Shown in pieces: positions 1 through 22,162 of a stretch of 22,162 bases of DNA. The translations under genes were made by a program, and so were the position numbers. This DNA comes from a virus (taxonomy: Duplodnaviria > Heunggongvirae > Uroviricota > Caudoviricetes). How positions within the stretch are numbered: the stretch's first letter is position 1; each line of letters starts with the position of its first letter. The notes beneath the pieces were generated by a model, which did no database searches, was not told the DNA's origin, and saw nothing but the letters and a program-made list of their open reading frames with translations. Location of the stretch: the IMG/VR virus record IMGVR_UViG_2711768033_000004. One strand, written 5' to 3'.

Positions 1-284
1 TATTCGGTGAACGCACTATGGCGACGCTGGGGCGTCTTATGAGCCTGCTGTCACCCTTTGACGTGGTGATATGGATGACGGATGGCTGGCCGCTGTATGA
101 ATCCCGCCTGAAGGGAAAGCTGCACGTAATCAGCAAGCGATATACGCAGCGAATTGAGCGGCATAACCTGAATCTGAGGCAGCACCTGGCACGGCTGGGA
201 CGGAAGTCGCTGTCGTTCTCAAAATCGGTGGAGCTGCATGACAAAGTCATCGGGCATTATCTGAACATAAAACACTATCAATAA
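1..284 (+). CDS. insB: IS1 transposase InsB, C-terminal part (5' end outside window)
   Basis: The frame is open from the window edge. Translation [55 protein letters not shown]...IKHYQ is the InsB C-terminus; TAA stop at 282-284. Confidence 0.9.
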
Positions 285-299
285 GTTGGAGTCATTACC
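1..299 (+). mobile_element. IS1 insertion sequence, right-hand 299 bp only (rest lies upstream of the window)
   Basis: The sequence matches the IS1 3' portion as I recall it, ending in the terminal inverted repeat ...AAGTTGGAGTCATTACC at 283-299. It contains the C-terminal InsB reading frame. Confidence 0.92.
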
Positions 300-323
300 A
301 TTGAAGCTGTTGAAAGCTTCTTA

Positions 324-1166
324 ATGACATATCGTAGTGATGTTCAGCCCGAAACTTTTGTGGACAACTCTCGAGAATTGGTTACTGAAACACTTGCCTA
401 CTCGCTTGCCACTGAAGAGCAAAAAATACTCCTGACAGATATCTTCGAGTCTGTGGCGCGAAGGATCGAACTTTTTGTTCCAGATACAGCGATCCAGAAG
501 CGTTTCGGGCGGACTTTGTTAGGTATTGATCAAGCGTTGGCAATCGAATCATGGGTCACTACAAATGCAAATGCACTCGAGGGAGCAACCTCTGCCGATC
601 ACCTGTTTGATATGCTATGGCCGCTTTTAGTACTCTTATCTAATGAAAAACGGTTGAGCGACATAGTTCCTAATGGGGCACTTAAGAAATTAGCATTGGG
701 GTGGCTGGCTGGAGATTCGTTTGCAGCTCTCGTTCAACGGCTTGACAAATTGGGTGCATCCTATCCCTATGGTGCGAACCAAAGAAAATTTGATCTTGAT
801 GTGGTTGTAGACCTGTGTGAACAAACATTTGGCTTTGAGTTTGCGCTGTTGCTCGCAGCGGTAAAGGAATCCTTTCTCGCGTTCTCTTCAGAACAGGCGG
901 GTGAGGTTTTTAGAGAATATGTTGATCTTCTTCAGAAGCGATTGAAATATGGACTTCCGAATCAGAGTTGCATTGCCTTTTTTGAAGCGGGATTTGCTGA
1001 ACGCGTAATTGCCCAGTGTCTTGCAGAAGGAACGACTCAAGGTGCTATTCAAGTTAGTTTTGACGCCCGACACATGATTCGACAAAACCCAGAGAGATTT
1101 GAAGTAATGCTACAAGGCTTCCCATCTTATTTTTTTGATGTATTTAAAACAATCACTGCACCTTGA
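324..1166 (+). CDS. hypothetical protein (280 aa), possibly the 3' remnant of a gene truncated by IS1
   Basis: 843-nt ORF. Its reading frame is open all the way back to the IS1 terminal repeat (no stop between 285 and 324) and there is no convincing Shine-Dalgarno before ATG 324. I recognise no motif. Confidence 0.5.
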   Translation: MTYRSDVQPETFVDNSRELVTETLAYSLATEEQKILLTDIFESVARRIELFVPDTAIQKRFGRTLLGIDQALAIESWVTTNANALEGATSADHLFDMLWPLLVLLSNEKRLSDIVPNGALKKLALGWLAGDSFAALVQRLDKLGASYPYGANQRKFDLDVVVDLCEQTFGFEFALLLAAVKESFLAFSSEQAGEVFREYVDLLQKRLKYGLPNQSCIAFFEAGFAERVIAQCLAEGTTQGAIQVSFDARHMIRQNPERFEVMLQGFPSYFFDVFKTITAP

Positions 1167-1566
1167 TAATATTATCTTCATTGAGACTACCAGAGCCAGG
1201 AGCACACAGATTCTTTTAACTTAGAGCAATGGCATATTAACCATTCCCAGCTATCCATTGATTAGGGCCTTCGTCTGTTGCAGAACACTGGAACTTCCTC
1301 TCCTCGCTCACAGCAGACCTTTGGCCCAGTGAGCTTGTCCGCTCTGTGCCAGAAACGGAAGTTGGGGTGATAGCCTTCAAAATAGCAAATTAAATCGAAG
1401 AGAGAAGAAGGTAATCAATAAATAATACAATAAGTTAGAAACGCTTGAGATTTCTTTTTACTCTTCCAGCACATATACATGCAGTCAGGAGTGGGCTACA
1501 GCGCTCATGCCTAACGGCCAGATAGCACAGGGAAGGCATACAGTGGCACCGTATGCCTATCTGTTA

Positions 1567-2946
1567 TCAGCTCCGACCATCGTAGAGTTTGGCGATTTCC
1601 GTTGCAGCTTTCTCTATACCCGGATAAACCGTGCTTTCGTTGATGCCGAAGCGGCTGAGCTGCTGCATCAGGCGTTCCTTGTTTCTAATCACCAGTTTTC
1701 TGACGTTCAGCGTACTTAGCCCCGTTTCTGGCAGGTCCACGTTTTCGCCAAATAAGAGGAACGCTCCAGCCTGAGACGAAATGCGGGCGTTGCTGAACCG
1801 CCCTTTAACTAGAACGATTTTACTCAGATGTGCCGGATCGATAATGTTTTTGAAATAGGACTTCTCATCACGGATCAGATGAAGCAACTGCCCGCACTCT
1901 TCGGTGGCATTAAATGCCTGAGTCGCCAAGCTGGTATTCAGGTTGCTTTTGATACGTGATGGAAGCCGGGAAAGATTGGCTATACAACTTACAGTATCGG
2001 AGTCGAAAAACTTAATTTCACTTTTGGGTGCCGTCAATATAATGACGTTGCCATCAATTTCATTTCCATCTTTATCTCGTTTGATTTTGGAACACGCGAA
2101 ATAGAGTGCGATGAGCGGGTTAGTTGAGACGTCAAGCAGGCGGGTGGGTAAGCCGTAATGTTGCATGCGTACAAGCTTATCCAGCATATAGCGGTCATCT
2201 CTGAACTCGGCAGGTTGAACCGTCAGCAACTCGGTAATCATATCCGACTCGTGATATCGGTAGCGATAGTTGCCCTGCGTATTCTTGCGGAACAGCGAAG
2301 GTTCTAACTGATAGCTGATGTCGGAGTGACCCCGGTAAAACACCTCTTCATTATTTTCCTGAGGATGATTCAGTATGATTTCCAGATATTCATTGATATC
2401 CGAAATTACCTCAAGGTCTTCATTATTGTCAGGTGCTTCGGTTTTAACCGCAGCGGAAGCTTCAGGGGCTTTTACACTGATACCTAATATTTCGAAAAAT
2501 TCTTTAACGTCTATATCTTTGACTGCCCAGAAATTTCTGTTCAGTCCGAAGCTGCCCAGTTCCAGCTTCTTCACGTATTCTTTTTCACTGGTTAAGAATT
2601 TTTTGCCGATAATATCGGTTAAGTCATAGTTAAAAGCGAGAACTTTTTCCCGGTTTATAGTTTTTGTTCTGATGTTACTTATTCTCCCAATGCGGATATG
2701 ACTGTAATAACCGCCTGTATTGCCTTCCTCATCAACTTCAAACTCCGGCTCTGTCATAAAGATGACCGGCAGTTCCTGAAGAAACTGATAGGTTTTGCTG
2801 GTCAGGGGGAGCAGTTTCTTTCTGAGTGAGTCAGGGGTGGATTCAAAAAGCCGGGAAACTGGAAAAGACTCTTCACCCTTACTGTCAGAGAAGAAACTGT
2901 AATAATCGGGATTACCGACCACGATAAGGTTCAACATGCATGTCAT
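1567..2946 (-). CDS. FRG-domain protein (459 aa) with an unassigned N-terminal domain of about 200 aa
   Basis: Long ORF. The C-terminal half carries the FRG-domain signature FYRGHSD...YQLEPSLFR...MQHYGLPTRLLDVSTNPLIALYFA. AGGA lies 8 nt before the second in-frame ATG (about 2937), which may be the real start. Confidence 0.7.
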   Translation of the reverse strand: MTCMLNLIVVGNPDYYSFFSDSKGEESFPVSRLFESTPDSLRKKLLPLTSKTYQFLQELPVIFMTEPEFEVDEEGNTGGYYSHIRIGRISNIRTKTINREKVLAFNYDLTDIIGKKFLTSEKEYVKKLELGSFGLNRNFWAVKDIDVKEFFEILGISVKAPEASAAVKTEAPDNNEDLEVISDINEYLEIILNHPQENNEEVFYRGHSDISYQLEPSLFRKNTQGNYRYRYHESDMITELLTVQPAEFRDDRYMLDKLVRMQHYGLPTRLLDVSTNPLIALYFACSKIKRDKDGNEIDGNVIILTAPKSEIKFFDSDTVSCIANLSRLPSRIKSNLNTSLATQAFNATEECGQLLHLIRDEKSYFKNIIDPAHLSKIVLVKGRFSNARISSQAGAFLLFGENVDLPETGLSTLNVRKLVIRNKERLMQQLSRFGINESTVYPGIEKAATEIAKLYDGRS

Positions 2947-3450
2947 CCTTGCATGAATTACGTTGTATTTGCATTATGCCAGAACTGGTGAATTATTAAA
3001 CATTTCGCGAGCTGTGCCCCGCTGTTACACAGAACGTTGTTAGCAATGTCCGCAGTTCGCTCAAAGCTACCTTCCAGTTTAACTGGGTATTGGTTGCATT
3101 TTTGTTAGAGATATCCAAGTAAAATGCGAATGGGTAGCCAAGTCAATGCAAATTCCCAAATGGACGACTAAACGCGTTTGAATGCCTGTGTATGTTGTTG
3201 TAGTAACATCCTTTCAACCTAACCGTGCAGGCCTGACAACGTCCGTAACAAGAAGTAGAAATATTGCTCAAAAGGCAAGATAGGCGGGAGCTAAAAGGTA
3301 ACACGTGCTGTTAGCATACCCTTGCATTGAGCCACAAACAATCTCACTGGACTTGCCACAATTTTGCCACACCTACAACGCGCAAAATTGCACATTAGTG
3401 TTAAACAAAGCAAAACACTGCAATAGTAACTTGATGATTTTACGAGAAAA

Positions 3451-3470
3451 GATGGTGCCGATAATAGGAG
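3451..3470. repeat. att-site direct repeat (gatggtgccgataataggag); 18 nt are the complement of the tRNA-Thr 3' end
   Basis: 20/20 identity with 16112-16131. It includes the complement of ...CTCCTATTATCGGCACCA, the acceptor 3' strand plus CCA. Confidence 0.6.
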
Positions 3471-3571
3471 CAAAACATGCACATAACAAACTGAAAAACA
3501 AGAAAATAATAATTTATTTAAAATGATATGCCCCCATACATGCCCCACAATTTAGTTCCATTTACAGCTCT

Positions 3572-3681
3572 GGAAGCATGGGAAGCATGGGAAGCATGGG
3601 AAGCATGGGAAGCATGGGAAGCATGGGAAGCATGGGAAGCATGGGAAGCATGGGAAGCATGGGAAGCATGGGAAGCATGGG
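3572..3681. repeat. perfect tandem repeat, 9-bp unit GGAAGCATG x 12 (plus 2 nt)
   Basis: Counted directly in the sequence: twelve identical consecutive units with no degenerate copies. No stop codon in any frame on either strand. Confidence 0.95.
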
Positions 3682-3951
3682 CGTAGGTGTGGCCAGTTTC
3701 TCAACATCAGGTGTGTAAGCACCACAAGCTGTTCTGGTTAAGCTATAAACAGCTAGCAACTACTCTCAACTGAACCTGAAAGCTCCTTCTCCTGCTTAAC
3801 AGGATCGGATCTTAAGCAAATTTATTAACTTAAGTTTAAGCAATTAAGCCGATTTCAGATCCAGCGAAATCGTATTACTGCCAACGCAAAAACACATCAA
3901 CAATAATAACGTAAGTATTTTGAAACTGACCACAGTTATATTTCTATCAGA

Positions 3952-5970
3952 TTAATAACTTTCTTTCAATTCTTTTTTCTCAATCATCTTTACAAGATCT
4001 AACTCATCCCACTTGACAAACCAATAAGTTTTGAGCATAGATTGCAGATCGCTCTCAATTTCCAAATGGCTTCTATTCACATTTTTCTCATATTTTTTGA
4101 GATATTTTCTGTACAAAAATCGTCTTGTCTCAATTGAAACAAATGGGCAAGACATAACATCCAAGAATAAATGTGCCTTTTCCGATGATTGTAATAAATC
4201 CATATCAGGATATAGCAAATCTTTAATTCTAACCTCAACAATATGTTTAAGTTCTTGATAAGGTTTTCTATTTCTAAAATAGAATAATAATGAGATTATT
4301 GTAAAGTAATCCAATTTCTTTTTATGTATAATACCATTAAAGAAAGAAGTGCTTACAAGATAATTACCCCCAAAAAAAGTAGCAGCTAATATCAAATTAA
4401 CTTTCTCTATGGAAATAAACCCATCAATAAAAAGACCATTGTCATTTTCACCAAAATTGATATTTTCAGCAGTATCTATTAATGTTGTCATAAAAATACT
4501 GCTATAATCACTTGAAAGCATTTTCAAATAATCATTAACGATAACCATTGTTTTTGATAATTTATATGAAGATGACACAGTTGGGTTAACACTGAAGAAA
4601 AACAACATTATATCAGTTACTAAAAATATAATATCTTTAATATTCTTACGTATTTCAACATCACCTTTAATCTTTTCCACCGGAAAGAAATCAATAATTA
4701 ATATTAATCTTTTTGATAATGAAGATATCAGATACGAGGAAATATCCGTGTAAGAAACCTTGTTATCAACACATATAGACTTGATATTATTTATCATATT
4801 CACTTTTAAATCATGCTTGCTTCTAATCTTATTTAGAAAAATGTCACCATCAATCCTTTTATATAATTTACCTTCAAGATTCCGCACTAGTTCGTTAACT
4901 TTAATGATCAATCCTGTCTTGCTAGTGCAGAATGGCCTAGAATATTTTTTAAGTTTATTGATATTTAACTGAAGATTAAAATCATTTAGCTTCACGTTAA
5001 TGGTTTTAGTGATAAGTTCAGCATTTGCTTCATTGTTGCAAAACACTATAAAATCATCCACATACCTTAATATCACATAGTCCTCGTGATTAACCCACCC
5101 GTATTCATCAAAAAGATTTGATTCAATACTACAATCGATACGCTGGAATATTAACTCAGCAAAGACCCGACTAAATTCTGAGCCTATAGGTATACCATTA
5201 GTTTCATTATTATTACTACGTTGCATCAACGTATCTAGTTCCTGACCAAATTGATTGCTATATTTCACATGTTTTCTGATGTAAGGTTTATTTTTTAAAG
5301 CCCATGAAATAGAATGAGTATATATACTATCAAAACAATGTGATACATCTAACATCCACATTATTGAGAATCTTTTCTCAAGATCAAAAAACATTTTACT
5401 TTGAAATAACTTATATATCCTATTAAATCCGCCATAAGAAAAATAAGATGATGAATACTTCCTCATTAATTCATCATTTGTTGTTTCAATATCCTCTCCT
5501 TTATATTTCTCTGAGGCATTATTTTCATATAAGAAGAATGAGTTTGCGACCTTTCGAGGATATCTTATAGAGTAATTACTTTTTGACGCATTTAATGTTA
5601 TAACAGTTGAGTAATTTTTATAAAACTCACAATAATTAAGTTGCGATCTGGGATGAATTAAAGAAAGATATCTTAAACTAAAAGCATCCTTGACAATGCA
5701 ATAGCCAAACGGAAAGCTTTGTTTCTTCTTTTCTTTTTCTCGTTCTTCTATTTTTATAGACAAATCAAAAGCAGGATTAATAATTTTCTTTACGAATGAA
5801 GAAAGGGGAGAGAAATACAAAATCTCCTTATAATGATTTTCAAACTCGGTCAGGTTCAAATACAATCCATCATTTGAAAAGATGATGGGACAGTCACCTG
5901 GTTGCGTATCACATAGTAAAGCCCTGAGGTAATCCTTCTTATCAAGTTTTACATTTTTCTTTATAGCCAT
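3952..5970 (-). CDS. reverse transcriptase with a long C-terminal extension (672 aa); second gene of the RT pair, UG/Abi-type, DRT3-like
   Basis: RT motif A WMLDVSHCFDSI, motif B GIPIGSEFSRVFAELIF, motif C LRYVDDFIVFC. About 350 aa of helical-looking sequence follow motif C. The start overlaps the upstream RT gene by 10 nt. Confidence 0.85.
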   Translation of the reverse strand: MAIKKNVKLDKKDYLRALLCDTQPGDCPIIFSNDGLYLNLTEFENHYKEILYFSPLSSFVKKIINPAFDLSIKIEEREKEKKKQSFPFGYCIVKDAFSLRYLSLIHPRSQLNYCEFYKNYSTVITLNASKSNYSIRYPRKVANSFFLYENNASEKYKGEDIETTNDELMRKYSSSYFSYGGFNRIYKLFQSKMFFDLEKRFSIMWMLDVSHCFDSIYTHSISWALKNKPYIRKHVKYSNQFGQELDTLMQRSNNNETNGIPIGSEFSRVFAELIFQRIDCSIESNLFDEYGWVNHEDYVILRYVDDFIVFCNNEANAELITKTINVKLNDFNLQLNINKLKKYSRPFCTSKTGLIIKVNELVRNLEGKLYKRIDGDIFLNKIRSKHDLKVNMINNIKSICVDNKVSYTDISSYLISSLSKRLILIIDFFPVEKIKGDVEIRKNIKDIIFLVTDIMLFFFSVNPTVSSSYKLSKTMVIVNDYLKMLSSDYSSIFMTTLIDTAENINFGENDNGLFIDGFISIEKVNLILAATFFGGNYLVSTSFFNGIIHKKKLDYFTIISLLFYFRNRKPYQELKHIVEVRIKDLLYPDMDLLQSSEKAHLFLDVMSCPFVSIETRRFLYRKYLKKYEKNVNRSHLEIESDLQSMLKTYWFVKWDELDLVKMIEKKELKESY

Positions 5971-7238
5971 ATTTTTGTGATCTCAGTGTAACGTTTGAAA
6001 TTGTACTTCCTATAAACTCTATCAACAAAACCTTTTCTAAAACTATTGCGCAATAACTCCTTTCTTTGGTTTACAGTGAAGGAATGTTTCGCAATACTAT
6101 GCAAACGTCCGTTGTTCGATTTAACACAATATAATAAAAAATCATCTAATTGCTTTAAGGATATAGAATTTACATCCAATCTTGCATTACTATAATAAAT
6201 TCCAGTACTAACCTTACCTTTCTCTAATGAACTTAATGATCTAATCTTCCTATTTAAATCTCTATTGCTTGTTAAAAAAGAAATTCTATCTAATAACAAT
6301 TTAAAATCACCAGTTCTATGGTAGGAGTAGAAAGCTCTTGCTATTCTAGTTTTAATTTTTTTTATGCGTCCACGAGATAAATCTACAGTTACTTTTCTAT
6401 ATACACTTAAAGTAGCACCTTTGTTACTTAGAGGAGAATCTATTACAGAAAAAGAGTAACCTAAAAAATCAAATTTATGGAGTAATTTATCTTTACCTGC
6501 CGTGCCTTTGCTTCTTTTGTCGATAAGTGGGGACACCTTCAACTTATTTGTATTTAAACTTAATCCCTTGGGTAACAAACTTTGTATTTGTTTCATTAAA
6601 GTCGATGGGCATTCATTTCCACTTGAAATGATCACCATATCATCTACAAAGCGAGAGTAATAAAACACTTCTGAATGCCGATGAATACTACTATCAAATG
6701 CTGCCAAATATAGCTCAGATAACATAGGACTAATCTCCAGTCCTCTTGGCAAACCTTTTGATGAATGGATTCTTTCACAAGCTTTAAGATACCATTCTAT
6801 CAAATTTTTAGTATGTCTGGATAAACGCCGTTCATCTTGCAAATATTGAAAGAGCTGAGGCAAATCGATAGATTCAAAAAAAGATTTTATATCTAAGCGA
6901 TACACTCGGAATTGTGCACCTTCTTTGAGATAAATTTTAAGCTCATCAATTATTTTATTTCTTTGTTTGGGTAGAAGTGACTCCAAACATTTTAAGTTTG
7001 CATTACAATGTCTAAGTATTAGTTTTTCTTTTAAACAAGATGCGTTGTAAACACAACGTCCTTTGATATTTATTTTCTTTACAGTTACTCCAGAACGAAA
7101 ATTTTCGCTGGCAATTAAAACAGCATCACTGATTAATGATTCTAATTTATCCACATTGTTTTTATTAAAATAAAAACTCTTCTCACTTTCACTCAAGTTA
7201 CGCTTAAGTGCTGATGAAGTAAATGGCTGCCGGTTCAT
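5961..7238 (-). CDS. reverse transcriptase (about 425 aa); first gene of the RT pair
   Basis: Motif A YRLDIKSFFESI, motif B GLPRGLEISPMLSELYL, motif C YSRFVDDMVIIS, LGYSF motif. The ORF track extends to 7322 with a non-ATG start, but ATG at 7238 is preceded by GAGGGGGG, so I prefer that start. Confidence 0.85.
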   Translation of the reverse strand: MNRQPFTSSALKRNLSESEKSFYFNKNNVDKLESLISDAVLIASENFRSGVTVKKINIKGRCVYNASCLKEKLILRHCNANLKCLESLLPKQRNKIIDELKIYLKEGAQFRVYRLDIKSFFESIDLPQLFQYLQDERRLSRHTKNLIEWYLKACERIHSSKGLPRGLEISPMLSELYLAAFDSSIHRHSEVFYYSRFVDDMVIISSGNECPSTLMKQIQSLLPKGLSLNTNKLKVSPLIDKRSKGTAGKDKLLHKFDFLGYSFSVIDSPLSNKGATLSVYRKVTVDLSRGRIKKIKTRIARAFYSYHRTGDFKLLLDRISFLTSNRDLNRKIRSLSSLEKGKVSTGIYYSNARLDVNSISLKQLDDFLLYCVKSNNGRLHSIAKHSFTVNQRKELLRNSFRKGFVDRVYRKYNFKRYTEITKIWL

Positions 7239-7637
7239 AACCCCCCTCACAGTACTATCCTTTATGCTTTTATAACTCTTTACATCGTTGCGCGCAATCG
7301 CATCCTCGCTACACTTGACCACTTAATGTAATAGTTTCAGTCACCTGCATGAAATTGTGTAGGCCACGCTGACAAGTTGGCGGCTCGCTGGTCCCCACCG
7401 CATAATATGGGCATCATCCCTAACAATACTGGCGGTTTTAGCGATATGGGAAGATCCAGACTCTTATTTGTTCACATTTAATTGATATCTCTGCAGGTGC
7501 GAAGAAAAGATGATCAACATCGAACCATACGATTTAGGATACCAAAAAGTAGCGAATCTCCCCCAGCAACACTTACATCTATTGAAACTGACTGAGTTTC
7601 GCGAATTGCGCCAGAATTGACCATTTAGCCCTACCAC

Positions 7638-7656
7638 GTGCGCAGCCCCGCCCGCC
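7638..7656. other. cos-like sequence (candidate P2/P4-type cohesive end site)
   Basis: The reverse complement GGCGGGCGGGGCTGCGCAC resembles the P2/P4 cohesive end GGCGAGGCGGGGAAAGCAC as I recall it, and it sits immediately downstream of the Delta-like gene where cos is expected. The match is approximate. Confidence 0.3.
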
Positions 7657-7856
7657 TACCCATTTCGCTTAACAGAATGGTTTTCATGCACCCCGTAAAT
7701 CGTCTCAGGAACCGCAACACAAGGGCTTTCGCGTCAAAATTGGTGCATGGAACTCATGCGTTTTCATGCGCCATAGACATGCACTCATACGTCCTCAAGC
7801 CAGCCAAGAAAAGGCGTAAAAATCCCGGCTCAGGACCGGGAGTATGTAGGGGAGAA

Positions 7857-8129
7857 TCAGACAGGGATTTGTTGGCGGCTGGAAAGCTTGGATGCAGAGC
7901 CATAGCGATTCAGTGTCTGCCCTTTTTTGTCTGTAGCCTCCTCTACTGTCTGCGTATTCTCTTCTTTCTGCGGGCGGGTGATAATGGTATGCACTGATTC
8001 AAGCGCCGTAAAAGTGCTTGAACATTCCAGATTCTGGCACTGGTAGTACGTTTTCTTTACAGAGGGGGCTTCGTACACACTGGCTCGACAATGTGCAATG
8101 GCTGAACAGAAAGGACATTTCAATGCCAT
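7857..8129 (-). CDS. Ogr/Delta-family zinc-finger late transcription activator (90 aa)
   Basis: CPFC...YYQCQNLECSSTF matches the Ogr/Delta Cys4 zinc-finger pattern. GGAGGG lies 8 nt upstream. The start overlaps the upstream gene's stop (TGATG). Confidence 0.8.
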   Translation of the reverse strand: MALKCPFCSAIAHCRASVYEAPSVKKTYYQCQNLECSSTFTALESVHTIITRPQKEENTQTVEEATDKKGQTLNRYGSASKLSSRQQIPV

Positions 8130-8890
8130 CAGATACCCTCCGCAGCTCGGTTACGTTTTTGTAGTTCCTCACGTTCCTGCCGGATCTTCATTTTATGAAG
8201 GGCTGCCGGAGAAGGAATTTTGCGGAAATCAGCAAGAGCTGCATAATCCGGGGCAACTCCCGCCAGTTTAAACACCGGGTCCTGTTCAGGCATCGCATCG
8301 TTAGCCAGAGCCGGTCTGGTGATATGTTTATGAATAAAGTCTTTCAGCACTGTGTCCGGGTCATTAACTGAATTCACCACACCCACAACAGCACTGGCTT
8401 CCCGGCCCATTGTTGATTTAAGCAGGCTCAGCGTCTGAATAAGCGCTTTTCCATGCGACTGCATGAAGTCTTCCCAGATTTGCTTTGCGCGAATTTCCAC
8501 AAGGGTGTTATGTGCGCTGATATACTGCCCGGCTAATTTCCCGGCTTCCTGCGGTAATAATGCATTTTCGCTTTCCTGAGCAGTCAGCAGCTCATCAAAA
8601 TCCTCAAGCGTTTCACGCCCCAGCGCAATTTCCGTACGCAGTTTTTTCATTTCCTTTGAGACTACGCCCTGACTTTCACGAAACAGCGTGCGCCACTCCT
8701 CATTCAGCGCGTTAGTCGTGGCTTCCATTTCAGCGCGGCGCTGGCGGATTGTCGCAATATTATCCGCTGCCGCTTTCTGCTGACGACGTGCTTCAAGCCA
8801 TGCGTTTCTGGCTGTGTTCATGGTTTCCAGTGCCCGCTGCGTTACAGCCGGAAAAGAGGAAAGATTGTTATTCACTGCGGTGTTGTTCAT
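8129..8890 (-). CDS. putative Sid-like capsid size-determination / scaffold protein (253 aa)
   Basis: Long ORF translationally coupled to the Delta-like gene, sitting in the position of P4 sid and of similar size. The product call is positional inference only. Confidence 0.4.
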   Translation of the reverse strand: MNNTAVNNNLSSFPAVTQRALETMNTARNAWLEARRQQKAAADNIATIRQRRAEMEATTNALNEEWRTLFRESQGVVSKEMKKLRTEIALGRETLEDFDELLTAQESENALLPQEAGKLAGQYISAHNTLVEIRAKQIWEDFMQSHGKALIQTLSLLKSTMGREASAVVGVVNSVNDPDTVLKDFIHKHITRPALANDAMPEQDPVFKLAGVAPDYAALADFRKIPSPAALHKMKIRQEREELQKRNRAAEGI

Positions 8891-9068
8891 GACTTCTCCT
8901 GTCGGGTTGATTCGTTACGTAAATTGTGTCGTGGCTGACACAAGCACACTATCGGTGCTCAGTGTATGGTGGCTGGCACAACGCGCGATTGCGGTTATTC
9001 AGACGTGGCTATGAAAGCCAGCCAGATAAAAATGCCCTCTGTTTCAGTCTGCTGTATGTCCCTTATGC

Positions 9069-9256
9069 GGTGGAACAGGTGAAACATGTGTTACTGCTTT
9101 GTTTTGTAAAGCATTTATATGCACTGCACCGGTGGAACATCGCGGGTAACAAGGTGGAACAGCGGATTGGCTGGCGTTACATCTGTTCCACCTCACTATT
9201 TCAGAAGGTGGAACAGGTTCAGCCCTGTAAAATACGGTTGTTCCACCTGTTTCACC
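9069..9256. repeat. iteron cluster: about 8 copies of GGTG(G/A)AACA in both orientations (candidate replication origin, crr-like)
   Basis: Copies at 9069, 9078, 9131, 9153 and 9207 on the + strand, and inverted at 9184, 9239 and 9248, immediately downstream of the primase gene. P4 ori/crr carry comparable TGTTCACC-type iterons bound by the alpha protein. Confidence 0.65.
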
Positions 9257-9290
9257 TGTTACCCTTAATAAATAAGACTCACGCAAAGCC

Positions 9291-11963
9291 TTAACCCGGC
9301 ACCTTGCTGTTGAAGACATAGAGCCTGCGGGGATTCATCTCTGGCGGGCGAATGGTTGTCTGGAGTTTGCCATCAGTGGAGGGGAGCAGGTATCCACGAT
9401 CTGCGCACAGACGCGCCACCTTGCGCGGGTCAAATCCCCTGCAGATTTCTTTCCAGCCGGACGGCATGACATAGAACGTAGTGACAGCTTCCGTGCCCTG
9501 CGCGGTACTGCCTTTCTCCACCCTGCGCCAGCCCACCATATTGCCGGGGCGGTTGCGCTCGTCATACCAGTCTGCAAAGCGGCTGTACTGATTCGCGGTA
9601 AAGAAACTGCGAACCTGCTCCAGTGCGGCAATATCTTCCTGATTGGCGGTGTGCCCGCGATCTTTCAGCCATGCGTTCAGGCAGACGCGGGTTGCCCGCA
9701 GTGCTTCACCCTCAGGCCAGCCGGTGATACCCAGACGGGTTGCCAGTTCACCCGCCATCGCCACCAGTGCAAAGCGATTCACAGCCCGGCCCACCTGATT
9801 GCCTGCATCTTTCGGAGTCAGGGCGGCAGCATATTCCTTCATCAGCGATTTTGCCTGTGCCGTTAGTCCATTAAGATCAGCGGTCAGTACTTTCAGCCAC
9901 TCCCGGAACGGCGAACCGTAGTAGCAGGACGTGGCCCATTCAAGATGCTCTGCCAGAGCCTTGCCGCTGTCGAAGCCGTGCAGTTCCTCAAAAACGCCAA
10001 ATTTCCCGGAATCGCTGGGGATCTGGATCATCCTGACTTCCATCCCGGCAAAAGTACGCTCACCGGCCTTTGCCGCATGTTCGGTCAGAGACAACTCGCC
10101 AGTTGAAAAGAACAACAGGCGCCACTGCTTACGGGTACGCAGCTCACCGTCCGTACCGGCACGGCCCTTGCCCTGACCGTTTGCCAGCATGTAGGCGATA
10201 TTGCCTGCCTCGCGTCCGTCAACTTCCCGGATCTCATCAAGCATCATGGCGGCATCGTTGCGGCGGCTGGCGCATCCCTCCAGCGCGTTGCCGGTGGCCC
10301 GCCATGTCTGCCAGTAGTCAGGCCCGCCGCAGACGGAGGTTGCCGCTTTCATGGTGGTGGTCTTACCGTCTGTCGATTCCCCTTTGAGGTGGTAGCCGCC
10401 GCCGTCCATACCAACCAGCCGTAACAGTGGTGCAGCAAAGGCCAGGCTGACAGCAAATGCCACGCGGGAGTTGCCGGCACAGTAGCGGGATACGTTCTCC
10501 CGCCATTCCTCTGTTGTGCCCGACACGCGGAAATCACGCCCCTGCACGGAAGTGGTCTGGAGAATGACACCCTCTGCACCTTCACCGCTGACCTCATCCT
10601 GCAGGACGTAAACCTGACCATGCCAGCCAGTACGGCTGACGCAGGTCACGCGGCGTTCCGGTTTACACAGTGAGATATATTCCATCAGGCGTGCGCGTGC
10701 CTCGCCGGTGGTGCTGATATAAGACAGCCCGTTAACCAGCAGTACCCGGCGCAGTTCCTCACCACTGCCGCTCAGCATTTCCATCGGCATCGCCCAGCGG
10801 CGACGCTCACCCCACGTATCTTCCCATTCCAGCAGTCGTCCGAAGTTACCGCCATCGGCATCGCAGGTGATTGCCGTCACGCGCAGCGGGCTGCATATTT
10901 TGACGTTCTGGATCTCCGTCTCACCGTTGCGCTGTACCTGCTTTTCATACCAGAGATATTCCTGGGTAAGACGGAACCCGTGCGGCAGTTGCGTGCGGCC
11001 TTCCCCGCACAGTACCAGACCGTTGCGAAAGGCTTCACGGGCACGGGTAATACCGTGCTCCCGATGAAAGTCATTCCAGTCAGCCTTAATCTCTCCTGGT
11101 GGCAGCGTCATCCAGCCGCCAACAGCTTTTGCCGCCCGTTCAGCAAAGGCTCTGCCGGGATTCTCACCCCCGTCCTGAAAATCGTTATCACCGGCGATGA
11201 TAATTTTTACCTCAGGCCAGCGTGCCCGCAGCGACTGCGCCACATTGGGCAGGTTGCCCGCAGATATGGCAGCCACTACGCATCCGGCAGTGAGCTGGCT
11301 TACCGTCAGCGCCGTAGCGTAACCTTCGGTAATCACCACCTGTACCGGTGGTTCAGACGGTAACGGGATGAGCGACACAAACGCGCCTTTCATCGTGCTG
11401 CCGGGCAGTATGCTTTTTTCACCCGTCGGGGCGATAAGCTGTGCACCGGTTACGGCTCCGGTGTTGGTCGTGAGTGGTAACAGCAGGGAACCGGCAGGGA
11501 AATCCTTACCGCTGATATGCTGCACGCTTCCGGTCAGATAGGCCGGGTATCCGGCGAACCCTTTTTCTGTCAGATAGGCGCTTTCTCCCGTGTGGCTCTC
11601 TTTCATCAGCGCCGCCACGGTAAGACCCATGTCGCGTTTAGGGGCTTTTTGTCTGGCAGGCTTAACAGGCAGTTCCTGCACATCCGGCACATTAAGCACC
11701 TGCGCCACCTCCTGCGCAGCCTTTCTGACGCTGTAACCGGTTACGAGCTTAACCAGATCCAGACCATCACCATTGCCACACTGGCTGCAGATCCACGTCC
11801 CGCGCCCGTCAAGGTCATCAAGGCGAAAACGATCCTTGCCCCCACATTTCGGGCAGGGACCGTGCCTGCCGTTTTCAGGTACATCAATACGCAGCATCTG
11901 CAGAATAACGGGCCATTTCCCCCGTGCGGCGGCTGAAATCTGCGTAACCGTCTGTATTGTCAT
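9291..11963 (-). CDS. P4 alpha-like primase-helicase (890 aa): Zn-ribbon, TOPRIM, SF3-type P-loop
   Basis: N-terminal CPKCGG...CSQCGNGDG zinc ribbon; TOPRIM-like IIIAGDNDFQDGGE; Walker A GESTDGKTT. High G+C typical of the P4 backbone. Start overlaps the upstream gene (ATGA). Confidence 0.9.
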   Translation of the reverse strand: MTIQTVTQISAAARGKWPVILQMLRIDVPENGRHGPCPKCGGKDRFRLDDLDGRGTWICSQCGNGDGLDLVKLVTGYSVRKAAQEVAQVLNVPDVQELPVKPARQKAPKRDMGLTVAALMKESHTGESAYLTEKGFAGYPAYLTGSVQHISGKDFPAGSLLLPLTTNTGAVTGAQLIAPTGEKSILPGSTMKGAFVSLIPLPSEPPVQVVITEGYATALTVSQLTAGCVVAAISAGNLPNVAQSLRARWPEVKIIIAGDNDFQDGGENPGRAFAERAAKAVGGWMTLPPGEIKADWNDFHREHGITRAREAFRNGLVLCGEGRTQLPHGFRLTQEYLWYEKQVQRNGETEIQNVKICSPLRVTAITCDADGGNFGRLLEWEDTWGERRRWAMPMEMLSGSGEELRRVLLVNGLSYISTTGEARARLMEYISLCKPERRVTCVSRTGWHGQVYVLQDEVSGEGAEGVILQTTSVQGRDFRVSGTTEEWRENVSRYCAGNSRVAFAVSLAFAAPLLRLVGMDGGGYHLKGESTDGKTTTMKAATSVCGGPDYWQTWRATGNALEGCASRRNDAAMMLDEIREVDGREAGNIAYMLANGQGKGRAGTDGELRTRKQWRLLFFSTGELSLTEHAAKAGERTFAGMEVRMIQIPSDSGKFGVFEELHGFDSGKALAEHLEWATSCYYGSPFREWLKVLTADLNGLTAQAKSLMKEYAAALTPKDAGNQVGRAVNRFALVAMAGELATRLGITGWPEGEALRATRVCLNAWLKDRGHTANQEDIAALEQVRSFFTANQYSRFADWYDERNRPGNMVGWRRVEKGSTAQGTEAVTTFYVMPSGWKEICRGFDPRKVARLCADRGYLLPSTDGKLQTTIRPPEMNPRRLYVFNSKVPG

Positions 11964-12343
11964 ACTTCCCCCTCATACAACGTCACACCGGTACTGCAGA
12001 AGTCATCAAAGGCCGCCGGAAGCGTGCGGTACATCTCCGCCATCACTTCACAGCCGCGCGCGGTCAGTACCGGCGGTGCGGTCAGCAGTGACGGCTCCAG
12101 CATGTCAGTCAGCAGTGCCAGCGCGGCAGCGGCGCCCTGCACTTCGCCGTACTCGTTAATCAGTACGCACTCGATATGCAGCGCAATGGCCATTTCAATA
12201 CGCTCCACCGTCAGGCTGTGCGGACCATACTGATCACTGCCAGTTTCGTTCAGCATTTTCTGCCGCCATGCTGAAGCAATAGCTCGCCGGTAAAGCGCGG
12301 TGGTCATTTCTGCCGGGAAAATGGAAACCTGCGGCTGGTTCAT
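11960..12343 (-). CDS. hypothetical P4-like operon protein (127 aa)
   Basis: ORF in the primase operon with 4-nt overlaps to both neighbours. Confidence 0.55.
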   Translation of the reverse strand: MNQPQVSIFPAEMTTALYRRAIASAWRQKMLNETGSDQYGPHSLTVERIEMAIALHIECVLINEYGEVQGAAAALALLTDMLEPSLLTAPPVLTARGCEVMAEMYRTLPAAFDDFCSTGVTLYEGEV

Positions 12344-12624
12344 CTGGCACCTCCTTCAATCAGTGCGCAACTGTGTGCAATATCCGTCAAATCTGCCCGC
12401 AGGTACTCCATCAGCGCGGCGACACCATGCGCACAGCCAGCGTCCAGTGCTCCGGCCTGAGACGGGTATTCAGAAAAGAGAAGCTGGAGCATGTCGCAGG
12501 CATTTCTTGCGCGGGTCAGCTTTCCGAAACTGTCCTCTGACAACCCATAGGCAAAAGCACCGGTATTGTGTTTTTCAGGCAAAGTGTGGCCCTGAGCACC
12601 GTTGTGCCCGTTTGAAATATTCAT
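12340..12624 (-). CDS. hypothetical P4-like operon protein (94 aa)
   Basis: ORF in the operon; 4-nt overlap with the downstream gene. Confidence 0.55.
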   Translation of the reverse strand: MNISNGHNGAQGHTLPEKHNTGAFAYGLSEDSFGKLTRARNACDMLQLLFSEYPSQAGALDAGCAHGVAALMEYLRADLTDIAHSCALIEGGAR

Positions 12625-12655
12625 CGTGGATTACTCCGTTTTCAGCGGTATTTTG

Positions 12656-13015
12656 TCAGAGAAACTTTGAATAGTGACCGTCGTCAGGCTCAGCAGAACG
12701 CCATATGCTACGCTCCCGCCAGCGGATAAATAGCACAGACGGATGCAGTGTCAGCGGGCCGGAACCACTACCGCCTGCAGGAGCTGGTGCAGGCTTAAAG
12801 AGCGGTACATCAAACAGGCGCGTATACCGCTGTTCAAACCATGCCAGAGGGCAGGAAGAAAGCTGGTTGTCGCTGTCATGACGTATCAGCACTTCACAGC
12901 TGAATTCAGGATTAACCAGCGCCACAGAGGGCGAGGCTTCTATTAATCGGATAATCGTGACCGTCCAGCCACGTTCATGCTGCCAGCGTTCGCCGGGGTG
13001 CGGATAATTACGCAT
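12656..13015 (-). CDS. hypothetical protein (about 119 aa)
   Basis: ORF whose ATG at 13015 overlaps the stop of the upstream small gene (ATGCGTAA). The track's longer N-terminus (to 13045) is probably not used. Confidence 0.5.
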   Translation of the reverse strand: MRNYPHPGERWQHERGWTVTIIRLIEASPSVALVNPEFSCEVLIRHDSDNQLSSCPLAWFEQRYTRLFDVPLFKPAPAPAGGSGSGPLTLHPSVLFIRWRERSIWRSAEPDDGHYSKFL

Positions 13016-13185
13016 GTTCACCTCCGCAGGGAATGCGCCCGGCAAAGCTCAGTACATAGTCCGGGGCAAGTCTGCGCCGCGCTGACCGCTCGTTATCTGC
13101 GGTGATCCTTAACATCACAGGACGGGCATTGCGTTGACTGCGGTTGATCGCCGCAAATAACCAGGTACACTTCTGTTTAGCCATC
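13008..13185 (-). CDS. small protein (58 aa), possibly Icd-like; first gene of the primase operon
   Basis: Not in the ORF track because it is under 60 aa. Translation MAKQKCTWLFAAINRSQRNARPVMLRITADNERSARRRL... with AAGAGGT about 7 nt upstream of the ATG. The Icd-like call is from memory of a similar small family and is uncertain. Confidence 0.45.
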
Positions 13186-13275
13186 TTCGTTACCTCTTAT
13201 AACGGTTGGTTAAATGCCCGATTTGTGTTCCCGCACAATCGGGCATTGCTTTTACAAGCGAACTATACTTACAAT

Positions 13276-13319
13276 GGTAATTACCATGTAGTCATCATAT
13301 TCTAGGGTAATTACCATGT
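13276..13319. promoter_or_regulatory. two copies of GGTAATTACCATGT (perfect 10-bp palindrome GGTAATTACC plus ATGT), 30 bp apart; candidate operator pair
   Basis: Copies at 13276-13289 and 13306-13319. They sit in the divergent region between the primase operon and the RHH gene, and the second copy overlaps the RHH start codon. Confidence 0.5.
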
Positions 13320-13489
13320 CAACACCACAAGAGAAACGTTCTCCACCATTCCAAATGCGTCTTACCGACGATTTTAGGTTGCAACTCGAAAACGAAATGC
13401 GCAAAGATGGAGATAGCGCGTTGGCAACTTGGATTAAAAGAATTTTACGCAAAGAACTCCAATCACGCGGGATTGACCCTAAAGGCTAA
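13316..13489 (+). CDS. small ribbon-helix-helix (Arc/CopG-like) DNA-binding protein (57 aa)
   Basis: Not in the ORF track because it is under 60 aa. Translation MSTPQEKRSPPFQMRLTDDFRLQLENEMRKDGDSALATWIKRILRKELQSRGIDPKG has a strand-helix-helix pattern. Its start lies inside the operator repeat. Confidence 0.45.
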   Translation: MSTPQEKRSPPFQMRLTDDFRLQLENEMRKDGDSALATWIKRILRKELQSRGIDPKG

Positions 13490-13521
13490 TCAGTTAAATA
13501 TTACTAACTATCAATTAAGGC

Positions 13522-13812
13522 TTAGGGAGTAGGTGATAATCTATTCCCTTTATTAATTGCTCTTGCCTTATTTCTCATTCCCTCAAAATGTTGACCTGAG
13601 TTTTCTTCAAACCCATCTCGCCACTTATAATAATCAGCAGCGCGCCATCGTGACATCCGACCTATTTTTATAGGTTTTGGAAAGCGATTCAGAGAAATCA
13701 ATCGATAAATCCATTTATCACTTAATAAACAATCGGAAGTAATAAACTTCATATCGATCAGAGAATCCATTGAAGGTCGTTGCAAAGTAGTATTATCATG
13801 TTTAGATAACAT
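13522..13812 (-). CDS. AlpA-family phage transcriptional regulator / excisionase-like protein (96 aa)
   Basis: KWIYRLISLNRFPKPIKIGRMSRWRAADYYKWRD matches the AlpA pattern (...IYRLI...FPKPIKLG.R...W...EW). GGAG lies 8 nt before the ATG. Confidence 0.7.
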   Translation of the reverse strand: MLSKHDNTTLQRPSMDSLIDMKFITSDCLLSDKWIYRLISLNRFPKPIKIGRMSRWRAADYYKWRDGFEENSGQHFEGMRNKARAINKGNRLSPTP

Positions 13813-13937
13813 TCATCATTCTCCGTTTATCTAAGTCTATTGGCTTCAACACGGAAAATTAAAACATAGGTTATAAATGAGAAAAATGTGACTAATGAAA
13901 AAAATCCAAAATCATTAGCCACAATAATTGTTAATAT

Positions 13938-14762
13938 TTAGTTAAACTTAATGTTTTTCATGCAACTACGTAGCAAACTAACAACAGTATCATAGCTCAA
14001 AGGCGGTTCTCCGGTCTTAGGCCAGAACTCACTGGCATGTTGAAAAAGATAATCAGCTATCGCTGCTGGACTCTCTCTTCTTAGCCTCATATCACGATGA
14101 TAGAGCGAAATAATAGCCATGAGTATTTCAGCTCGAGGAACAGCATGTTTTTGTTTTTGCGCCTCAGATTGTGATTTATATTTATTGGCGTTTTTTATCC
14201 GCTTTTGTTCGCATAAGACTATATCAATGAATTTTTGAATCTGTACCTTTGTAATCCACAAAACCTCAAAAAGATAATAATTTTCTTTTTCATCATAATT
14301 TACATAAAGAATTACCTTACAATTTATATTAGGCGTACCCGCCAGTAGAAAATGAATAGGCCAGGAATCCGGTTGCCCCTCATGCTTAACTAACAGATCT
14401 TTATATTCATAATCAACAGCCCATAAACCGGATATGAAACATCGAATAAAACCATTTTTATCAATTAAATTATCTTCATCAGGGATTCTTATAGAACTTA
14501 AGTCTGACAACATAATATTGCCATTTCTATCTCGTGGTAAATATTTCAGATTAGATAAGAACTCATCCATTTGACCATCAATCTTCAAACCACATGAAAC
14601 ATCATACTCATCATCATGGAATTCCATGCATAGCTCTACATCTCGTTCTCTGGCAAACCAGAGTATATCCTTTTCACTACAACCAATTTTTTCTGAAGCT
14701 TCCTCCAACTGGTAGTAATCTCTGAGCAGAGAATCAGTATTATTAATTTTTAAAATATTCAT
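13938..14762 (-). CDS. hypothetical AT-rich protein (274 aa) with a possible N-terminal HTH, translationally coupled to the integrase
   Basis: Its ATG overlaps the integrase stop (ATGA). The N-terminal segment YQLEEASEKIGCSEKDILWFARE looks HTH-like. The rest has no recognisable motif. Confidence 0.7.
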   Translation of the reverse strand: MNILKINNTDSLLRDYYQLEEASEKIGCSEKDILWFARERDVELCMEFHDDEYDVSCGLKIDGQMDEFLSNLKYLPRDRNGNIMLSDLSSIRIPDEDNLIDKNGFIRCFISGLWAVDYEYKDLLVKHEGQPDSWPIHFLLAGTPNINCKVILYVNYDEKENYYLFEVLWITKVQIQKFIDIVLCEQKRIKNANKYKSQSEAQKQKHAVPRAEILMAIISLYHRDMRLRRESPAAIADYLFQHASEFWPKTGEPPLSYDTVVSLLRSCMKNIKFN

Positions 14763-15949
14763 TTATGAGTACCAATTAGCTCAGATAAATAATTAGCATA
14801 CCATTGCATCATTTCTCTTCTCCCTTCGAGATATTGGGCATGGTTATAAATTCCACGAATAGAGTTTTTGTCCGAATGAGCAAGCTGGGTTTCAATCCAA
14901 GCGCTGTTAAATCCTTTCTCATGTAGGATTGTACTCATCGTATGCCTGAAACCATGCCCCGTAACACGCCCTGCATATCCAATACGTTTAAACACCTGAT
15001 TAATGCTTGCTTCACTCATAAATTTGCTAGGATCGTTGCGTCCAGGGAACATCAGCGGGTAGTTCCCAGTTAGTTCTTTCAAACTTTTGAGATGGGATAA
15101 TGCTTGTTTTGACAACGGGACAATATGGCTCCTACGCATTTTCATACGTTCTTTTGGGATCTCCCACACCGCATTATCAAAATCCACCTCTCGCCACTCA
15201 CCTGCTCGTAGTTCTCCAGTTCGTAGACCTGTCAGGATAAGTAAATGCGCCCCCAACAATACAATTGGACTTCCTGAATAAGAATTAAGGGCATTAAAGA
15301 ACTCCGGTAGTTCGTTGGCTTTGAGGAATGGATAGTGGACTGCTTCATGTCCTTGCATCGCACTGGCAAGATCCGGTGCCGGATTGTAGATTGCCCTACC
15401 CGTTACGATGGCATAGCGAAAAACTTCACCGCATCGCTGACGGACTTTCTTCGCTTTCTCCATAGCGCCTCGAGTTTCTATCAACCTCAGAACTTCAAGC
15501 AGTTCAAGGGGCTGAATATCAGCTATAGGTCTGTGCCCAATATGCGGGAAAATGTCTTTCTCGAATGCCTCAATGATGTCGGAAGCATAGCCCTCAGACC
15601 ATTTGGGTGATTTCATTTTGTGCCACTCTAACGCCACTTCTCTGAATGGGTTAAGTGTCTCAATCGCTGCATTTAAAGCCTGCTTTTTGGCTTTTTTGAC
15701 TTCGCCGGGATCTTCACCTGCTGCGAGTAGTTTCTTCGCGTCTTCTCGTTTTTGTCTGGCATCAGCAAGTGTGACTGTTGGATAAACACCAAAGGACAAT
15801 CGTTTCTCTTTACCAGCAAAACGGTATTTCATACGCCAGTAACGCGAGCCATTAGGTTCGACCTGAAGGTATAGGCCACCTCCATCAAACAGCTTGTAGC
15901 TCTTCTCTTTTCCTTTCGCAGCTTCAACCTTGCGGGCATTCAGCATCAT
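14759..15949 (-). CDS. P4-type tyrosine integrase
   Basis: Begins MMLNARKVEAAKGKEKSYKLFDGGGLYLQV, typical of a P4-family integrase N-terminus, with the catalytic region ...HGFRHT... It lies about 165 bp from the tRNA 3' fragment. The track's longer ORF starts at a TTG (16018); I prefer ATG 15949. Confidence 0.9.
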   Translation of the reverse strand: MMLNARKVEAAKGKEKSYKLFDGGGLYLQVEPNGSRYWRMKYRFAGKEKRLSFGVYPTVTLADARQKREDAKKLLAAGEDPGEVKKAKKQALNAAIETLNPFREVALEWHKMKSPKWSEGYASDIIEAFEKDIFPHIGHRPIADIQPLELLEVLRLIETRGAMEKAKKVRQRCGEVFRYAIVTGRAIYNPAPDLASAMQGHEAVHYPFLKANELPEFFNALNSYSGSPIVLLGAHLLILTGLRTGELRAGEWREVDFDNAVWEIPKERMKMRRSHIVPLSKQALSHLKSLKELTGNYPLMFPGRNDPSKFMSEASINQVFKRIGYAGRVTGHGFRHTMSTILHEKGFNSAWIETQLAHSDKNSIRGIYNHAQYLEGRREMMQWYANYLSELIGTHK

Positions 15950-16113
15950 TGGGGGCACATTTCCTAGACCGAACAGAACATGCCCCTGATTGTGCCCCCA
16001 ACCGCGTGTTGATTTCAAGAGACAAGGGTTGACCTCAAACGTATGAAAACAACGTAATATATATGTTTTTAAATGATTTTGTTGATGTGGGTTGACTTGG
16101 GAAAACTAGGTGA

Positions 16114-16159
16114 TGGTGCCGATAATAGGAGTCGAACCTACGACCTTCGCATTACGAAT
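16114..16159 (-). repeat. partial tRNA-Thr(CGU) (thrW-like) 3' portion, 46 nt from the anticodon loop to CCA; att remnant, not a functional tRNA
   Basis: The reverse complement reads ATTCGTAATGCGAAGGTCGTAGGTTCGACTCCTATTATCGGCACCA: anticodon CGT, T-loop TTCGACT, acceptor 3' strand and CCA. The sequence 5' of this does not match a tRNA, so no cloverleaf can form. Confidence 0.8.
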
Positions 16160-16411
16160 TATAAGAATCCGCTTCTAATTCAAAGCATTACCCCATCAAC
16201 ACTGCGCTCACACGTCCCACCACATCAAAACATGTAAAGCCTTGCAAGCCATTGTGAGGCCTTATGTGTCTCAGTTTTGTCCCACCTTGTATTACGACTT
16301 GCATAGCCAATGAAGATCAACGTGACGACAAACGGCGCAGCAGTCTTCTTTTCCTTCATACTTTCCCTTCCCCTTCCCCACCATGCATACTTTTCTGCCA
16401 TAACTAAAGTG

Positions 16412-16441
16412 AATGCCTGTTATAAGCAATAAACAGGCATT
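16412..16441. other. perfect 10-bp inverted repeat (AATGCCTGTT / AACAGGCATT) with a 10-nt loop
   Basis: Read directly from the sequence. It lies about 110 bp downstream of the 1484-aa gene. No T-tract follows on either strand, so it is not a canonical intrinsic terminator. Confidence 0.4.
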
Positions 16442-16549
16442 AGCGCCGCTAGCATATTAGCTACCATTCGACTGCCACACTTAAGATTGATTTCTTAAGT
16501 ATAACCCGGTTTCTAATACCACTTATATATTCAGCTCTGAGATTCATTT

Positions 16550-19500
16550 TTATCTCGTAAAATTAGTTTTATGACTTCCTGTTAGCTGACTGTCTTCATA
16601 ATAAAATGCCCCACTAAACTCCTGTCGACCATAATGATGACTTGATGTGAGTGAGCCCCCTATAACACCTTTTTCACCTAATAATGTCCAAACGATTTCA
16701 AAACCATTGTCCCTTAACATTGTTAAAAATGGTTCTTTTTTAACAAGTAGATGCGGCTTTGAAGCATATACAGCTTCAGCTGCAAAGCAAACCATAGTTC
16801 CATTTTCATCATTGAAGCTACCCTCTACTTCCCCATTTTTTAAGCCCATCTTTTCAAAGATTAAGTTGCTAGGCTTCAAAAAATTCAAAGCTTCTATTTT
16901 TGATTTGTCGAACTCCTCTCCCCACAAATAATTAATCGAAGTGACACTAACATCAGCTATCTTAGCTCCAGACTCCCGGTCTGTTACCGAAGTCCAGTCA
17001 GAACCACCATAATAATCTGATTTAAAAGACTTAAATGCTTCGGACCAATAGTACTCCCTATTAAATAATTGGTATCTATCAGTACATTCCGGCATCCACC
17101 TGCCCATAAAGTCTTGAGCTATTGCCCAACATCTAAAATTTTCAAATTCTTGAACTTTAACGATATAACTTCTGATCTGATACCAAACCTCTTTTCGTGG
17201 GTGCCCCCAATCATCGTTTCCAATAATTTTTGGTTCTTTCCATGATGGATAACTTTCTAATACTATCCATTCATCACCATTATCATCTTTAACTTCAATC
17301 AAAGCATATGGATTAGTTATAGTAGTAGAGCTTTTAACCCAGTCTTCATTAGAGCAAGTCCAATCAAACACTTCATCATTAAGCCACCACATTTCTTTAT
17401 TGCTTATTTTTTTCGTCCCAGTTTCTTTAAGTAAGATAGTGGGATCTATATCTCTTACGTAAGGCTCCCATGGCCCTTGGTATGGGTTTTCCTTTCGGTC
17501 GTCACCATAACCTTCAAAACGAATAAAATTATCGGCTAGCCTTGCCATGTATTCATAATAAGCAATCCATTGGTATTTTTTACCAATCCGTTCTTGGAAT
17601 TCCTCTCTACGTCCACGTCCAGTTCCTATTTGTTGATCAAAATCACCATGCTTCTCCGGATCCCAACCAAGTTCCAGAACACGATTGAATATAAATTGTT
17701 GAGCTAGTCGAAGATCAAAGTGTTTATCAGTTTCCAGCAGATTATTATTATGATCTAGGTATGGCTCTATTTCATTTTCAAACTCACTTAACAGATCGTA
17801 TGACAATGAATTCTTAAATAGCTTCTTGCTCGCCTTTATTTCTTCCTGTGCTTTTCTACCGACCACGCTACCAAATTTAATTCCTTCACATTTATCATCA
17901 TAAATGAAAGGATCTGTAGCATCATACAATTTTTTTTGTTGGTCAGTTAGTTTACATTTGAAAGTTTTAAAAATTTTCTTACGGTCAATAGGAGTTTCAT
18001 TAAACTTGCAACCAGACCAATCAGAATGATTGTAATTTGTTCCAATGGTATATCGTGAAAAGTCACCACCTCCCATAATCGAGCTCCAGAGTGCCCGATA
18101 AGGTTCTTTATTATAAAGAGACTCTAGTTCCTCTTTTGGAGGAATCTCGTCAGGCCAAATGCTGTTGTAGGGTGGCCTAGTCTTGGATAATTCAATACTT
18201 TCAAGTTCCAGTCCAAGATGATTAGCAAATTCAATAATCTCTCTCGCATAATCTCTAAGTAATATATTTGGATACACAGACTCAGAACAAAATACCTTTT
18301 GGTAAACAGTTTCGGCTAAATATTTTAGTTCTTTAATATTATCAGTTCGCAATGTACAACCCAATGCAACTGCAAATATTCTTTCCCAAACGTAAGGATC
18401 ATTTACACCATAAAACTTATCAATTATTTTTCTCAATACAGGAATTCTTGGCTCGAGTAAACTCACTAAAGCCTTGGTTGAGCAATCTCGAAGTTCTCGG
18501 TTACTAGAAGTTAAAAACCAGCATAAACTAGTTGCAACTAGCTCGATTGACTCATCCGAAACGAAGCTTTTATCTGTTCTGCCCCATGCCCAATCGATTA
18601 GATGCCTAAATGCTGAGTCTTCACTATATTTATATTTAAGTTTTGTAGTCCAACACGAATCTCGATTTCCCAAAGAGTAATCTTTTAGCCAATCATGCAA
18701 GAAATTAGCATTAAAGGGATGGTCAACTAAACCTGAAATAGAGATCACTGCCTCGAGAAAATGATCAAAACTACCTTTAAATTTAAAAACATGTTCATTG
18801 ATGAAAGGTCTGATTTTTTCGAAATCAATAGCCTTAATATCTCGCCATATCAAGCTATCAATAAAGGCTTCTAGTAATTTATGATTATTGCTGAACTCCG
18901 GCAGAAATTCATAAAGCTCTTTTCCATACTTTTCTGGCAATTGAATAGAAAGCGCCTCAACTATTCCCGAGTTTGTATAAAAATCACATTCATCATGAAA
19001 ATATTTTTTCAGACGACCATCTGACTTAAATTCATTTTCGATATTTTCAACATCATTTAATAAAAAATTAACGGTTAAATGATCATCAAACCTTTCAAAA
19101 GCCACATGAACTACTTCCTCAGTAGCATTATCATTATTTCTCACTATGCCTTTAGTCAATAATCCTTCGTCAATCAAGGCGCTGAGGAAATTTTTATCTG
19201 TAACATAATCATTAACTACAGATTGAACCACTGAGTGAGCATCTCTAAGTGAAATACTATTACTACCAATCTCTAATTTGAATTTTATGATTTCGTTGAG
19301 AGCATCTTTTACAAGAGGAAAACTGGGATCGAAATCATATTTTTTTGGCGATGCCAATGATTTATTCACCCCTTCCACTAAAAAGTTAAAAATATTTGAA
19401 ATCCCATTAAACCCAACAGGTACTTTGGTTAAACCATTTTTCTTAATGCCTTCACACAATAACTTAAGAAATAGAGGGTTTTTAAACTCTGGATTAAGAT

Positions 19501-21004
19501 TAGGTGATGAAGGCCTCTCTATATTGTAATAATCATAAAATAGACTAACCGCTTCTAACTCAACATTCTGAAATCCAATATGTTCATGAATTTCAAAATT
19601 ATTTCGCTCAACATTCTCATGTGAAATTGTTACATTTCTATATGTTGTTCTGACTGACATTATCAGACCAAGCCATTCAAAGCATCTGATTTCATCGACA
19701 AAACTGTTAATATTGTCATTCCAGAATTTATTTCCATTACCTTCATTAATAGCATCAATGAAAACCAAGACTCTTTTTCCTGTTTTTTTGCCATATAAAT
19801 TCAGTTTTTCCAGGAATTCACGAGAAGTGATTTTAAGCTGTAATCTCTTGAAGATCTGTGACCATGGAGATTCATCTGAAGTAAGTTGTTGCCCTAGTAT
19901 GAGTAGAGAAGGATATCCAGAAGCAATTCGATTTTTAATCACATCAGCCAGTAAATGAGACTTACCAATTCCAGCTTTTCCTTCGAGAAGTAAGAATGGG
20001 TTGTTAGCCAACTTTACTGTTGTTGAATTAATGAATGTACGTAATTCATTGCACGCATAGTCAAGTTCCCGAAGCATTCGCAGAGTAGATGAATACTTAT
20101 CACTGTAATGCTTGGTTTCACCTACTTGTTCTGACTTTTCTCGGAGTTCCCACAATATTGATTCCGCTCCGCCAATAGCTGTCTGGCAGCTGTCAACATA
20201 GTTATTAAATTTATTTATAGGAATTTGATCTAATTTAGAAAAATTAAGCTCTTGATATATATCCGCAATTTGATTTAAGGACTCGTCTATTACAGATAAT
20301 TCTGAGTAAATTACATCGCAACTATGTAACCTCTTTCTAGTCATCAGAAAATTATCTATATGTGAGTAAAATATTTTAGCAAAATCATCAGTTCTACCGA
20401 GACCATCAAATATCTCTGCTATTTCTAGCTTTACGTTGAGTTCGGGTGTGTATCGGCCTCCCAAGTCAGCTATTGCTTGACTATTTTTTTCATTTAACCA
20501 ACCATCACTCAAGTGAAAAGTTAGTTTGTCATCTATAGACCGCAAAATAAGTTTAACTTGAATAAGCTCTTCATTAATATCGAATATTTTTTCTTTATAC
20601 GTTTCTTCGATATGTAGCTTTTTTAACTTCGAACAATTATTGATTTTTAACGATAACATCTCATAAAAAAGGCTGAGTTGTTGTTGAGTTGGGGGGGTGA
20701 TGCTTGGATATTCTTTGAACTTGTCTAATAATATCCCTTTGTCAGGGAACTCTTTAAACAAGATGTGTTCATTCAACATCTCAAACAATGGTTCAGAATG
20801 ATAAAATGGAATTGCTCCACTTTCTACTGGATATGTTTCTTCAAACTCAATTGCCGTCTCTTCAATTAGTTGATATAATCTATCCACATATCTTTTTTGG
20901 GGGAATAATGCTTTCTTAATACAACCATATCCTTCTTGAGAGATGAATTGATCAATAAGTTTAGTTGCTACATAAGTTGCCACTGTAATTGATATAGGTT
21001 CCAT
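16550..21004 (-). CDS. large STAND / NACHT-like P-loop NTPase (1484 aa), candidate antiviral NLR-like protein
   Basis: Uninterrupted 4.4-kb ORF, markedly AT-rich. Walker A LLLEGKAGIGKSHLL (GxAGxGKS, NACHT-type) at about residue 340; Walker B-like RVLVFIDAINEG. It has an unassigned N-terminal domain of about 330 aa and a C-terminal region of about 1000 aa. Confidence 0.8.
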   Translation of the reverse strand: MEPISITVATYVATKLIDQFISQEGYGCIKKALFPQKRYVDRLYQLIEETAIEFEETYPVESGAIPFYHSEPLFEMLNEHILFKEFPDKGILLDKFKEYPSITPPTQQQLSLFYEMLSLKINNCSKLKKLHIEETYKEKIFDINEELIQVKLILRSIDDKLTFHLSDGWLNEKNSQAIADLGGRYTPELNVKLEIAEIFDGLGRTDDFAKIFYSHIDNFLMTRKRLHSCDVIYSELSVIDESLNQIADIYQELNFSKLDQIPINKFNNYVDSCQTAIGGAESILWELREKSEQVGETKHYSDKYSSTLRMLRELDYACNELRTFINSTTVKLANNPFLLLEGKAGIGKSHLLADVIKNRIASGYPSLLILGQQLTSDESPWSQIFKRLQLKITSREFLEKLNLYGKKTGKRVLVFIDAINEGNGNKFWNDNINSFVDEIRCFEWLGLIMSVRTTYRNVTISHENVERNNFEIHEHIGFQNVELEAVSLFYDYYNIERPSSPNLNPEFKNPLFLKLLCEGIKKNGLTKVPVGFNGISNIFNFLVEGVNKSLASPKKYDFDPSFPLVKDALNEIIKFKLEIGSNSISLRDAHSVVQSVVNDYVTDKNFLSALIDEGLLTKGIVRNNDNATEEVVHVAFERFDDHLTVNFLLNDVENIENEFKSDGRLKKYFHDECDFYTNSGIVEALSIQLPEKYGKELYEFLPEFSNNHKLLEAFIDSLIWRDIKAIDFEKIRPFINEHVFKFKGSFDHFLEAVISISGLVDHPFNANFLHDWLKDYSLGNRDSCWTTKLKYKYSEDSAFRHLIDWAWGRTDKSFVSDESIELVATSLCWFLTSSNRELRDCSTKALVSLLEPRIPVLRKIIDKFYGVNDPYVWERIFAVALGCTLRTDNIKELKYLAETVYQKVFCSESVYPNILLRDYAREIIEFANHLGLELESIELSKTRPPYNSIWPDEIPPKEELESLYNKEPYRALWSSIMGGGDFSRYTIGTNYNHSDWSGCKFNETPIDRKKIFKTFKCKLTDQQKKLYDATDPFIYDDKCEGIKFGSVVGRKAQEEIKASKKLFKNSLSYDLLSEFENEIEPYLDHNNNLLETDKHFDLRLAQQFIFNRVLELGWDPEKHGDFDQQIGTGRGRREEFQERIGKKYQWIAYYEYMARLADNFIRFEGYGDDRKENPYQGPWEPYVRDIDPTILLKETGTKKISNKEMWWLNDEVFDWTCSNEDWVKSSTTITNPYALIEVKDDNGDEWIVLESYPSWKEPKIIGNDDWGHPRKEVWYQIRSYIVKVQEFENFRCWAIAQDFMGRWMPECTDRYQLFNREYYWSEAFKSFKSDYYGGSDWTSVTDRESGAKIADVSVTSINYLWGEEFDKSKIEALNFLKPSNLIFEKMGLKNGEVEGSFNDENGTMVCFAAEAVYASKPHLLVKKEPFLTMLRDNGFEIVWTLLGEKGVIGGSLTSSHHYGRQEFSGAFYYEDSQLTGSHKTNFTR

Positions 21005-21112
21005 GATTAGCTTCTTCCAATAATTAAAATTTTACCAAGCGTTTATGCCTTACAATATGTATTGTATCTCACCGTAAAACATATTTATGTGGTTTTAAAC
21101 CTATCTGTAAAT

Positions 21113-21129
21113 CTTGCCACCTTGGCAAG
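21113..21129. promoter_or_regulatory. palindrome CTTGCCA-CCT-TGGCAAG (7-bp arms) in the promoter region of the NTPase gene
   Basis: Read directly from the sequence, about 110 bp upstream of the NTPase start codon and downstream of the invertase gene. Confidence 0.3.
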
Positions 21130-21526
21130 AACCTAATCCTACATTTTAATATCAGTCTATATAATATAGCCAGTGTCATAATAATCGGGCTTGTCATAGT
21201 TAAGTATTCGCCTCCGATATCCCAATGAGATAAGTAAGTCATCAGTGTTATAAATGAAAAGATCACATTTTTCAAAGAGTTATTATGATGGAATATTATT
21301 CAAAACGCAATGTAGCTGAAACGAGTCTGAGTTTAACATCCGCTCCTAGTACATAGTAGTCCCAGGGACAGTGGCGTAAAGTCATAGATGGCCGGTGGGA
21401 GGTGGTGGAAATCCTCTCATGCAAAAAATACATAAAATCGATAACGGCTGGAAATCATTCAATACTCGCACCATCGAAAGTTCACCAGCCAACCGCGCAC
21501 GATCTTGCATACGACATGCTACGGTT

Positions 21527-22081
21527 TCATTTATCTCCGACCGGAAACTTCTTATACAGTGTCGATACTCCAACATCATAGATGATCGCCACCTTCTGGC
21601 GAGGAACGCCTGATGCAATTAATCGCCCGGCCTGCGCCCATTGTTCTGGTGTAAGTTTGGGACGACGTCCACCAATTCGTCCCTGTGCGCGAGCAACTTC
21701 CAGTCCAGCTTTTGTTCGTTCAACAATCAGTTCTCGTTCCATTTCAGCCAGGGCACCCATCACATGAAAGAAAAAACGCCCCATCGGTGTGCTGGTATCA
21801 ATAGCATCCGTCAGGCTGCGAAAATTAACGCCACGTTCGCGCAACTCCTCAACCAGAATGACCAGATGCCGCATACTACGCCCCAGCCGATCCAGCTTCC
21901 AGACAACCAGAGTGTCACCTGCCGATAATGTCCTGAGCAGTTTTTTCAGTCCCGGCCTTTCGGACTTTGTACCGCTTATCTTGTCTTCAAAAATCAGCTC
22001 GCATCCTGCACAGTTCAGCGCATTACGTTGTAGATCTGTGTTCTGGTCATTTGTTGACACACGTACATAGCCAATAAGCAT
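21527..22081 (-). CDS. Pin/Hin/Gin-family serine DNA invertase (about 184 aa)
   Basis: MLIGYVRVSTNDQNTDLQRNAL... with catalytic-serine motif YVRVSTNDQ, then ...LVVWKLDRLGRSM...MGRFFFHVMGALAEMERELIVERT... and a C-terminal HTH. GGAG lies before the ATG at 22081. The 12 extra N-terminal codons in the track are probably not translated. Confidence 0.9.
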   Translation of the reverse strand: MLIGYVRVSTNDQNTDLQRNALNCAGCELIFEDKISGTKSERPGLKKLLRTLSAGDTLVVWKLDRLGRSMRHLVILVEELRERGVNFRSLTDAIDTSTPMGRFFFHVMGALAEMERELIVERTKAGLEVARAQGRIGGRRPKLTPEQWAQAGRLIASGVPRQKVAIIYDVGVSTLYKKFPVGDK

Positions 22082-22162
22082 GGTAGATCTCCCTGGCAAA
22101 AGCAGGAATGATGCCATTTGCTCGTTATTTCTGCATTTTCATAAACGTTGGTTTGGGAGAAG

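Follow-up and report, generated by a model that had tools for sequence, protein, structure and literature searches.

The Metis/PUA-Cal-HAD system (MisA-MisB) carries a PUA-like domain that senses m6dAMP from phage degradation of host DNA, and it provides a precedent for a PUA-like sensor that drives NAD+/nucleotide depletion; its PUA family has also been reported fused to TIR and HEPN domains (bioRxiv 10.1101/2025.11.05.686725, 10.64898/2026.01.15.699771). In VcaM4I, an N-terminal reader with a positively charged DNA-binding face is followed by a linker and a C-terminal effector (PMC7897488). FRG proteins, frequently encoded in bacterial genomes and in prophage hotspots, have been placed by the Aravind group (as the ‘Frg’ clade) in the ADP-ribosyltransferase (ART) superfamily and are predicted to act as NADase-type antiviral effectors (PMC9503650, PMC12522546). 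The literature searched yielded no experiments on any FRG protein, only annotations and these predictions, and no published activity, trigger or structure for PDC-S15/FRG. An earlier note on the DNA described here had called FRG a domain without well-established function; this stands as far as biochemistry is concerned, none having been found in the literature, although the ART classification and the NADase prediction mean that the domain is not wholly blank.

The window analysed here is a stretch of 22,162 nucleotides of viral (Caudoviricetes) DNA. It contains an FRG gene with the following features:

1567..2946, minus strand: longest ORF of the FRG protein in the ORF list, 459 aa
1567..2937, minus strand: CDS of the FRG protein, 456 aa from the ATG at 2937, stop codon at 1567-1569
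2476..2937, minus strand: N-terminal sensor-like domain, residues 4-157 (ORF numbering), predicted PUA-like fold, motifs FPxSRxLExT, LFMTE and R[TN][HF]WAVK
2413..2475, minus strand: inter-domain linker of variable length and sequence, residues 158-178 (pLDDT 59-75, gap-rich alignment columns)
1570..2412, minus strand: C-terminal FRG/PDC-S15 effector domain, residues 179-459 (ORF numbering)
2074..2346, minus strand: Pfam FRG (PF08867) segment, residues 201-291, hmmscan E = 6.6e-22

The 459-aa ORF is present as first described, with FYRGHSD, LEPSLFR and QHYGLPTRLLDVSTNPL. Its homologues and the RefSeq entries begin at the fourth codon (MLNLIV...), and an AAGGA element that abuts the first ATG lies 8 nt upstream of the ATG at 2937, which makes 1567..2937 (456 aa) the most likely CDS and the ATG at 2937 probably the true start. 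The surroundings had been described as AT-rich, which holds in a relative sense only and not in absolute terms (44.9% GC in the gene, 42.4% in the window). Scans for promoters and terminators near the gene gave nothing above shuffled expectation, an Rfam scan of the window gave no match, and a tRNA search of the window found none.

The C-terminal half is the better understood part of the protein. The FRG signature read from the sequence by the earlier note, and the PF08867 search that it proposed, led to a strong Pfam match (78.7 bits against a cutoff of 25), in which residues 201-291 align to profile positions 2-92 of 94. FRG is the sole Pfam match in the whole protein, and no nuclease domain was found in that scan. 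Fourteen PADLOC PDC-S15 models also match, the best (E = 1.7e-97) covering residues 175-455 and profile positions 18-296 of 300, so the conserved catalytic region, taken as the PDC-S15 extent, is larger than the Pfam FRG segment. The family phrog_4962 matches over the full length (residues 4-457, E = 3.6e-89). All three matches are far beyond chance.

Invariant residues of the FRG domain include R205, H207, Q262-H263, R269, D272, N276, N386, R388, S391 and Q392. According to the alignment and the structure model, the invariant R205 and H207 sit in FYRGH on the first strand, N276 ends an [ST][ST]N motif after the core strand 270-274, and an invariant SSQxG loop (N386-R388-S391-Q392-G394) precedes strand 395-399. 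Compared with the ART triad (R-S-E or H-Y-E, on strands 1, 2 and 5), the FRG domain has no Glu at the expected place. Gln at that catalytic place is known from NAD+ glycohydrolase toxins. The best structural neighbours of the C-terminal domain are ART toxins, namely the RES toxins ParT/VPA0770, exotoxin A and TreX. The FRG domain is probably an ADP-ribosyltransferase-like, NAD+-consuming effector.

The FRG domain was said to be preceded by about 200 residues without a known motif. The size requires correction, to about 157 aa plus a low-confidence linker of about 20 aa; the rest of the statement stands, as neither Pfam nor PDB sequences contain a recognisable sequence family. A Pfam search of 21 N-domains at E <= 10 gave no match, including to EVE (PF01878), YTH (PF04146) and ASCH (PF04266), NCBIfam returned nothing for the N-domain, and phmmer and profile searches of PDB sequences gave no match. 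Structure prediction, which had been suggested for this region, gave a model of pLDDT 91.7 and pTM 0.88 with a PUA-like beta-barrel, which can be described as a so far undescribed PUA-like sensor module common to many immune effectors. Its closest structural neighbours are the modified-base readers VcaM4I (6yex), McrB-N, PD-T4-3 (9u75) and 5mC-DNA-bound THYN1; a Foldseek search against the PDB gave no match at E <= 1e-3 and returned these same families only as weak matches. The model thus depicts what appears to be a PUA-like barrel closest to the EVE/YTH/ASCH base readers. F28, R32, E35, T37, F63, E66, R137, W140 and K143 are invariant or near-invariant in the N-domain, and these aromatic, basic and acidic positions would together form the ligand-binding site. 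In the clade of the window (16 of 238 domains), the near-invariant His of RTHWAVK is replaced by Phe (RNFW), a swap that counts against a sensor-effector reading. The family as a whole is acidic, with a median pI of 5.1 and 93% of its members net negative.

The N-domain is not confined to FRG proteins. A profile search gave 889 matches at E <= 1e-3, and the 65 longer ones that were scanned carry CAP12/PycTIR-type TIR (17), FRG (10), Pkinase (7), Abi_C (6; presumably a HEPN-type RNase domain), TIR_2 (6), SEFIR (2) and PNP_UDP_1 (2) domains, as well as SLFN, EAD2 and AbiJ_NTD3. It is therefore a separately mobile module, which precedes effectors of the TIR, SEFIR, HEPN, protein-kinase, nucleoside-phosphorylase and Schlafen types and in one case follows a CD-NTase; its occurrence before TIR and SEFIR elsewhere suggests that the effectors are interchangeable. 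The TIR fusions match the CAP12/PycTIR TIR family and the PADLOC CBASS ‘Effector TIR’ models, and the PNP fusions match the CBASS ‘PN-superfamily’ effector model over its C-terminal part only. The CD-NTase case is a single example, protein P0247, in which a DncV-like NTase, the N-domain and FRG are joined in one ORF; this fusion points to a small-molecule ligand for the N-domain. None of the 18 Pfam families matching the 65 fusion proteins is a DNA nuclease family (HNH, PD-(D/E)xK or GIY-YIG). A link to the validated system PD-T4-6 was considered and rejected, as the PD-T4-6 HMM matches in the N-domain-kinase fusions cover the kinase domain only.

These fusions bear on the possibility that the protein is a type IV-restriction-like reader, whose N-domain would flip out a modified base in phage DNA (5hmC, glucosyl-hmC or m6A) or in RNA, as in EVE-HNH enzymes and PD-T4-3, while its FRG domain would ADP-ribosylate nucleic acid in the manner of DarT, with no NAD+ depletion. 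ART-fold enzymes can modify DNA, as DarT does. The best structural neighbours of the N-domain are readers of modified DNA or RNA bases that serve modification-dependent restriction, THYN1 being bound to 5mC DNA, and the order of reader, linker and effector is the same as in VcaM4I (PMC7897488). However, the acidity of the N-domain family contrasts with the positively charged DNA-binding face of VcaM4I, its partners are mostly NAD+-/nucleotide-targeting, kinase and RNase effectors of abortive infection with no DNA nuclease family among them, and the CD-NTase fusion favours a small ligand over a base in DNA. We therefore regard a type IV-like reader as unlikely.

More than 5000 homologues of the FRG protein were found. 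The best 120 are mostly of about 450 aa with 99% coverage, and their hosts include Enterobacterales, Aeromonas, Rhizobium and Sphingomonas; an alignment of 34 sequences has 74 invariant columns. The description of the gene as stand-alone agrees with nine different homologue neighbourhoods, which share no common partner gene, and the neighbourhood analysis that the earlier note had proposed showed no conserved housekeeping operon among them. Seven of the nine are prophage hotspots or defence islands, and in the other two the gene is inserted singly between unrelated housekeeping genes; the nine are a small sample rather than a statistical test. In P2_2H1, the FRG gene lies at the right end after gpA, in the P2 gpA-gpQ hotspot, and FRG is entered 16 times in the hotspot table of the study that defined this site (PMC9122126). 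A Klebsiella P2-like prophage has a homologue between its tail-fibre and sheath genes, a second P2 site. Homologues also occupy lambdoid moron sites; in the lambdoid phage Tritos, the homologue is found between the replication genes and Q, and others are located at the ends of lambdoid prophages. The island of the Rhizobium homologue also contains a DNA methylase, PLD, UvrD and AIPR, and that of a Morganellaceae homologue contains Fic and DUF87. Membership of PDC-S15 and the two P2 locations, the gpA-gpQ hotspot and the tail-fibre/sheath site, all support the suggestion that this is a single-gene conflict or defence protein.

The gene might instead have no anti-phage role: it could serve mobile elements as an addiction or toxin module, encode an ART toxin used in virulence or against other bacteria, or regulate NAD/nucleotide metabolism while hitch-hiking on such elements. 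We consider this distinctly unlikely: the gene recurs at known defence-gene positions, the neighbourhoods have no small antitoxin or immunity gene beside it in common, Pfam finds no known secretion-related domain, and the partners of the N-domain are nearly always effector families typical of immunity.

It is more improbable still that the protein is an orphan CBASS/Pycsar effector, an add-on whose N-domain would respond to a second messenger supplied in trans by a CBASS/Pycsar-type cyclase encoded at another locus. The TIR and PNP fusions, in which the N-domain stands where CBASS/Pycsar-type effectors have their sensor part, are consistent with such a role, as is the one protein in which the N-domain and FRG are fused to a DncV-like NTase. 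Nonetheless, no CD-NTase or pyrimidine cyclase was found in the nine neighbourhoods or, by PADLOC, among the larger ORFs of the window, and in prophage hotspots, whose systems are as a rule self-contained (PMC9122126), the gene occurs on its own.

The immediate surroundings of the gene in the window are as follows:

18-284 (approximately 1-300): IS1 fragment, which truncates hamB; IS1 is annotated at the same spot in H13-H17
324..1166, plus strand: 3′ remnant of hamB (Hachiman), truncated by IS1, C-terminal 280 aa, PADLOC HamB E = 8.4e-69, profile positions 766-1036 of 1037
3453..3470, plus strand: 18-bp att repeat TGGTGCCGATAATAGGAG, 3′ end of thrW (tRNA-Thr), with a second copy at 16114-16131

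The gene had been placed between an IS1-truncated ORF and an att remnant, outside the satellite, and both placements are correct. The two exact copies of the att 18-mer in the window compare with 0.02 expected, and the repeat is identical to the tRNA-Thr end in E. coli WAT. Their positions delimit a P4-like satellite at 3471-16131, which carries DRT3, so that the FRG gene at 1567-2946 lies outside it; the copy at 3453-3470 is the right boundary of the FRG-bearing island and the left boundary of the satellite. On one side, the FRG gene has the convergent hamB remnant 400 bp away, and on the other side it is flanked by non-coding DNA. The intact order HamA-HamB-FRG-tRNA-Thr is found in E. coli WAT, at the end of an ICE at thrW. 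Although the gene sits directly downstream of hamAB at thrW in WAT and 16 other genomes, and the window keeps the 3′ end of hamB, a role as an accessory component of Hachiman (HamA-HamB-FRG) is very improbable, given that the two genes are convergent and 400 bp apart, that Hachiman is absent from the eight other homologue neighbourhoods (three phages among them), and that IS1 has destroyed Hachiman in the window, where the FRG ORF remains whole and matches copies elsewhere at 99-100% identity. Orientation and lack of co-occurrence thus speak against any functional link between the two, which was rejected.

The gene encodes an intact, conserved two-domain FRG/PDC-S15 protein without conserved partner genes. 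We lean towards the view that it is an autonomous one-protein sensor-effector factor of immunity by abortive infection, carried as cargo on mobile elements, and the FRG gene of this phage-defence island is most likely a one-protein anti-phage system, as a candidate judged from sequence. In the mechanism that we propose, the N-domain would bind a nucleotide-type cue of infection, either a free (possibly modified) nucleotide or a modified base; one example would be a modified mononucleotide freed during turnover of host or phage DNA. Binding may relieve autoinhibition of the C-terminal FRG domain, whose predicted ART fold would then consume NAD+ or, less likely, ADP-ribosylate a target, and phage replication would be stopped at the cost of the infected cell. 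This logic would parallel that of Metis/PUA-Cal-HAD, with a different sensor family, a different effector and no HAD ‘clean-up’ partner.

A broader reading is offered tentatively, as a possibility that we find rather doubtful. The N-domain may be an undescribed PUA-like nucleotide-sensor family, a plug-in module that sets off immune effectors of at least eight classes, among them FRG, TIR of three kinds, SEFIR, HEPN, Ser/Thr kinases, Schlafen and nucleoside phosphorylase; the E. coli FRG protein would then be a one-gene system in which detection of a phage-generated nucleotide leads to FRG-catalysed destruction of NAD+. If the two-domain reading is true, this 1.4 kb gene, native to E. coli and easily cloned, could yield the first biochemistry of an FRG/ART-like protein. 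Identification of one ligand would explain the triggers of many TIR, SEFIR, HEPN, kinase and nucleosidase defence proteins, and would test whether sensing the nucleotide by-products of infection, as in Metis, is a general strategy. A nucleotide sensor here would be a second, independent lineage of ‘metabolite-of-infection’ sensing beside Metis. If the protein is inactive or an ordinary toxin, it is merely another annotated FRG gene in a defence island.

Among known systems, the closest by sequence is PDC-S15/Pfam FRG. The C-terminal 285 residues match the PDC-S15 models end to end, and both are single-gene units in defence contexts; the models leave the N-terminal 175 residues uncovered, and PDC-S15 is a candidate defence family only. 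Unlike the type IV enzymes (VcaM4I, EVE-HNH, 6yex; PD-T4-3, 9u75; McrB N-domains), the FRG protein has no nuclease domain, and its N-domain is acidic, lacks sequence similarity to EVE/YTH/ASCH and is partnered with abortive-infection enzymes rather than DNases. It differs from CBASS/Pycsar effectors in having no cognate CD-NTase or pyrimidine cyclase in the homologue neighbourhoods or among the window ORFs scanned, with one distant homologue carrying a fused DncV-like NTase, and from Hachiman in having no conserved operonic association with hamA/hamB. Among the NAD+-depleting TIR/SEFIR/SIR2 modules, TIR and SEFIR domains of other proteins are preceded by the same N-domain, and the ART-fold toxins (RES ParT/VPA0770, exotoxin A, TreX) are the best structural neighbours of the C-domain.

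The comparison with Metis reaches across both domains. MisA-type PUA domains (n = 11) were recovered from genome contigs by means of the VWWGWW motif. The MisA motifs VWWGWWxKxxE(xxP) and TPxYY are absent from the N-domain, and hhalign comparisons of N-domain profiles with the 11 MisA-type PUA domains gave probabilities of 0.1-0.3%, equal to those of a calcineurin-domain negative control. The superficial likeness of RTHWAVK to RTIWFVR is therefore not evidence of homology, and was rejected as such. The absence of a partner that could buffer basal ligand, as there is in Metis, counts against a sensor-effector reading. Metis also differs in its effector, which is calcineurin-like rather than FRG, and in its HAD/MisB partner, for which the FRG protein has no counterpart. 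What the two share is an N-terminal PUA-like sensor joined to a C-terminal enzyme whose activity (predicted here) depletes NAD+ or nucleotides, and sensor families that are both acidic (median pI 6.0 in the 11 MisA-type domains sampled). As judged from these profile comparisons, the FRG protein is analogous, not homologous, to Metis/PUA-Cal-HAD.

The FRG gene is a real, intact, conserved and stand-alone FRG/PDC-S15 gene with a two-domain architecture. It was listed as a 459-codon ORF on the minus strand (1567..2946), in which the motifs read in the earlier note, FYRGHSD, LEPSLFR and QHYGLPTRLLDVSTNPL, are all present, and its proposed FRG identity was borne out by a Pfam match to PF08867 at residues 201-291 (E = 6.6e-22; 78.7 bits against a cutoff of 25). 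Fourteen PADLOC models of PDC-S15, classed there as a phage-defence candidate, match the protein as well (top E = 1.7e-97, residues 175-455), and PHROGs family 4962, a family of unknown function, spans its full length (residues 4-457, E = 3.6e-89); NCBIfam gave no match. The true CDS is most likely 1567..2937, since identical copies in RefSeq ('FRG domain-containing protein') are 456 aa long, all homologues in a 34-sequence alignment start at the fourth codon, and AAGGA precedes that ATG by 8 nt. The GC content of the gene is 44.9%, compared with 42.4% for the window.

Four defence loci are stacked at thrW, namely a Hachiman remnant, the FRG gene, DRT3 and Avs2. The features of the locus are as follows.

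18-284: IS1 transposase fragment
324-1166: Hachiman HamB, last 280 aa (PADLOC E = 8.4e-69, profile positions 766-1036 of 1037)
1567-2946, minus strand: FRG gene
3453-3470: thrW remnant, final 18 nt only
3471-16131: P4-like satellite, bounded by two 18-bp thrW att repeats
3952-5970: Drt3b of the satellite DRT3 (PADLOC E = 4.1e-200)
5961-7322: Drt3a of the satellite DRT3 (PADLOC E = 1.1e-130)
9291-11963: 890-aa product, putative P4 alpha-type primase, judged by size and a zinc-finger motif
14759-16018: satellite integrase
16114-16131: exact second copy of the thrW remnant, just past the integrase gene
16550-21004, minus strand: Avs2 (AVAST type 2), 1484 aa (PADLOC 1751 bits), the third island segment, right of the second att repeat

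Because the thrW repeats at 3453-3470 and 16114-16131 bound the satellite, the FRG gene lies outside it, as previously proposed, and is the terminal cargo gene of the left-hand island. Hachiman is inactivated in the window: hamA and ~750 codons from the start of hamB were lost to IS1, and only the last 280 codons of hamB remain. In five complete genomes (H13-H17) the annotation shows the same IS1 insertion. E. coli WAT retains the intact order of conjugative element (trbL, trbJ, traJ), HamA, HamB, convergent FRG gene, tRNA-Thr (thrW) and proA. Among 5426 complete E. coli genomes, 139 match this region.

The satellite DRT3 system is complete (Drt3a and Drt3b). Directly downstream of drt3b, non-coding stretch 3686-3960 shares ~79-81% identity with other E. 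coli DRT3 loci, while its flanks are not conserved; it has no Rfam family and may be the DRT3 non-coding RNA that recent papers report. Just within the left end of the satellite, ~270 bp downstream of drt3b, the 9-bp unit GGAAGCATG is tandemly repeated 12.2 times with 100% matches (3572-3681). Its copy number seems to differ among strains, as the three closest E. coli loci measure 544, 454 and 481 bp against one 490-bp query. A 274-aa minus-strand ORF (13938-14762), set in DNA of low GC content (32-37%), has a 4-bp overlap with the start of the integrase gene and could be further satellite cargo, and a 196-aa ORF after Avs2 (21527-22117) looks serine recombinase/invertase-like by eye; neither has a PADLOC match.

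When 5.8 billion clustered proteins were searched, >5000 homologues reached E ≤ 1e-5. The ~450-aa two-domain layout is shared by most of the top 120, which belong to Enterobacterales, Aeromonas, Rhizobium, Sinorhizobium and Sphingomonas. The 34-sequence alignment (identity down to 43%) has 74 invariant columns, mostly in the C-terminal half; those in the N-terminal half include R32, E35, T37, E66, G131, R137, W140 and K143. The neighbourhoods differ each time. In the P2-like phage P2_2H1 the homologue follows gpA at the right end, which is the cos-proximal gpA-gpQ hotspot shown to hold anti-phage systems (Rousset et al., PMC9122126); the supplementary table of that study contains 'hypothetical + FRG + RVT_1' 16 times, as untested entries. 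Others lie between the tail-fibre and sheath genes of Klebsiella P2-like prophages, between the replication genes and Q of lambdoid phage Tritos, at lambdoid prophage ends, in a Rhizobium island with DNA methylase, PLD nuclease, UvrD helicase and AIPR, in a Morganellaceae island with Fic and DUF87, or as singletons inserted between unrelated housekeeping genes in Aeromonas and Sphingomonas. The neighbourhoods examined shared no other gene, and Hachiman was beside the homologue at thrW only. Such a pattern points to a self-contained accessory gene carried by mobile elements, not to part of a housekeeping operon. The earlier note would have been refuted by homologues lying consistently within housekeeping operons, which was not observed. 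At the Klebsiella tail-fibre/sheath site (L006-L009, ~5430-6829), a same-strand gene of 439-465 aa without a Pfam match precedes the homologue and may be another uncharacterised hotspot gene.

The main new result of the analysis concerns the N-terminal domain (N-domain, residues 4-157). Its model (residues 1-172, 21 homologues; pLDDT 91.7, pTM 0.88) has as structural neighbours the Mmi1 YTH domain (7.2), the EVE proteins PH1033 and 2ar1 (6.9), YTHDC2 (6.7), THYN1 bound to 5mC DNA (6.5) and an ASCH protein (6.2), followed further down by McrB N-domains, the 5hmC-specific PD-T4-3, Lon-N and SauUSI. The full-length AlphaFold2 model (pLDDT 83.7, pTM 0.80) returned the same list. Foldseek again pointed to such domains (YTHDF2, E = 0.14; McrB-N, Lon-like and SRA domains). 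As these matches were non-significant and the Pfam EVE, YTH and ASCH models did not match the domain, the predicted PUA-like assignment is at fold level only. The restriction enzyme VcaM4I shares its arrangement, an N-terminal reader, linker and C-terminal effector, with the FRG protein; VcaM4I grips a flipped base between W22/P24, W82 and Y130 (PMC7897488), and the conserved F28-P29, F63 and W140 of the FRG protein appear in comparable order.

Searched against 1.84 billion representatives, the N-domain profile matched 889 proteins (80 to 867 aa long) at E ≤ 1e-3, of which 231 reached E ≤ 1e-10. Pfam domains downstream of it in 65 matches of at least 256 aa were CAP12/PycTIR-type TIR (17/65), FRG (10/65), protein kinase (7/65), Abi_C (6/65), which we take to be a HEPN-type RNase domain, TIR_2 (6/65), TIR (4/65), SEFIR and PNP_UDP_1 (2/65 each), and Schlafen-AlbA_2, EAD2, AbiJ_NTD3 and FGE-sulfatase (one each of 65). 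PADLOC models for PDC-S35, CBASS 'Effector TIR', CBASS 'PN-superfamily' and PD-T4-6 cover the effector parts only, never the N-domain. P0247, a single 760-aa ORF between transposases and near a DruA gene on a 51-kb metagenomic contig (L012 6001-8283), joins a DncV-like nucleotidyltransferase, the N-domain and FRG, and would be a one-polypeptide cyclase-sensor-effector. The N-domain, with its predicted PUA-like fold, recurs widely as a module of immune proteins. Its exchange among abortive-infection effectors that target NAD+, nucleotides or RNA, taken with the cyclase fusion, speaks for the N-domain as input (sensor) module with FRG as output, and for a small nucleotide-type ligand as likelier than duplex DNA. 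Members of the N-domain family are acidic, with a median pI of 5.1 and 93% net negative, and the family has the signature SRxLE[YS]T ... LF[MA][TY]E ... R[TSN][HF]W[AGS][VI][KR]. Whereas 190 of 238 members carry R-T-H-W-x-[VI]-K, the window clade has RNFWAVK at residues 137-143 (2520-2540), with Phe in place of the otherwise near-invariant His of RTHW, a change that may alter ligand specificity.

For the C-terminal domain (residues 179-459), no solved structure related by sequence was found, and the literature searched held no biochemistry on FRG proteins. Its first strand carries the invariant FYRGH, [ST][ST]N-P follows strand 270-274, and the invariant, poorly modelled loop SNxRISSQxG precedes strand 395-399. 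These features fit the ART superfamily partly and the catalytic glutamate is absent from the expected position, so membership is plausible rather than established. Some NAD+ glycohydrolase toxins have Gln at that position. On our reading, which we hold with slight preference, this stand-alone gene of the thrW defence locus would sense a ligand through its N-domain, perform NAD+-directed catalysis through FRG and bring about abortive infection. A 1.4-kb E. coli gene makes FRG activity directly testable, and offers a route to the trigger of the TIR, SEFIR, HEPN and kinase proteins that carry the same sensor.

In outline, the FRG protein would parallel Metis (PUA-Cal-HAD), in which an N-terminal PUA-like domain binds m6dAMP from phage-degraded, Dam-methylated host DNA and so switches on a calcineurin-like enzyme that depletes NAD+ or dNTPs, with a HAD phosphatase as a required partner (bioRxiv 10.1101/2025.11.05.686725; 10.64898/2026.01.15.699771). 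The Metis PUA family is also reported to be fused to TIR, HEPN, DrHyd, HNH and McrB; neither the paper reporting these fusions nor the Koonin-group EVE survey mentions FRG. In hhalign, N-domain profiles reached a probability of 0.1-0.3% against 11 MisA-type PUA domains taken from genome contigs via the VWWGWW motif, the same level as a calcineurin-domain control. As sensor family and effector also differ and there is no partner gene, membership of Metis was rejected. A type IV restriction enzyme (no nuclease), a CBASS component (no cyclase nearby) and a Hachiman component (no co-occurrence away from thrW) were likewise rejected. Since the FRG gene family is already catalogued, the proposed pairing of a PUA-like sensor with a nucleotide or NAD+ effector is of a known kind rather than a new category.

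Follow-up and report, generated by a model that had tools for sequence, protein, structure and literature searches.

Genes and Features of the Locus

The window analyzed here is the whole 22,162-nt stretch of viral DNA. Between two copies of a 20-bp direct repeat, it contains the genes and sites collected in Table 1. An earlier note had described this content as a P4-type module set, and our assignments bear this out: integrase, AlpA-like and Icd-like proteins, a DUF5375 protein, primase, iterons, Sid, an Ogr/Delta activator, and a cos-like site were all recovered. All backbone ORFs of the element are intact.

Table 1. Features of the element in window coordinates (strand: +, −, or "." where not oriented).
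Feature	Position	Strand	Basis
attR core, left repeat copy (last 18 nt of thrW + 2 nt downstream)	3451–3470	.	Exact repeat
9-bp tandem repeat GGAAGCATG ×12, perfect, between attR and DRT3 ncRNA	3572–3681	.	TRF
DRT3 ncRNA region downstream of drt3b (approximate ends)	3689–3951	−	Motif, fold, conservation
drt3b, UG8 class 1 reverse transcriptase, 672 aa	3952–5970	−	NCBIfam, PADLOC
drt3a, UG3 class 2 reverse transcriptase, 425 aa	5961–7238	−	NCBIfam, PADLOC, PGAP start
cos-like site (GTGCATGAAAACCATT ... GGCGGGCGGGGCTGCGCAC), boundary of conserved backbone and variable cargo	7637–7700	−	P4 collinearity
Ogr/Delta-type zinc-finger late activator, 90 aa, one domain	7857–8129	−	Pfam Ogr_Delta
sid homologue, 253 aa, sole Sid/Psu-family gene in the element	8129–8890	−	PDB, phrog_6165 (E = 7e-93)
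Pair of TGT-N12-ACA dyads, 52 and 90 nt before the sid ATG	8925–8980	−	Sequence search
Iteron cluster, 8 of TGTTCCACC/TGTTTCACC in both orientations, ori-like	9069–9256	.	Sequence search
alpha-like primase/helicase, 890 aa (zinc ribbon, Toprim, DUF927)	9291–11963	−	Pfam
DUF5375 protein, P4 orf106 homologue	11960–12343	−	Pfam DUF5375 (E = 2e-13)
94-aa protein at the position of P4 epsilon/orf151	12340–12624	−	phrog_14861 (unknown function)
119-aa conserved hypothetical protein	12656–13015	−	phrog_30862 (E = 3e-77)
Icd-like small protein, 58 aa	13008–13184	−	ORF and PGAP name
AlpA-like HTH regulator/excisionase, 96 aa	13522–13812	−	phrog_66, P4 orf88, position
274-aa AT-rich protein, overlaps the int stop codon	13938–14762	−	ORF
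P4-family tyrosine integrase, 396 aa	14759–15949	−	Pfam Arm-DNA-bind_3, Phage_int_M, Phage_integrase
attL, right 20-bp core (16112–16131) within the 46-nt thrW remnant (16114–16159)	16112–16159	−	Sequence comparison

Over 410 aa, the integrase shares 43% identity with P4 Int. The neighboring 274-aa gene was found in all sister elements, and its product had no match in Pfam, PHROGs, PADLOC, NCBIfam, or the PDB sequences. The 96-aa AlpA-like protein scored slightly below the cut-off of Pfam Phage_AlpA (20.6 vs. 21 bits); it matched phrog_66 ("excisionase and transcriptional regulator", E = 1.6e-6) and P4 orf88 (E = 0.002), and its size and position fit an AlpA-type regulator. The Icd-like protein owes its name to PGAP, which calls the identical gene in element L001 "host cell division inhibitor Icd-like protein". 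The 119-aa protein is weakly similar to P4 orf151 (E = 0.025), and the DUF5375 protein is 40% identical to P4 orf106. A divergent small ORF at 13316–13489, considered as an Arc-like repressor, was dropped for want of Pfam support. In the primase (phrog_1139 DNA primase, E = 2e-182), the N-terminal 316 aa show 38% identity to P4 alpha, while the C-terminal part is non-homologous.

Ten iteron matches occur in the window against 3.8 expected, and eight of the ten fall into the cluster listed in Table 1. They resemble the "ori type 1 repeat" octamers annotated in P4 (NC_001609). By analogy with the known late promoters of P2 and P4, the two dyads upstream of sid look like late-promoter-type activator sites. 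The Ogr/Delta protein clearly exceeded its Pfam cut-off (49.2 vs. 26.3 bits, E = 5e-13); it is 37% identical to P4 Delta (first domain) and only 65.6% identical to the delta product of the sister elements. No P4 CI/C4-type immunity RNA was detected by Rfam, which returned nothing at the gathering thresholds and only a sub-threshold SymR-like hit at E ≤ 1. The window contains no helper phage.

Four components of the SatelliteFinder core (Integrase, Alpha, Sid, and Delta) are present, and two of its seven, Psu and Ash/epsilon, were undetected among the ORFs of the element. None of these ORFs matches P4 epsilon or a Pfam or NCBIfam model of Ash/epsilon, and the 94-aa protein matches no Pfam or NCBIfam model at all; a non-homologous Ash/epsilon analogue at 12340–12624 is possible. 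Judged by its gene content, the element is a P4-type satellite and an unremarkable representative of a class already well described. Enterobacterial PICIs have the same core of integrase, AlpA, and primase, and published work scores a P4-like element as a "Type C PICI" (PMC10085698). A PICI-type island or a generic integrative mobilizable element might therefore be read from these genes and from the DUF927 part of the primase. Such an assignment leaves unexplained the Sid homologue, the Ogr/Delta activator, the DUF5375/orf106 homologue, the P4-like iterons, and a cos-like site collinear with P4 cos. Pfam and PHROGs also revealed no terminase small subunit or capsid-redirection gene, and we regard this assignment as very improbable.

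Sid, the Missing psu, and the cos-like Site

The best match of the 253-aa protein among PDB sequences is P4 Sid (7jw1, E = 4.8e-10), nearly over its full length, while the match to Psu is partial (E = 1e-5). BLASTP against P4 Sid gave 24% identity over the full length (3e-11). The protein also exceeds the Pfam Psu threshold (32.1 vs. 27.4 bits), because Sid and Psu are paralogues. Readings of the gene as Psu or as a Sid–Psu fusion, based on this Pfam hit, were rejected in view of the full-length Sid match and of the 90.6% identity to the Sid of sister elements (L003), which have a separate Psu.

The absence of a psu-like gene, as noted earlier, thus holds: the element has no psu orthologue and no second gene of the Sid/Psu family. 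A separate 183-aa Psu is encoded in the sister elements; L003, L004, L006, and L007 carry it between sid and delta in the order sid–psu–delta. The psu stretch spans 660 bp in the sisters, and 124 bp stand in its place here. This psu-less sid–delta junction is rare, being found in 4 of 5,426 complete E. coli genomes. The delta–cos segment is only about 75–79% identical to the sister elements, compared with 94–99% for sid–alpha and the remaining backbone. This divergence disfavors a simple psu deletion and fits a module swap better; it points to an exchange of the delta–cos module rather than a mere loss of psu.

The cos-like site and the P4 cos region are collinear. Across six P4-like viral contigs, the homology ends directly after the ...GCGCACG of this site. 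The P2/P4 cohesive end GGCGAGGCGGGGAAAGCAC had no match at ≤3 mismatches. The exact putative 19-nt cohesive end gave six matches in IMG/VR, all in P4-like elements, and the exact 19-mer occurred in no P2-like phage contig of that collection. When 50,697 phage genomes were searched with the cos region by blastn, nothing was returned at E ≤ 1e-3. At E ≤ 10, the only hit was a weak match (E = 8) in the P2-like phage RE-2010, which is usable only because it falls in the gpA–portal intergenic region.

The DRT3 Cargo

Both reverse transcriptases scored well above their NCBIfam equivalog cut-offs: Drt3b reached 605.7 bits (cut-off 350; PADLOC E = 4e-200) and Drt3a 361.9 bits (cut-off 200; PADLOC E = 1e-130). 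The two genes are adjacent and overlap by 10 nt. The open frame of drt3a reaches a GTG at 7322, and the NCBIfam alignment begins at residue 29 of this long ORF; the start used here is the PGAP start of an identical copy. Downstream of drt3b, an ACACAC template motif lies on the coding strand at 3716–3711, about 236–241 nt from the stop codon (3952–3954). The region folds with z = −5.95, which places ACACAC at a hairpin loop, and conservation with the second DRT3 lineage begins at about 3689. The position and the motif agree with the published DRT3 ncRNA (PMC9226505). On this evidence, the cargo is a complete DRT3 system: drt3a, drt3b, and the ACACAC-template ncRNA.

Its order of drt3a (UG3), drt3b (UG8), and ncRNA, with the downstream structured RNA carrying the ACACAC template, is shared with EcoDRT3 (Gao et al. 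2020; bioRxiv 10.64898/2026.05.04.722794). The present lineage differs in a variable 9-bp tandem repeat after the ncRNA. TRF reported 12.2 copies at 100% match; of two near-identical elements, L001 has 18 units and L002 has 11, and the DRT3 lineage of L003 has none. According to published work, DRT3 synthesizes poly(dTdG)/poly(dCdA) double-stranded DNA and guards the host against other phages.

The RT cargo sits between the cos-like site and attR, and therefore between cos and int in the circular form, as in the variable region of P4. The earlier note had proposed this analogy, and the order cos–cargo–attR is indeed that of the published P4 defense hotspot, which lies between psu/cos and int and adjoins cos (Rousset et al. 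2022, PMC9122126; NAR 2026, PMC13586616). UG3+UG8 (DRT3) is among the reported cargo of P4/P2 hotspots (Mestre 2022, PMC9226505). Related backbones carry either retron St85 with RipA or an S8 peptidase with an AAA ATPase in the same slot. The slot past cos is thus a swappable defense hotspot of this satellite family, which shares with P4 the position next to cos and the differing defense systems in otherwise near-identical backbones. In the integrated state, the hotspot abuts attR in the present family and not int; we infer that a search for psu followed by int within 10 downstream genes would miss the element. In retronphage phiR73, whose target is selC, the RT system is a retron and not DRT3, and a retron (St85) occupies the same slot in a sister element.

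Borders and Integration at thrW

The 20-bp direct repeat GATGGTGCCGATAATAGGAG has exactly two exact copies in the window, at 3451–3470 and 16112–16131, spaced by 12,661 bp. In 100 shuffles of the sequence, it was never matched. Its length is exactly 20 bp because the neighboring bases differ on both sides. The minus strand of 16114–16159 is identical to the final 46 nt of the thrW gene annotated in WAT, and 16112–16113 correspond to the 2 nt downstream of its CCA. The match to tRNA-Thr (CGU) breaks off at 16160, inside the anticodon loop, and ARAGORN and Rfam found no intact tRNA in the whole window. Using the PGAP start on a 99.9%-identical copy, int begins at 15949, 165 nt from the tRNA 3′ end. 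The exact repeat, the enclosing tRNA match, and the distance to the integrase start all agree with the values first noted from the sequence.

The comparison with the thrW locus of element-free strains, suggested in the same note, supported the borders through empty, prophage-only, and satellite-only genomes. The complete genome of E. coli WAT has the empty site, HamA–HamB–FRG–thrW–proA, in which the left flank of attR continues directly into intact thrW. E. coli WY517-2 contains the neighboring prophage only; there, the FRG flank and the prophage end are linked by the 46-nt remnant. A 99.9% identical element lies beside intact thrW–proA in isolate A287, with another left flank, and the match covers window positions 3452–16159. 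In the junction alignment, the junctions of the compared E. coli genomes coincide to the base, and the element end in the sister elements is the same core minus 1 nt (a 1-nt deletion). In these natural E. coli controls, insertion was site-specific, at the tRNA 3′ end, and bounded by direct repeats. The element limits are the two copies of the 20-bp core identical to the thrW 3′ end.

By the P4 paradigm, the P4-family integrase would have recombined the attP core with the thrW 3′ end. A host T-stem polymorphism in isolate A287 suggests that the crossover fell within the last 13 nt. The predicted attP junction across the circle is ...AACTAGGT-GATGGTGCCGATAATAGGAG-CAAAACATG...; the corresponding 37-mer was absent from the viral and metagenome collections, which is uninformative rather than negative. 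The truncated tRNA at attL could in principle hamper excision.

The 46-nt thrW remnant also stands before the P4-like int in L002, L003, L004, and L007. In DETEC-E223, the order is proA–thrW–int (lambdoid prophage)...tail fiber–Avs2–(46 nt)–int (P4-like)...DRT3. The 46-nt piece is identified as the distal att remnant of a thrW-inserted prophage carrying Avs2. Since the neighboring prophage left this remnant, the satellite belongs to a tandem array. It would have been placed between the old thrW-downstream flank and the remnant as the second unit of this array, and the intact tRNA would lie past the right end of the window. The truncated tRNA remnant with its tandem array had been overlooked in the earlier note, as had the DRT3 identity with its ncRNA and the gene order unlike that of P4.

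Defense genes flank the satellite on both sides (HamB, PDC-S15, and Avs2). Together with the lack of an intact tRNA, this makes a larger island conceivable from the window alone, in which the 20-bp repeat would be incidental and the unit would be, e.g., a prophage–satellite composite or the satellite with the Hachiman/FRG flank. The strain data argue against such a unit. All four states of thrW (empty, prophage only, satellite only, and both) occur independently with identical breakpoints, and the Hachiman/FRG flank abuts thrW directly where both elements are missing. On these comparative data, the larger unit is already refuted, and we give it practically no weight; the repeats stand as the true limits of the element.

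Discussion

The full explanation that accounts best for these results is that 3451–16131 of the window is an integrated P4-type phage satellite with an inserted unit of 12,661 bp, and we consider it highly probable. With P4 (NC_001609), it shares a P4-family integrase, the tRNA 3′ end as target, a core of about 20 bp, and an int start about 150–165 nt from the core. The likeness extends to the primase with clustered octamer/nonamer iterons, the orf106/DUF5375 homologue, a probable AlpA/orf88-type regulator, Sid, the Delta-type activator, and a cos-like site beside a non-essential variable region. The differences are also clear. The target is thrW here and leuX in P4. The order int...alpha–sid–delta–cos–cargo runs on one strand, whereas sid–delta–psu is divergent in P4, and attP lies between the cargo and int instead of between int and alpha. 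Delta carries a single zinc-finger domain, against two in P4, the C-terminal part of alpha is DUF927, psu and a recognizable epsilon are missing, and the cohesive-end sequence differs as well.

Under the P4 paradigm, an active P2-like helper would let Ogr/Delta-type activators fire the sid promoter via the two TGT-N12-ACA dyads. Replication of the excised circle by the Toprim/DUF927 primase would begin at the TGTTCCACC iterons, Sid would impose small capsids, and the helper terminase would cleave the cos-like site.

We also weighed whether the element is a cryptic P4-derived island, no longer mobilizable and kept by the host only for DRT3, with fossil att sites as its borders. This would fit the missing psu and recognizable epsilon/ash, an attL without the 5′ half of the tRNA, the absence of the circular junction from public assemblies, and the lack of a P2-like phage contig with an exact cos match. 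It is at odds with the intact backbone and the two perfect 20-bp cores, and psu is dispensable for P4 growth. Recent movement of the element is indicated by copies of 99.4–99.9% identity, found with differing flanks in at least three further E. coli genomes. The P4-like core set without Psu corresponds to SatelliteFinder Type B#var06; such psu-less lineages are regarded as probably functional subfamilies, in which the missing Psu may be made up for by its structural homologue Sid (de Sousa et al. 2023, PMC10085698). The present element differs from this type in that Ash/epsilon is also undetected (Pfam/NCBIfam models, P4 epsilon), and it might therefore be scored Type C. Taken together, we find a cryptic island doubtful and retain the P4-type satellite.

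A more specific proposal is that a sublineage of this satellite was re-targeted to another P2-like helper, relying on Sid alone for capsids, with the 9-bp repeat as a DRT3 switch. The first part may be read from the rarity of the psu-less and epsilon-less form, the delta–cos module from a divergent lineage, and a cos-like site closer to the Fels-2/RE-2010 type than to that of P2. For the second, the hypervariable repeat 3′ of the ncRNA might act as a copy-number switch on ncRNA 3′-end formation and thereby on DRT3 activity. We consider the combined proposal quite unlikely.

The literature already describes P4 defense hotspots, psu-less variants, and DRT3 among the cargo of P4, and the significance of the locus is chiefly one of annotation, as the window splits cleanly into four units. 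These are an old thrW-adjacent defense island (an IS1-cut Hachiman and PDC-S15), the 12.7-kb P4-type satellite with DRT3, the 46-nt thrW remnant, and a prophage end that bears Avs2. The allele series would be convenient for experiments on excision from an att site in a truncated tRNA and on the mobilization of psu-less P4-like satellites, although neither question is new in kind. The locus provides a natural example of satellites and prophages stacked at one tRNA gene, with at least three intact defense systems at a single site.

Borders of the satellite and states of the thrW locus

The window contains just two exact copies of the 20-mer GATGGTGCCGATAATAGGAG, one at 3451-3470 and the other at 16112-16131, 12,661 bp apart; 100 dinucleotide-preserving shuffles gave no match. 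The repeat measures exactly 20 bp because the neighboring bases of the two copies differ on each side. The right copy runs on to 16159: read on the minus strand, 16114-16159 match without a difference the final 46 nt of tRNA-Thr(CGU) thrW in the annotation of complete E. coli genomes. The match stops in the anticodon loop, and the two bases that follow the thrW CCA stand at 16112-16113. The integrase start (15949, mapped from the annotation of a 99.9%-identical copy) is separated by 165 nt from the 3' end of the tRNA. The earlier note was accurate on the exact repeat, its extension into the tRNA and the integrase start about 165 bp away. ARAGORN and Rfam detected no intact tRNA in the whole window; the functional thrW must be located past its right end.

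The comparison with strains lacking the element, proposed in the earlier note, searched 5,426 complete E. coli genomes by megablast and yielded four natural states of the locus. Strain WAT is empty (HamA-HamB-FRG gene-thrW(intact)-proA-proB) and 100% identical to window 300-3460, straight into the tRNA. WY517-2 carries the prophage only, with the same FRG flank, the 46-nt thrW remnant and then the prophage end. Isolate A287 carries the satellite only (window 3452-16159 at 99.9% identity) beside intact thrW-proA, and its left flank, with a LysR-gene fragment, is unrelated to that of the window. Both elements are found in DETEC-E223, in the order proA-thrW(intact)-int of the lambdoid prophage ... 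tail fibre-Avs2-(46-nt remnant)-int of the P4-like element ... DRT3. The junctions align base for base across the compared genomes. These four states and the exact junctions therefore exclude a larger composite island as the true mobile unit. Insertion is site-specific with exact borders, the satellite is independent of its neighbors, and the repeats mark the ends of a 12.7-kb unit that is mobile on its own.

The satellite in the window comes second in a tandem array, and the 46-nt piece is the distal att remnant of the prophage. The satellite may have entered the remnant, or the prophage may have inserted later into the restored tRNA; the structure fits either order. thrW occurs as two alleles distinguished by a compensatory pair in the T-stem, GGAGG/CCTCT versus GTAGG/CCTAT (L001, the A287 copy, 16716-16792 versus window 16112-16159). 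The host thrW of A287 has this compensatory variant, and the "direct repeat" in this isolate has one mismatch. Its attL carries the host base and its attR that of the element; the crossover is thereby mapped to the 3'-terminal 13 nt of the tRNA, TTATCGGCACCAT. Sister elements (related P4-like satellites with psu) have the same terminal core with a 1-nt deletion.

Two IMG/VR contigs, L011 and L012, hold a different P4-like satellite, with an int only ~66% identical in DNA. It abuts the 46-nt thrW remnant and the Avs2/prophage end also seen in the window; more than one satellite lineage has therefore made use of the remnant or of the thrW site next to this prophage.

Backbone genes and the delta-cos module

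Features of the satellite, in the order read on the minus strand from attL
Feature	Position	Strand	Remarks
P4-family integrase	15949-14759	minus	43% identical to P4 Int
274-aa AT-rich protein	14762-13938	minus	GC ~0.34; overlaps integrase stop codon
AlpA-like regulator	13812-13522	minus	
Icd-like gene	13184-13008	minus	
Two small conserved proteins	13015-12656 and 12624-12340	minus	
DUF5375 homologue of P4 orf106	12343-11960	minus	
890-aa zinc-ribbon/Toprim/DUF927 primase	11963-9291	minus	N-terminus 38% identical to P4 alpha
Eight TGTTCCACC iterons	9069-9256		Reminiscent of P4 ori repeats
Two TGT-N12-ACA dyads	8925-8980		Upstream of sid
Sid homologue	8890-8129	minus	
Single-domain Ogr/Delta activator	8129-7857	minus	
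cos-like site	about 7700-7637	minus	
drt3a	7238-5961	minus	Above NCBIfam equivalog cut-off; PADLOC
drt3b	5970-3952	minus	Above NCBIfam equivalog cut-off; PADLOC

The 274-aa ORF is kept in all sister elements and sits where P4 has cII, without detectable homology; it gave no family match in Pfam, PHROGs, PADLOC, NCBIfam or PDB sequences. The Icd-like gene has, antisense to its 5' end, a sub-threshold Rfam match to the SymR antitoxin RNA (13179-13250, plus strand; 31.6 bits vs a gathering score of 61, E = 0.0098). This could be a chance match, or an antisense regulator belonging to the immunity region. The Rfam search of the window returned no immunity RNA, and Pfam gave no support for a small divergent ORF as an Arc-like repressor.

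The earlier note had described a complete-looking P4-type module set without a psu-like gene. Five of the seven SatelliteFinder core features are present or nearly so: Int, Alpha, Sid, Delta and, as a borderline case, AlpA. Psu and Ash failed, and no epsilon/ash homologue was detectable among the element ORFs. The absence of psu was confirmed. The Pfam Psu model does match a 253-aa protein (32.1 bits, threshold 27.4), the lone Sid/Psu-family gene product. This protein matches P4 Sid over its full length (also PDB 7jw1) and is 90.6% identical to Sid of the sister elements; we assign it as Sid despite the Pfam match. The sisters have an extra 183-aa Psu between sid and delta, and a stretch of 660 bp in them corresponds to 124 bp in the window. 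Identity to the sisters is only 75-79% in the delta-cos segment vs 94-99% in sid-alpha, which points to module exchange more than to plain psu deletion. Among the 5,426 complete E. coli genomes, only 4 have this sid-delta junction, compared with about 605 that have a related sid. Psu-less P4-like satellites are the commonest "Type B" variant, for which Sid has been suggested to compensate (PMC10085698).

The cos-like site shows collinear similarity to P4 cos. Homology ends directly after ...GGCGGGCGGGGCTGCGCACG in six P4-like viral contigs, and most of 857 E. coli matches have a similar breakpoint there. The P2/P4 19-mer is absent from the window, and the satellite's exact version of it was found in no P2-like contig in an IMG/VR search. 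The cos reading is suggestive, not proven.

The cos-like region also aligns with the gpA-portal intergenic region of the P2-like Salmonella phage RE-2010 (2960-3090), that phage's own cos-adjacent hotspot. The aligned stretch is placed between gpA/dinI and an AIPR abortive-infection gene, with the portal gene after. Common to both are GTGCATGAAAACCATT and GGCAGGCG(T)GGCGGGG, and the alignment appears to illustrate matching cos-adjacent hotspots in helper and satellite.

Cargo slot and flanking defence genes

Past cos, the GC content falls from 0.55 to 0.33. Gene order bears out the earlier proposal that the RT cargo lies between cos and int in the circular form, a slot that is a defence hotspot of P4-like satellites (Rousset et al., PMC9122126), with DRT type 3 listed among its contents (PMC9226505). 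Downstream of drt3b, a structured region (fold z = -5.95) and ACACAC at 3716-3711 agree with the published DRT3 ncRNA and template. Cargo is swapped within this one slot: two related backbones of the same family, with psu, carry retron St85 and RipA in one case, and an S8 peptidase and an AAA ATPase in the other.

A perfect 9-bp tandem repeat (GGAAGCATG x12, 3572-3681) lies directly 3' of the DRT3 ncRNA. It counts 18 units in L001 and 11 in comparison locus L002, in elements otherwise 99.7-99.9% identical, and is absent from L003, a second DRT3-carrying lineage. It is a fast-evolving VNTR.

The left flank (window 1-3450) represents a defence island of older date next to thrW. Here hamB is cut short by an IS1 end (18-284) and retains only its C-terminal 280 aa (324-1166), which leaves Hachiman inactivated in the window. 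The FRG-domain PDC-S15 candidate defence gene (1567-2946) is intact, as is the HamA-HamB-FRG-thrW arrangement in strain WAT. The right flank (window 16160-22162) belongs to a prophage integrated in thrW and forms its distal end, with full-length Avs2 (16550-21004; PADLOC 1751 bits) as a cargo gene beside the att remnant, as well as a Pin/Hin-type invertase (21527-22117). Sister genomes have other genes at the Avs2 position and keep the tail-fibre/invertase module.

Mobility and relation to P4

Gene order differs from that of P4: all modules are co-directional here, and the attP position is between cargo and int, where P4 has it between int and alpha. The element is expected to work like P4. 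Following P4 biology, Int and AlpA would excise the satellite, the primase would replicate it from the iterons, Delta/Ogr would switch on sid, Sid would shrink capsids, and the helper terminase would cleave cos. According to the DRT3 literature, DRT3 would defend via poly(GT)/poly(AC) DNA synthesis. The attP junction was not found in viral or metagenome collections. The element ORFs are intact and copies at 99.4-99.9% identity occur in different chromosomal contexts, which argues that this copy, which lacks psu and epsilon and has a truncated tRNA as its attL, moved recently.

The satellite class, tRNA targeting, the cos-adjacent defence hotspot, the DRT3 cargo and the psu-less variant are already known. 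Such elements are catalogued as Type B or C P4-like variants (PMC10085698; PMC13586616), and annotated public genomes include near-identical copies in which PGAP names drt3a and drt3b. The finding is right and well delimited, yet ordinary.

Follow-up and report, generated by a model that had tools for sequence, protein, structure and literature searches.

The presence of a perfect tandem repeat just downstream of an RT operon raises the question of whether the repeat belongs to the RT system, as part of its ncRNA or as a template, or whether it could simply be a VNTR, both of which had been proposed in a first-pass annotation of the sequence. The repeat lies in a stretch of 22,162 nucleotides (contig CXWR01000039.1, assembly GCA_001268585.1), hereafter the window, by which we mean the whole of the DNA that was analyzed. 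As described below, comparison of copy number among related loci shows that the array is a VNTR, and we consider it likely that this VNTR is young, lineage-specific and slippage-driven, and that it is situated in the non-conserved 3' trailer of a DRT3 ncRNA gene. The array lies outside the conserved RNA fold, is not an RT template, and is not a gene.

Analysis of positions 3572-3681 with Tandem Repeats Finder gave a period of 9, 12.2 copies, 100% matches, 0 indels, and a score of 220, and a repeat finder recovered the identical array with its copies in register (Table 1). Allowing at most one mismatch, the unit GGAAGCATG was found at 19 sites in the window versus 5.4 ± 2.3 in shuffled sequences; 12 of the 19 are exact and contiguous, and no further exact GGAAGCATG occurs in the window. 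Read on the RT strand, the units are (CCCATGCTT)x12 followed by CC, or equivalently (CCCAUGCUU)n, in which an AUG recurs at 9-nt intervals. The drt3b frame ends with a TAA at 3954-3952, leaving a gap of 270 nt (3682-3951) to the array, which in turn begins 101 nt inside the att repeat GATGGTGCCGATAATAGGAG (the 3451-3470 copy). These measurements bear out the initial description of a perfect 9-bp x 12 array approximately 270 bp past the second RT stop and 100 bp inside the att repeat. An assembly artefact was rejected, as independent chromosome-level E. coli assemblies, one of the three titled complete genome, hold the array with 8, 11, and 18 units. A CRISPR array, for which the repeat had already been judged too regular, was likewise rejected, as the 9-bp units are contiguous and lack spacers, versus CRISPR repeats of ~24-48 bp alternating with unique spacers of similar length.

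Table 1. Positions of the array and of neighbouring features in the window.
Feature	Position	Strand	Basis or remark
attR core, copy of the tRNA-Thr 3' end	3451..3470 (partner 16112-16131)		20-bp perfect direct repeat GATGGTGCCGATAATAGGAG
Two ATGCCCC motifs, 12 bp apart, between att core and array	3528..3546	+	kept in array-less relatives
48-codon ORF ending (EAW)12A	3540..3686	+	"hypothetical protein" in some genomes; repeat artefact
VNTR array	3572..3681		(GGAAGCATG)x12.2 on + strand
Linker ACCUACG, 7 nt, from closing helix to first repeat unit	3682..3688	-	
DRT3 ncRNA conserved core, ~245 nt	3689..3933	-	fold, covariation, homology, position downstream of drt3b
ncRNA closing helix, 12 bp	3933-3922 paired with 3700-3689	-	
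ACACAC motif (putative template)	3711..3716	-	window sequence; 10-locus alignment
drt3b (UG8-type RT), 672 aa	3952..5970	-	PADLOC Drt3b E = 4e-200, full length; Pfam RVT_1
drt3a (UG3-type RT)	5961..7322	-	PADLOC Drt3a E = 1e-130; Pfam RVT_1
Ogr/Delta gene	7857-8129		Pfam
Psu-like gene	8129-8890		Pfam
P4 alpha-type primase (Zn-ribbon + Toprim + DUF927)	9291-11963		Pfam
Tyrosine integrase	14759-16018		Pfam

The array can be read through in all six frames (GSM, EAW, and KHG on the + strand; PML, PCF, and HAS on the - strand), as had been pointed out together with the in-frame AUG every 9 nt and the Met-Leu-Pro frame (PML), but this follows trivially from a unit that lacks a stop codon in any frame. 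That the array encodes a small repeat protein, either (EAW)n on the + strand or (MLP)n on the RT strand, is suggested by these open frames and by annotation pipelines, which call an (EAW)n ORF of 42-79 aa in some genomes (including L001:3089-3289, L003:3089-3226, WP_332240278.1, and WP_432796428.1). However, the stop-to-stop open stretches over the array comprise 54-65 codons and are barely longer than the 36 repeat codons, inspection of the sequence revealed no Shine-Dalgarno upstream of the ATG at 3540, and on translation the frame extends for only ~15 codons in L039, a 94% relative. The ORF lies on the strand opposite the ncRNA trailer, and no homologue or family was found for it. As its length tracks copy number it is likely spurious; we are close to certain that the array does not encode a protein, and the original impression that it does not lie in a convincing gene was sound.

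The two RT genes upstream of the array form an adjacent, overlapping pair of UG3-type drt3a and UG8-type drt3b, the arrangement that characterizes DRT3, and RefSeq annotation of the sister loci agrees with the Drt3a and Drt3b naming. The longest drt3a ORF encodes 453 aa, versus 425 aa in public gene calls, and the product is 32% identical to the characterised EcoDRT3a. In EcoDRT3, a 161-nt ncRNA is located downstream of drt3b and has an intrinsic terminator at its end; its 5'-ACACAC-3' templates synthesis of poly(dTdG) by Drt3a, and poly(dCdA) synthesis by Drt3b uses no RNA (Wang, Yoneyama et al. 2026, PMC13174585). The minimum free energy fold of the 270-nt gap between drt3b and the array has a z-score of -5.2 relative to shuffled sequences. 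We aligned this region from 10 loci, consisting of the window, E. coli relatives, and metagenome and viral contigs whose Drt3b proteins are 77-94% identical. The consensus fold contains 66 pairs, with 96.6% of cells paired, and 12 pairs show compensatory changes; none of 500 shuffles attained the observed values, and slid controls of the alignment were 35-42% paired. The helix that closes the fold was 100% paired in all 10 loci, with two compensatory pairs.

The window element thus resembles the published ncRNA in its location downstream of drt3b, in the invariant ACACAC, and in a closing helix through which the 5' end comes to lie beside the segment just 3' of the template (PMC13174585). The EcoDRT3 ncRNA also folds with an analogous closing helix, directly followed by its terminator; the window core differs in that it is longer (~245 versus 161 nt) and has no intrinsic terminator behind it, with the VNTR occupying that position. 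In the 10-locus alignment neither the ACACAC nor the columns beside it vary, and nearly all of ~80 DRT3 loci carry ACACAC 40-300 nt downstream of drt3b; by analogy with EcoDRT3, we take the motif in the window to be the putative DRT3 template (PMC13174585). GUUGAGA also occurs twice in the ncRNA, flanking the putative template stem-loop (in the 3770 and 3705 regions). An Rfam search of the window at gathering thresholds gave no match and thus no DRT3 ncRNA, and a 24-mer from the ncRNA had no match among one genome per species because the clade is too rare.

In BLAST searches, the homology shared with the 19 other E. coli DRT3 loci of the ncRNA clade covers 3686-3960 and ends at the array, and both conservation and covariation end at 3689-3686, while the first repeat unit begins at 3681. 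In the intervening linker, ACC is conserved and the remainder diverges among relatives. The ncRNA is therefore the 270-nt gap, with the array outside it. The first-pass annotation was correct in expecting an ncRNA next to the RT operon, but this RNA fills the gap that had been treated as empty rather than the array.

That the array is nevertheless part of the functional ncRNA, or a template yielding cDNA with a 9-nt unit, would be compatible with its position near the ncRNA on the same strand, with which it is probably co-transcribed. The related RTs DRT10 and Drt3a are likewise linked to tandem-repeat DNA, which they make in a telomerase-like manner (PMC13174585; PMC12632851). The DRT10 and Drt3a repeats, however, arise by reiterative copying of a single short template and not from a repeated gene segment. 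They are enzymatic products, whereas the array is genomic, is unrelated to the template sequence, and varies by what would be replication slippage. The invariant ACACAC lies 30 nt upstream of the array, and the DRT3 products reported are limited to poly(dTdG) and poly(dCdA) (PMC13174585). Finally, the array is missing from all other DRT3 loci examined, is not conserved among homologous loci encoding 80-94% identical Drt3b, and lies outside the covarying structure. With the conserved ncRNA structure ending at 3689 and the ACACAC outside the array, the proposal that the repeat is an ncRNA segment or template was not upheld, and we regard it as highly improbable.

To compare copy number, we used 13 loci, window included, in which Drt3b, by annotation or by reading of the sequence, is the same protein as in the window; an exact look-up of the window Drt3b returned only its own contig, and the sister loci were obtained through the cluster representative P0001. 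Public assemblies with this Drt3b number several hundred (457 index blocks). Among these loci, whose flanks are nearly identical, the array spans 5 to 21 units: 5 in L029 and L030, 7 in L031, 8 in L032 (= L002) and L036, 9 in L038, 10 in L034, 11 in L035 (= L003), 12 in the window, 18 in L001, 20 in L033, and 21 in L037. Variant units, CCCGTGCTT, are present in three arrays, which consist of five plain, one variant, and one plain unit (L031), six, one, and one (L036), and five, two, and one (L032), patterns that show single-unit duplication of both plain and variant units. The earlier statement that there is no degenerate copy thus holds in the window but not in other strains, while the recent expansion and contraction that it was taken to suggest, and the variation in copy number that a comparison of related strains was expected to reveal, are both evident. 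Head-to-tail copies, copy numbers that differ among near-identical loci, and stepwise change by single units, all three of them seen here, are the hallmarks of a VNTR, which was the fallback among the initial proposals. A homology search for further alleles with the (EAW)n ORF gave two irrelevant matches, and exact look-up of (EAW)n alleles of 6-15 units had no match in the collection; the copy numbers therefore rest on the 13 loci. All alleles of this expanded lineage have at least five units and none of the 13 loci has collapsed to one or two, a floor that may be due to weak selection or simply to how few loci were sampled.

The array is missing from every other DRT3 locus examined, including relatives whose Drt3b is 91-94% identical. 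In the nearest of these, two imperfect units occupy the array position: CTCATGCTT CCCATGCTT in L039 (Drt3b 94%), TTCATTCTT CCTATGCCC in L040 (92%), and CTCATGCTT CCCATCCTT in L122 (91%). At a Drt3b identity of 80% (L004-L006) the position is filled by an unrelated 27 nt, although the ncRNA that precedes it and the ATGCCCC motifs and att core that follow can still be aligned. On these sequences, the series from proto-repeat to array reads as a classical minisatellite birth and expansion. The array was present in 3 of 5426 chromosome-level E. coli genomes, and the ncRNA clade in 22. A 27-mer of the repeat had 20 matches in the genome collection and 1 in the viral collection, all in unrelated taxa and contexts and hence uninformative, and a search of the phage collection in distant mode with 3451-3960 found no match.

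The array and the RT genes are part of a mobile element. DRT3 is cargo of a P4-like satellite inserted in a tRNA-Thr gene of E. coli and adjoins one of its att ends. The two direct repeats are 12.66 kb apart and bound an element of 12.7 kb, with the RT genes last in the element. It encodes an integrase, an alpha-type primase, Psu, and Ogr/Delta proteins which, with att repeats at a tRNA gene, mark it as a P4-like satellite. An E. coli genome with an empty site has an intact tRNA-Thr gene exactly at the att core, next to proA, which we take to be thrW. ARAGORN detected no tRNA in the window because the attL copy of thrW (16112-16160) is only the 3' half, cut in the anticodon loop and fused to unrelated sequence. 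A cos site and Sid were not identified in the satellite, and the P2/P4 cos 19-mer used as query, whose sequence may be wrong, had no match.

This position next to the attachment site led us to consider whether the array comprises protein-binding sites of the attP arm, for the integrase (arm-type) or an accessory factor, with copy number modulating integration or excision. RTGCCCC occurs 10 times in the window, versus 3.8 expected, and 5 of the 10 are within 160 bp of the two att cores, with the motif also found around the other att copy (15952-15998); we therefore regard the ATGCCCC/RTGCCCC motifs as candidate integrase arm-type sites, binding being predicted from sequence. A distance of 101 bp separates the array from the att core, the array lies 26 bp past the two conserved ATGCCCC motifs that belong to this clustering around both cores, the proto-repeat of L040 contains an inverted ATGCCC, and the junctions of the array read ATGCTTCCC. 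The expanded unit, however, no longer matches the ATGCCCC motif, no GGAAGCATG-like sites are found near the other att copy, and the array lies outside the candidate arm sites and core rather than between them. Moreover, in relatives that share the att core and whose attP arm, though diverged, can still be aligned, the array position is occupied by unrelated sequence. A binding array is thus very unlikely.

The likely explanation is a VNTR generated by slippage, which lies between the ncRNA closing helix and the attP arm of the thrW P4-like satellite. The array probably descends from the imperfect two-unit proto-repeat still visible in the nearest relatives, and slipped-strand mispairing at replication would since have added and removed units singly or a few at once. 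MutS-dependent mismatch repair does not act on loops as large as 9 nt, and perfect 9-bp arrays are unstable because such loops escape it. In its perfect, head-to-tail, intergenic 9-bp units and widely differing copy number the array is like the bacterial VNTRs and minisatellites used in E. coli MLVA, and its interspersed and duplicated variant units and apparent growth from a two-unit proto-repeat likewise fit replication slippage. Unlike E. coli MLVA loci, it is carried on a rare mobile thrW satellite (3/5426 genomes) and not in the core genome, and to our knowledge it is not among the published E. coli MLVA loci. As there is no terminator between the ncRNA and the array, the array is probably co-transcribed with drt3ab-ncRNA as its trailer, and this tail of the drt3a-drt3b-ncRNA transcript would then be trimmed off. 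Nothing in the sequences compared indicates that DRT3 needs the array, and its lack of conservation suggests that it has no function.

If the array is transcribed, it might contribute to the formation of the ncRNA 3' end. Under this hypothesis, (CCCAUGCUU)n would act as a rut site terminating the drt3ab-ncRNA transcript, with exonucleases then trimming the RNA to the closing helix; copy number would set the efficiency of termination, and hence ncRNA dosage or read-through into the host flank, and a Psu-like Rho antagonist would relieve termination upon induction of the satellite. The RT-strand sequence of the array consists of 45% C and 11% G across 108 nt, and the repeat RNA folds no better than shuffled sequences (z = +0.8), as would be expected of a Rho loading site; like rut sites, it would provide ~100 nt of C-rich, G-poor, unstructured RNA at the end of a transcription unit. 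A scan of 3300-4100 found no terminator-like site, and thus no intrinsic terminator. The array starts 7 nt past the closing helix, where EcoDRT3 has its intrinsic terminator, the satellite encodes a Psu-like protein (8129-8890), and a second C-rich, G-free array is found downstream of a distant DRT3 locus, L105. Unlike known rut sites, however, the array is a perfect tandem repeat, and its composition is not conserved: array-less close relatives have no excess of C over G across the 80 nt that follow the helix (C/G 0.17/0.23, 0.17/0.19, and 0.14/0.16), and the C-rich property is therefore neither ancestral nor conserved. The combination expected of a rut site (C-rich, G-poor, unstructured, ~80 nt or more) was found for the 12-unit allele only, and alleles of five units span 45 nt, below the typical rut length. 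In addition, a canonical intrinsic terminator follows the ncRNA in only 13 of 75 DRT3 loci (within 170 nt 3' of ACACAC; L028-L131) and is not recognisable in the other 62; its absence is therefore the norm, and no substitute is called for. For the same reason, we rejected replacement of the intrinsic terminator by the VNTR as a general argument. With the relatives offering no support, we consider it unlikely that a Rho-loading trailer tunes the ncRNA 3' end.

Two related candidates were also rejected. A terminator hairpin formed between the repeat and the G-rich complement of ATGCCCC (9 bp with G-U pairs, 27-nt loop) is possible on paper, but has no direct U-run and was missed by the scan. The array at L105:3715-3782 (Ga0163162_10005687) is an intergenic (TACCACC)x9.7 whose RT-strand sequence is 54% C and 0% G, located ~170 nt 3' of ACACAC and just before a convergent 264-aa gene, in a locus whose Drt3b is ~30% identical. 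Recurrent VNTRs downstream of DRT3 were rejected, since this is the one other clear array in ~75 loci, which is indistinguishable from background.

A broader version of this idea holds that the array is a contingency-type dial, in which 5-21 units would tune ncRNA dosage, and hence the balance of defence and autoimmunity, by Rho loading or 3'-end processing, with the Psu-like anti-Rho protein coupling this to helper-phage infection and the (TACCACC)n array of L105 as a second instance. Like contingency loci, the array is a presumably hypermutable repeat adjoining a system under fluctuating selection, here phage defence. In contingency loci, however, the repeat lies in a promoter or reading frame and switches expression, whereas the array is downstream of both the operon and the ncRNA, at 270 nt from the last gene and 7 nt from the ncRNA core, and a unit of 9 bp cannot shift the frame. 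A dial of this kind is decidedly improbable.

The array, likely an ordinary slippage-prone repeat, may serve as a fast-evolving typing marker for one thrW satellite lineage, and it is a warning that annotation pipelines turn such repeats into a spurious (EAW)n "hypothetical protein". As one further VNTR, it is less noteworthy than the divergent DRT3 that surrounds it: the more useful outcome of this analysis is that the seemingly empty 270 nt hold a divergent, longer DRT3 ncRNA with the ACACAC motif and a fold supported by covariation. If copy number does affect the 3' end or dosage of the ncRNA, the alleles described here would form a natural allelic series for DRT3 ncRNA maturation, which at loci that lack an intrinsic terminator is not addressed in published work.

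A number of further features were noted in and around the satellite. It is surrounded by a defence island (324-1166, 1567-2946, and 16550-21004), with a C-terminal fragment of HamB, the Hachiman helicase, and an FRG-domain PDC-S15 candidate on one side, and a full-length Avs2 gene (1484 aa) on the other. The same satellite and Drt3b are found beside differing host flanks (MalT-like, LysR, paoD, or FRG; L029 and L030 versus L031-L038 and the window), which makes the stretch downstream of thrW highly variable from strain to strain. Two mutually inverted 9-bp repeats, GGTGAAACA (x2.4) and TGTTCCACC (x2.4), lie immediately 3' of the alpha-primase gene at 9069-9090 and 9239-9260, and we presume them to resemble the P4 ori/crr iterons. 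Lastly, the early region of the satellite contains a perfect 14-bp direct repeat, GGTAATTACCATGT, at 13276-13289 and 13306-13319, whose two copies, spaced 30 bp, could be an operator pair.

Follow-up and report, generated by a model that had tools for sequence, protein, structure and literature searches.

The minus strand at positions 3952–7238 carries drt3a and drt3b, which, together with a putative ncRNA downstream, most likely constitute a complete and probably functional DRT type 3 (DRT3) system, an anti-phage cargo occupying the hotspot beside cos in an integrated P4-like satellite (probability roughly 0.92, judged from sequence comparisons). The window, meaning the whole 22,162-nt stretch of viral DNA analysed here, was already the subject of an earlier note, which had proposed two overlapping reverse transcriptase (RT) genes of DRT type 3 character. 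DRT type 3 was reportedly described by Gao et al. in 2020.

ORF listing and translations recovered both genes on the minus strand, with all of the RT motifs that had been read from them. The gene drt3a (5961–7238, minus strand) encodes a 425-aa class 2 RT of the UG3 group with YRLDIKSFF, GLPRGLEISP and RFVDD, while drt3b (3952–5970, minus strand) encodes a 672-aa class 1 RT of the UG8 group with MLDVSHCFDSI, GIPIGSEFS and RYVDD, followed by an alpha-repeat domain and a C-terminal tail ending in Tyr672. The C-terminal extension of the second RT amounts to ~330 residues beyond the RT domain, close to the ~350 aa first estimated, and the gene overlap is, as proposed, exactly 10 nt (ATGGCTATAA, 5961–5970). 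The full ORF of drt3a opens with a GTG and spans 5961–7322; the internal ATG at 7238, which yields the 425-aa product, is preceded by GAGGGGGG and is also the start used by RefSeq.

Both proteins are members of the Drt3a and Drt3b families. The upstream RT scores 362 bits against NCBIfam NF041747 (cut-off 200) and matches the PADLOC Drt3a profile at E 9e-131, and the downstream RT matches NF041748 end to end with 606 bits (cut-off 350) and the PADLOC Drt3b profile at E 4e-200; profiles thus assign the former to Drt3a/UG3 and the latter to Drt3b/UG8. Proteins 100% identical to both are named drt3a and drt3b by PGAP in RefSeq E. coli genomes, where they lie in the same P4-like satellite. Drt3a also matches PDB 9z6y_A ("Drt3a reverse transcriptase protein") over its full length (E 3e-55), as Drt3b does 9z6y_H (residues 1–672, E 4e-111). 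We take PDB 9z6y/9z6z, a DRT3 complex solved by cryo-EM, to be that of Deng et al. 2026; its Drt3b shares the ...KxxY C-terminus with the protein here but is another orthologue, of 650 rather than 672 aa. As summarised in PMC13314766, Deng et al. 2026 describe a 6:6:6 Drt3a:Drt3b:ncRNA assembly.

Alternatively, two one-gene systems with no relation to each other, or a mobile retroelement, could by chance be neighbours here; candidates are UG17/DRT10 with DRT4/AbiK, retrons and group II introns. The first RT does match RT_UG17 at 100 bits, the second matches Drt6, AbiP2 and Drt4 at 120–140 bits, and both match group II intron and retron models. However, the Drt3a and Drt3b profiles score 3–5 times higher and pass their curated cut-offs, whereas in the profile comparison suggested by the earlier note the group II intron RT/maturase model TIGR04416 (cut-off 300; 78 and 46 bits for the two RTs) and the retron St85 model NF038233 (cut-off 235; 52 bits) fell far short. 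Rfam found no intron or retron RNA in the whole window or in 3300–7900. The 10-nt overlap and the co-occurrence of the two genes in 94 loci likewise argue against a chance pairing: drt3a is directly upstream of drt3b on one strand here, and Drt3a adjoins Drt3b in the 94 loci fetched. The closest non-DRT3 profile of Drt3a is RT_UG17. DRT10 (UG17) and DRT9 have in common with DRT3 a class 2 UG RT and a short ncRNA template beside a boundary stem that gives rise to tandem-repeat DNA. DRT10 differs in pairing with a SLATT effector and DRT9 in acting alone, and neither is accompanied by a further RT of the protein-templated kind; a SLATT gene is absent from this locus. We therefore give next to no credence to two unrelated elements and retain a DRT3 pair.

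A close known relative is EcoDRT3 of E. coli ECOR12, whose mechanism was described by Wang, Yoneyama et al. in 2026 (PMC13174585). The system here matches it in composition and gene order (drt3a, then drt3b, then a downstream ncRNA), but its proteins are only 32% (Drt3a) and 35% (Drt3b) identical to their EcoDRT3 counterparts. Across that distance, alignment indicates that the catalytic residues of both RTs and the priming and gating residues of Drt3b are retained, with a single exception. In the translation of Drt3a the motif A Asp and motif C are intact, the latter reading FVDD rather than the YVDD of EcoDRT3, a naturally occurring form seen in 39 of the 94 loci. Drt3b has an intact LDVSHCF and YVDD; the residues corresponding to E22, R71, D182, F187 and R241 of EcoDRT3b are D26, R100, D208, F213 and R268, and YVDD corresponds to Y303–D306. 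The C-terminal Tyr, on which EcoDRT3b is primed, is also conserved (Y672 here, Y666 in EcoDRT3b). The sole substitution among the priming and gating residues is therefore the conservative E-to-D change at the gate, which is invariant within the clade; an E22D mutant of EcoDRT3b has only partial activity (PMC13174585).

Two regions, the 3' flank of drt3b (3682–3951) and the leader of drt3a (7239–7636), had been put forward as candidate sites for an ncRNA, and fold, core, covariation and HMM evidence all point to the former. The 3' flank folds well (MFE z = -6.0) and is conserved along with the genes in 78%-identical loci, where the alignment stops at 3686. A conserved, covarying RNA element of ~245 nt, predicted to be structured and containing an invariant ACACAC, lies at 3686–3933 on the minus strand. 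From its 5' end it comprises the first strand of closing stem P1 (3933–3922), stem-loops SL1 (3911–3871), SL2 (3870–3852), SL3 (3850–3839), SL4 (3834–3811) and SL5 (3810–3782), a template-adjacent stem-loop, SL-T (3765–3717), an invariant 19-nt core, CUUACACACCUGAUGUUGA (3719–3701), and the 3' strand of P1 (3700–3689). Within the core, the putative template ACACAC (3711–3716, minus strand) would lie in single-stranded RNA, with SL-T on one side and the P1 3' strand on the other, the same topology as in EcoDRT3, for which its role as template has been demonstrated (PMC13174585). A GUUGAGA motif flanks the template module on both sides.

The 12-bp closing stem P1 is 98% paired in 16 homologues, half of its positions (6 of 12) show compensatory changes, and covariation was also seen in SL1, SL2 and SL3. 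Because MAFFT misaligned the variable hairpins, pairs were recounted on segments that had been anchored and then aligned inwards, starting at the base of each hairpin; separate counting with count_structure_pairs confirmed the well-aligned helices, with 91% paired against 32–45% when the partner was slid, and 0 of 500 shuffles reaching the observed value. The 19-nt core including ACACAC is invariant in 16/16 homologues, and the ACACAC has no other minus-strand copy near the operon; of 76 related loci, 70 have an ACACAC no more than 450 nt past drt3b. Collection-wide, eight of the nine matches to a 20-nt core pattern lie directly downstream of a drt3b, and nhmmer with the ncRNA HMM gave one match in the window (E 4e-74). 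A duplex-energy test of the closing stem across 70 loci was noisy, with support mainly where the template lies >100 nt from the stop codon, and the distant loci with a template 30–60 nt from the stop suggest a different RNA layout. In the consensus fold that RNAalifold derived from the MAFFT alignments, the template region pairs with UCAG repeats upstream of it, a structure that was rejected since the partner sequence is absent in short-form homologues and shows no covariation. A promoter-like match within the ncRNA (3932–3903) was likewise discounted, as the conserved 5' strand of P1 would be lost. In Rfam searches, the whole window had no match at the gathering score and 3300–7900 had none at E <= 1; Rfam 15 has no DRT3 RNA family.

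Placement of the ncRNA in the leader instead, upstream of drt3a, would have precedent in the ncRNAs reported upstream of the RT in Terrabacteria UG8 groups (Mestre et al.) and in DRT2, and the leader is long (~400 nt). Yet its predicted fold is no more stable than those of its shuffled versions (z = +0.8), and it contains no minus-strand ACACAC and gives no match to the ncRNA HMM, and it is not conserved among relatives past the promoter-proximal ~66 nt; it also includes a stretch similar to P2-like DNA from near cos, since 7359–7510, close to the cos-like site, resemble the region around gene Q in Fels-2, a P2-like phage. A leader-encoded ncRNA is thus highly improbable, and the 3' flank remains our assignment. 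The one leader segment conserved among relatives (7241–7297, minus strand) contains a promoter-like TTGCGC (7297–7292), a 17-nt spacer, TATAAA (7274–7269) and the RBS GAGGGGGG (7248–7241), and homology upstream of drt3a with the 78%-identical loci stops at 7304. We infer that this segment includes the operon promoter, its match to the sigma-70 consensus being weak (8/12, under the scan threshold).

The P4-like setting proposed for the genes also held up. A perfect 20-nt direct repeat, GATGGTGCCGATAATAGGAG, brackets the element, with the cargo-side att copy at 3451–3470 and its partner adjoining the integrase at 16112–16131, and Pfam domains between the two identify the integrase, a Toprim/DUF927 primase-helicase, Psu and Ogr/Delta. 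The 12.7-kb element (window 3452–16159) has a 99.9% identical copy with matching boundaries in a complete E. coli genome, and RefSeq annotates an identical satellite element. The RT genes are, as had been noted, more AT-rich than the satellite backbone (GC 27–34% in 4001–7000 versus 49–61% in 7501–13000). Bordering the hotspot is a G-rich sequence, GGTAGGCGGGCGGGGCTGCGCAC (7638–7660, minus strand), read by eye. Used as an approximate query, what we take to be the P2/P4 cos 19-mer, GGCGAGGCGGGGAAAGCAC, had no match in the window at up to 3 mismatches, so we call the site only cos-like; near versions of GGCGAGGCGGGGAAAGCAC occur in relatives L088–L090.

If the system works as EcoDRT3 does (PMC13174585; Deng et al. 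2026, as summarised in PMC13314766), the promoter ~35 nt upstream of drt3a would drive the operon, and the 3' flank would yield the folded ncRNA. Drt3a would bind this RNA and copy ACACAC repeatedly into poly(dTdG), with SL-T, which immediately precedes the template on its 5' side, serving as the template boundary. Drt3b, as a hexamer primed on its C-terminal Tyr672, would synthesize poly(dCdA) without a nucleic-acid template (protein-primed and protein-templated), D26 and R268 acting as its nucleotide gates. The two products may then anneal into a poly(GT/AC) duplex that RecBCD normally clears; upon inhibition of RecBCD by a phage, for example by lambda Gam, the duplex would build up and trigger abortive infection. 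The RNAs themselves differ: at ~245 nt, the ncRNA here exceeds the 161 nt of its EcoDRT3 counterpart by ~85 nt, its stem-loops are more numerous and it does not end in a terminator hairpin, and no sequence similarity between the two was found beyond the template, the HMM of this clade's RNA missing the EcoDRT3 ncRNA.

The locus could also be a decayed or silenced remnant, in which intact genes no longer make up a working system, for instance through a promoter or ncRNA 3' end broken by the adjacent tandem repeat or by recombination close to cos. Consistent with this, no terminator hairpin follows the ncRNA, a hypervariable 9-bp repeat begins 7 nt past P1, the promoter matches at only 8/12 positions, and a degenerate cos-like relic abuts it. 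Against it, both ORFs are full length with every catalytic residue present, an identical Drt3b is found on 217 contigs, and the RNA core is invariant, with covarying stems, in relatives down to 50% protein identity. Since an invariant core and covarying stems imply ongoing selection, we regard a dead remnant as very unlikely and favor a probably functional DRT3 system.

The copy number of this 9-bp repeat beside the closing stem differs between near-identical strains, with 2 to 18 copies seen. Conceivably, though improbably, the clade-specific ncRNA has regulatory features absent from the EcoDRT3 RNA, with the repeat setting the 3' end or stability of the RNA and so tuning or phase-varying defence. 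If so, the repeat would adjust how much is made of a defence system that, in the absence of clearance by RecBCD, yields a toxic product.

The DRT3 system at 3952–7238 is already known, because UG3+UG8 pairs in P4-like satellite hotspots and a "CACACA" ncRNA motif were reported in 2022 (Mestre et al., PMC9226505; Rousset et al., PMC9122126). Like those systems, this one sits next to cos in the variable part of a P4-like element and has the same conserved CA-repeat motif downstream of UG8, at a distance that varies; it does not differ in kind and is one more instance. With the genes already named drt3a and drt3b in RefSeq and the mechanism published in 2026, the locus carries little weight as a discovery. 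What is added are exact coordinates and a covariation-backed outline of an ncRNA (3686–3933) that is annotated in no database, from a DRT3 clade ~32–35% identical to the studied one. The layout of an ACACAC template and closing stem appears to hold across that distance, and the natural Asp at the dATP gate of Drt3b, together with FVDD in Drt3a, could inform structure–function work on DRT3.

Profile scans with PADLOC, NCBIfam and Pfam identify the upstream reverse transcriptase (RT) as Drt3a (UG3) and the downstream RT as Drt3b (UG8), which bears out the DRT type 3 reading proposed in the earlier note and answers the question, left there, of which protein is which. The upstream RT scored 362 bits on the NCBIfam Drt3a profile NF041747 (cut-off 200) and E 9e-131 on PADLOC Drt3a, while the downstream RT matched the Drt3b profile NF041748 end to end with 606 bits (cut-off 350); the runner-up profiles, RT_UG17 for the former and Drt6, AbiP2 and Drt4 for the latter, scored far lower. 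Both proteins also matched the chains named Drt3a and Drt3b in PDB 9z6y (E 3e-55 and 4e-111, respectively). A group II intron or retron identity was rejected, as both RT models missed their cut-offs by a wide margin. By megablast, complete E. coli genomes contain the same 4.3 kb, 99.6-99.9% identical, and in them PGAP already labels the genes drt3a and drt3b (WP_053292704, WP_044789697) and their neighbours include Ogr/Delta, Psu and a Toprim-DUF927 protein; a Drt3b identical to that of the window is found in 217 contigs. For DRT3, the gene family, its location in satellites, the RNA motif and the mechanism are all already known.

Both genes lie on the minus strand, drt3a at 5961-7238 (425 aa) and drt3b at 3952-5970 (672 aa). 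The drt3a reading frame extends back to a GTG at 7322; the ATG at 7238, which is RefSeq's start for the identical gene, is preceded by a ribosome-binding site, GAGGGGGG. All the RT motifs noticed on first reading were found in the translated ORFs, the two genes do share 10 nt (ATGGCTATAA), and they are AT-rich as had been claimed, with a GC content of 27-34% versus 49-61% for the adjacent backbone.

Published work places the DRT3 ncRNA downstream of drt3b, with a loop that holds a conserved ACACAC template (PMC13174585; PMC9226505). The earlier note had offered both the leader (7239-7636) and the 3' flank (3682-3951) as candidates, and it is the 3' flank that forms the predicted ncRNA, judging from motif, conservation, layout, covariation, fold and specificity. 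The sole minus-strand ACACAC near the operon is at 3716-3711, 236 nt past the drt3b stop. A Drt3b alignment was used to retrieve 80 loci; the flank could be read in 76, of which 70 contain ACACAC no more than 450 nt beyond the stop, against a chance expectation of about 10% (our own estimate from motif length). In loci with 78%-identical genes, the alignment to the window spans 7304 to 3686, indicating that the 3' flank is conserved along with the genes, whereas the leader is conserved solely in a promoter-like TTGCGC-17-TATAAA and a ribosome-binding site. Folding likewise separates the two regions, with z = -6.0 for the flank and z = +0.8, no better than background, for the leader.

An invariant 19-nt core, CUUACACACCUGAUGUUGA, and a stem arrangement are common to the 3' flanks of 16 relatives whose Drt3b identity is 50-99%. 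Across these homologues, 98% of cells in the 12-bp closing stem (3933-3922 with 3700-3689) are paired, versus only 22-44% in a shifted register, and 6 of its 12 positions show compensatory changes; stem-loops SL1, SL2 and SL3 also covary. When MAFFT aligns the sequences without regard to structure, pairing in the five well-aligned helices is 91% versus 32-45% when slid, and the covariation score is 0.31 versus 0.05-0.11; the observed value was reached in 0 of 500 shuffles. The template is predicted to be unpaired. Immediately 5' of it is the GCUU end of the template-adjacent stem-loop SL-T (3765-3717), and on its other side is the closing stem's 3' strand. An HMM built from the RNA has a single match in the window (3941-3681, E 4e-74), and a 20-nt core pattern gave nine matches in viral and metagenome collections, eight of them directly downstream of a drt3b.

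Several further features of this region were observed. The ncRNA (minus strand) has two copies of GUUGAGA(G/A), one just 5' of SL-T at 3770-3763 and one just 3' of the template at 3705-3699; each copy runs into a helix strand and both are kept in 16/16 homologues. One locus with 67% Drt3b identity (L087, 4017-4233) has a second ACACAC in the SL4 loop besides the conserved template. A perfect 9-bp tandem repeat of 12.2 copies (3572-3681; GGAAGCATG on the plus strand, CAUGCUUCC in the ncRNA sense) begins 7 nt past the closing stem, and a PGAP hypothetical protein spanning it is probably spurious. Near-identical elements have 18 (NZ_CM163380), 11 (NZ_CP169399), about 8 (NZ_CM136166) and 2 (a metagenome contig) copies, and relatives at 88-91% identity are without the array.

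The satellite is a 12.7-kb element that encodes an integrase, a primase-helicase, Psu and Delta and is flanked by a perfect 20-nt direct repeat (3451-3470 and 16112-16131), which we take to resemble the 3' end of tRNA-Thr. NZ_CM163380 carries this element (window 3452-16159) at 99.9% identity, next to an intact tRNA-Thr. Since ARAGORN found no tRNA genes in the window, the satellite here seems to adjoin another inserted segment, comprising Avs2 and a resolvase, rather than a tRNA directly. The proposed cargo-slot position holds: the DRT3 module has a G-rich cos-like sequence (7638-7660) on one side and the cargo-side att repeat on the other, which is the hotspot that Rousset et al. describe (PMC9122126), and UG3+UG8 is among the P4 hotspot contents listed by Mestre et al. 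(PMC9226505). In relatives at about 50-60% identity (L088-L090), a near-consensus P2/P4-type cos, GGCGAGGCGGGGATAGCA, directly adjoins the drt3a promoter; in the window, the copy at this spot (~7285-7310) is degenerate and lies some 350 nt from the separate G-rich sequence further upstream. This placement suggests that the DRT3 cassette moved between satellites via recombination at cos. At 7359-7510 the sequence is similar to the Q-gene region of Fels-2, a P2-like phage.

Just outside the integrase-side att repeat, a 1484-aa ORF (16550-21004) encodes the anti-phage protein Avs2 (AVAST type 2; PADLOC, 1751 bits), with a serine resolvase gene nearby (21527-22117); avs2 likewise adjoins a related DRT3 satellite in one E. 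coli genome (NZ_CP116188). On the other side are an IS1 transposase fragment (18-284) and a 459-aa FRG-domain protein (1567-2946) that matches PDC-S15, a candidate defence family (E 2e-97). With Avs2 and the FRG protein flanking the DRT3 satellite, the entire window is a defence island.

By homology to EcoDRT3, the system of E. coli ECOR12, Drt3a with the ncRNA would copy ACACAC into poly(dTdG), while a Drt3b hexamer, priming on its C-terminal Tyr, would alternate dA and dC via Glu22 and Arg241 (EcoDRT3b numbering) without a nucleic-acid template. The two product strands would form dsDNA that RecBCD limits, and lambda Gam would trigger abortive infection (PMC13174585; Deng et al. 2026, as summarised in PMC13314766). 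The window's Drt3b retains R100, D208, F213, R268, Y303VDD and the terminal Y672; Asp26, invariant in its clade, replaces Glu22; in EcoDRT3b the E22D change leaves the protein partially active, and it is often seen in homologues (PMC13174585). Motif C of Drt3a reads FVDD, a variant shared by 39 of 94 homologues.

The window's proteins are 32% (Drt3a) and 35% (Drt3b) identical to those of EcoDRT3, and its ncRNA is longer (~245 versus 161 nt), with no similarity beyond the template in an HMM comparison; the two RNAs have the same order of stem-loop, unpaired template and closing-stem 3' strand. No terminator was found after the window's ncRNA. Relatives at about 50% protein identity have a shorter RNA of about 175 nt without the long SL1 and SL-T extensions. 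In more distant loci, whose Drt3b shares less than about 31% identity with that of the window (L048, L053, L056, L058, L059, L062, L064-L066, L069, L071-L076 and L079-L081), only 30-60 nt separate the drt3b stop from ACACAC, often as part of a longer CA run, and no closing or enclosing stem was detected, which suggests a second ncRNA layout within DRT3.

Follow-up and report, generated by a model that had tools for sequence, protein, structure and literature searches.

A single iteron cluster 3' of a primase-helicase gene is the probable replication origin of a P4-related island in Escherichia coli

A cluster of short repeats immediately 3' of a primase-helicase gene probably serves an integrated, satellite-like island related to P4 as its vegetative replication origin. 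The DNA analysed here (the window, 22,162 bp in full) is E. coli chromosomal DNA. The assignment is a comparative one, and is supported by the conserved geometry of the repeats, their linkage to the primase gene, an AT-rich gap among them, and co-variation of the repeated word with the C-terminus of the encoded protein. The preliminary description of this DNA had suggested an origin or cis-required region resembling the ori and crr of P4. The suggestion of an origin stands up well in these comparisons, while the resemblance to P4 does so in part. SaPI/PICI origins are a closer mechanistic model than P4 ori plus crr, because the helicase and DNA-binding part of the protein is of the SaPI Rep/Cch type and because there is a single cluster.

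Both strands of the window were scanned for the 9-bp word GGTGRAACA. The scan gave eight exact matches in the 22,162 bp, every one of them inside 9069-9256. They are found on the plus strand at 9069, 9078, 9131, 9153 and 9207 and on the minus strand at 9184, 9239 and 9248, and comprise six copies of GGTGGAACA and two of GGTGAAACA. The expectation is 0.42 matches per window (sd 0.71), and a count of eight or more was reached in none of 100 dinucleotide-preserving shuffles. When one mismatch was allowed, the extra matches outside the array were scattered across the window at chance level, and there is therefore only a single GGTGRAACA cluster in the window. The earlier claim was of about eight GGTG(G/A)AACA iterons at 9069-9256, present as direct and inverted copies with irregular spacing 3' of the primase-helicase gene. 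Count and span prove to be exact, the arrangement was seen as described in the enumeration of both strands, and the motif is far more frequent than in shuffled sequence.

Alignment with related loci adds three degenerate copies in a conserved register: CGGGTAACA at 9143-9151 on the plus strand, and two copies at 9175-9183 and 9257-9265 whose reverse complements are GATGTAACG and AGGGTAACA, respectively. With the eight exact copies this gives an array of about 11 sites of 9 bp over 9069-9265, the positions of which match the iterons of about 50 related loci. The array begins 26 bp past the stop of the primase-helicase gene (9291-11963, minus strand), that is, 3' of the open reading frame, and the RefSeq annotation has no feature in the array interval. 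Closest to the gene is a minus-strand tandem triplet with a 9-bp period (9239-9265; TGTTCCACC, TGTTTCACC, TGTTACCCT), which in the direction of the primase gene reads AGGGTAACA-GGTGAAACA-GGTGGAACA and corresponds to a triplet at +26/35/44 found in nearly all relatives. It is followed by a single plus-strand iteron GGTGGAACA (9207-9215), at a conserved position about +77 after the stop; by a minus-strand pair at 9175-9192, consisting of the degenerate CGTTACATC and the exact TGTTCCACC (conserved at about +99/108); and by three plus-strand iterons at 9131-9161, namely GGTGGAACA (9131), the degenerate CGGGTAACA (9143) and GGTGGAACA (9153), conserved at about +127-160. The distal end is formed by a plus-strand tandem pair GGTGGAACA-GGTGAAACA (9069-9086, conserved at about +200-220), which is inverted with respect to the proximal triplet. 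The spacing is thus irregular, except for the outer pairs, which are tandem with a 9-bp period and mutually inverted, and make 18-nt inverted arms at the ends of the array (9069-9086 against 9239-9256, inverted repeat I2).

The iterons lie on both sides of a gap of 44 bp (9087-9130), with the distal tandem pair at 9069-9086 (plus strand) on one side and the nearest sites of the opposite side starting at 9131. In the GC profile no part of the interval is richer in AT than this iteron-free gap: GC is 27.5% at 9080-9119 and 23% in the lowest-GC 30-mer (9091-9120). The gap is a candidate DNA-unwinding element. Among 50 related loci, 39 have their lowest-GC 30-mer beginning between about +144 and +186 (median +161, median GC 23%). 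The gap is off-centre, having about eight sites on the primase side and two or three on the far side. Between the array and the gene there is also a TCTTAT box on the minus strand (9272-9277; plus-strand reading ATAAGA), which lies 14-19 nt past the primase stop. The box is invariant in 12 of 12 aligned loci from different genera, and occurs too in the P4-like island of E. coli EC958, which has a module of the window type with the word xxGGTAACA.

A search of 8891-9290 for DnaA boxes (TTWTNCACA), IHF sites (WATCAANNNNTTR) and GATC gave no match. This is unlike the iteron plasmids of the RepA/Pi/TrfA class, in which DnaA boxes and/or an IHF site adjoin the iterons and the Rep is a small dimeric winged-helix protein, whereas the proposed initiator here is a primase-helicase of 890 aa. 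The whole window gave no Rfam family at the gathering threshold and no tRNA with ARAGORN, and a nucleotide search with 8000-12700 found no match among phage records.

Relatives were collected by scanning one genome per species. This gave 55 loci with 57-99% protein identity from more than 20 genera, including Pantoea, Yersinia, Serratia, Enterobacter, Pectobacterium, Brenneria, Xenorhabdus, Proteus and Rahnella. In almost all of the 55 loci a word is repeated 8-13 times, starting 23-44 bp past the stop, with no exact copies elsewhere in the loci of about 10 kb. About 50 Enterobacterales relatives carry a module of about 200 bp after the gene, in which the positions and orientations of the sites and the AT-rich gap are kept. 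Starting from the primase side, a tandem plus triplet occupies about +26/35/44 and a minus site about +77; then come plus sites at about +99/108, a pair of minus sites at about +127-147, and a plus site near +158. Beyond these lies the AT-rich gap, and past the gap three tandem minus sites at about +192-220. The cluster is missing from one locus, apparently a degraded one, and another locus is too short to judge. In L039, L047 and L056, which are relatives at 57% identity, the cluster (GTGGGAACA, 10-11 copies) is located about 1.1 kb downstream, beyond an inserted ORF; in L039 and L047 this ORF has about 326-329 aa and begins within 14-22 nt of the primase stop.

While the geometry of the sites stays fixed, the 9-bp word shifts in concert between lineages. 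The lineage words are GGTGGAACA, GGTGTAACA, GGGGTAACA, (C/G)TGGTAACA (xTGGTAACA), GAGGTAACA, GTGGATACA, GCGGTTACA, TGTAGTACA and GTGGGAACA. Two elements per genome are found in Pantoea stewartii ATCC 8199, Pantoea leporis R and Enterobacter intestinihominis (L003/L046, L013/L052 and L012/L043), and within each of these genomes the two iteron words differ. This would fit orthogonality of the origins of co-resident satellites, although three cases are too few to be more than an anecdote, and by a rough estimate about 4 in 10 such genome triples would differ in word by chance.

The window and a Serratia locus (L051) share the same word at just 57% protein identity. Their DNA is 84% identical at the shared iteron columns and 35% identical in the spacers. 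Selection acting on protein-binding sites would be expected to produce such a pattern, which rules out chance or coding sequence as the source of the array. Two open reading frames do overlap the array, one of 122 aa on the plus strand (8926-9294) and the other of 91 aa on the minus strand (9044-9319), which would favour a coding-sequence feature. RefSeq has no gene there, however, and across genera it is just the 9-bp sites that are conserved, the spacers having near-random identity and indels, unlike coding sequence. As the observed count was also never reached by shuffling, we regard chance or coding as so improbable that it can be set aside.

The array lies in a 400-bp interval upstream of a psu/sid-like gene (8129-8890, minus strand), and among the products of the island are an Ogr/Delta-like zinc-finger protein and HTH proteins. 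The repeats might accordingly be proposed to be operator or activator sites for the psu/sid-like and ogr/delta-like late genes, or for autoregulation of the primase operon, bound by a regulator and not by the primase-helicase. We consider this very unlikely. The module follows the primase gene whatever gene is next, even when that gene is unrelated or more than 1 kb distant, and the psu/sid-like gene is next in some loci only. A consensus scan of 8700-9500 found no promoter or terminator inside the array, with counts at shuffle level, and an arrangement of 11 sites in two orientations around an AT-rich gap is atypical of operators. Candidate late-promoter sites are moreover present separately, as paired TGT-N12-ACA dyads, 38 bp apart, at 8925-8942 and 8963-8980, upstream of the psu/sid-like gene. 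We take TGT-N12-ACA to be the site at which P2 Ogr and P4 Delta activate late promoters. Such pairs are found mainly in loci where the psu/sid-like gene is next, and also in two Yersinia loci whose next ORF has no psu/sid match; the remaining loci lack them. The pair probably marks a helper-activated late promoter which is separate from the iteron array, and this argues against the iterons as late-gene operators.

The proposed initiator is the 890-aa protein encoded by the primase-helicase gene, which consists of a Zn-ribbon, Toprim, DUF927 and a C-terminal domain. Pfam identifies DUF927 (E 4e-91) as well as the Zn-ribbon and Toprim; PHROG assigns the protein as DNA primase, and RefSeq names it 'TOPRIM and DUF927 domain-containing protein'. 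Over aa 5-316, the N-terminal primase domain shares 38% identity with P4 alpha. The DUF927 part matches two proteins in the PDB by sequence, SaPIbov1 Rep (8tch, E 3e-15) and SCCmec Cch (5dgk, E 3e-13). A comparison of the last 280 residues with P4 alpha using hhalign gave no similarity (probability 0.1%).

The structure of the C-terminal part was modelled using database homologues. The confidence of the model is moderate (mean pLDDT 70, pTM 0.46), and only the last 100 residues or so are confidently predicted. In this model the C-terminus folds as a winged helix, whose nearest matches are the C-terminal parts of SaPIbov1 Rep (8tch) and Cch (5dgk), together with TcpK, an oriT-binding wHTH protein; the origin-binding domain of P4 alpha is not among the fold matches. 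In sequence and in this model, the helicase and the C-terminal winged-helix part therefore appear to resemble SaPI Rep and SCCmec Cch and not P4 alpha. The predicted winged-helix domain (about aa 790-890, encoded by 9294-9596, minus strand) is proposed to read the iterons. The L050 and L051 proteins align with the window protein from about residue 324 onward and have different N-termini, and their loci keep the module. The module thus goes with the helicase and C-terminal portion of the protein.

Residue 866, in the predicted wing, is lysine in all 20 loci with G at position 2 of the word (GGTG-, GGGG-, TGGG-), and arginine in all 25 other loci, of which 22 have T or A at this position and three are Rahnella loci with a much-diverged word. 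L039 has arginine at 866, and its word GTGGGAACA combines a window-like 3' half with an xTGG 5' half. A neighbour-joining tree requires at least three independent K/R switches at residue 866. Even close relatives can differ: L023 (K866, GGTGTAACA) is 96% identical to L025 (R866, xTGGTAACA). Three further proteins (L030, L018 and L020), which are 95-98% identical, have three different words, and the positions at which they differ cluster within residues 856-885 (Fisher p 8e-4, 7e-5 and 2e-4).

The co-variation is not seen everywhere. Two closely related pairs apart from L030, L018 and L020 have no enrichment of differences in 856-885. The window and L006 proteins are 90% identical and their majority words differ, with no enrichment of differences in the C-terminal segment (p 0.16). 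No protein column is disjoint between loci with GGTGGAACA and loci with GGTGTAACA, none cleanly follows the G/T difference at word position 5, and the mutual-information ranking is dominated by hypervariable N-terminal positions. The window array itself mixes G, A and T at position 5, which may therefore not be read strictly, and together these results make homogenisation possible for part of the word change. The concerted change of the word could thus come partly from repeat homogenisation and not from altered specificity. It is concluded that the co-variation supports the C-terminal domain as the putative reader of the iterons, in a correlative manner.

The same results bear on a role as a centromere-like partition site, or as a packaging or recombination site of the island. 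Short arrays of direct and inverted repeats do also mark parS/parC and some pac or cos-binding regions. The window has no ParA/ParB-type, terminase or extra recombinase gene beside the array, however, and across genera the module is tightly tied to the gene of the initiator, a domain of which co-varies with the word. A partition, packaging or recombination site is therefore a highly improbable reading.

How far the likeness to P4 goes can be judged from the P4 record, in which type-1 iterons (GGTGAACA) are present in crr (4291-4590, directly 3' of alpha) and in ori (9310-9413). The word in the window is GGTGAACA with one extra base, making a 9-mer, although the exact octamer GGTGAACA (TGTTCACC) is absent from the window cluster. 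Both systems have direct and inverted copies, some with 9-bp spacing, around AT-rich DNA. The position is also similar. The window cluster lies between the stop of the primase gene (9291) and the start of the psu/sid-like gene (8890), about 180 bp 5' of the latter; it is therefore placed both like crr, which is 3' of the primase gene, and like ori, which is about 170 bp 5' of sid. The differences are in the protein and in the layout. Only the primase third of the window protein is alpha-like (38%, aa 5-316): alpha continues with D5_N, DUF5906 (SF3 helicase) and Pox_D5, and the window protein with DUF927 and a C-terminus of the SaPI-Rep type. P4 needs two separate iteron clusters, ori and crr, about 4.5 kb apart, and the window has one. 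The proposed resemblance to P4 ori/crr thus holds for the position, the primase domain and the word, and does not hold for the helicase and DNA-binding part or for the two-site layout.

The cluster of P4 that is placed in a similar way, crr, is required in cis and yet is not the site of initiation. By analogy the window array could be a cis-acting accessory element for replication or copy control, like P4 crr or the handcuffing iterons of plasmids, where the initiator binds while replication initiates elsewhere in the island. Since the P4 cluster directly 3' of alpha is crr, with ori 4.5 kb away, the crr-like placement of the window array is in keeping with this. The proposal is weakened by two observations: neither the 22-kb window nor the relatives' loci of about 10 kb contain a second cluster of the word, and the array has an AT-rich gap of its own, which is conserved. 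In addition, the distance of about 180 bp to the psu/sid-like gene is close to that of P4 ori to sid, and the initiator is of the SaPI Rep type, for which a single cluster 3' of rep is the origin. On balance an accessory role is unlikely, and an origin is the reading that we prefer.

The SaPI systems offer the model for such an origin. SaPI Reps, which are self-loading helicases, use their C-terminal winged helix to recognize iterons; 6-12 iterons are located directly downstream of the rep ORF; the origin includes an AT-rich region flanked on either side by two or more iterons, those of one side facing opposite to those of the other; and in SaPI5 a primase is fused to Rep (PMC9371898). The window resembles SaPIbov1, SaPI1 and SaPI5 in having its repeats (8 exact and 3 degenerate) directly 3' of the initiator ORF, in the AT-rich gap with at least two iterons per side and inverted outer arrays, and in joining a DUF927/MCM-like AAA+ helicase to a winged helix at the C-terminus, where 8tch and 5dgk are matched both by sequence and by fold. 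It differs in that the host is Gram-negative, the iterons are of 9 bp (5-6 bp in SaPIs), and the AT-rich gap is off-centre. The primase module is of the P4-alpha type (Zn-ribbon/Toprim), and the element has psu-like, ogr/delta-like, icd-like and DUF5375 genes, not the packaging genes of SaPIs.

On this model, we infer binding to the iterons, melting at the AT-rich gap and origin activity, as follows. Derepression of the island would lead to production of its own 890-aa protein, whose C-terminal winged-helix domain would recognize the 11 or so 9-bp iterons. At each end of the array the iterons form a tandem set facing inward, with sites of mixed orientation between the two sets, and several protomers would assemble on this array. 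The DUF927 (MCM-like AAA+) ring may then load itself at the adjacent 44-bp AT-rich gap (9087-9130) and melt it. The fused Zn-ribbon/Toprim domain would lay the first primers, after which host polymerase would take over.

Gram-negative PICIs have been reported with the same layout, and a pri-rep-ori segment of EcCICFT073 replicates (PMC6092414). Like the window island, EcCICFT073 is an E. coli chromosomal satellite with int, regulators and pri-rep in one direction, and its iterons flank AT-rich DNA in an interval of about 290 bp after pri-rep. Its Pri-Rep differs, being a protein of 584 aa with D5_N/DUF5906/Pox_D5 (the P4-alpha helicase type) and without Toprim or DUF927; its iterons are GGTAGACAG, and it has capsid genes instead of psu/delta. 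In the window element, int is followed in one direction by HTH/excisionase-like and icd-like genes, the primase-helicase gene and the putative origin. Its accessory genes are of the P4 type (psu-like, ogr/delta-like), and no capsid or packaging genes of PICIs were seen in the window.

A further parallel, from a distant relative, is the E. coli episome pZ1323CEC0013_1-4 (NZ_CP148430.1, 12,152 bp), which was deposited as circular and encodes an integrase, an icd-like protein, PerC and an antirepressor. Its only annotated replication gene encodes a TOPRIM-DUF927 protein with the same architecture as the window protein (33.5% identity), and directly after this gene there are three iterons in tandem (9-bp period), then 42 bp of AT-rich DNA and three copies in inverted orientation. 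It differs in its word (GTTGGTTCA), its simpler 3+3 layout and its PICI-like gene set. A Salmonella 'plasmid' (OX345456, 6,989 bp, with a 67.6% identical protein) was also considered as an autonomous replicon and rejected, as it is a linear contig from a fragmented assembly.

The island itself is a run of minus-strand genes, in the order int, regulators, primase-helicase, iterons, psu/sid-like, ogr/delta-like, drt3a, drt3b and FRG. The integrase gene (14759-16018) is followed by a 274-aa ORF and an HTH/excisionase-like gene, and then, before the primase-helicase, by an icd-like gene, small ORFs and DUF5375. On the far side of the array, the Psu/Sid-like gene (8129-8890) is followed by the Ogr/Delta-like zinc-finger gene (7857-8129), drt3a (5961-7322) and drt3b (3952-5970), which encode the reverse transcriptases of a DRT3 antiviral system, and the gene for an FRG-domain protein (1567-2946). 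Identities to the P4 homologues are 43% for int, 54% for icd, 40% for orf106/DUF5375, 38% for the alpha N-terminus, 35% for delta and 23% for psu. The island is therefore related to P4, although its gene order is unlike that of P4. A 1484-aa ORF (16550-21004, minus strand) adjoins the integrase gene, and is absent from the RefSeq locus that supplied the annotation, which is identical in other respects.

Of 5426 complete E. coli genomes, 326 (about 6%) contain the 400-bp interval with the array at an identity of at least 90%, and for the island in these genomes a probable origin and initiator have thus been located. The DRT3 system (3952-7322, beside the ogr/delta-like gene) and the FRG gene look like defence cargo of the island. 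Since the island carries this antiviral system, the putative origin bears on the amplification and mobilization of defence cargo.

That iterons lie 3' of the rep gene of a satellite is an established concept, both for staphylococcal and for E. coli phage satellites. It is possible, though we hold it to be doubtful, that the loci described here form a replicon family new to description in Enterobacterales satellites, combining a P4-type primase with a SaPI-Rep-type helicase and a geometry-locked origin of about 11 sites, with at least eight word classes and a specificity set by a few residues of the C-terminal wing (for example K/R866 for the 5' half of the word). If so, co-resident satellites would have mutually orthogonal origins, and the separate ori and crr of P4 would be merged into a single site. 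The most useful by-product is the family series, with its identical geometry, varied words and candidate specificity residues. These natural variants and residues make initiator-origin recognition by self-loading helicases directly testable, and the series could supply orthogonal replicons.

A second repeat array is found near the DRT3 genes. It consists of 12.2 perfect tandem copies (100% matches) of the 9-bp unit GGAAGCATG at 3572-3681, which is 271-380 nt 3' of drt3b (3952-5970, minus strand). The ncRNA of DRT3 has been reported downstream of drt3b, inside an analysed 250 nt of intergenic sequence, and the GGAAGCATG array sits just past this stretch.

What the first reader, a model, noticed from the sequence alone, without database searches (positions are those of the whole stretch)
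13186..13489. Twin palindromic operators overlapping the start of a small RHH gene, divergent from the primase operon
GGTAATTACCATGT occurs twice, 30 bp apart (13276-13289 and 13306-13319). The second copy contains the start codon of a 57-aa ribbon-helix-helix-like ORF, and the region faces the divergently transcribed primase operon. This looks like an autoregulated switch controlling replication-gene expression. The small ORFs here fall below the ORF-track size cut-off.
Basis: seen in the sequence. Interest (0 to 1): 0.4.

Follow-up and report, generated by a model that had tools for sequence, protein, structure and literature searches.

The report
Satellite prophage repressor switch plus antisense RNA
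A small Arc-like protein and its two identical binding sites sit on the main early promoter of a P4-like satellite prophage, beside an unannotated SymR-like antisense RNA, and together they probably keep the satellite's replication genes silent.

Summary
GGTAATTACCATGT occurs exactly twice (13276-89, 13306-19), and no shuffle of 100 reached the observed number of matches. The 57-aa ORF (13316-13489) is a real, conserved gene (dN/dS about 0.1) of an unnamed Arc-like ribbon-helix-helix family.

The window is a P4-like satellite prophage. The two palindromes bracket the -10 of a near-consensus leftward promoter (TTGACA-17-TATGAT) that drives the Icd-like-to-primase operon. One palindrome lies in the spacer and the other at about +1. 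The RHH start codon overlaps the -35.

In about 60 loci from Enterobacterales, Pasteurellaceae and Orbales this geometry is kept. The palindrome sequence changes together with the protein's N-terminal strand. Nearly identical early operons carry five interchangeable regulator and operator sets, as in heteroimmune phages.

It has strong covariation, a promoter fixed at synonymous sites, and reciprocal similarity to E. coli SymR. P4's own CI/C4 RNA is absent here.

I rate this a new variant of known kinds. Nothing has been tested experimentally.

The parts
13276..13285 (.). Operator O1: GGTAATTACC, extended palindrome ATGGTAATTACCAT at 13274-13287. It lies 8-9 nt downstream of the leftward -10, covering the predicted leftward start site (about 13287).
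   Evidence: Position relative to the promoter is conserved in about 35 distinct loci.
13306..13315 (.). Operator O2: GGTAATTACC, inside the 17-bp spacer of the leftward promoter and abutting its -35. It also sits immediately 5' of the RHH ATG.
13294..13322 (-). P_left, the early promoter of the Icd-like-to-primase operon: -35 TTGACA (13322-13317), 17-bp spacer, -10 TATGAT (13299-13294), 11 of 12 matches.
   Evidence: A perfect TTGACA with 16-18 bp spacing is found in nearly all related loci.
13316..13489 (+). 57-aa Arc-like ribbon-helix-helix protein, the predicted repressor. Predicted strand about residues 10-16 (PPFQMRL), helices 18-31 and 33-50.
13524..13549 (+). Terminator-like hairpin plus T run that ends the monocistronic RHH transcript. 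It lies within the 3' end of the convergent AlpA-like gene.
13246..13275 (+). Candidate RHH promoter (weak, 8 of 12): TTGCTT (13246-51), 18 bp, TACAAT (13270-75), abutting O1 and face to face with P_left. The alternative is read-through from the antisense-RNA promoter.
   Evidence: Read from the sequence. A TAnnAT hexamer next to O1 recurs in class A loci. The scanner did not report it, and it is unclear in other classes.
13179..13253 (+). SymR-like cis-antisense RNA of about 75 nt. It has an outer helix GCCA/UGGU, an inner hairpin CGUUA/UAACG whose loop CCUC is the anti-Shine-Dalgarno, and a 15-bp terminator hairpin (13213-13247) followed by GCUUUU. It is complementary to the SD and AUG of the Icd-like gene.
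13144..13171 (+). Promoter of the antisense RNA, inside the Icd-like ORF: TTGATC (13144-49), 16 bp, TACACT (13166-71), then 7 nt to the start at 13179.
   Evidence: TAnnnT at this exact offset in 37 of 38 distinct sequences, with the codon-6 wobble base T in 37 of 38 across 8 codon types. Same geometry as the mapped symR promoter. Flagged independently in L008.
13008..13184 (-). Icd-like host cell-division inhibitor, first gene of the early operon.
   Evidence: NF033153, 84 bits
9291..13045 (-). Rest of the early operon: 129-aa, 94-aa and DUF5375 proteins, then the 890-aa primase (zinc ribbon, Toprim, DUF927).
13522..13812 (-). AlpA/Vis-like excisionase or regulator, upstream of and co-directional with the early operon. 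No minus-strand terminator separates it from the RHH gene.

Best explanation
The window holds a P4-like satellite prophage: integrase, AlpA/Vis-like gene, Icd-like-to-primase operon, Delta, Sid/Psu-like gene.

The 57-aa protein is an Arc-like RHH dimer that binds the two identical palindromes. O2 lies in the spacer of the strong leftward early promoter and O1 lies over its start site. Occupancy should therefore block RNA polymerase and keep the cell-division inhibitor and primase genes off in the lysogen.

The same two sites lie across the RHH gene's own upstream region, whichever promoter feeds it. The protein should therefore limit its own synthesis.

A second layer acts after transcription. 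A constitutively promoted 75-nt SymR-like RNA is made from the opposite strand of the operon leader. It pairs with the Shine-Dalgarno and AUG of the first gene, so stray transcripts are not translated.

Shown here: the sequence anatomy, its conservation, protein and operator covariation, module swapping, RNA covariation, and promoter conservation at synonymous sites.

Inferred: DNA binding, repression, autoregulation, expression of the RNA, and how a helper phage lifts the block.
For: 1. The repeat is far above chance.
2. P_left scores 11 of 12, and O2 and O1 flank its -10. The same layout holds in about 35 distinct loci from many genera. It holds even where the RHH ATG is displaced (L046).
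3. The gene is real. There are 85 homologues at 54-98% identity, mostly 56-62 aa, and dN/dS is 0.08-0.21.
4. RHH identity is supported by several weak lines.
   - PHROG Arc-like repressor, E 0.003.
   - 8 of 26 members hit Pfam Arc.
   - Remote members pass the Pfam cut-offs for HicB and Arc.
   - The alignment to P22 Arc puts PPFQMRL on Arc's PQFNLRW strand.
   - The AF2 model shows an extended N-terminus plus two helices.
5. Specificity covaries.
   - RSP(P/Q)(F/Y)QMRL goes with GGT-N4-ACC.
   - RSPQFPMRL goes with GGTATATACC.
   - KTDQYQ(I/L)RL goes with TGTAATTACA.
   - RGNPPFQFRL goes with GTGTAATTACAC.
6. In front of Icd-like genes that are at least 96% identical there are five regulator and operator sets. 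Two are RHH classes and three are YlcI/YnfO types, each of these with its own triple repeat.
7. RNA evidence.
   - 95.8% of cells are paired, against 34-46% when the structure is slid.
   - 14 pairs are compensatory, and 0 of 500 shuffles reach the observed values.
   - There are 100 G-U pairs on the plus strand against 6 on the minus strand.
   - Folding z-score is -5.5.
   - The -10 is fixed at synonymous sites.
   - The Rfam SymR model hits 13179-13250 at 31.6 bits.
   - My model, built without symR, finds K-12 symR at its annotated start with 32.8 bits, E 1e-5.
Against: - There is no experimental evidence of any kind.
- The window protein itself passes no curated family cut-off.
- Fold searches on the monomer model were uninformative.
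- The RHH promoter is weak or unclear.
- In class E loci the leftward -10 (TGTAAT) lacks the key A.
- O1-O2 spacing varies from 30 to 35 bp, so cooperative binding on one DNA face is not implied.
- The loci were found through the RHH protein, so its linkage to the palindromes is partly by construction.
- The Rfam SymR score is half the gathering threshold.
Confidence: 0.72

Rival explanations
1. The palindromes are real operators, but they are read by another protein and the RHH protein does something else. Candidates are the neighbouring AlpA/Vis-like protein or a helper-phage factor such as Cox or Ogr.
For: When the module is swapped, the DNA to the right of the RHH gene changes too. P2 Cox is known to act on P4 promoters (my own knowledge).
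Against: The right-hand neighbour varies: AlpA-like, integrase directly, or neither. The RHH and palindrome pairing does not vary. The palindrome class tracks the RHH N-terminal strand. Helper-encoded factors would not explain five element-specific site sets in one host species.
Confidence: 0.1
2. The RHH protein is a lytic-phase or fine-tuning regulator of the Cro/Apl or Arc type, which turns the early operon down after induction. It is not the maintenance repressor of the integrated satellite.
For: P22 Arc, the closest characterised relative, is such a late shut-off regulator and not the prophage repressor (my own knowledge). Some loci also carry P4/P1-type C4 and isrK RNAs that could provide immunity (L044).
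Against: The RHH gene is transcribed opposite to the early operon, so it is not made from it. The window has no C4, isrK or other known immunity element. The heteroimmune-style diversity is typical of maintenance repressors.
Confidence: 0.1
3. The RHH protein is the antitoxin of a toxin-antitoxin pair with the Icd-like or SymE-like first gene. The palindromes are its autoregulatory site.
For: RHH proteins are common antitoxins. Kawano et al. 2007 (PMC1891008) listed RHH genes next to SymE-family toxins. The first gene is a toxic-type protein: Icd-like here and SymE in L047.
Against: The RHH gene is monocistronic with its own terminator and is divergent from the putative toxin. At 57 aa it has no extra toxin-binding tail. 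In L006 the first gene behind the cassette is the primase itself. The operon continues into replication genes.
Confidence: 0.05
4. The repeat is a by-product with no dedicated binding protein, for example a duplicated promoter segment or small RNA hairpins at transcript 5' ends.
For: O1 can form a 5-bp hairpin at the 5' end of the leftward RNA. Palindromic covariation alone cannot separate DNA symmetry from RNA pairing.
Against: O2 is not in the leftward transcript. It forms only a 3-bp stem. Within each locus the two sites change together, and they change with the protein. The sequence between the sites is not conserved.
Confidence: 0.03

Closest known systems
P22 Arc repressor and its operator in the Pant promoter (immI region)
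   Same: Both are small RHH proteins of about 55 aa. The strand motifs are similar: PQFNLRW in Arc and PPFQMRL here. In both, the operator lies between the -35 and -10 of a strong promoter that overlaps an oppositely oriented one, and the protein regulates itself (Arc biology is from my own knowledge).
   Different: Arc binds one 21-bp operator as a tetramer. Here there are two separate 10-14-bp palindromes 30-35 bp apart, flanking the -10. Arc is made from the promoter it represses, whereas this gene is read in the opposite direction. The host element is a satellite and not a phage. Sequence similarity is marginal (hhalign probability 12%).
P2 C repressor and the Pe/Pc switch, and the 186 CI pR/pL switch
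   Same: Both have face-to-face early and repressor promoters. Both have two repressor sites flanking the -10 of the early promoter, and the repressor gene is read away from the early operon (my own knowledge of P2 and 186).
   Different: The P2 and 186 repressors are helix-turn-helix proteins, and the P2 sites are direct repeats. Here the protein is an RHH and the start sites nearly coincide. The RHH promoter is only a candidate.
Phage P4 immunity (CI RNA = Rfam C4, with isrK and c4-a1b1 targets in the PLE leader)
   Same: The element type and the position are the same: the leader between the Vis/AlpA gene and the operon that ends in the alpha primase. In both cases an RNA acts on the leader.
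   Different: P4 has C4, isrK and c4-a1b1 hits and no divergent protein gene. The window has none of these RNAs. It carries a protein repressor plus a cis-antisense RNA on the opposite strand. My RNA model finds nothing in P4.
SymE/SymR type I toxin-antitoxin of E. coli K-12 (Rfam RF01809; Kawano et al. 2007, PMC1891008)
   Same: Both are antisense RNAs of about 77 nt that start 3 nt inside the target ORF. In both, the -10 lies 7 nt upstream within codons 5-7. Both have an outer helix, an inner hairpin and a terminal hairpin with a GUGUU...GCAC core. Model hits are reciprocal, and a regulated promoter lies just beyond the RNA's 3' end.
   Different: The score is below Rfam's gathering threshold (31.6 against 61). 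The target here is an Icd-like gene heading a replication operon, not SymE. The upstream promoter is controlled by an RHH protein and not by LexA. Expression has not been shown.
P1 immI (c4 RNA, icd, ant)
   Same: In both, an Icd-type division inhibitor is the first gene of an early operon, and its translation start is the target of a small RNA (my own knowledge of P1).
   Different: The P1 C4 RNA is processed from the same strand upstream and acts in trans on repeated targets. Here the RNA is a true cis-antisense transcript of a different family.
YlcI/YnfO family proteins (NF041551) at the same position in other E. coli P4-like elements
   Same: These are small genes of about 61 aa facing away from an identical Icd-like operon and SymR-like leader, with an RHH-like pattern.
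   Different: Sequence similarity is only marginal (BLASTP E 0.017). The sites are three direct repeats (for example GTGAATCGCAC), not two palindromes. The regulator has room for its own separate promoter.

Membership tests
Ribbon-helix-helix (Arc/MetJ/CopG) superfamily | Sequence signature: an N-terminal strand of alternating polar and hydrophobic residues, helix A, a G-containing turn and helix B, recognised by RHH profiles. | tested here: met
   The window protein passes no curated cut-off. Supporting lines are PHROG 228 Arc-like at E 0.003, 8 of 26 family members hitting Pfam Arc with best E 1.5e-4, and remote family members passing the Pfam cut-offs for HicB (P0106, P0109) and Arc (P0124). 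Membership is therefore transitive and not direct.
Ribbon-helix-helix (Arc/MetJ/CopG) superfamily | Three-dimensional fold: an intertwined dimer with a two-stranded antiparallel sheet. | tested here: inconclusive
Ribbon-helix-helix (Arc/MetJ/CopG) superfamily | Sequence-specific binding to palindromic or repeated operators through the strand residues. | not testable with these tools
   The evidence is indirect only: strand and N-arm residues covary with the palindrome class.
SymR antisense RNA (Rfam RF01809) | Score at or above the Rfam gathering threshold (61 bits). | tested here: not met
   31.6 bits, E 7.7e-4 in a 1-kb search. There was no hit at the gathering threshold in the whole window. 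I therefore do not file it as a member of RF01809. It is a related, broader family.
SymR antisense RNA (Rfam RF01809) | Architecture and placement: starts 3 nt inside the target ORF, -10 lies 7 nt upstream, outer helix plus inner hairpin plus terminal hairpin. | tested here: met
   The model built from 35 satellite loci finds K-12 symR at exactly its annotated first base.
SymR antisense RNA (Rfam RF01809) | The target gene is a SymE-family toxin. | tested here: not met
   The target in the window is Icd-like. In L047 the same cassette precedes a true SymE toxin (Pfam 73.5 bits).
SymR antisense RNA (Rfam RF01809) | The RNA is expressed and represses translation of the target. | not testable with these tools
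   No expression data were available. The promoter is conserved at synonymous sites.
P4-like phage satellite | Core gene set: integrase, alpha-type primase, Delta, Sid/Psu, AlpA/Vis. | tested here: met
   The same element in other E. coli genomes lies at tRNA-Thr.
P4-like phage satellite | CI (C4-type) RNA immunity in the early leader. | tested here: not met
   No C4, isrK or c4-a1b1 hit in the window. P4 itself gives 75, 61 and 44 bits for these.
Type II toxin-antitoxin module with an RHH antitoxin | Antitoxin and toxin are co-transcribed in one operon, and the antitoxin carries a toxin-binding extension. | tested here: not met
   The RHH gene is monocistronic with its own terminator, is divergent from the Icd-like gene, and at 57 aa consists of the RHH core only.

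The most novel reading that the evidence does not exclude
Many P4-like and PICI-like satellites of Enterobacterales, Pasteurellaceae and Orbales may share a two-tier gate on their early operon.

The first tier is a set of interchangeable, heteroimmune small RHH-type repressors, each with its own operators on a conserved strong promoter.

The second tier is a conserved cis-antisense RNA that belongs to a superfamily including E. coli SymR.

On this reading the chromosomal symE-symR locus is a domesticated fragment of such a satellite cassette. The repressor type would also define satellite immunity groups, and possibly which helper signal induces each satellite.
Probability: 0.45. Interest if true: 0.68.

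Novelty: new variant of a known kind. Interest (0 to 1): 0.55.

Why it matters
P4 is the textbook satellite, and its immunity is RNA-based. How the thousands of P4-like elements that lack the CI RNA stay silent has not been described in the papers I could search.

A swappable protein repressor with its cognate operators would define immunity groups among satellites. It would also give handles for inducing or silencing them, and many carry defence systems such as the DRT3 system in this window.

The antisense RNA would widen the SymR family from one chromosomal toxin locus to a general leader control in mobile elements, and would suggest where symER came from.

Both proposals can be tested directly with simple reporter, gel-shift and Northern experiments.

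Tried and rejected
- **Rfam at gathering thresholds.** Nothing was found in the window, and there were no tRNAs.
- **P4-type CI/C4 RNA in the leader.** It is absent here and present in P4.
- **PDB sequence search with the family profile.** It returned only designed helical repeat proteins, which are spurious.
- **Pfam and NCBIfam on the window protein.** No family was found.
- **Pinning the RHH promoter.**
  - The scanner does not report one in the window.
  - My candidate scores 8 of 12.
  - In class C loci the best candidate -10 (TGTAAT) lacks the A at position 2.
  - I therefore leave two options open: the gene's own weak promoter, or read-through from the antisense-RNA promoter.
- **Extra operator copies.** I looked near the AlpA-like, integrase and late genes and found none.
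- **The hairpin at 13213-13247 as a minus-strand terminator or attenuator.** I rejected this because no T run follows it on that strand and its G-U pairs lie on the plus strand.
- **Literature searches.** Searches for an RHH repressor or a SymR-like RNA in P4-like or PICI elements found nothing specific.

Full report
**The observation**

GGTAATTACCATGT is present at 13276-13289 and 13306-13319. With up to two mismatches the window has 4 matches against 0.18 expected, and none of 100 shuffles reaches that number. The 10-bp core GGTAATTACC is a perfect palindrome that occurs only at these two places in 22 kb. The first copy extends to a 14-bp palindrome. The second copy ends at the ATG of a 57-aa ORF, 13316-13489.

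**Context**

The window is a P4-like satellite prophage. On the minus strand, from right to left, it carries:

- a tyrosine integrase (14759-16018);
- a 274-aa unknown protein;
- an AlpA/Vis-like gene (13522-13812);
- after the plus-strand small ORF, an Icd-like cell-division inhibitor (13008-13184);
- three small ORFs, one of them DUF5375;
- an 890-aa zinc-ribbon/Toprim/DUF927 primase (9291-11963);
- a Sid/Psu-like gene and an Ogr/Delta gene.

An element with a 100% identical 1-kb regulatory region sits at tRNA-Thr in E. coli VG12A2. There RefSeq calls the small ORF a hypothetical protein.

**The promoter under the palindromes**

The consensus scan finds one strong site in the region, on the minus strand. 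It is TTGACA (13322-13317), a 17-bp spacer, then TATGAT (13299-13294), 11 of 12 matches.

O2 (13306-13315) fills the spacer next to the -35. O1 (13276-13285) lies 8-9 nt beyond the -10, over the expected start at about 13287. The RHH start codon overlaps the -35 hexamer.

Sites in these two positions are the classical way to exclude RNA polymerase. I read the palindromes as operators of the early promoter of the Icd-like-to-primase operon.

**The small protein**

The ORF is a real gene.

- A search of 5.8 billion proteins gives 85 relatives at 54-98% identity. Most of them are 56-62 aa long. They come from Escherichia, Salmonella, Citrobacter, Erwinia, Pantoea, Yersinia, Xenorhabdus, Photorhabdus, Gilliamella and Pasteurella.
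- dN/dS against the window gene is 0.08-0.21, with synonymous sites near saturation.
- An exhaustive profile search of 1.84 billion representatives finds only 43 clusters, so the family is narrow.

The window protein passes no curated family threshold. Several weaker lines agree that it is Arc-like.

- PHROG 228, Arc-like repressor, E 0.003.
- 8 of 26 members hit Pfam Arc.
- Remote members pass Pfam's own cut-offs for the HicB RHH domain and for Arc.
- The alignment to P22 Arc puts PPFQMRL on Arc's DNA-reading strand PQFNLRW.
- The AlphaFold monomer has an extended N-terminus and helices at 18-31 and 33-50.

Fold searches on the monomer were uninformative, as expected for an obligate dimer.

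**Comparative test of the operator idea**

A scan of one genome per species returned 68 loci. In about 35 distinct sequences the layout is the same. A perfect TTGACA, a 16-18-bp spacer and a -10 lie on the strand opposite the RHH gene. One palindrome abuts the -35 and a second lies just past the -10.

In L046 the RHH start codon is 15 nt further away, but the two sites keep their positions in the leftward promoter. The geometry therefore belongs to that promoter.

The palindrome sequence falls into classes that match the protein's N-terminal arm and strand:

| Protein N-terminal motif | Palindrome |
|---|---|
| RSP(P/Q)(F/Y)QMRL | GGT-N4-ACC |
| RSPQFPMRL | GGTATATACC |
| KTDQYQ(I/L)RL | TGTAATTACA |
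| RGNPPFQFRL | GTGTAATTACAC |

Both sites in a locus change together.

**Natural swap experiments**

Loci L060 and L061 have an Icd-like-to-primase operon 97-100% identical to the window's. Their RHH protein is only 54% identical and their palindrome is different.

I also retrieved viral contigs through the Icd-like protein, at 96% identity or more. All carry the same leader, but they hold five regulator and operator sets:

- two RHH classes;
- three YlcI/YnfO-type proteins, with three direct repeats of GTGAATCGCAC, of GTGTGGCCCAC, or of GTGTC(G/C)GACAC.

Among 5,426 complete E. coli genomes, 333 hold the Icd-like 5' end and leader, and 66 hold this RHH module. The module is always present once and always chromosomal.

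This is the pattern of heteroimmune repressor and operator cassettes. It is the strongest evidence here that the small protein reads the palindromes. It remains indirect.

Homology between E. coli elements breaks at about 13210-13244. To the left of that point, the leader is conserved in every locus whatever the first gene is: Icd-like, a primase fusion, unknown proteins, or a SymE toxin in L047.

A permissive Rfam search gave one notable hit on the plus strand, SymR at 13179-13250. It scored 31.6 bits, E 7.7e-4, which is below the gathering score of 61.

An alignment of 35 loci supports three elements:

- an outer helix GCCA/UGGU;
- an inner hairpin whose loop CCUC is the anti-Shine-Dalgarno;
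- a long terminal hairpin followed by a U-rich run.

The structure statistics are strong.

- 95.8% of cells are paired, against 34-46% when the partners are slid.
- 14 pairs have compensatory changes, and 0 of 500 shuffles reach the observed values.
- G-U pairs number 100 on the plus strand against 6 on the minus strand, so the plus-strand transcript is the folded one.
- The window copy folds at -28.5 kcal/mol, z = -5.5.

**The promoter of that RNA**

Exactly 7 nt upstream of the conserved AGCCAT, which is the reverse of the first gene's ATGGCT, 37 of 38 distinct sequences have TAnnnT. This hexamer lies in codons 5-7 of proteins with different sequences. The wobble base of codon 6 is T in 37 of 38 cases, across eight codon types. 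That is selection on the DNA and not on the protein.

The experimentally mapped symR of K-12 has the same layout: -10 TAGAAT, 7 nt, then AGTCAT, starting 3 nt inside symE. The published knock-out mutated these same codon positions.

A covariance model built only from the satellite loci finds K-12 symR at its annotated first base with 32.8 bits, E 1e-5. It finds the element next to every Icd-like gene tested.

I conclude that 13179-13253 encodes a SymR-related cis-antisense RNA that covers the ribosome site and AUG of the Icd-like gene. RefSeq does not annotate it. It fails the Rfam threshold, so I do not file it in RF01809.

**Relation to P4**

P4 has C4 (its CI RNA), isrK and c4-a1b1 in the equivalent leader, and no divergent protein gene. 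The window has none of those RNAs, and my model finds nothing in P4. The two systems are not exclusive, because a Rodentibacter locus has both.

**How it most likely works**

In the lysogen, the RHH dimer occupies O2 and O1 and shuts the early promoter. The sites also lie across the route to its own gene, so it limits itself. The antisense RNA blocks translation of any escaped leader.

Three things remain open:

- the RHH promoter, which is either a weak TTGCTT-18-TACAAT facing P_left or read-through from the antisense-RNA promoter;
- the oligomeric state of the protein on each site;
- the inducing signal.

One possibility, which is inference only, concerns transcription from the AlpA-like gene. 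No minus-strand terminator separates it from the RHH gene. Such transcription would run antisense through the RHH gene into the operon, as P4's late PLL transcript does.

**Literature**

I found no paper describing an RHH repressor or a SymR-like RNA in P4-like or PICI elements. Kawano et al. 2007 noted RHH and primase-helicase genes near some SymE genes, but not this cassette.

**Verdict**

The finding is real and its interpretation is supported by inference. The parts are of known kinds. What is new is their combination in a satellite, the heteroimmune diversity of the regulators, and the wider SymR family.

Noticed in passing
window 3952-7322 (-): Two adjacent reverse-transcriptase genes match the DRT type 3 defence system: Drt3b, 672 aa, E 4e-200, and Drt3a, 453 aa, E 1e-130. 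They lie in the satellite's cargo region between the late genes and the end of the element.
   Followed up: partly
window 1567-2946 (-): A 459-aa FRG-domain protein matches the PADLOC candidate defence gene PDC-S15 (E 2e-97).
   Followed up: partly
window 18-1166 (+): An IS1 transposase fragment (18-284) is followed by only the C-terminal 280 aa or so of a Hachiman HamB helicase (324-1166). This looks like a defence system disrupted by IS1.
   Followed up: partly
window about 16112-16160 and 16550-22117: The 3' half of tRNA-Thr (thrW) lies next to the integrase, but there is no whole tRNA in the window. Beyond it lie an Avs2 gene (1484 aa, 1751 bits) and a resolvase. The satellite therefore seems to abut a second island rather than the intact tRNA seen in strain VG12A2.
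   Followed up: partly
L047:2640-2906 (Limnobaculum allomyrinae): The first gene behind the same RHH, twin-palindrome and SymR-like cassette is a true SymE toxin (Pfam 73.5 bits). This links the satellite cassette to the chromosomal symE-symR locus.
   Followed up: partly
L044:2510-2947 (Rodentibacter myodis): Rfam C4 (67 bits) and isrK (55 bits) lie downstream of the SymR-like element and the RHH-controlled promoter. P4/P1-type RNA immunity and this cassette can therefore coexist.
   Followed up: no
L002:5350-5660; L078, L085, L093: Other E. coli P4-like elements carry YlcI/YnfO-family small proteins at the same position. Each has three direct repeats of its own 11-12-bp motif: GTGAATCGCAC, GTGTGGCCCAC or GTGTC(G/C)GACAC. 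The function of this protein family is undescribed.
   Followed up: partly
window 13123-13138 and 13240-13255: A 16-nt direct repeat, CGGGCATTGC(G/T)TT(G/T)AC, links codons 16-21 of the Icd-like gene to the 3' arm of the antisense-RNA terminator. It could be a second pairing site or chance. It does not covary in L002.
   Followed up: no
L073 (Pasteurella phage Pmp8, OR544139): A 15-kb record deposited as a phage carries the same RHH, operator and SymR-like cassette in front of a primase operon, together with a large terminase. It is probably a capsid-forming satellite rather than a phage.
   Followed up: partly
window 13938-14762 (-): A 274-aa ORF overlaps the integrase stop codon by 4 nt. It has no match in Pfam, PHROGs or PADLOC, and it is conserved with the module in Citrobacter and Pantoea (60-93% identity).
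   Followed up: no

What the first reader, a model, noticed from the sequence alone, without database searches (positions are those of the whole stretch)
13938..14762. AT-rich 274-aa gene translationally coupled to the integrase
Its ATG overlaps the integrase stop codon (ATGA), so it is co-expressed with int, but its base composition is unlike the backbone. The N-terminus looks HTH-like and the rest is unrecognised. It could be a recombination directionality or regulatory factor, or a second cargo gene.
Basis: partly seen in the sequence, partly recalled or inferred. Interest (0 to 1): 0.4.

Follow-up and report, generated by a model that had tools for sequence, protein, structure and literature searches.

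The report
Integrase-coupled orphan gene of phage satellite
The 274-codon AT-rich gene is real and is fused by an ATGA overlap to the integrase gene, but it is a conserved, fast-diverging backbone gene of a small family of P4-like phage satellites rather than imported cargo, and its function is still unknown.

Summary
A 274-aa ORF lies at 13938-14762 on the minus strand. Its ATG overlaps the integrase TGA (ATGA). Its GC is 34.5%, against 45% for int and 59% for the primase.

The window holds a ~12.7-kb P4-related satellite inserted at tRNA-Thr (thrW), bounded by att repeats at 3451 and 16112. The gene order is int, X (this gene), AlpA-like, Arc-like/Icd-like, primase, psu-like, ogr/delta, DRT3.

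X is not cargo.
- Homologues at 20-93% identity sit in the same slot (P4-type integrase, X, AlpA-type gene) in all 10 other lineages examined.
- These lineages have integrases 28-97% identical to this one and different primase types.
- X is the most AT-rich gene of the module in all 10.
- The variable cargo lies at the other end of the element: DRT3 here, Kiwa or ATPases elsewhere.

X matches no Pfam, NCBIfam, PHROG or PADLOC model and no solved or viral fold. Only 44 clusters exist among 1.84 billion representatives. It is under purifying selection (dN/dS 0.11).

The AF2 model shows an N-terminal MerR/Xis-like winged helix, a variable beta-rich middle, a basic long helix and a conserved helical C-terminus. 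The protein is acidic overall.

Best guess: an accessory regulator of the int/alpA excision switch, made together with Int. This is unproven. Interest is modest.

The parts
13938..14762 (-). Gene X, 274 aa. Orphan family protein with four predicted parts: N-terminal winged-helix-like domain (res ~8-62), variable beta-rich middle (63-170), basic long helix (171-210), and conserved helical C-terminal domain (211-270; invariant H206, L214, W247, P254, L255).
   Evidence: ORF. Family alignments. AF2 model with pLDDT 79. dN/dS 0.107. No library hit.
14759..15949 (-). P4-type tyrosine integrase. The start is PGAP's; the longest ORF runs to 16018. Its TGA overlaps the ATG of X.
   Evidence: Pfam Arm-DNA-bind_3, Phage_int_M and Phage_integrase. 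PGAP coordinates. Junction read.
13890..13920 (-). Palindrome/hairpin GGCTAATGA-N13-TCATTAGTC, followed by ACATTTTT. It starts 18 nt after the X stop codon. Probably a weak terminator or a protein-binding site closing the int-X unit.
   Evidence: Comparable hairpins, mostly with a T-run, follow X in L003, L004, L013, L018 and L019. Direct repeats occupy the same place in L010, L014 and L016.
13522..13812 (-). AlpA/Vis-type HTH gene (96 aa), the likely excisionase/activator of the integration zone.
   Evidence: Pfam Phage_AlpA E 4e-4, just under the cutoff. phrog_66 'excisionase and transcriptional regulator' 1.6e-6. It is 67-83% identical in the five elements whose X is only 24-31% identical.
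16112..16131 (.). att repeat next to int. It is part of a 47-nt partial tRNA-Thr (thrW) 3' end at 16113-16159.
   Evidence: 20-nt exact direct repeat with 3451-3470. Sequence read. The complete tRNA-Thr sits at this place in strains VG12A2 and NCTC11121.
3451..3470 (.). att repeat at the far end of the satellite. The element is about 12.7 kb.

Best explanation
X is a backbone gene of the 'integration zone' (int, X, alpA) of a sublineage of P4-related / Gram-negative PICI-type phage satellites.

Shown:
- It is a real gene under purifying selection.
- It is fused to the end of int.
- It always lies between a P4-type integrase and an AlpA-type gene.
- It has conserved N- and C-terminal parts around a fast-diverging middle.

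Inferred:
- It is transcribed from the int promoter and translated by coupling to Int, so it is present in the resident, uninduced state.
- In most lineages the int-X unit ends at a hairpin, and alpA follows with its own control region.
- X acts as an accessory regulator of the integration/excision-induction switch. One route is to hold the adjacent alpA control region, or AlpA or Int themselves, in check. The other is to tune Int activity.
- The conserved C-terminal domain contacts a conserved partner and the variable middle domain provides specificity.
- Because the protein is acidic, protein-protein contacts are at least as likely as DNA binding.
For: - Synteny: int, X and an AlpA-type gene lie in the same orientation in the window and in L003, L004, L008, L009, L014, L016/L017 and L019. 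Short contigs L010, L013 and L018 agree as far as they reach. These elements carry DUF927 or D5_N primases and integrases 28-97% identical to the window's.
- Junction: tight or overlapping in 7 of 9 lineages with a readable junction, counting the window. No terminator-like site on the coding (minus) strand across int and X.
- Hairpin or repeats directly after X in all lineages.
- DNA homology between the window and L003/L004/L019 stops about 30 nt before the X start. It resumes only inside alpA. The X allele and the alpA upstream region therefore travel together.
- Structure: winged-helix-like N-terminus with weak MerR-family and RacA matches.
- Conservation: dN/dS 0.107. The middle domain is 10-19% identical between subfamilies, against 21-44% for the C-terminus.
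- Literature: the integration zone of Gram-negative PICIs is defined as integrase plus AlpA/HTH_17 proteins that control excision and induction (PMC10111431).
Against: - There is no functional evidence of any kind.
- No sequence or fold match to a regulator or excisionase family.
- The N-terminal domain is acidic in most members (pI 4.1-5.4), unlike DNA-binding Xis, AlpA or MerR domains.
- An Arc-like gene with two perfect palindromes over a strong promoter and the AlpA-like gene already supply plausible repressor and excisionase functions.
- IS1 interrupts X at three independent sites in 4 of 66 E. coli genomes. X is therefore dispensable for carriage of the island.
- Most P4-like and PICI elements lack the family. 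It has only 44 clusters at 50% identity among 1.84 billion representatives.
Confidence: 0.4

Rival explanations
1. X is a lysogeny-expressed protective gene, either anti-phage defence or superinfection exclusion, that rides on the int transcript. The precedent is the set of accessory genes next to int in classical P4. Its variable middle domain would recognise phage components.
For: - AT-rich, fast-diverging and acidic, with a variable central domain.
- Likely expressed in the resident state together with int.
- The element is a known carrier of defence systems: DRT3 here, Kiwa in L003.
- IS1 knock-outs are tolerated.
Against: - No hit for the window's X, and no consistent hit among 21 family members, in PADLOC.
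- No enzymatic or effector domain.
- The slot is never occupied by an unrelated gene in the elements examined. That is unlike defence hotspots, whose contents turn over.
- The turnover hotspot of these elements is after ogr/delta.
- Low GC is an old family trait, not a sign of recent import.
Confidence: 0.2
2. X is the recombination directionality factor (excisionase) of this integrase. It would bind att arm DNA or Int directly.
For: - Translational coupling to int.
- Xis/MerR-like winged-helix topology at the N-terminus.
- Position inside the integration zone.
Against: - X is three to four times the size of tyrosine-recombinase RDFs.
- It is acidic rather than basic.
- No similarity to AlpA or HTH_17.
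- An AlpA/Vis-type gene is adjacent.
- X is 24-31% identical where Int is 88-97% identical, so it does not co-vary with Int or att.
- The palindrome after X has no copies near the att ends.
Confidence: 0.1
3. X serves another stage of the satellite cycle and sits next to int only by history. Candidate stages are helper manipulation, replication control or packaging.
For: - X divergence between lineages is similar to that of other small backbone proteins: DUF5375 29% and delta 32%, against X 24%.
Against: - The synteny with int and alpA holds across elements with different replication and late modules.
Confidence: 0.15

Closest known systems
AlpA / P4 Vis / HTH_17 excisionase-type regulators (Pfam PF05930, PF12728)
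   Same: Both are encoded in the integration zone of Gram-negative satellites, co-oriented with int. The predicted N-terminal strand-helix-helix-strand-strand winged helix is of the same general MerR/Xis type.
   Different: X has 274 aa against 60-100. It has two extra domains and is acidic. There is no sequence or profile similarity. A genuine AlpA-type gene sits immediately downstream.
SaPI master repressor Stl (Staphylococcus PICIs). This comparison rests on my own knowledge of the literature.
   Same: About 250-280 aa with an N-terminal HTH. Encoded next to int. Highly polymorphic between otherwise similar islands. Expected to be present in the uninduced state.
   Different: No homology. 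The gene order differs: X lies downstream of int and is coupled to it, not divergent from the early operon. No operator or repressor activity has been shown. A separate Arc-like gene with palindromic operators is present.
MerR-family regulators and MerR-fold protein modulators such as CbpM
   Different: No Pfam MerR hit. A ~105-residue beta-rich domain is inserted between the winged helix and the long helix. There is no effector-binding signature.
Accessory/defence cargo of the P4 hotspot (gop-beta-cII in P4; systems described in PMC9122126 and PMC13586616)
   Same: AT-rich gene close to int in a P4-related satellite.
   Different: Hotspot contents are unrelated genes that replace one another. 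X is one homologous family in a fixed slot. In this lineage the hotspot is at the opposite end, after ogr/delta.
YfjH of E. coli K-12 prophage CP4-57, the gene between intA and alpA
   Same: Occupies the int-alpA interval of a P4-type integrase island.
   Different: No similarity (E 21). It lies on the opposite strand to intA and alpA.

Membership tests
AlpA / HTH_17 excisionase family | Match to Pfam Phage_AlpA (PF05930) or HTH_17 (PF12728) | tested here: not met
   No hit for X even at E<=1. None among 21 family members. hhalign against the window's AlpA and against a 10-sequence AlpA profile gave probability <1%.
AlpA / HTH_17 excisionase family | Small (about 60-100 aa), basic, single winged-helix protein | tested here: not met
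   X has 274 aa and pI 5.4. Its N-terminal domain has net charge -9.
AlpA / HTH_17 excisionase family | MerR/Xis-type winged-helix fold | tested here: inconclusive
Known anti-phage defence systems (PADLOC-DB 2.0) | Match to a defence protein model | tested here: not met
   No hit for X. Among 21 members there were only two isolated weak hits.
Variable cargo of a satellite hotspot | The slot is occupied by unrelated genes in related elements | tested here: not met
   All intact relatives carry an X homologue in the slot. The only relative lacking it has an IS-mediated deletion of the whole island behind int.
Integration zone of P4-related / Gram-negative PICI satellites (PMC10111431) | Gene co-oriented with int, between int at the element's end and an AlpA-type gene, upstream of the replication zone | tested here: met
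   Window layout. att repeats. The same layout is seen in 10 further lineages.
MerR family transcription regulators | Pfam MerR/MerR_1 match, with a C-terminal effector-binding region after the dimerisation helix | tested here: not met
   No Pfam or NCBIfam match. Only weak fold resemblance.
Stl-like helper-sensing repressors | Binds an operator in the island and is released by a helper-phage protein | not testable with these tools
   Only indirect features are available: polymorphic middle domain and position next to int.

The most novel reading that the evidence does not exclude
X is the Gram-negative counterpart, in function, of the SaPI Stl repressor. It would be a polymorphic sensor made together with Int in the resident satellite. 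It would keep the adjacent alpA (excision/induction) switch off. A helper-phage protein recognised by its fast-diverging middle domain would release it. The X allele would then set which helper phages can induce the satellite.
Probability: 0.12. Interest if true: 0.65.

Novelty: new variant of a known kind. Interest (0 to 1): 0.33.

Why it matters
Published schemes for the integration zone of P4-like and PICI satellites hold only the integrase and AlpA-type proteins. This work shows a third, unannotated protein family that is conserved in position and translationally tied to the integrase in a sublineage spread across Enterobacterales. That sublineage carries defence systems such as DRT3 and Kiwa.

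If X controls excision or induction, it would be a handle on how these defence-carrying satellites are mobilised and on which helpers they respond to. If it does nothing of the kind, the result still removes it from the list of candidate cargo or defence genes.

Tried and rejected
Searches that found nothing for X:
- Pfam, NCBIfam, PHROGs and PADLOC, on X itself and on 21 diverse family members. Nothing consistent.
- PDB by sequence profile.
- Foldseek against PDB and BFVD. Nothing at E<=0.001.
- tblastn against 50,697 phage records. No match.
- Rfam on the whole window. No family.

Searches that could not be run or gave little:
- The AlphaFold database library was not available.
With the narrow alignment it gave only 3 loci. 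IMG/VR also gave 3.

Comparisons rejected:
- K-12 YfjH, the gene between intA and alpA in CP4-57, is unrelated.
- HEPN-like catalytic motif: the invariant His/Arg are in the order H-x3-R, not R-x4-6-H. Read from the alignment.
- The palindrome after X as an att-arm site: there are no other copies in the element.

Ideas set aside:
- 'X is uniquely hypervariable between conserved flanks' was softened. Other small backbone proteins diverge as much between the same elements: DUF5375 29% and delta 32%. The near-identical integrase is better read as integrase exchange between satellite lineages.
- A consensus RNA structure sequestering the alpA ribosome site. RNAalifold found none on the alignment. 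Shuffle controls were clear in only 4 of 9 lineages.

Full report
**What is at the coordinates**

The minus strand carries an ATG-initiated ORF at 13938..14762, 274 aa. The + strand reads 'tcat' at 14759-14762. On the coding strand the integrase ends …ACT CAT AAA TGA and the next gene starts at the ATG of that ATGA. PGAP annotates the same CDS as 'hypothetical protein' in an identical island of E. coli MFDS1022581.

GC content by gene:

| Gene | GC |
|---|---|
| X | 34.5% (GC3 28.7%) |
| int | 45.2% |
| AlpA-like gene | 35.4% |
| replication genes | 54-59% |
| DRT3 genes | 29-32% |

The low GC also covers the next gene.

**The surrounding element**

Gene order on the minus strand:
- A P4-type tyrosine integrase with Arm-DNA-bind_3, Phage_int_M and Phage_integrase domains.
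- X.
- An AlpA/Vis-type HTH (Phage_AlpA E 4e-4; phrog_66).
- A convergent Arc-like gene.
- An Icd-like gene, phrog_30862 and DUF5375.
- A Zn-ribbon/Toprim/DUF927 primase.
- A Psu-like gene and an ogr/delta gene.
- DRT3a and DRT3b.

A 20-nt direct repeat (GATGGTGCCGATAATAGGAG) at 3451 and 16112 bounds the element at about 12.7 kb. The copy next to int is part of a 47-nt fragment of the 3' end of tRNA-Thr. In strains VG12A2 and NCTC11121 the complete tRNA-Thr, next to proA, sits there.

This is a P4-related satellite. It has the four-zone layout described for Gram-negative PICIs: Integration, Bro/immunity, Replication, Late (PMC10111431). It does not have the canonical P4 gene order (PMC8628076). 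Avs2 (16550-21004) and a resolvase lie outside the att repeat.

**Is X cargo?**

No.

Distribution in E. coli:
- Megablast with int-X-alpA found 84 of 5426 complete E. coli genomes.
- A search with X alone found 66 genomes carrying this X.
- Most of the remaining int-X-alpA matches have a related integrase (89-93% nt) whose similarity stops within the last ~30 nt of int.
- In two such genomes, L003 and L004, the gene that follows int is a different hypothetical of 265 or 262 aa. It overlaps int by 8 nt or follows it after 3 nt.
- Both are homologues of X: 24% identity at E 4e-26, and 31% at E 2e-37.
- The one genome with a 99.8% identical int and no X has an IS5-family element in place of the rest of the island.

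Size and context of the family:
- An exhaustive profile search of 1.84 billion representative proteins found only 44 clusters at E<=1e-3.
- Context look-ups for close and remote members always showed a P4-type integrase, X and an AlpA-type gene in one orientation. Members looked up were P0014, P0023, P0027, P0031, P0034, P0039 and P0041, at 20-56% identity to X.
- These elements carry either DUF927 or D5_N/Pox_D5 primases.

Composition and location of the true cargo:
- X is the most AT-rich gene of the module in each of the 10 other lineages. It is 34-38% GC in nine, and 45% in a 57% GC element.
- The composition is therefore a property of the family and not a mark of recent import.
- The gene content that changes between relatives lies after ogr/delta: DRT3 here, Kiwa in L003, an AAA_15/AAA_21 pair in L009, a P4 cII-like gene in L019.

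**How X evolves**

Against the Citrobacter orthologue (93% aa) dN/dS is 0.107, similar to alpA (0.099).

Amino-acid identity to the window's proteins:

| Locus | Int | X | AlpA | Primase | Other |
|---|---|---|---|---|---|
| L003 | 97% | 24% | 83% | 67% | DUF5375 29%, delta 32% |
| L004 | 95% | 31% | 83% | - | - |
| L019 | 88% | 29% | 74% | 68% | - |
| L008 | 64% | 60% | 69% | 90% | - |
| L009 | 64% | 56% | 78% | 86% | - |

X is therefore among the fastest-diverging backbone genes. The integrase has evidently been exchanged between lineages.

At the DNA level, similarity between the window and L003/L004/L019 stops at 14791-14799. It resumes only at 13615-13767 inside alpA. The X allele therefore travels with the X-alpA intergenic region and the 5' end of alpA.

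Within the protein, the middle (residues 51-185) is 10-19% identical between subfamilies. The N-terminus is 12-34% and the C-terminus 21-44%.

**The protein**

No model in Pfam, NCBIfam, PHROGs or PADLOC matches X, or consistently matches any of 21 diverse members. All database names are 'hypothetical protein'.

The AF2 model, built with a 17-sequence alignment, has pLDDT 79 and pTM 0.63. It shows:
- strand-helix-helix-strand-strand over residues 16-62;
- a beta-rich region at 65-170;
- a long helix at 172-202;
- a poorly modelled linker holding the invariant His206;
- a helical bundle at 211-270.

Invariant positions across the wide alignment are H206, L214, W247, P254 and L255. The motif is …ERHAxxRExVLMAAI…FWPxxxxPPLSxDTIxxLL….

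Fold comparisons:
- I assign those hits to the N-terminal domain by inference from its topology. The tool does not report the aligned ranges.
- Foldseek against PDB and BFVD, and a PDB sequence-profile search, gave nothing.

Charge:
- The protein is acidic, with pI 5.4.
- The N-terminal domain has net charge -9 in the window and pI 4.1-5.4 in most members.
- Only residues 171-210 are basic.
- No profile similarity to AlpA proteins was detectable.

The 'HTH-like' reading is therefore plausible as a fold. DNA binding is not assured, and a protein-binding role is equally possible.

**Operon logic**

- No terminator-like site on the coding (minus) strand lies across int and X. The only minus-strand promoter-like hits downstream of the int start are weak 9/12 matches inside X, at 14541-14512.
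- The window's X has no recognisable Shine-Dalgarno sequence, whereas most relatives have one.
- Starting 18 nt after the X stop lies GGCTAATGA-N13-TCATTAGTC followed by ACATTTTT (13890-13920).
- Comparable hairpins, mostly with T-runs, follow X in L003, L004, L013, L018 and L019. L010, L014 and L016 have two to four direct repeats there.
- I infer that int and X form one expression unit and that alpA has its own control region. Literature on Gram-negative PICIs says AlpA activates its own promoter (PMC10111431).
- A separate likely immunity switch sits further in. It consists of two perfect ATGGTAATTACCAT palindromes over an 11/12 promoter facing the Icd-primase operon, at the start of the Arc-like gene.

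**Interpretation**

Firmly supported:
- X is a conserved, syntenic, selected backbone gene of the integration zone.
- It is coupled to int.
- It is not cargo.

Inferred from position only: X modulates the int/alpA excision-induction switch. My probability for this is about 0.4.

Rivals:
- A lysogeny-expressed protective factor, 0.2.
- Another stage of the satellite cycle, 0.15.
- The RDF proper, 0.1. Size, charge, the neighbouring AlpA-type gene and the lack of co-variation with Int all count against this.

IS1 insertions at three independent sites in X occur in 4 of 66 genomes. X is therefore dispensable for carriage of the island. IS1's known preference for AT-rich targets (my own knowledge) may explain the clustering.

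**Novelty**

I found no description of a gene family between int and alpA in the papers read (PMC8628076, PMC13586616, PMC10111431, PMC11773190). The family has no Pfam or NCBIfam model. It is an uncharacterised component in a known functional niche, which makes it a new variant of a known kind. Interest is modest unless the helper-sensor reading proves true.

Noticed in passing
window 3572-3681: Perfect 9-nt tandem repeat (GGAAGCATG, 12.2 copies) lies between the far att repeat and the end of drt3b. The otherwise identical island in L001 has 10 copies, so the copy number varies between strains. Any relation to DRT3 or to attP is unknown.
   Followed up: partly
window 13274-13322: Two perfect ATGGTAATTACCAT palindromes lie 30 nt apart. 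They overlap an 11/12 sigma-70-like promoter that faces the Icd-like/primase operon, and the start codon of the divergent 57-aa Arc-like gene. This is probably the satellite's immunity operator.
   Followed up: partly
window 13813-13870 (upstream of the AlpA-like gene); same region in L003, L009, L010, L013, L016, L018, L019: In single-sequence folds the alpA ribosome-binding site pairs with an upstream pyrimidine tract. The arm sequences differ between lineages. Pairing exceeds shuffled controls clearly in only 4 of 9 lineages. RNAalifold found no consensus.
   Followed up: partly
window 16113-16159 and 16550-22117: A 47-nt fragment of the tRNA-Thr (thrW) 3' end separates the satellite from an Avs2 gene (1484 aa; PADLOC score 1751 bits) and a resolvase. 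This suggests a second island in tandem at thrW. No complete tRNA is in the window.
   Followed up: no
L003 5946-6950 and L019 10007-11008: Related satellites with a diverged X carry a P2-family major capsid gene between alpA and the Icd-like gene.
   Followed up: no
L021 1604-2301, L025 1024-1721, L026 1554-2251 (E. coli VG12A2, NCTC11121/NCTC9966, 50EVAW): IS1 is inserted in gene X at three different positions in natural isolates. None was seen in int or alpA among the 66 genomes that carry this allele.
   Followed up: yes
window 15949-16001: Inverted repeat TTGGGGGCACA / TGTGCCCCCAA spans the annotated int start and its upstream region. It may be a regulatory or arm-type site.
   Followed up: no
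window vs L003, L004, L019: Integrases are 88-97% identical on satellites whose primases are only 67-68% identical. This points to exchange of the integrase gene between satellite lineages, with a breakpoint about 30 nt before the int stop codon.
   Followed up: partly

Follow-up and report, generated by a model that had tools for sequence, protein, structure and literature searches.

The window analysed here, a 22,162-nucleotide stretch held as a virus record (IMGVR_UViG_2711768033_000004), carries two pieces of a threonine tRNA gene that differ in length. A sequence-only reading took these pieces as traces of a tandem array, in which neighbouring islands had used the same attachment (att) site in succession. 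The question raised by the locus is whether the fragments mark the ends of separate integrative elements and, if they do, which elements these are and how they came to lie side by side.

The gene concerned is thrW, the E. coli tRNA-Thr with anticodon CGU, a neighbour of proA. The longer fragment, at 16114-16159 (tggtgccgataataggagtcgaacctacgaccttcgcattacgaat on the plus strand), equals, in reverse complement, the 3' 46 nt of thrW, running from the anticodon loop (ATTCGTAA) through CCA; no base differs from the intact thrW of WAT, EF7-18-58 or K-12, and past 16159 the identity to the tRNA stops. The shorter, at 3453-3470, is the 3' 18 nt of thrW, in the same orientation as the longer fragment and equal to its first 18 bases. 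Both had been described as 3' pieces of the gene, of 46 and 18 nt, and so they proved. Their coordinates, and the roles assigned to them below, are as follows.

3453-3470, minus strand: 18-nt thrW 3' fragment, predicted attR of a satellite and its junction with island C
16114-16159, minus strand: 46-nt thrW 3' fragment, predicted attR core of an SfV-type prophage, its first 18 nt being the satellite core on the integrase side

The 18-mer occurs exactly twice in the window, in direct orientation, with 0.02 matches expected by chance at three mismatches, and two copies were seen in none of 100 shuffles; the 28 nt that follow it in the longer fragment occur once in the window. The exact repeat spans 20 nt (3451-3470 and 16112-16131), which is why the sequence-only reading had begun its feature at 16112. 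The 20 nt were considered as the true core and rejected, as the extra 'ga' differs in source at the two sites and is coincidental. The copy at 3451-3452 is part of the left island's flank, identical in WAT beside intact thrW, and that at 16112-16113 is part of the satellite's integrase arm, identical in E. coli A287. The statement that no intact tRNA is present also stands. ARAGORN reported no tRNA gene in the window, Rfam gave no match there at the gathering score, no copy of the 5' 30 nt of thrW was found in it with up to three mismatches allowed, and nowhere in it is a full tRNA-Thr cloverleaf of ~76 nt present; on re-examination, no intact tRNA-Thr was detected overlapping the fragments.

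Between the fragments lies an element (3453-16159) that went unmentioned when the flanking blocks were, correctly, proposed to be separate islands. A287 contains a segment that shares 99.9% identity with 3452-16159, and in that strain the satellite is alone at the locus, with intact thrW next to proA on one side and an 18-nt fragment on the other; the match to this solitary copy begins at 3452. The P4-like core genes int, alpha (primase-helicase), psu/sid and delta are found in conserved order, bounded by the 18-nt direct repeats at 3453-3470 and 16114-16131, with int adjoining the latter. By this identity, both fragments are assigned as the two ends of one 12.7-kb P4-like satellite carrying a DRT3 defence system, the 18-nt piece being its predicted attR, and the first 18 nt of the 46-nt piece its predicted integrase-side core. 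The annotated features of the satellite are listed here.

3471-16113, minus strand: satellite body (A287 identity, Pfam, PADLOC, RefSeq annotation of the A287 copy)
3952-5970, minus strand: Drt3b (PADLOC, E 4e-200)
5961-7322, minus strand: Drt3a (PADLOC, E 1e-130)
7857-8129, minus strand: ogr/delta (RefSeq annotation of the 99.9% identical copy)
8129-8890, minus strand: psu/sid-like gene (Pfam Psu)
9291-11963, minus strand: alpha primase (Pfam Zn-ribbon, Toprim, DUF927)
14759-16018, minus strand: tyrosine integrase (Pfam integrase domains; annotated as 1191 nt in relatives)

The P4-like family, with its defence hotspot running from psu to att, has been described by Moura de Sousa and Rocha (2021; PMC8628076) and by Rousset et al., cited there; the hotspot is also given as lying between psu and int. 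In the window, DRT3 (Drt3a and Drt3b) occupies the psu-to-att hotspot, and the satellite shares with its published counterparts the core gene set, a tRNA 3'-end target and defence cargo in this position; it is distinct from them in targeting thrW, with a core of 18 nt. P4 itself targets leuX, with a core of ~20 bp. The hotspot of strain NADC1036 (L004, 4437-7883) holds an S8 peptidase and an AAA ATPase, where the window has DRT3 at 3952-7322. Directly downstream of the satellite integrase gene, and overlapping it, is an open reading frame of 274 aa (13938-14762, minus strand) that is kept in all relatives, and for which no match was obtained in Pfam, NCBIfam or PADLOC. Satellite variants of ~92% identity (L001, L003 and L004) retain the 46-nt junction at the integrase side; on their DRT3 side no 18-nt attR was detected with three mismatches allowed, and these variants may have lost the ability to excise.

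To the right of the satellite, the evidence points to a phage. The reverse complement of 16114-16159, ATTCGTAATGCGAAGGTCGTAGGTTCGACTCCTATTATCGGCACCA, is the 46-base att core of SfI, SfII, SfV, SfX and P22 as printed in PMC3636060, matched letter for letter. Beyond the core, a phage-specific arm follows, with 16113-16284 being 98.8% identical to the int-gtrA stretch of phage SfIV. When the right block was compared with phage genomes by megablast, the pin gene alone matched, and the arm surfaced only in 'distant' mode (16090-16560). Three features are placed in this block.

16160-16284, no strand: cargo-side arm of an SfIV-type attP (98.8% identity to SfIV, over 16113-16284)
16550-21004, minus strand: Avs2, an AVAST type 2 STAND NTPase (PADLOC, 1751 bits; RefSeq annotation in relatives agrees)
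21527-22117, minus strand: Pin-type serine DNA invertase, at the tail-fibre switch of the prophage (Pfam Resolvase and HTH_7)

In relatives, the invertase gene is annotated pinE and is followed by tail-fibre and Mu-like baseplate genes. The whole of 16107-22162 is 100% identical to strain Z0117EC0040, in which it continues into a ~40-kb prophage. This prophage has genes for an HK97-type head and for a Mu-like contractile tail and baseplate, together with lambdoid regulators and a tail-fibre switch under pin control; its integrase shares 99.5% identity with SfIV Int and 98.4% with SfV Int. In EF7-18-58 a 98.6% identical copy stands alone, in the order proA, thrW, int ... pinE, Avs2, 46-nt fragment, yagP'. 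From these matches, the window right of 16159 is identified as the cargo end (pin, Avs2) of an SfV/SfI/SfIV-type prophage, with the 46 nt as its predicted attR. The right block is thus separate, as had been suggested, but instead of a small NTPase and invertase island it is the attR-proximal end of a ~40-kb prophage.

The likeness to the serotype-converting phages SfI, SfII, SfIV, SfV and SfX, all of which use thrW and have a P22-type Int, extends to an identical 46-base core, the SfIV-like attP arm, the integrase of the relative Z0117EC0040 (98.4-99.5% identical to theirs) and the layout, with int at one end and attR-side cargo at the other. The differences lie in the host, which is S. flexneri for these phages and E. 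coli for the window, and in the cargo: the slot beside attR that holds gtrABX in the Shigella phages, a gtrA-gtrB-gtrX cassette for O-antigen modification, is taken in the window by Avs2 on the opposite strand. This attR-to-pin slot (window 16160-21526) is a variable cargo site, with Avs2 here and gtrABX in the Shigella phages; in QDFD216 it encodes a 497-aa hypothetical protein (L003, 20786-23428), and in NADC1036 an AraC regulator and a GIY-YIG protein (L004, 17069-19960).

To the left of the satellite, 300-3470 is 100% identical, in WAT and others, to the segment that directly adjoins intact thrW, and the match to this WAT island, here named island C, stops at 3470. In WAT, island C is alone at the locus and measures ~15.5 kb, with intact thrW at one end and, at the other, a 49-nt thrW fragment that adjoins the yagP pseudogene; its genes run in the order FRG, HamB-HamA (Hachiman), TrbL/TrbJ/TraJ remnants, VbhA antitoxin and a 357-aa integrase. 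On comparison with WAT, the stretch left of 3453 is recognised as the thrW-proximal end of a third, CP4-6-style island, whose own 49-nt fragment should lie further left, beyond the window. The features left of 3453 are these.

1-299, plus strand: right end of an IS1, inserted into hamB and cut by the window edge
324-1166, plus strand: hamB 3' fragment, Hachiman helicase (PADLOC HamB positions 766-1036/1037, E 8e-69)
1567-2946, minus strand: FRG-domain protein (Pfam FRG, E 6.6e-22; PADLOC PDC-S15, E 1.7e-97)

The FRG protein is the last island C gene before thrW, standing directly beside the intact gene in WAT, and PDC-S15 is a PADLOC candidate defence class. The hamB fragment shares 100% identity with the end of the WAT DEAD/DEAH helicase beside HamA. 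As hamB keeps only its last 280 codons contiguous in the window, this copy of Hachiman is probably inactive. The IS1 is represented by an open reading frame (18-284) for the C-terminal part of its transposase (NF033558) and by a terminal inverted repeat ending at ~299, with homology to the uninterrupted WAT island from 300. Of the first description of this side, then, the separate FRG block holds, whereas the IS1 that was counted with it is no part of an att-mediated unit, being a secondary insertion into hamB.

CP4-6, a cryptic prophage of K-12, resembles island C of WAT in occupying the same locus (proA-thrW ... yagP-paoD), and in its two ends, of which one is thrW and the other a 49-nt fragment beside the integrase (intF); it differs in gene content, and IntF and the island C integrase, IntC, are 27% identical over 173 residues. 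In WAT and Z0117EC0040, RefSeq annotates a 112-nt 'tRNA-Ser' (L007, 7562-7673; L008, 14695-14806). This consists of the 49-nt thrW fragment joined to sequence unrelated to it; ARAGORN detects no tRNA at this place, and the annotation is probably an artefact.

Each of the three blocks is therefore found alone at thrW in some complete genome (A287, WAT and EF7-18-58), and at least two direct copies of the att sequence separate them in the window. This bears out the proposal of separate elements sharing one tRNA target, and the window very probably lies within a tandem array formed by three integrative elements at the 3' end of thrW. A narrower reading would keep only the satellite as a discrete element and treat both flanks as ordinary variable chromosome downstream of thrW, the gene having been truncated by some other event. 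Neither flanking block has an integrase in the window, as that reading would have it, but in relatives the right block leads into a complete SfV-type prophage with int beside thrW, and the left block into an island that has an integrase and a 49-nt att fragment of its own, and the SfIV attP arm lies immediately right of 16159; we regard it as very unlikely.

It is scarcely credible, moreover, that the fragments are what deletion or IS-mediated rearrangement left of tRNA-Thr genes, as opposed to att sites made by site-specific integration. An IS1 is present in the window, and IS-linked rearrangement is seen at the locus in relatives; against this, the IS1 lies 3.1 kb away, inside hamB, both fragments begin exactly at the CCA end of the tRNA, run in the same direction and match the boundaries of the solitary elements to the base, the length of 46 nt is that of the published att core, and the fragment ends are invariant between genomes that carry the same elements.

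That the unequal fragment lengths stem from different elements is supported by the integrases. Among the thrW loci compared, 18 nt goes with the P4-like integrase, 42 nt with that of a further island (island D), 46 nt with the SfV type, and 49 nt with both IntC and K-12 IntF; these integrases are less than 33% identical to one another. The 42-nt fragment, a fourth core length at thrW, ends a further thrW island of Z0117EC0040 (L006, 7846-19921), which encodes, besides a 645-aa integrase, a serine recombinase and proteins of the TIGR04141 and NIPSNAP types.

When an element integrates into the 3' end of a tRNA gene, the gene is restored on one flank of the element, and the other flank retains a partial copy, corresponding to the identity segment of attP. 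In the array, the tyrosine integrase of each element would have recombined its own attP with thrW, so that the tRNA was rebuilt on the proA side, and the far side kept a 3' copy as long as that identity segment. Outward from thrW, a direction that runs from right to left in the window, the succession would then be intact thrW, the prophage (22162-16160) and its 46-nt attR, followed by the P4-like satellite with DRT3, its 18-nt attR, the end of island C (FRG, Hachiman) and, beyond the window, the 49-nt fragment. The element boundaries and their structure can be read directly, and the window ends inside the prophage, before its integrase and any intact tRNA. From relatives with distal ends 98.6-100% identical to that of the window, namely EF7-18-58 (thrW-int) and Z0117EC0040 (SfIV-like int), and taking the length of the prophage in Z0117EC0040, we infer that intact thrW probably lies ~35-40 kb to the right, past the prophage. 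In Z0117EC0040 itself, island C is followed by an ISVsa5 and gltS junction; rearrangements of this kind at the thrW locus mean that the distal end in the genome from which the window came could differ.

The order of arrival is likewise inferred. If each element entered at an intact gene, island C would have come first, the satellite second and the phage third, a succession modelled on SfI, which used the attL/thrW site of a resident SfX. The array could also be real and have formed in another order, with the SfV-type phage settling first, beside island C, before the satellite entered the phage's 46-nt attR instead of intact thrW. This history is possible, though we think it unlikely: the 46-nt fragment holds the whole 18-nt core, the final structure is the same under both histories, and the junction of P4 integrase, 46 nt and phage arm recurs in about a dozen genomes with different prophages, whereas in the only case studied by experiment the second phage entered at attL with intact thrW. 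The sequence carries nothing that distinguishes the two. Z0117EC0040, in which an SfV-type int stands beside a 49-nt fragment and island C, was considered as proof of integration into a partial att site, and rejected because late entry of island C into intact thrW gives the same layout.

With entry at the intact gene as the preferred history, the closest precedent is the tandem formed when infection with SfX was followed by SfI, in which SfI integrated at the attL/thrW of the resident SfX to give tandem prophages with att at both ends (Sun et al. 2011; PMC3306764). Successive entry, head-to-tail elements and att copies between them are common to both; in that case there were two phages with one shared 46-bp core, as against three elements with unrelated integrases and cores of 18, 46 and 49 nt here. 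PMC7545054 lists thrW with the tDNAs that are targeted most often in E. coli, and tandem integration at this gene is real, ordinary and already well described. A literature search found no paper tying thrW to defence systems or a defence hotspot, and one for thrW with CP4-6 integration gave nothing useful.

Among 5,426 complete E. coli genomes, the full-length junction of satellite, 46 nt and phage arm was found in about a dozen, with differing prophages behind it, and that of island C, 18 nt and satellite in none; no genome covered at least 80% of the window. As the island C junction is absent from all 5,426, the three-element combination is without an independent copy there: every element and att core is already known, and this particular combination is new to the collection. 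The value of the result lies mainly in annotation, in that it supplies base-exact boundaries for three mobile elements, and the fragments explain both the sharp steps in G+C content and the clustering of defence genes (Avs2, DRT3, FRG, Hachiman) in the window. It provides a clean example of a defence island built through successive insertions at one tRNA gene; with mechanism and elements described before, no open question is made newly testable by it.

Every att fragment contains the 18-nt core, and those of 46 and 49 nt also contain the SfV-type core, which makes excision of composite units conceivable. That the array indeed excises or moves in such units, for example satellite with prophage or island C with satellite, shuffling four defence systems (Hachiman, FRG/PDC-S15, DRT3 and Avs2) as one module, we consider improbable. 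If it were true, the recurrent junction of satellite, 46 nt and phage could reflect more than a shared target, namely a functional partnership.

A last observation concerns thrW in A287 (L005, 20717-20792), which carries a compensatory change in the T-stem: counted from the 3' end, nt 13 is G and nt 27 is C, so that a U-A pair is replaced by G-C. The attR of the A287 satellite (L005, 8002-8019) has the standard T at nt 13, and if the G/C allele is that of the A287 host, strand exchange by the satellite integrase would fall within the first 12 nt. Alternatively, the allele might have been imported by elements with cores of 46-49 nt; it is present in 411 of 5,384 records.

Follow-up and report, generated by a model that had tools for sequence, protein, structure and literature searches.

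An EcAvs2-type antiviral receptor gene at the end of a prophage integrated at tRNA-Thr

The long open reading frame at positions 16550-21004 (minus strand) of the window, a 22,162-nucleotide stretch of viral DNA (IMG/VR record IMGVR_UViG_2711768033_000004), almost certainly encodes Avs2 (AVAST type 2), a member of the STAND NTPase superfamily that works as a one-protein pattern-recognition receptor against phages, and represents a natural allele of EcAvs2. A temperate prophage integrated at tRNA-Thr carries the gene as its terminal cargo. As a find, it is already known: RefSeq annotates it, its family is curated, and a relative with 95% identity has both a solved structure and functional data. 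A preliminary description, made from the letters alone, had rightly flagged a real innate-immune receptor here.

Identity of the gene

The frame starts with ATG and runs for 1484 codons plus a stop, as read from the list of open reading frames and the translation, and a 4.4-kb open frame in DNA of 35% G+C lies far above chance expectation. With 34.7% G+C, compared with 42.4% for the window, the coding sequence is AT-rich, as the preliminary description had remarked. That description proposed an antiviral STAND protein of the Avs kind, and the family libraries bear this out. The NCBIfam Avs2 equivalog NF041813 matches at 1692.8 bits (cutoff, 1000), with aa 178-1476 of the protein aligned to model positions 1-1317 of 1317, i.e., the full model. 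Six PADLOC Avs2 models match as well, the best (PDLC02164) at 1751 bits over aa 22-1483, and the only other PADLOC match, to mad8, is not significant (E value of 0.023). RefSeq holds a 100% identical protein annotated as avs2 (WP_044687640.1). EcAvs2 (WP_063118745.1, PDB 9O4E), the AVAST type 2 protein of E. coli for which experimental data exist (Evans et al., Nat Commun 2026, PMC13601566), is also 1484 aa long and aligns without a gap (1484/1484 positions) at 95.0% identity to 9O4E.

Pfam alone would leave this protein unassigned; the assignment comes from the defence-specific libraries, NCBIfam and PADLOC. Its Pfam matches are all sub-threshold STAND or P-loop ones, including AAA_7, AAA_22 and an Hda-like family. 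Those to STAND families (nSTAND6, NPHP3_N, NB-ARC and NACHT) lie within aa 324-427, with nSTAND6 scoring best (18.9 bits; cutoff, 27.7) and NB-ARC at 12.5 bits (cutoff, 23.5). Of the original label "NACHT-like STAND NTPase," the STAND NTPase part is upheld by the family context, but the protein is not a member of Pfam NACHT (PF05729), which reaches 12.4 bits against a threshold of 26.7 and aligns only over the P-loop at aa 338-357.

The sub-threshold P-loop matches are what could be said for a different origin of the frame, as a housekeeping or other non-defence P-loop ATPase or as a decaying pseudogene still open by chance, and we give this next to no probability. The curated Avs2 models match over the full length, the 95% identity is to a functional protein of solved structure, dN/dS is low both overall (0.22) and in the NTPase (0.07), and among 5426 complete E. 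coli genomes, 87 have the locus, in prophage contexts. The profile matches, the identity to 9O4E, and the dN/dS values rule it out. The preliminary description had named two things that would speak against a defence role, a clear housekeeping-ATPase match and non-defence neighbourhoods of homologues; no such match was found, and the neighbourhoods are instead prophage or defence contexts.

Position in a tandem array of mobile elements

avs2 is the last cargo gene of its prophage, lying between pinE and the tRNA-Thr att repeat. The upstream neighbour is a pinE-type serine invertase of the prophage tail-fibre switch (21527-22117, minus strand; Pfam Resolvase at 173 bits plus HTH_7), which is named pinE in RefSeq and is followed by tail-fibre genes. 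On the other side lies the 3' part of a tRNA-Thr (16114-16159, minus strand), comprising 46 nt from the anticodon loop to CCA; this att repeat is where the prophage ends and meets a satellite. The remnant was located by direct alignment and by annotation in other genomes, and ARAGORN and Rfam found no tRNA in the window because only a fragment is present. Both flanks had been recognised in the preliminary description as a tRNA att remnant and a serine invertase. Its suggestion of horizontally acquired defence cargo agrees with the place of the gene at the att-proximal end of a prophage that itself sits within a tandem mobile-element array bearing other defence systems. A scan for promoters and terminators around avs2 gave no excess over shuffled expectation.

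Abutting avs2 is a separate element, a P4-like satellite (3451-16131, unstranded) with a 20-nt direct repeat at its ends (3451-3470 and 16112-16131). Pfam identifies its integrase, AlpA, primase (Toprim/DUF927) and Psu genes, and PADLOC identifies DRT3 genes (Drt3a at 434.6 bits and Drt3b at 664.7 bits), with which the RefSeq annotations agree. The satellite and the invertase are described here as context only. The window is a compact case of stacked mobile elements at tRNA-Thr, each with its own defence system. The EcAvs2 locus in E. coli DETEC-E223, whose avs2 allele equals 9O4E exactly, likewise sits at tRNA-Thr, with tail-fibre genes of a prophage and a P4-like satellite carrying DRT3 as neighbours. 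The upstream prophages differ, being an e14/Mu-like tail module with pinE in the window and a lambda-type J-lom-stf-tfa arrangement in DETEC-E223.

Domain layout, terminase sensing and divergence from EcAvs2

Module for module, from the effector through the helical extension, NTPase and TPR domain to the C-terminal sensor, the window protein matches EcAvs2 (all coordinates below are on the minus strand). What had been described as an N-terminal domain of about 330 aa does exist as a region but consists of two modules, an all-helical effector (aa 1-~163; 20516-21004) and a helical extension connecting the effector to the NTPase (aa ~164-330; 20015-20515). This split, into a variable effector and an Avs2-conserved extension, is based on the published structure and on the profile starts, at aa 178 in NCBIfam and aa ~163 in four PADLOC models; the effector precedes these starts, and the extension, part of the terminase-binding surface, is covered by all Avs2 profiles. 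The STAND NTPase module follows (aa ~331-620, with an approximate C-terminal boundary; 19145-20014), supported by the sub-threshold Pfam STAND matches. A motif search placed the two nucleotide-binding motifs of the preliminary description within it: the Walker A GKAGIGKS (aa 342-349; 19958-19981) and the Walker B-like VLVFIDAINEG (aa 412-422; 19739-19771), whose VLVFID core spans aa 412-417. Both are the same in 9O4E. The TPR domain and beta-rich C-terminal sensor occupy 16553-19144, where the alignment to the 9O4E sensor is gapless. For EcAvs2, the literature now covers the N- and C-terminal domains that had gone unrecognised at first.

The solved structure shows how such a receptor is triggered. 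EcAvs2 oligomerises on induction by terminase into a C4 tetramer, resolved at 2.3 Å with a bridging ATP; the beta-rich C-terminal sensor binds the terminase ATPase domain, the helical extension sits proximal to terminase, and the ATPase binds ATP and makes the tetramer interface (PMC13601566). Mutants lose defence against T7 and Pal009 (PMC13601566). By homology, we infer that the C-terminal TPR domain, beta-rich sensor and helical extension of the window allele would form a pocket to which the large terminase subunit of the phage binds through its ATPase domain, with the bridging ATP assisting. Binding would lead to an ATP-dependent, flat C4 tetramer assembled via the NTPase domains, and the tetramer would gather four N-terminal effectors so that the infected cell is killed or arrested (abortive infection). 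Among eight named contacts, i.e., the terminase and bridging-ATP residues of the solved EcAvs2 complex with roles taken from PMC13601566, seven are kept (D981, R1130, R1132, W1266, E1364, E1444 and E1462). The sole change is E1362 of EcAvs2 to G, at a position where an alanine mutant of EcAvs2 has partly lowered defence (PMC13601566).

The window allele differs from EcAvs2 (9O4E) by 74 substitutions, which fall mainly in the sensor parts and not in the effector or NTPase. The TPR domain has 34 of them, and the helical extension has 22 (13.2% of its positions), 16 of which are concentrated in aa 206-260. dN/dS between the window allele and EcAvs2, computed on the H16 and H1 alleles only, shows the same pattern, at 0.07 in the effector and NTPase and 0.23-0.46 in the sensor parts, including 0.43 in the helical extension. 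Because these differences lie mainly on terminase-binding parts, the allele may be useful for mapping how specificity evolves. Positive selection on avs2 is not supported, as no part of the gene, not even the hotspot at aa 200-262 (0.46), reaches a dN/dS of 1. dS is also elevated there (0.27), and the combination of raised dS with dN/dS below 1 makes recent adaptive change a less likely source of the hotspot than older divergence or recombination.

Related receptors share much of this scheme. KpAvs2 of Klebsiella pneumoniae (Bechon et al., Nat Commun 2024, PMC11564622) likewise belongs to the Avs2 family of STAND sensors, detects the phage large terminase and works by abortive infection, and it additionally senses Ksap1 and Ksap2 (PMC11564622). 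KpAvs2 is encoded in an operon with Avap1 and Avap2, whereas the window avs2 has no adjacent Avap genes. SeAvs3 and EcAvs4 follow the same tripartite logic, in which a structural or packaging protein of the phage docks on the sensor, the STAND module tetramerises, and the effectors are gathered; SeAvs3 (PDB 8DGC) has the C-terminal sensor in common and binds the same terminase surface (PMC13601566). However, SeAvs3 and EcAvs4 have a PD-(D/E)xK nuclease effector, another TPR architecture and an elongated tetramer, in contrast to the flat one of EcAvs2, and a PDB search with the window sequence did not match them.

The effector and how it may kill

The KpAvs2 effector is an N-terminal endonuclease, the common Avs2 type, whereas the window allele bears a rarer type, a helical domain that opens with the "MEPIS" helix. 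The protein begins MEPISITVATYVA, and helix 1, read from the sequence, is MEPISITVATYVATKLIDQFISQE (aa 1-24; 20933-21004, minus strand). The pattern M-(E/D)-P-(I/L)-(T/S)-x-T-(I/V)-A-T-(Y/F)-V-A recurs across 90 homologues; it is conserved, and hydrophobic and small residues abound in it. The AF2 model places effector helices at aa 5-24, 28-33, 36-57, 71-79, 89-96, 107-123 and 125-129; block-mean pLDDT is 66-88 over aa ~10-130. The alignment behind the model came from a homologue search with the effector, which yielded only Avs2 N termini cut short by frameshifts or contig ends and is uninformative on architecture. An exhaustive representative search found the effector in 218 representative proteins, at the N terminus in every one. 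Its partners among sampled proteins include Avs2, nSTAND3, NB-ARC plus TPR, and TPR plus PIN-TPR-GreABC (Agp-like).

The MEPIS motif connects this domain to a wider group of cell-death proteins. It is reported to be common to the Bab/Bell/Hell cell-death domains, and mutation of the MEPIS region in Avast2 is reported to impair defence against T4 (preprint 10.1101/2024.11.07.622273). With Bab/Agp and the membrane-targeting Bell/HeLo/Hell/CC(HeLo)/4HB domains, the window effector has in common a hydrophobic MEPIS helix at the N terminus and a small bundle of helices after it. The leading published hypothesis is a membrane-targeting, Bell/HeLo-like mode of killing. Our preferred reading, at about an even chance, is that the window effector acts non-enzymatically and that MEPIS helix 1 permeabilises the inner membrane, a mode of action also put forward for the Bab/Bell, HeLo and plant CC domains. 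In such a mechanism, the gathered effectors would free the hydrophobic helix, which would then target the inner membrane. Membrane activity is reported for Bab and is putative for the Avs2 effector. The Avs2 effector is also longer (~130-160 aa versus ~80-100 for Bab/Bell-type domains), and beyond the ~15-residue motif, no significant sequence or fold similarity to Bell/HeLo-type domains was found. Against PDB sequences, at E values up to 10, the effector matched only EcAvs2 itself, in whose cryo-EM map the effector is invisible and is called uncharacterised (PMC13601566). Fold searches gave no match to known pore-forming helical domains, a result that neither backs nor refutes the membrane model.

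That missing fold match is in keeping with killing by enzymatic activity, or by activating or inhibiting a bound host partner, which we regard as a real possibility although probably not the right one. Several polar effector residues are fairly conserved (T50 in 72/91 sequences, E53 in 65/91, Y68 in 85/91, S70 in 73/91, E134 in 69/91, Y136 in 75/91 and K137 in 64/91), and the authors of the EcAvs2 structure allow for both "membranes or interacting partners" (PMC13601566). However, the most conserved positions are mostly non-polar and no charged residue is invariant, aa 1-163 have no enzymatic domain in Pfam, NCBIfam or PADLOC, and the same published analysis suggests a non-enzymatic function (PMC13601566). 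Moreover, the MEPIS helix is common to the Bab cell-death domain, which moves to the cell periphery and alters membranes.

The link to Bab also raises the question of whether Avs2 is a sensor only, its first ~15 residues being a signalling motif, amyloid or prion-like, on which a separately encoded executioner would be templated. Bab/Agp is an amyloid-controlled Abi system in which a protein of Agp architecture does the sensing and switches on a Bell-type death domain that is separate from it (Ibarlosa et al., 10.1101/2024.11.07.622273). The first 15 residues of EcAvs2 have been described as homologous to amyloid signalling proteins (PMC13601566), and some relatives of the effector are fused directly to Agp-type TPR plus PIN-TPR-GreABC proteins. 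Yet this arrangement seems very unlikely here. The preprint 10.1101/2024.11.07.622273 assigns the motif to the N-terminal hydrophobic helix of the Bell-type globular death domain, not to the BASS11 amyloid segment, and EcAvs2 by itself confers both defence and toxicity (PMC13601566). Unlike Bab/Agp, the Avs2 effector has no amyloid motif or separate partner gene: on neither side of avs2, up to pinE or to att, is a small partner annotated or evident as an open reading frame. The three avs2-strand frames of the 522 bp that separate pinE from avs2 are filled with stops, and RefSeq has no annotation there.

Returning to a membrane-acting effector, we tentatively suggest, at somewhat less than even confidence, that the ~160-aa MEPIS domain may be a bacterial equivalent of the CC/HeLo executioner in plant resistosomes. 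Tetramerisation driven by terminase would free four N-terminal helices, which would insert into the inner membrane as a pore, and the allelic substitutions that cluster in the helical extension and sensor, including E1362G, would retune which phage terminases or decoys (Ksap1, vs.8) trigger the receptor. Both the pore and the retuning are questions already raised in the literature for EcAvs2 and are not discoveries specific to the window.

avs2 as a known AVAST type 2 gene

The ORF list and translation confirm a 1,484-aa reading frame with an ATG start at 16550-21004 on the minus strand, as the preliminary description had proposed. Motif location puts a Walker A (GKAGIGKS, aa 342-349) and a Walker B-like VLVFIDAINEG (aa 412-422) where that description placed them, and the AT-rich block it noted is borne out, with a G+C content of 34.7% in the coding sequence versus 42.4% in the window and a distinct block in the composition profile. 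Pfam by itself is uninformative for this protein, giving solely sub-threshold STAND and P-loop matches at aa ~324-427 (nSTAND6, 18.9 bits); NACHT reaches 12.4 bits against a cutoff of 26.7, so the earlier NACHT label was too loose. Defence-specific and curated libraries settle the identity as Avs2. The PADLOC Avs2 model PDLC02164 matches aa 22-1483 with 1751 bits, five more PADLOC Avs2 models cover most of the length, and the protein matches the NCBIfam equivalog NF041813 ("AVAST type 2 anti-phage system protein Avs2") along the whole model (1692.8 bits; cutoff, 1000).

A PDB sequence search returned a single entry, 9O4E chain A ("AVAST type 2 anti-phage system protein Avs2," 1,484 aa), which is identical to the E. 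coli DETEC-E223 avs2 product (EcAvs2; WP_063118745.1). The window protein aligns to it without gaps over 1-1484, with 74 differing positions (95.0% identity), using a 9O4E sequence rebuilt from two printed alignments. The earlier reading of an antiviral STAND protein was therefore correct, and avs2 is already known: a named, annotated, and structurally characterized defence gene. Its remaining value is the question of how the effector works and the natural differences between alleles at the sensor surfaces.

Allelic differences from EcAvs2

Evans et al. (Nat Commun 2026; PMC13601566), the source of 9O4E, describe toxicity when EcAvs2 is coexpressed with any of numerous phage large terminases that diverge strongly from one another, recognition of the terminase ATPase domain, and oligomerization only with terminase, ATP, and Mg2+. 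With the PhiV-1 terminase, EcAvs2 forms a flat C4 tetramer (2.3 A structure) whose interface is the ATP-bound NTPase, and the binding pocket is formed by the elaborate TPR domain together with the beta-rich "C-terminal sensor" and the helical extension between effector and ATPase. R1132, E1364, and D981 contact a second, bridging ATP, and the triple mutant has substantially disrupted defence against T7 and Pal009; other reported activators are Ksap1 and possibly T4 vs.8 (PMC13601566).

Seven of the eight interface residues named there are kept in the window protein (D981, R1130, R1132, W1266, E1364, E1444, and E1462). The eighth, E1362, is glycine; the same paper reports partly lowered defence for alanine at this position. 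Substitutions are unevenly distributed, affecting 1.8% of positions in the effector, 2.1% in the NTPase, 13.2% in the helical extension, 6.0% in the TPR, and 3.1% in the C-terminal sensor. The helical extension holds 22 of the 74, 16 of them within aa 206-260. Codon-level dN/dS between the two alleles is 0.07 for the effector, 0.07 for the NTPase, 0.43 for the helical extension, 0.28 for the TPR, and 0.23 for the C-terminal domain (0.22 overall). These per-domain values place the signalling core under strong purifying selection; the terminase-facing parts evolve four to six times faster at nonsynonymous sites. Since dN/dS is ≤1 throughout and dS is likewise elevated in the hotspot, we interpret this faster change as relaxed or diversifying evolution, or recombination; positive selection is not proven.

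A possible mode of action for the N-terminal effector

Because Avs2 profiles that lack an EcAvs2-type effector start at aa ~163-178, we place the effector at aa 1-~163. The N-terminal part seen earlier as one domain consists of two modules, effector and helical extension. PMC13601566 calls the effector "distinct, uncharacterized," invisible in the map, and suggests a nonenzymatic role; most Avs2 homologs carry Mrr-like nucleases instead. Searched exhaustively with HMMER, 1.84 billion representative proteins yielded 218 with the effector (E ≤0.001); in the 150 of these listed, the match starts inside the first 60 residues. The retrieved matches form length clusters at 800-899 aa (16 proteins) and 1,200-1,299 aa (46), and 10 are 1,300-1,499 aa long. 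Sampled carriers were Avs2 proper, shorter Avs2-like NTPases, nSTAND3 NTPases (6 of 10 sampled at ~1,200-1,300 aa), NB-ARC plus TPR proteins, and TPR plus PF20698 ("PIN-TPR-GreABC") proteins, which independently reproduces the modularity published in PMC13601566.

Among 90 full-length homologs, the best-conserved effector positions are mainly nonpolar (L43, I47, F67, L77, P105, F113, F117, L127, L130, and I140, with F67 invariant), and the polar T50, E53, Y68, S70, E134, Y136, and K137 are moderately conserved. Helix 1 follows M-(E/D)-P-(I/L)-(T/S)-x-T-(I/V)-A-T-(Y/F)-V-A. An AF2 model from a shallow alignment is all-helical over aa 5-130 (mean pLDDT 69, pTM 0.65).

The best lead on effector action comes from Ibarlosa et al. 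(10.1101/2024.11.07.622273). They report that in the "Babybell" death domain of Bab, the ~15 N-terminal residues form a hydrophobic, predicted pore-lining helix, and that Bell domains, Hell domains, and antiphage NLRs conserve this motif. Among these NLRs is Avast2, in which mutations in the "MEPIS" region reportedly weakened T4 defence. MEPIS is the exact N terminus of the window Avs2. In the Bab/Agp system, Agp (TPR-GreAB-C-PIN) switches on a separate Bell-type executioner via an amyloid motif (10.1101/2024.11.07.622273). Among the sampled carriers, P0025 and P0036 share the Agp architecture, but there the MEPIS effector is joined directly to TPR and PIN-TPR-GreABC (PF20698). Such direct fusion is the pattern expected were the effector itself a Bab-equivalent executioner, and it supports, circumstantially, functional equivalence of the MEPIS effector and Bab. 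This argument is ours; PMC13601566 notes that the effector also occurs fused to a PIN-domain-containing system, and its available text draws no link to Agp. On this circumstantial evidence, we infer that the Avs2 effector may act on membranes.

Prophage setting and neighbouring elements

The att repeat beside avs2 is a 46-nt tRNA-Thr 3' part, from anticodon loop to CCA, at 16114-16159 on the minus strand, identified by alignment to the thrW sequence; the stretch bears a tRNA-Thr annotation in other genomes. In DETEC-E223, a lambda-type J-lom-stf-tfa module precedes the EcAvs2 allele, so avs2 takes up one terminal cargo position in different prophages. In E. coli K-12 e14, that position, after the invertase gene pinE, belongs to mcrA. 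No Avap1 or Avap2 partner gene adjoins avs2, nor does its strand carry a plausible ORF in the pinE-avs2 spacer; avs2 is a single-gene system. The 46-nt tRNA-Thr fragment of the att repeat also opens a 112-nt RefSeq "tRNA-Ser" at 3803694-3803805 of NZ_CP098211.1 (locus L002, 17695-17806). ARAGORN finds no tRNA in that stretch, whose annotation is probably an artefact at a composite att site.

A complete P4-like satellite occupies 3451-16131, with 20-nt tRNA-Thr-derived direct repeats at its ends (3451-3470 and 16112-16131), an integrase (14759-16018), a primase (9291-11963), AlpA, and a Psu-like gene. Its cargo slot, at one end, carries the two-reverse-transcriptase system DRT3 at 3952-7322 (Drt3a, 5961-7322; Drt3b, 3952-5970). 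At 3572-3681, just inward of the satellite's att repeat and ~270 nt past the drt3b stop codon, (GGAAGCATG) x 12.2 forms a perfect tandem array of 9-bp units. It seems to vary between strains, because megablast matches from other DRT3 satellites begin at 3452, 3608, or 3686, in or beside it; the array has no obvious link to poly(GT/AC), which DRT3 is reported to produce. The region separating the satellite's AlpA-like gene from the genes downstream of the primase gives a sub-threshold match to the Rfam SymR antitoxin RNA (13179-13250, plus strand; 31.6 bits; gathering score, 61; E = 0.017). This match may have arisen by chance, or the satellite may encode a small regulatory RNA there.

At the window edge, a 280-aa ORF (324-1166, plus strand) scores 230.7 bits to the PADLOC Hachiman helicase HamB over the C-terminal quarter only (profile positions 766-1036 of 1037). 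An 88-aa ORF upstream (18-284, plus strand), in frame but separated by a stop, has no PADLOC match; together they may represent what is left of a HamB gene that was truncated or disrupted. In the element left of the satellite, a 459-aa FRG-domain protein (1567-2946, minus strand) scores 324 bits to the PADLOC candidate system PDC-S15 and is, judged by this match, a further putative defence gene.
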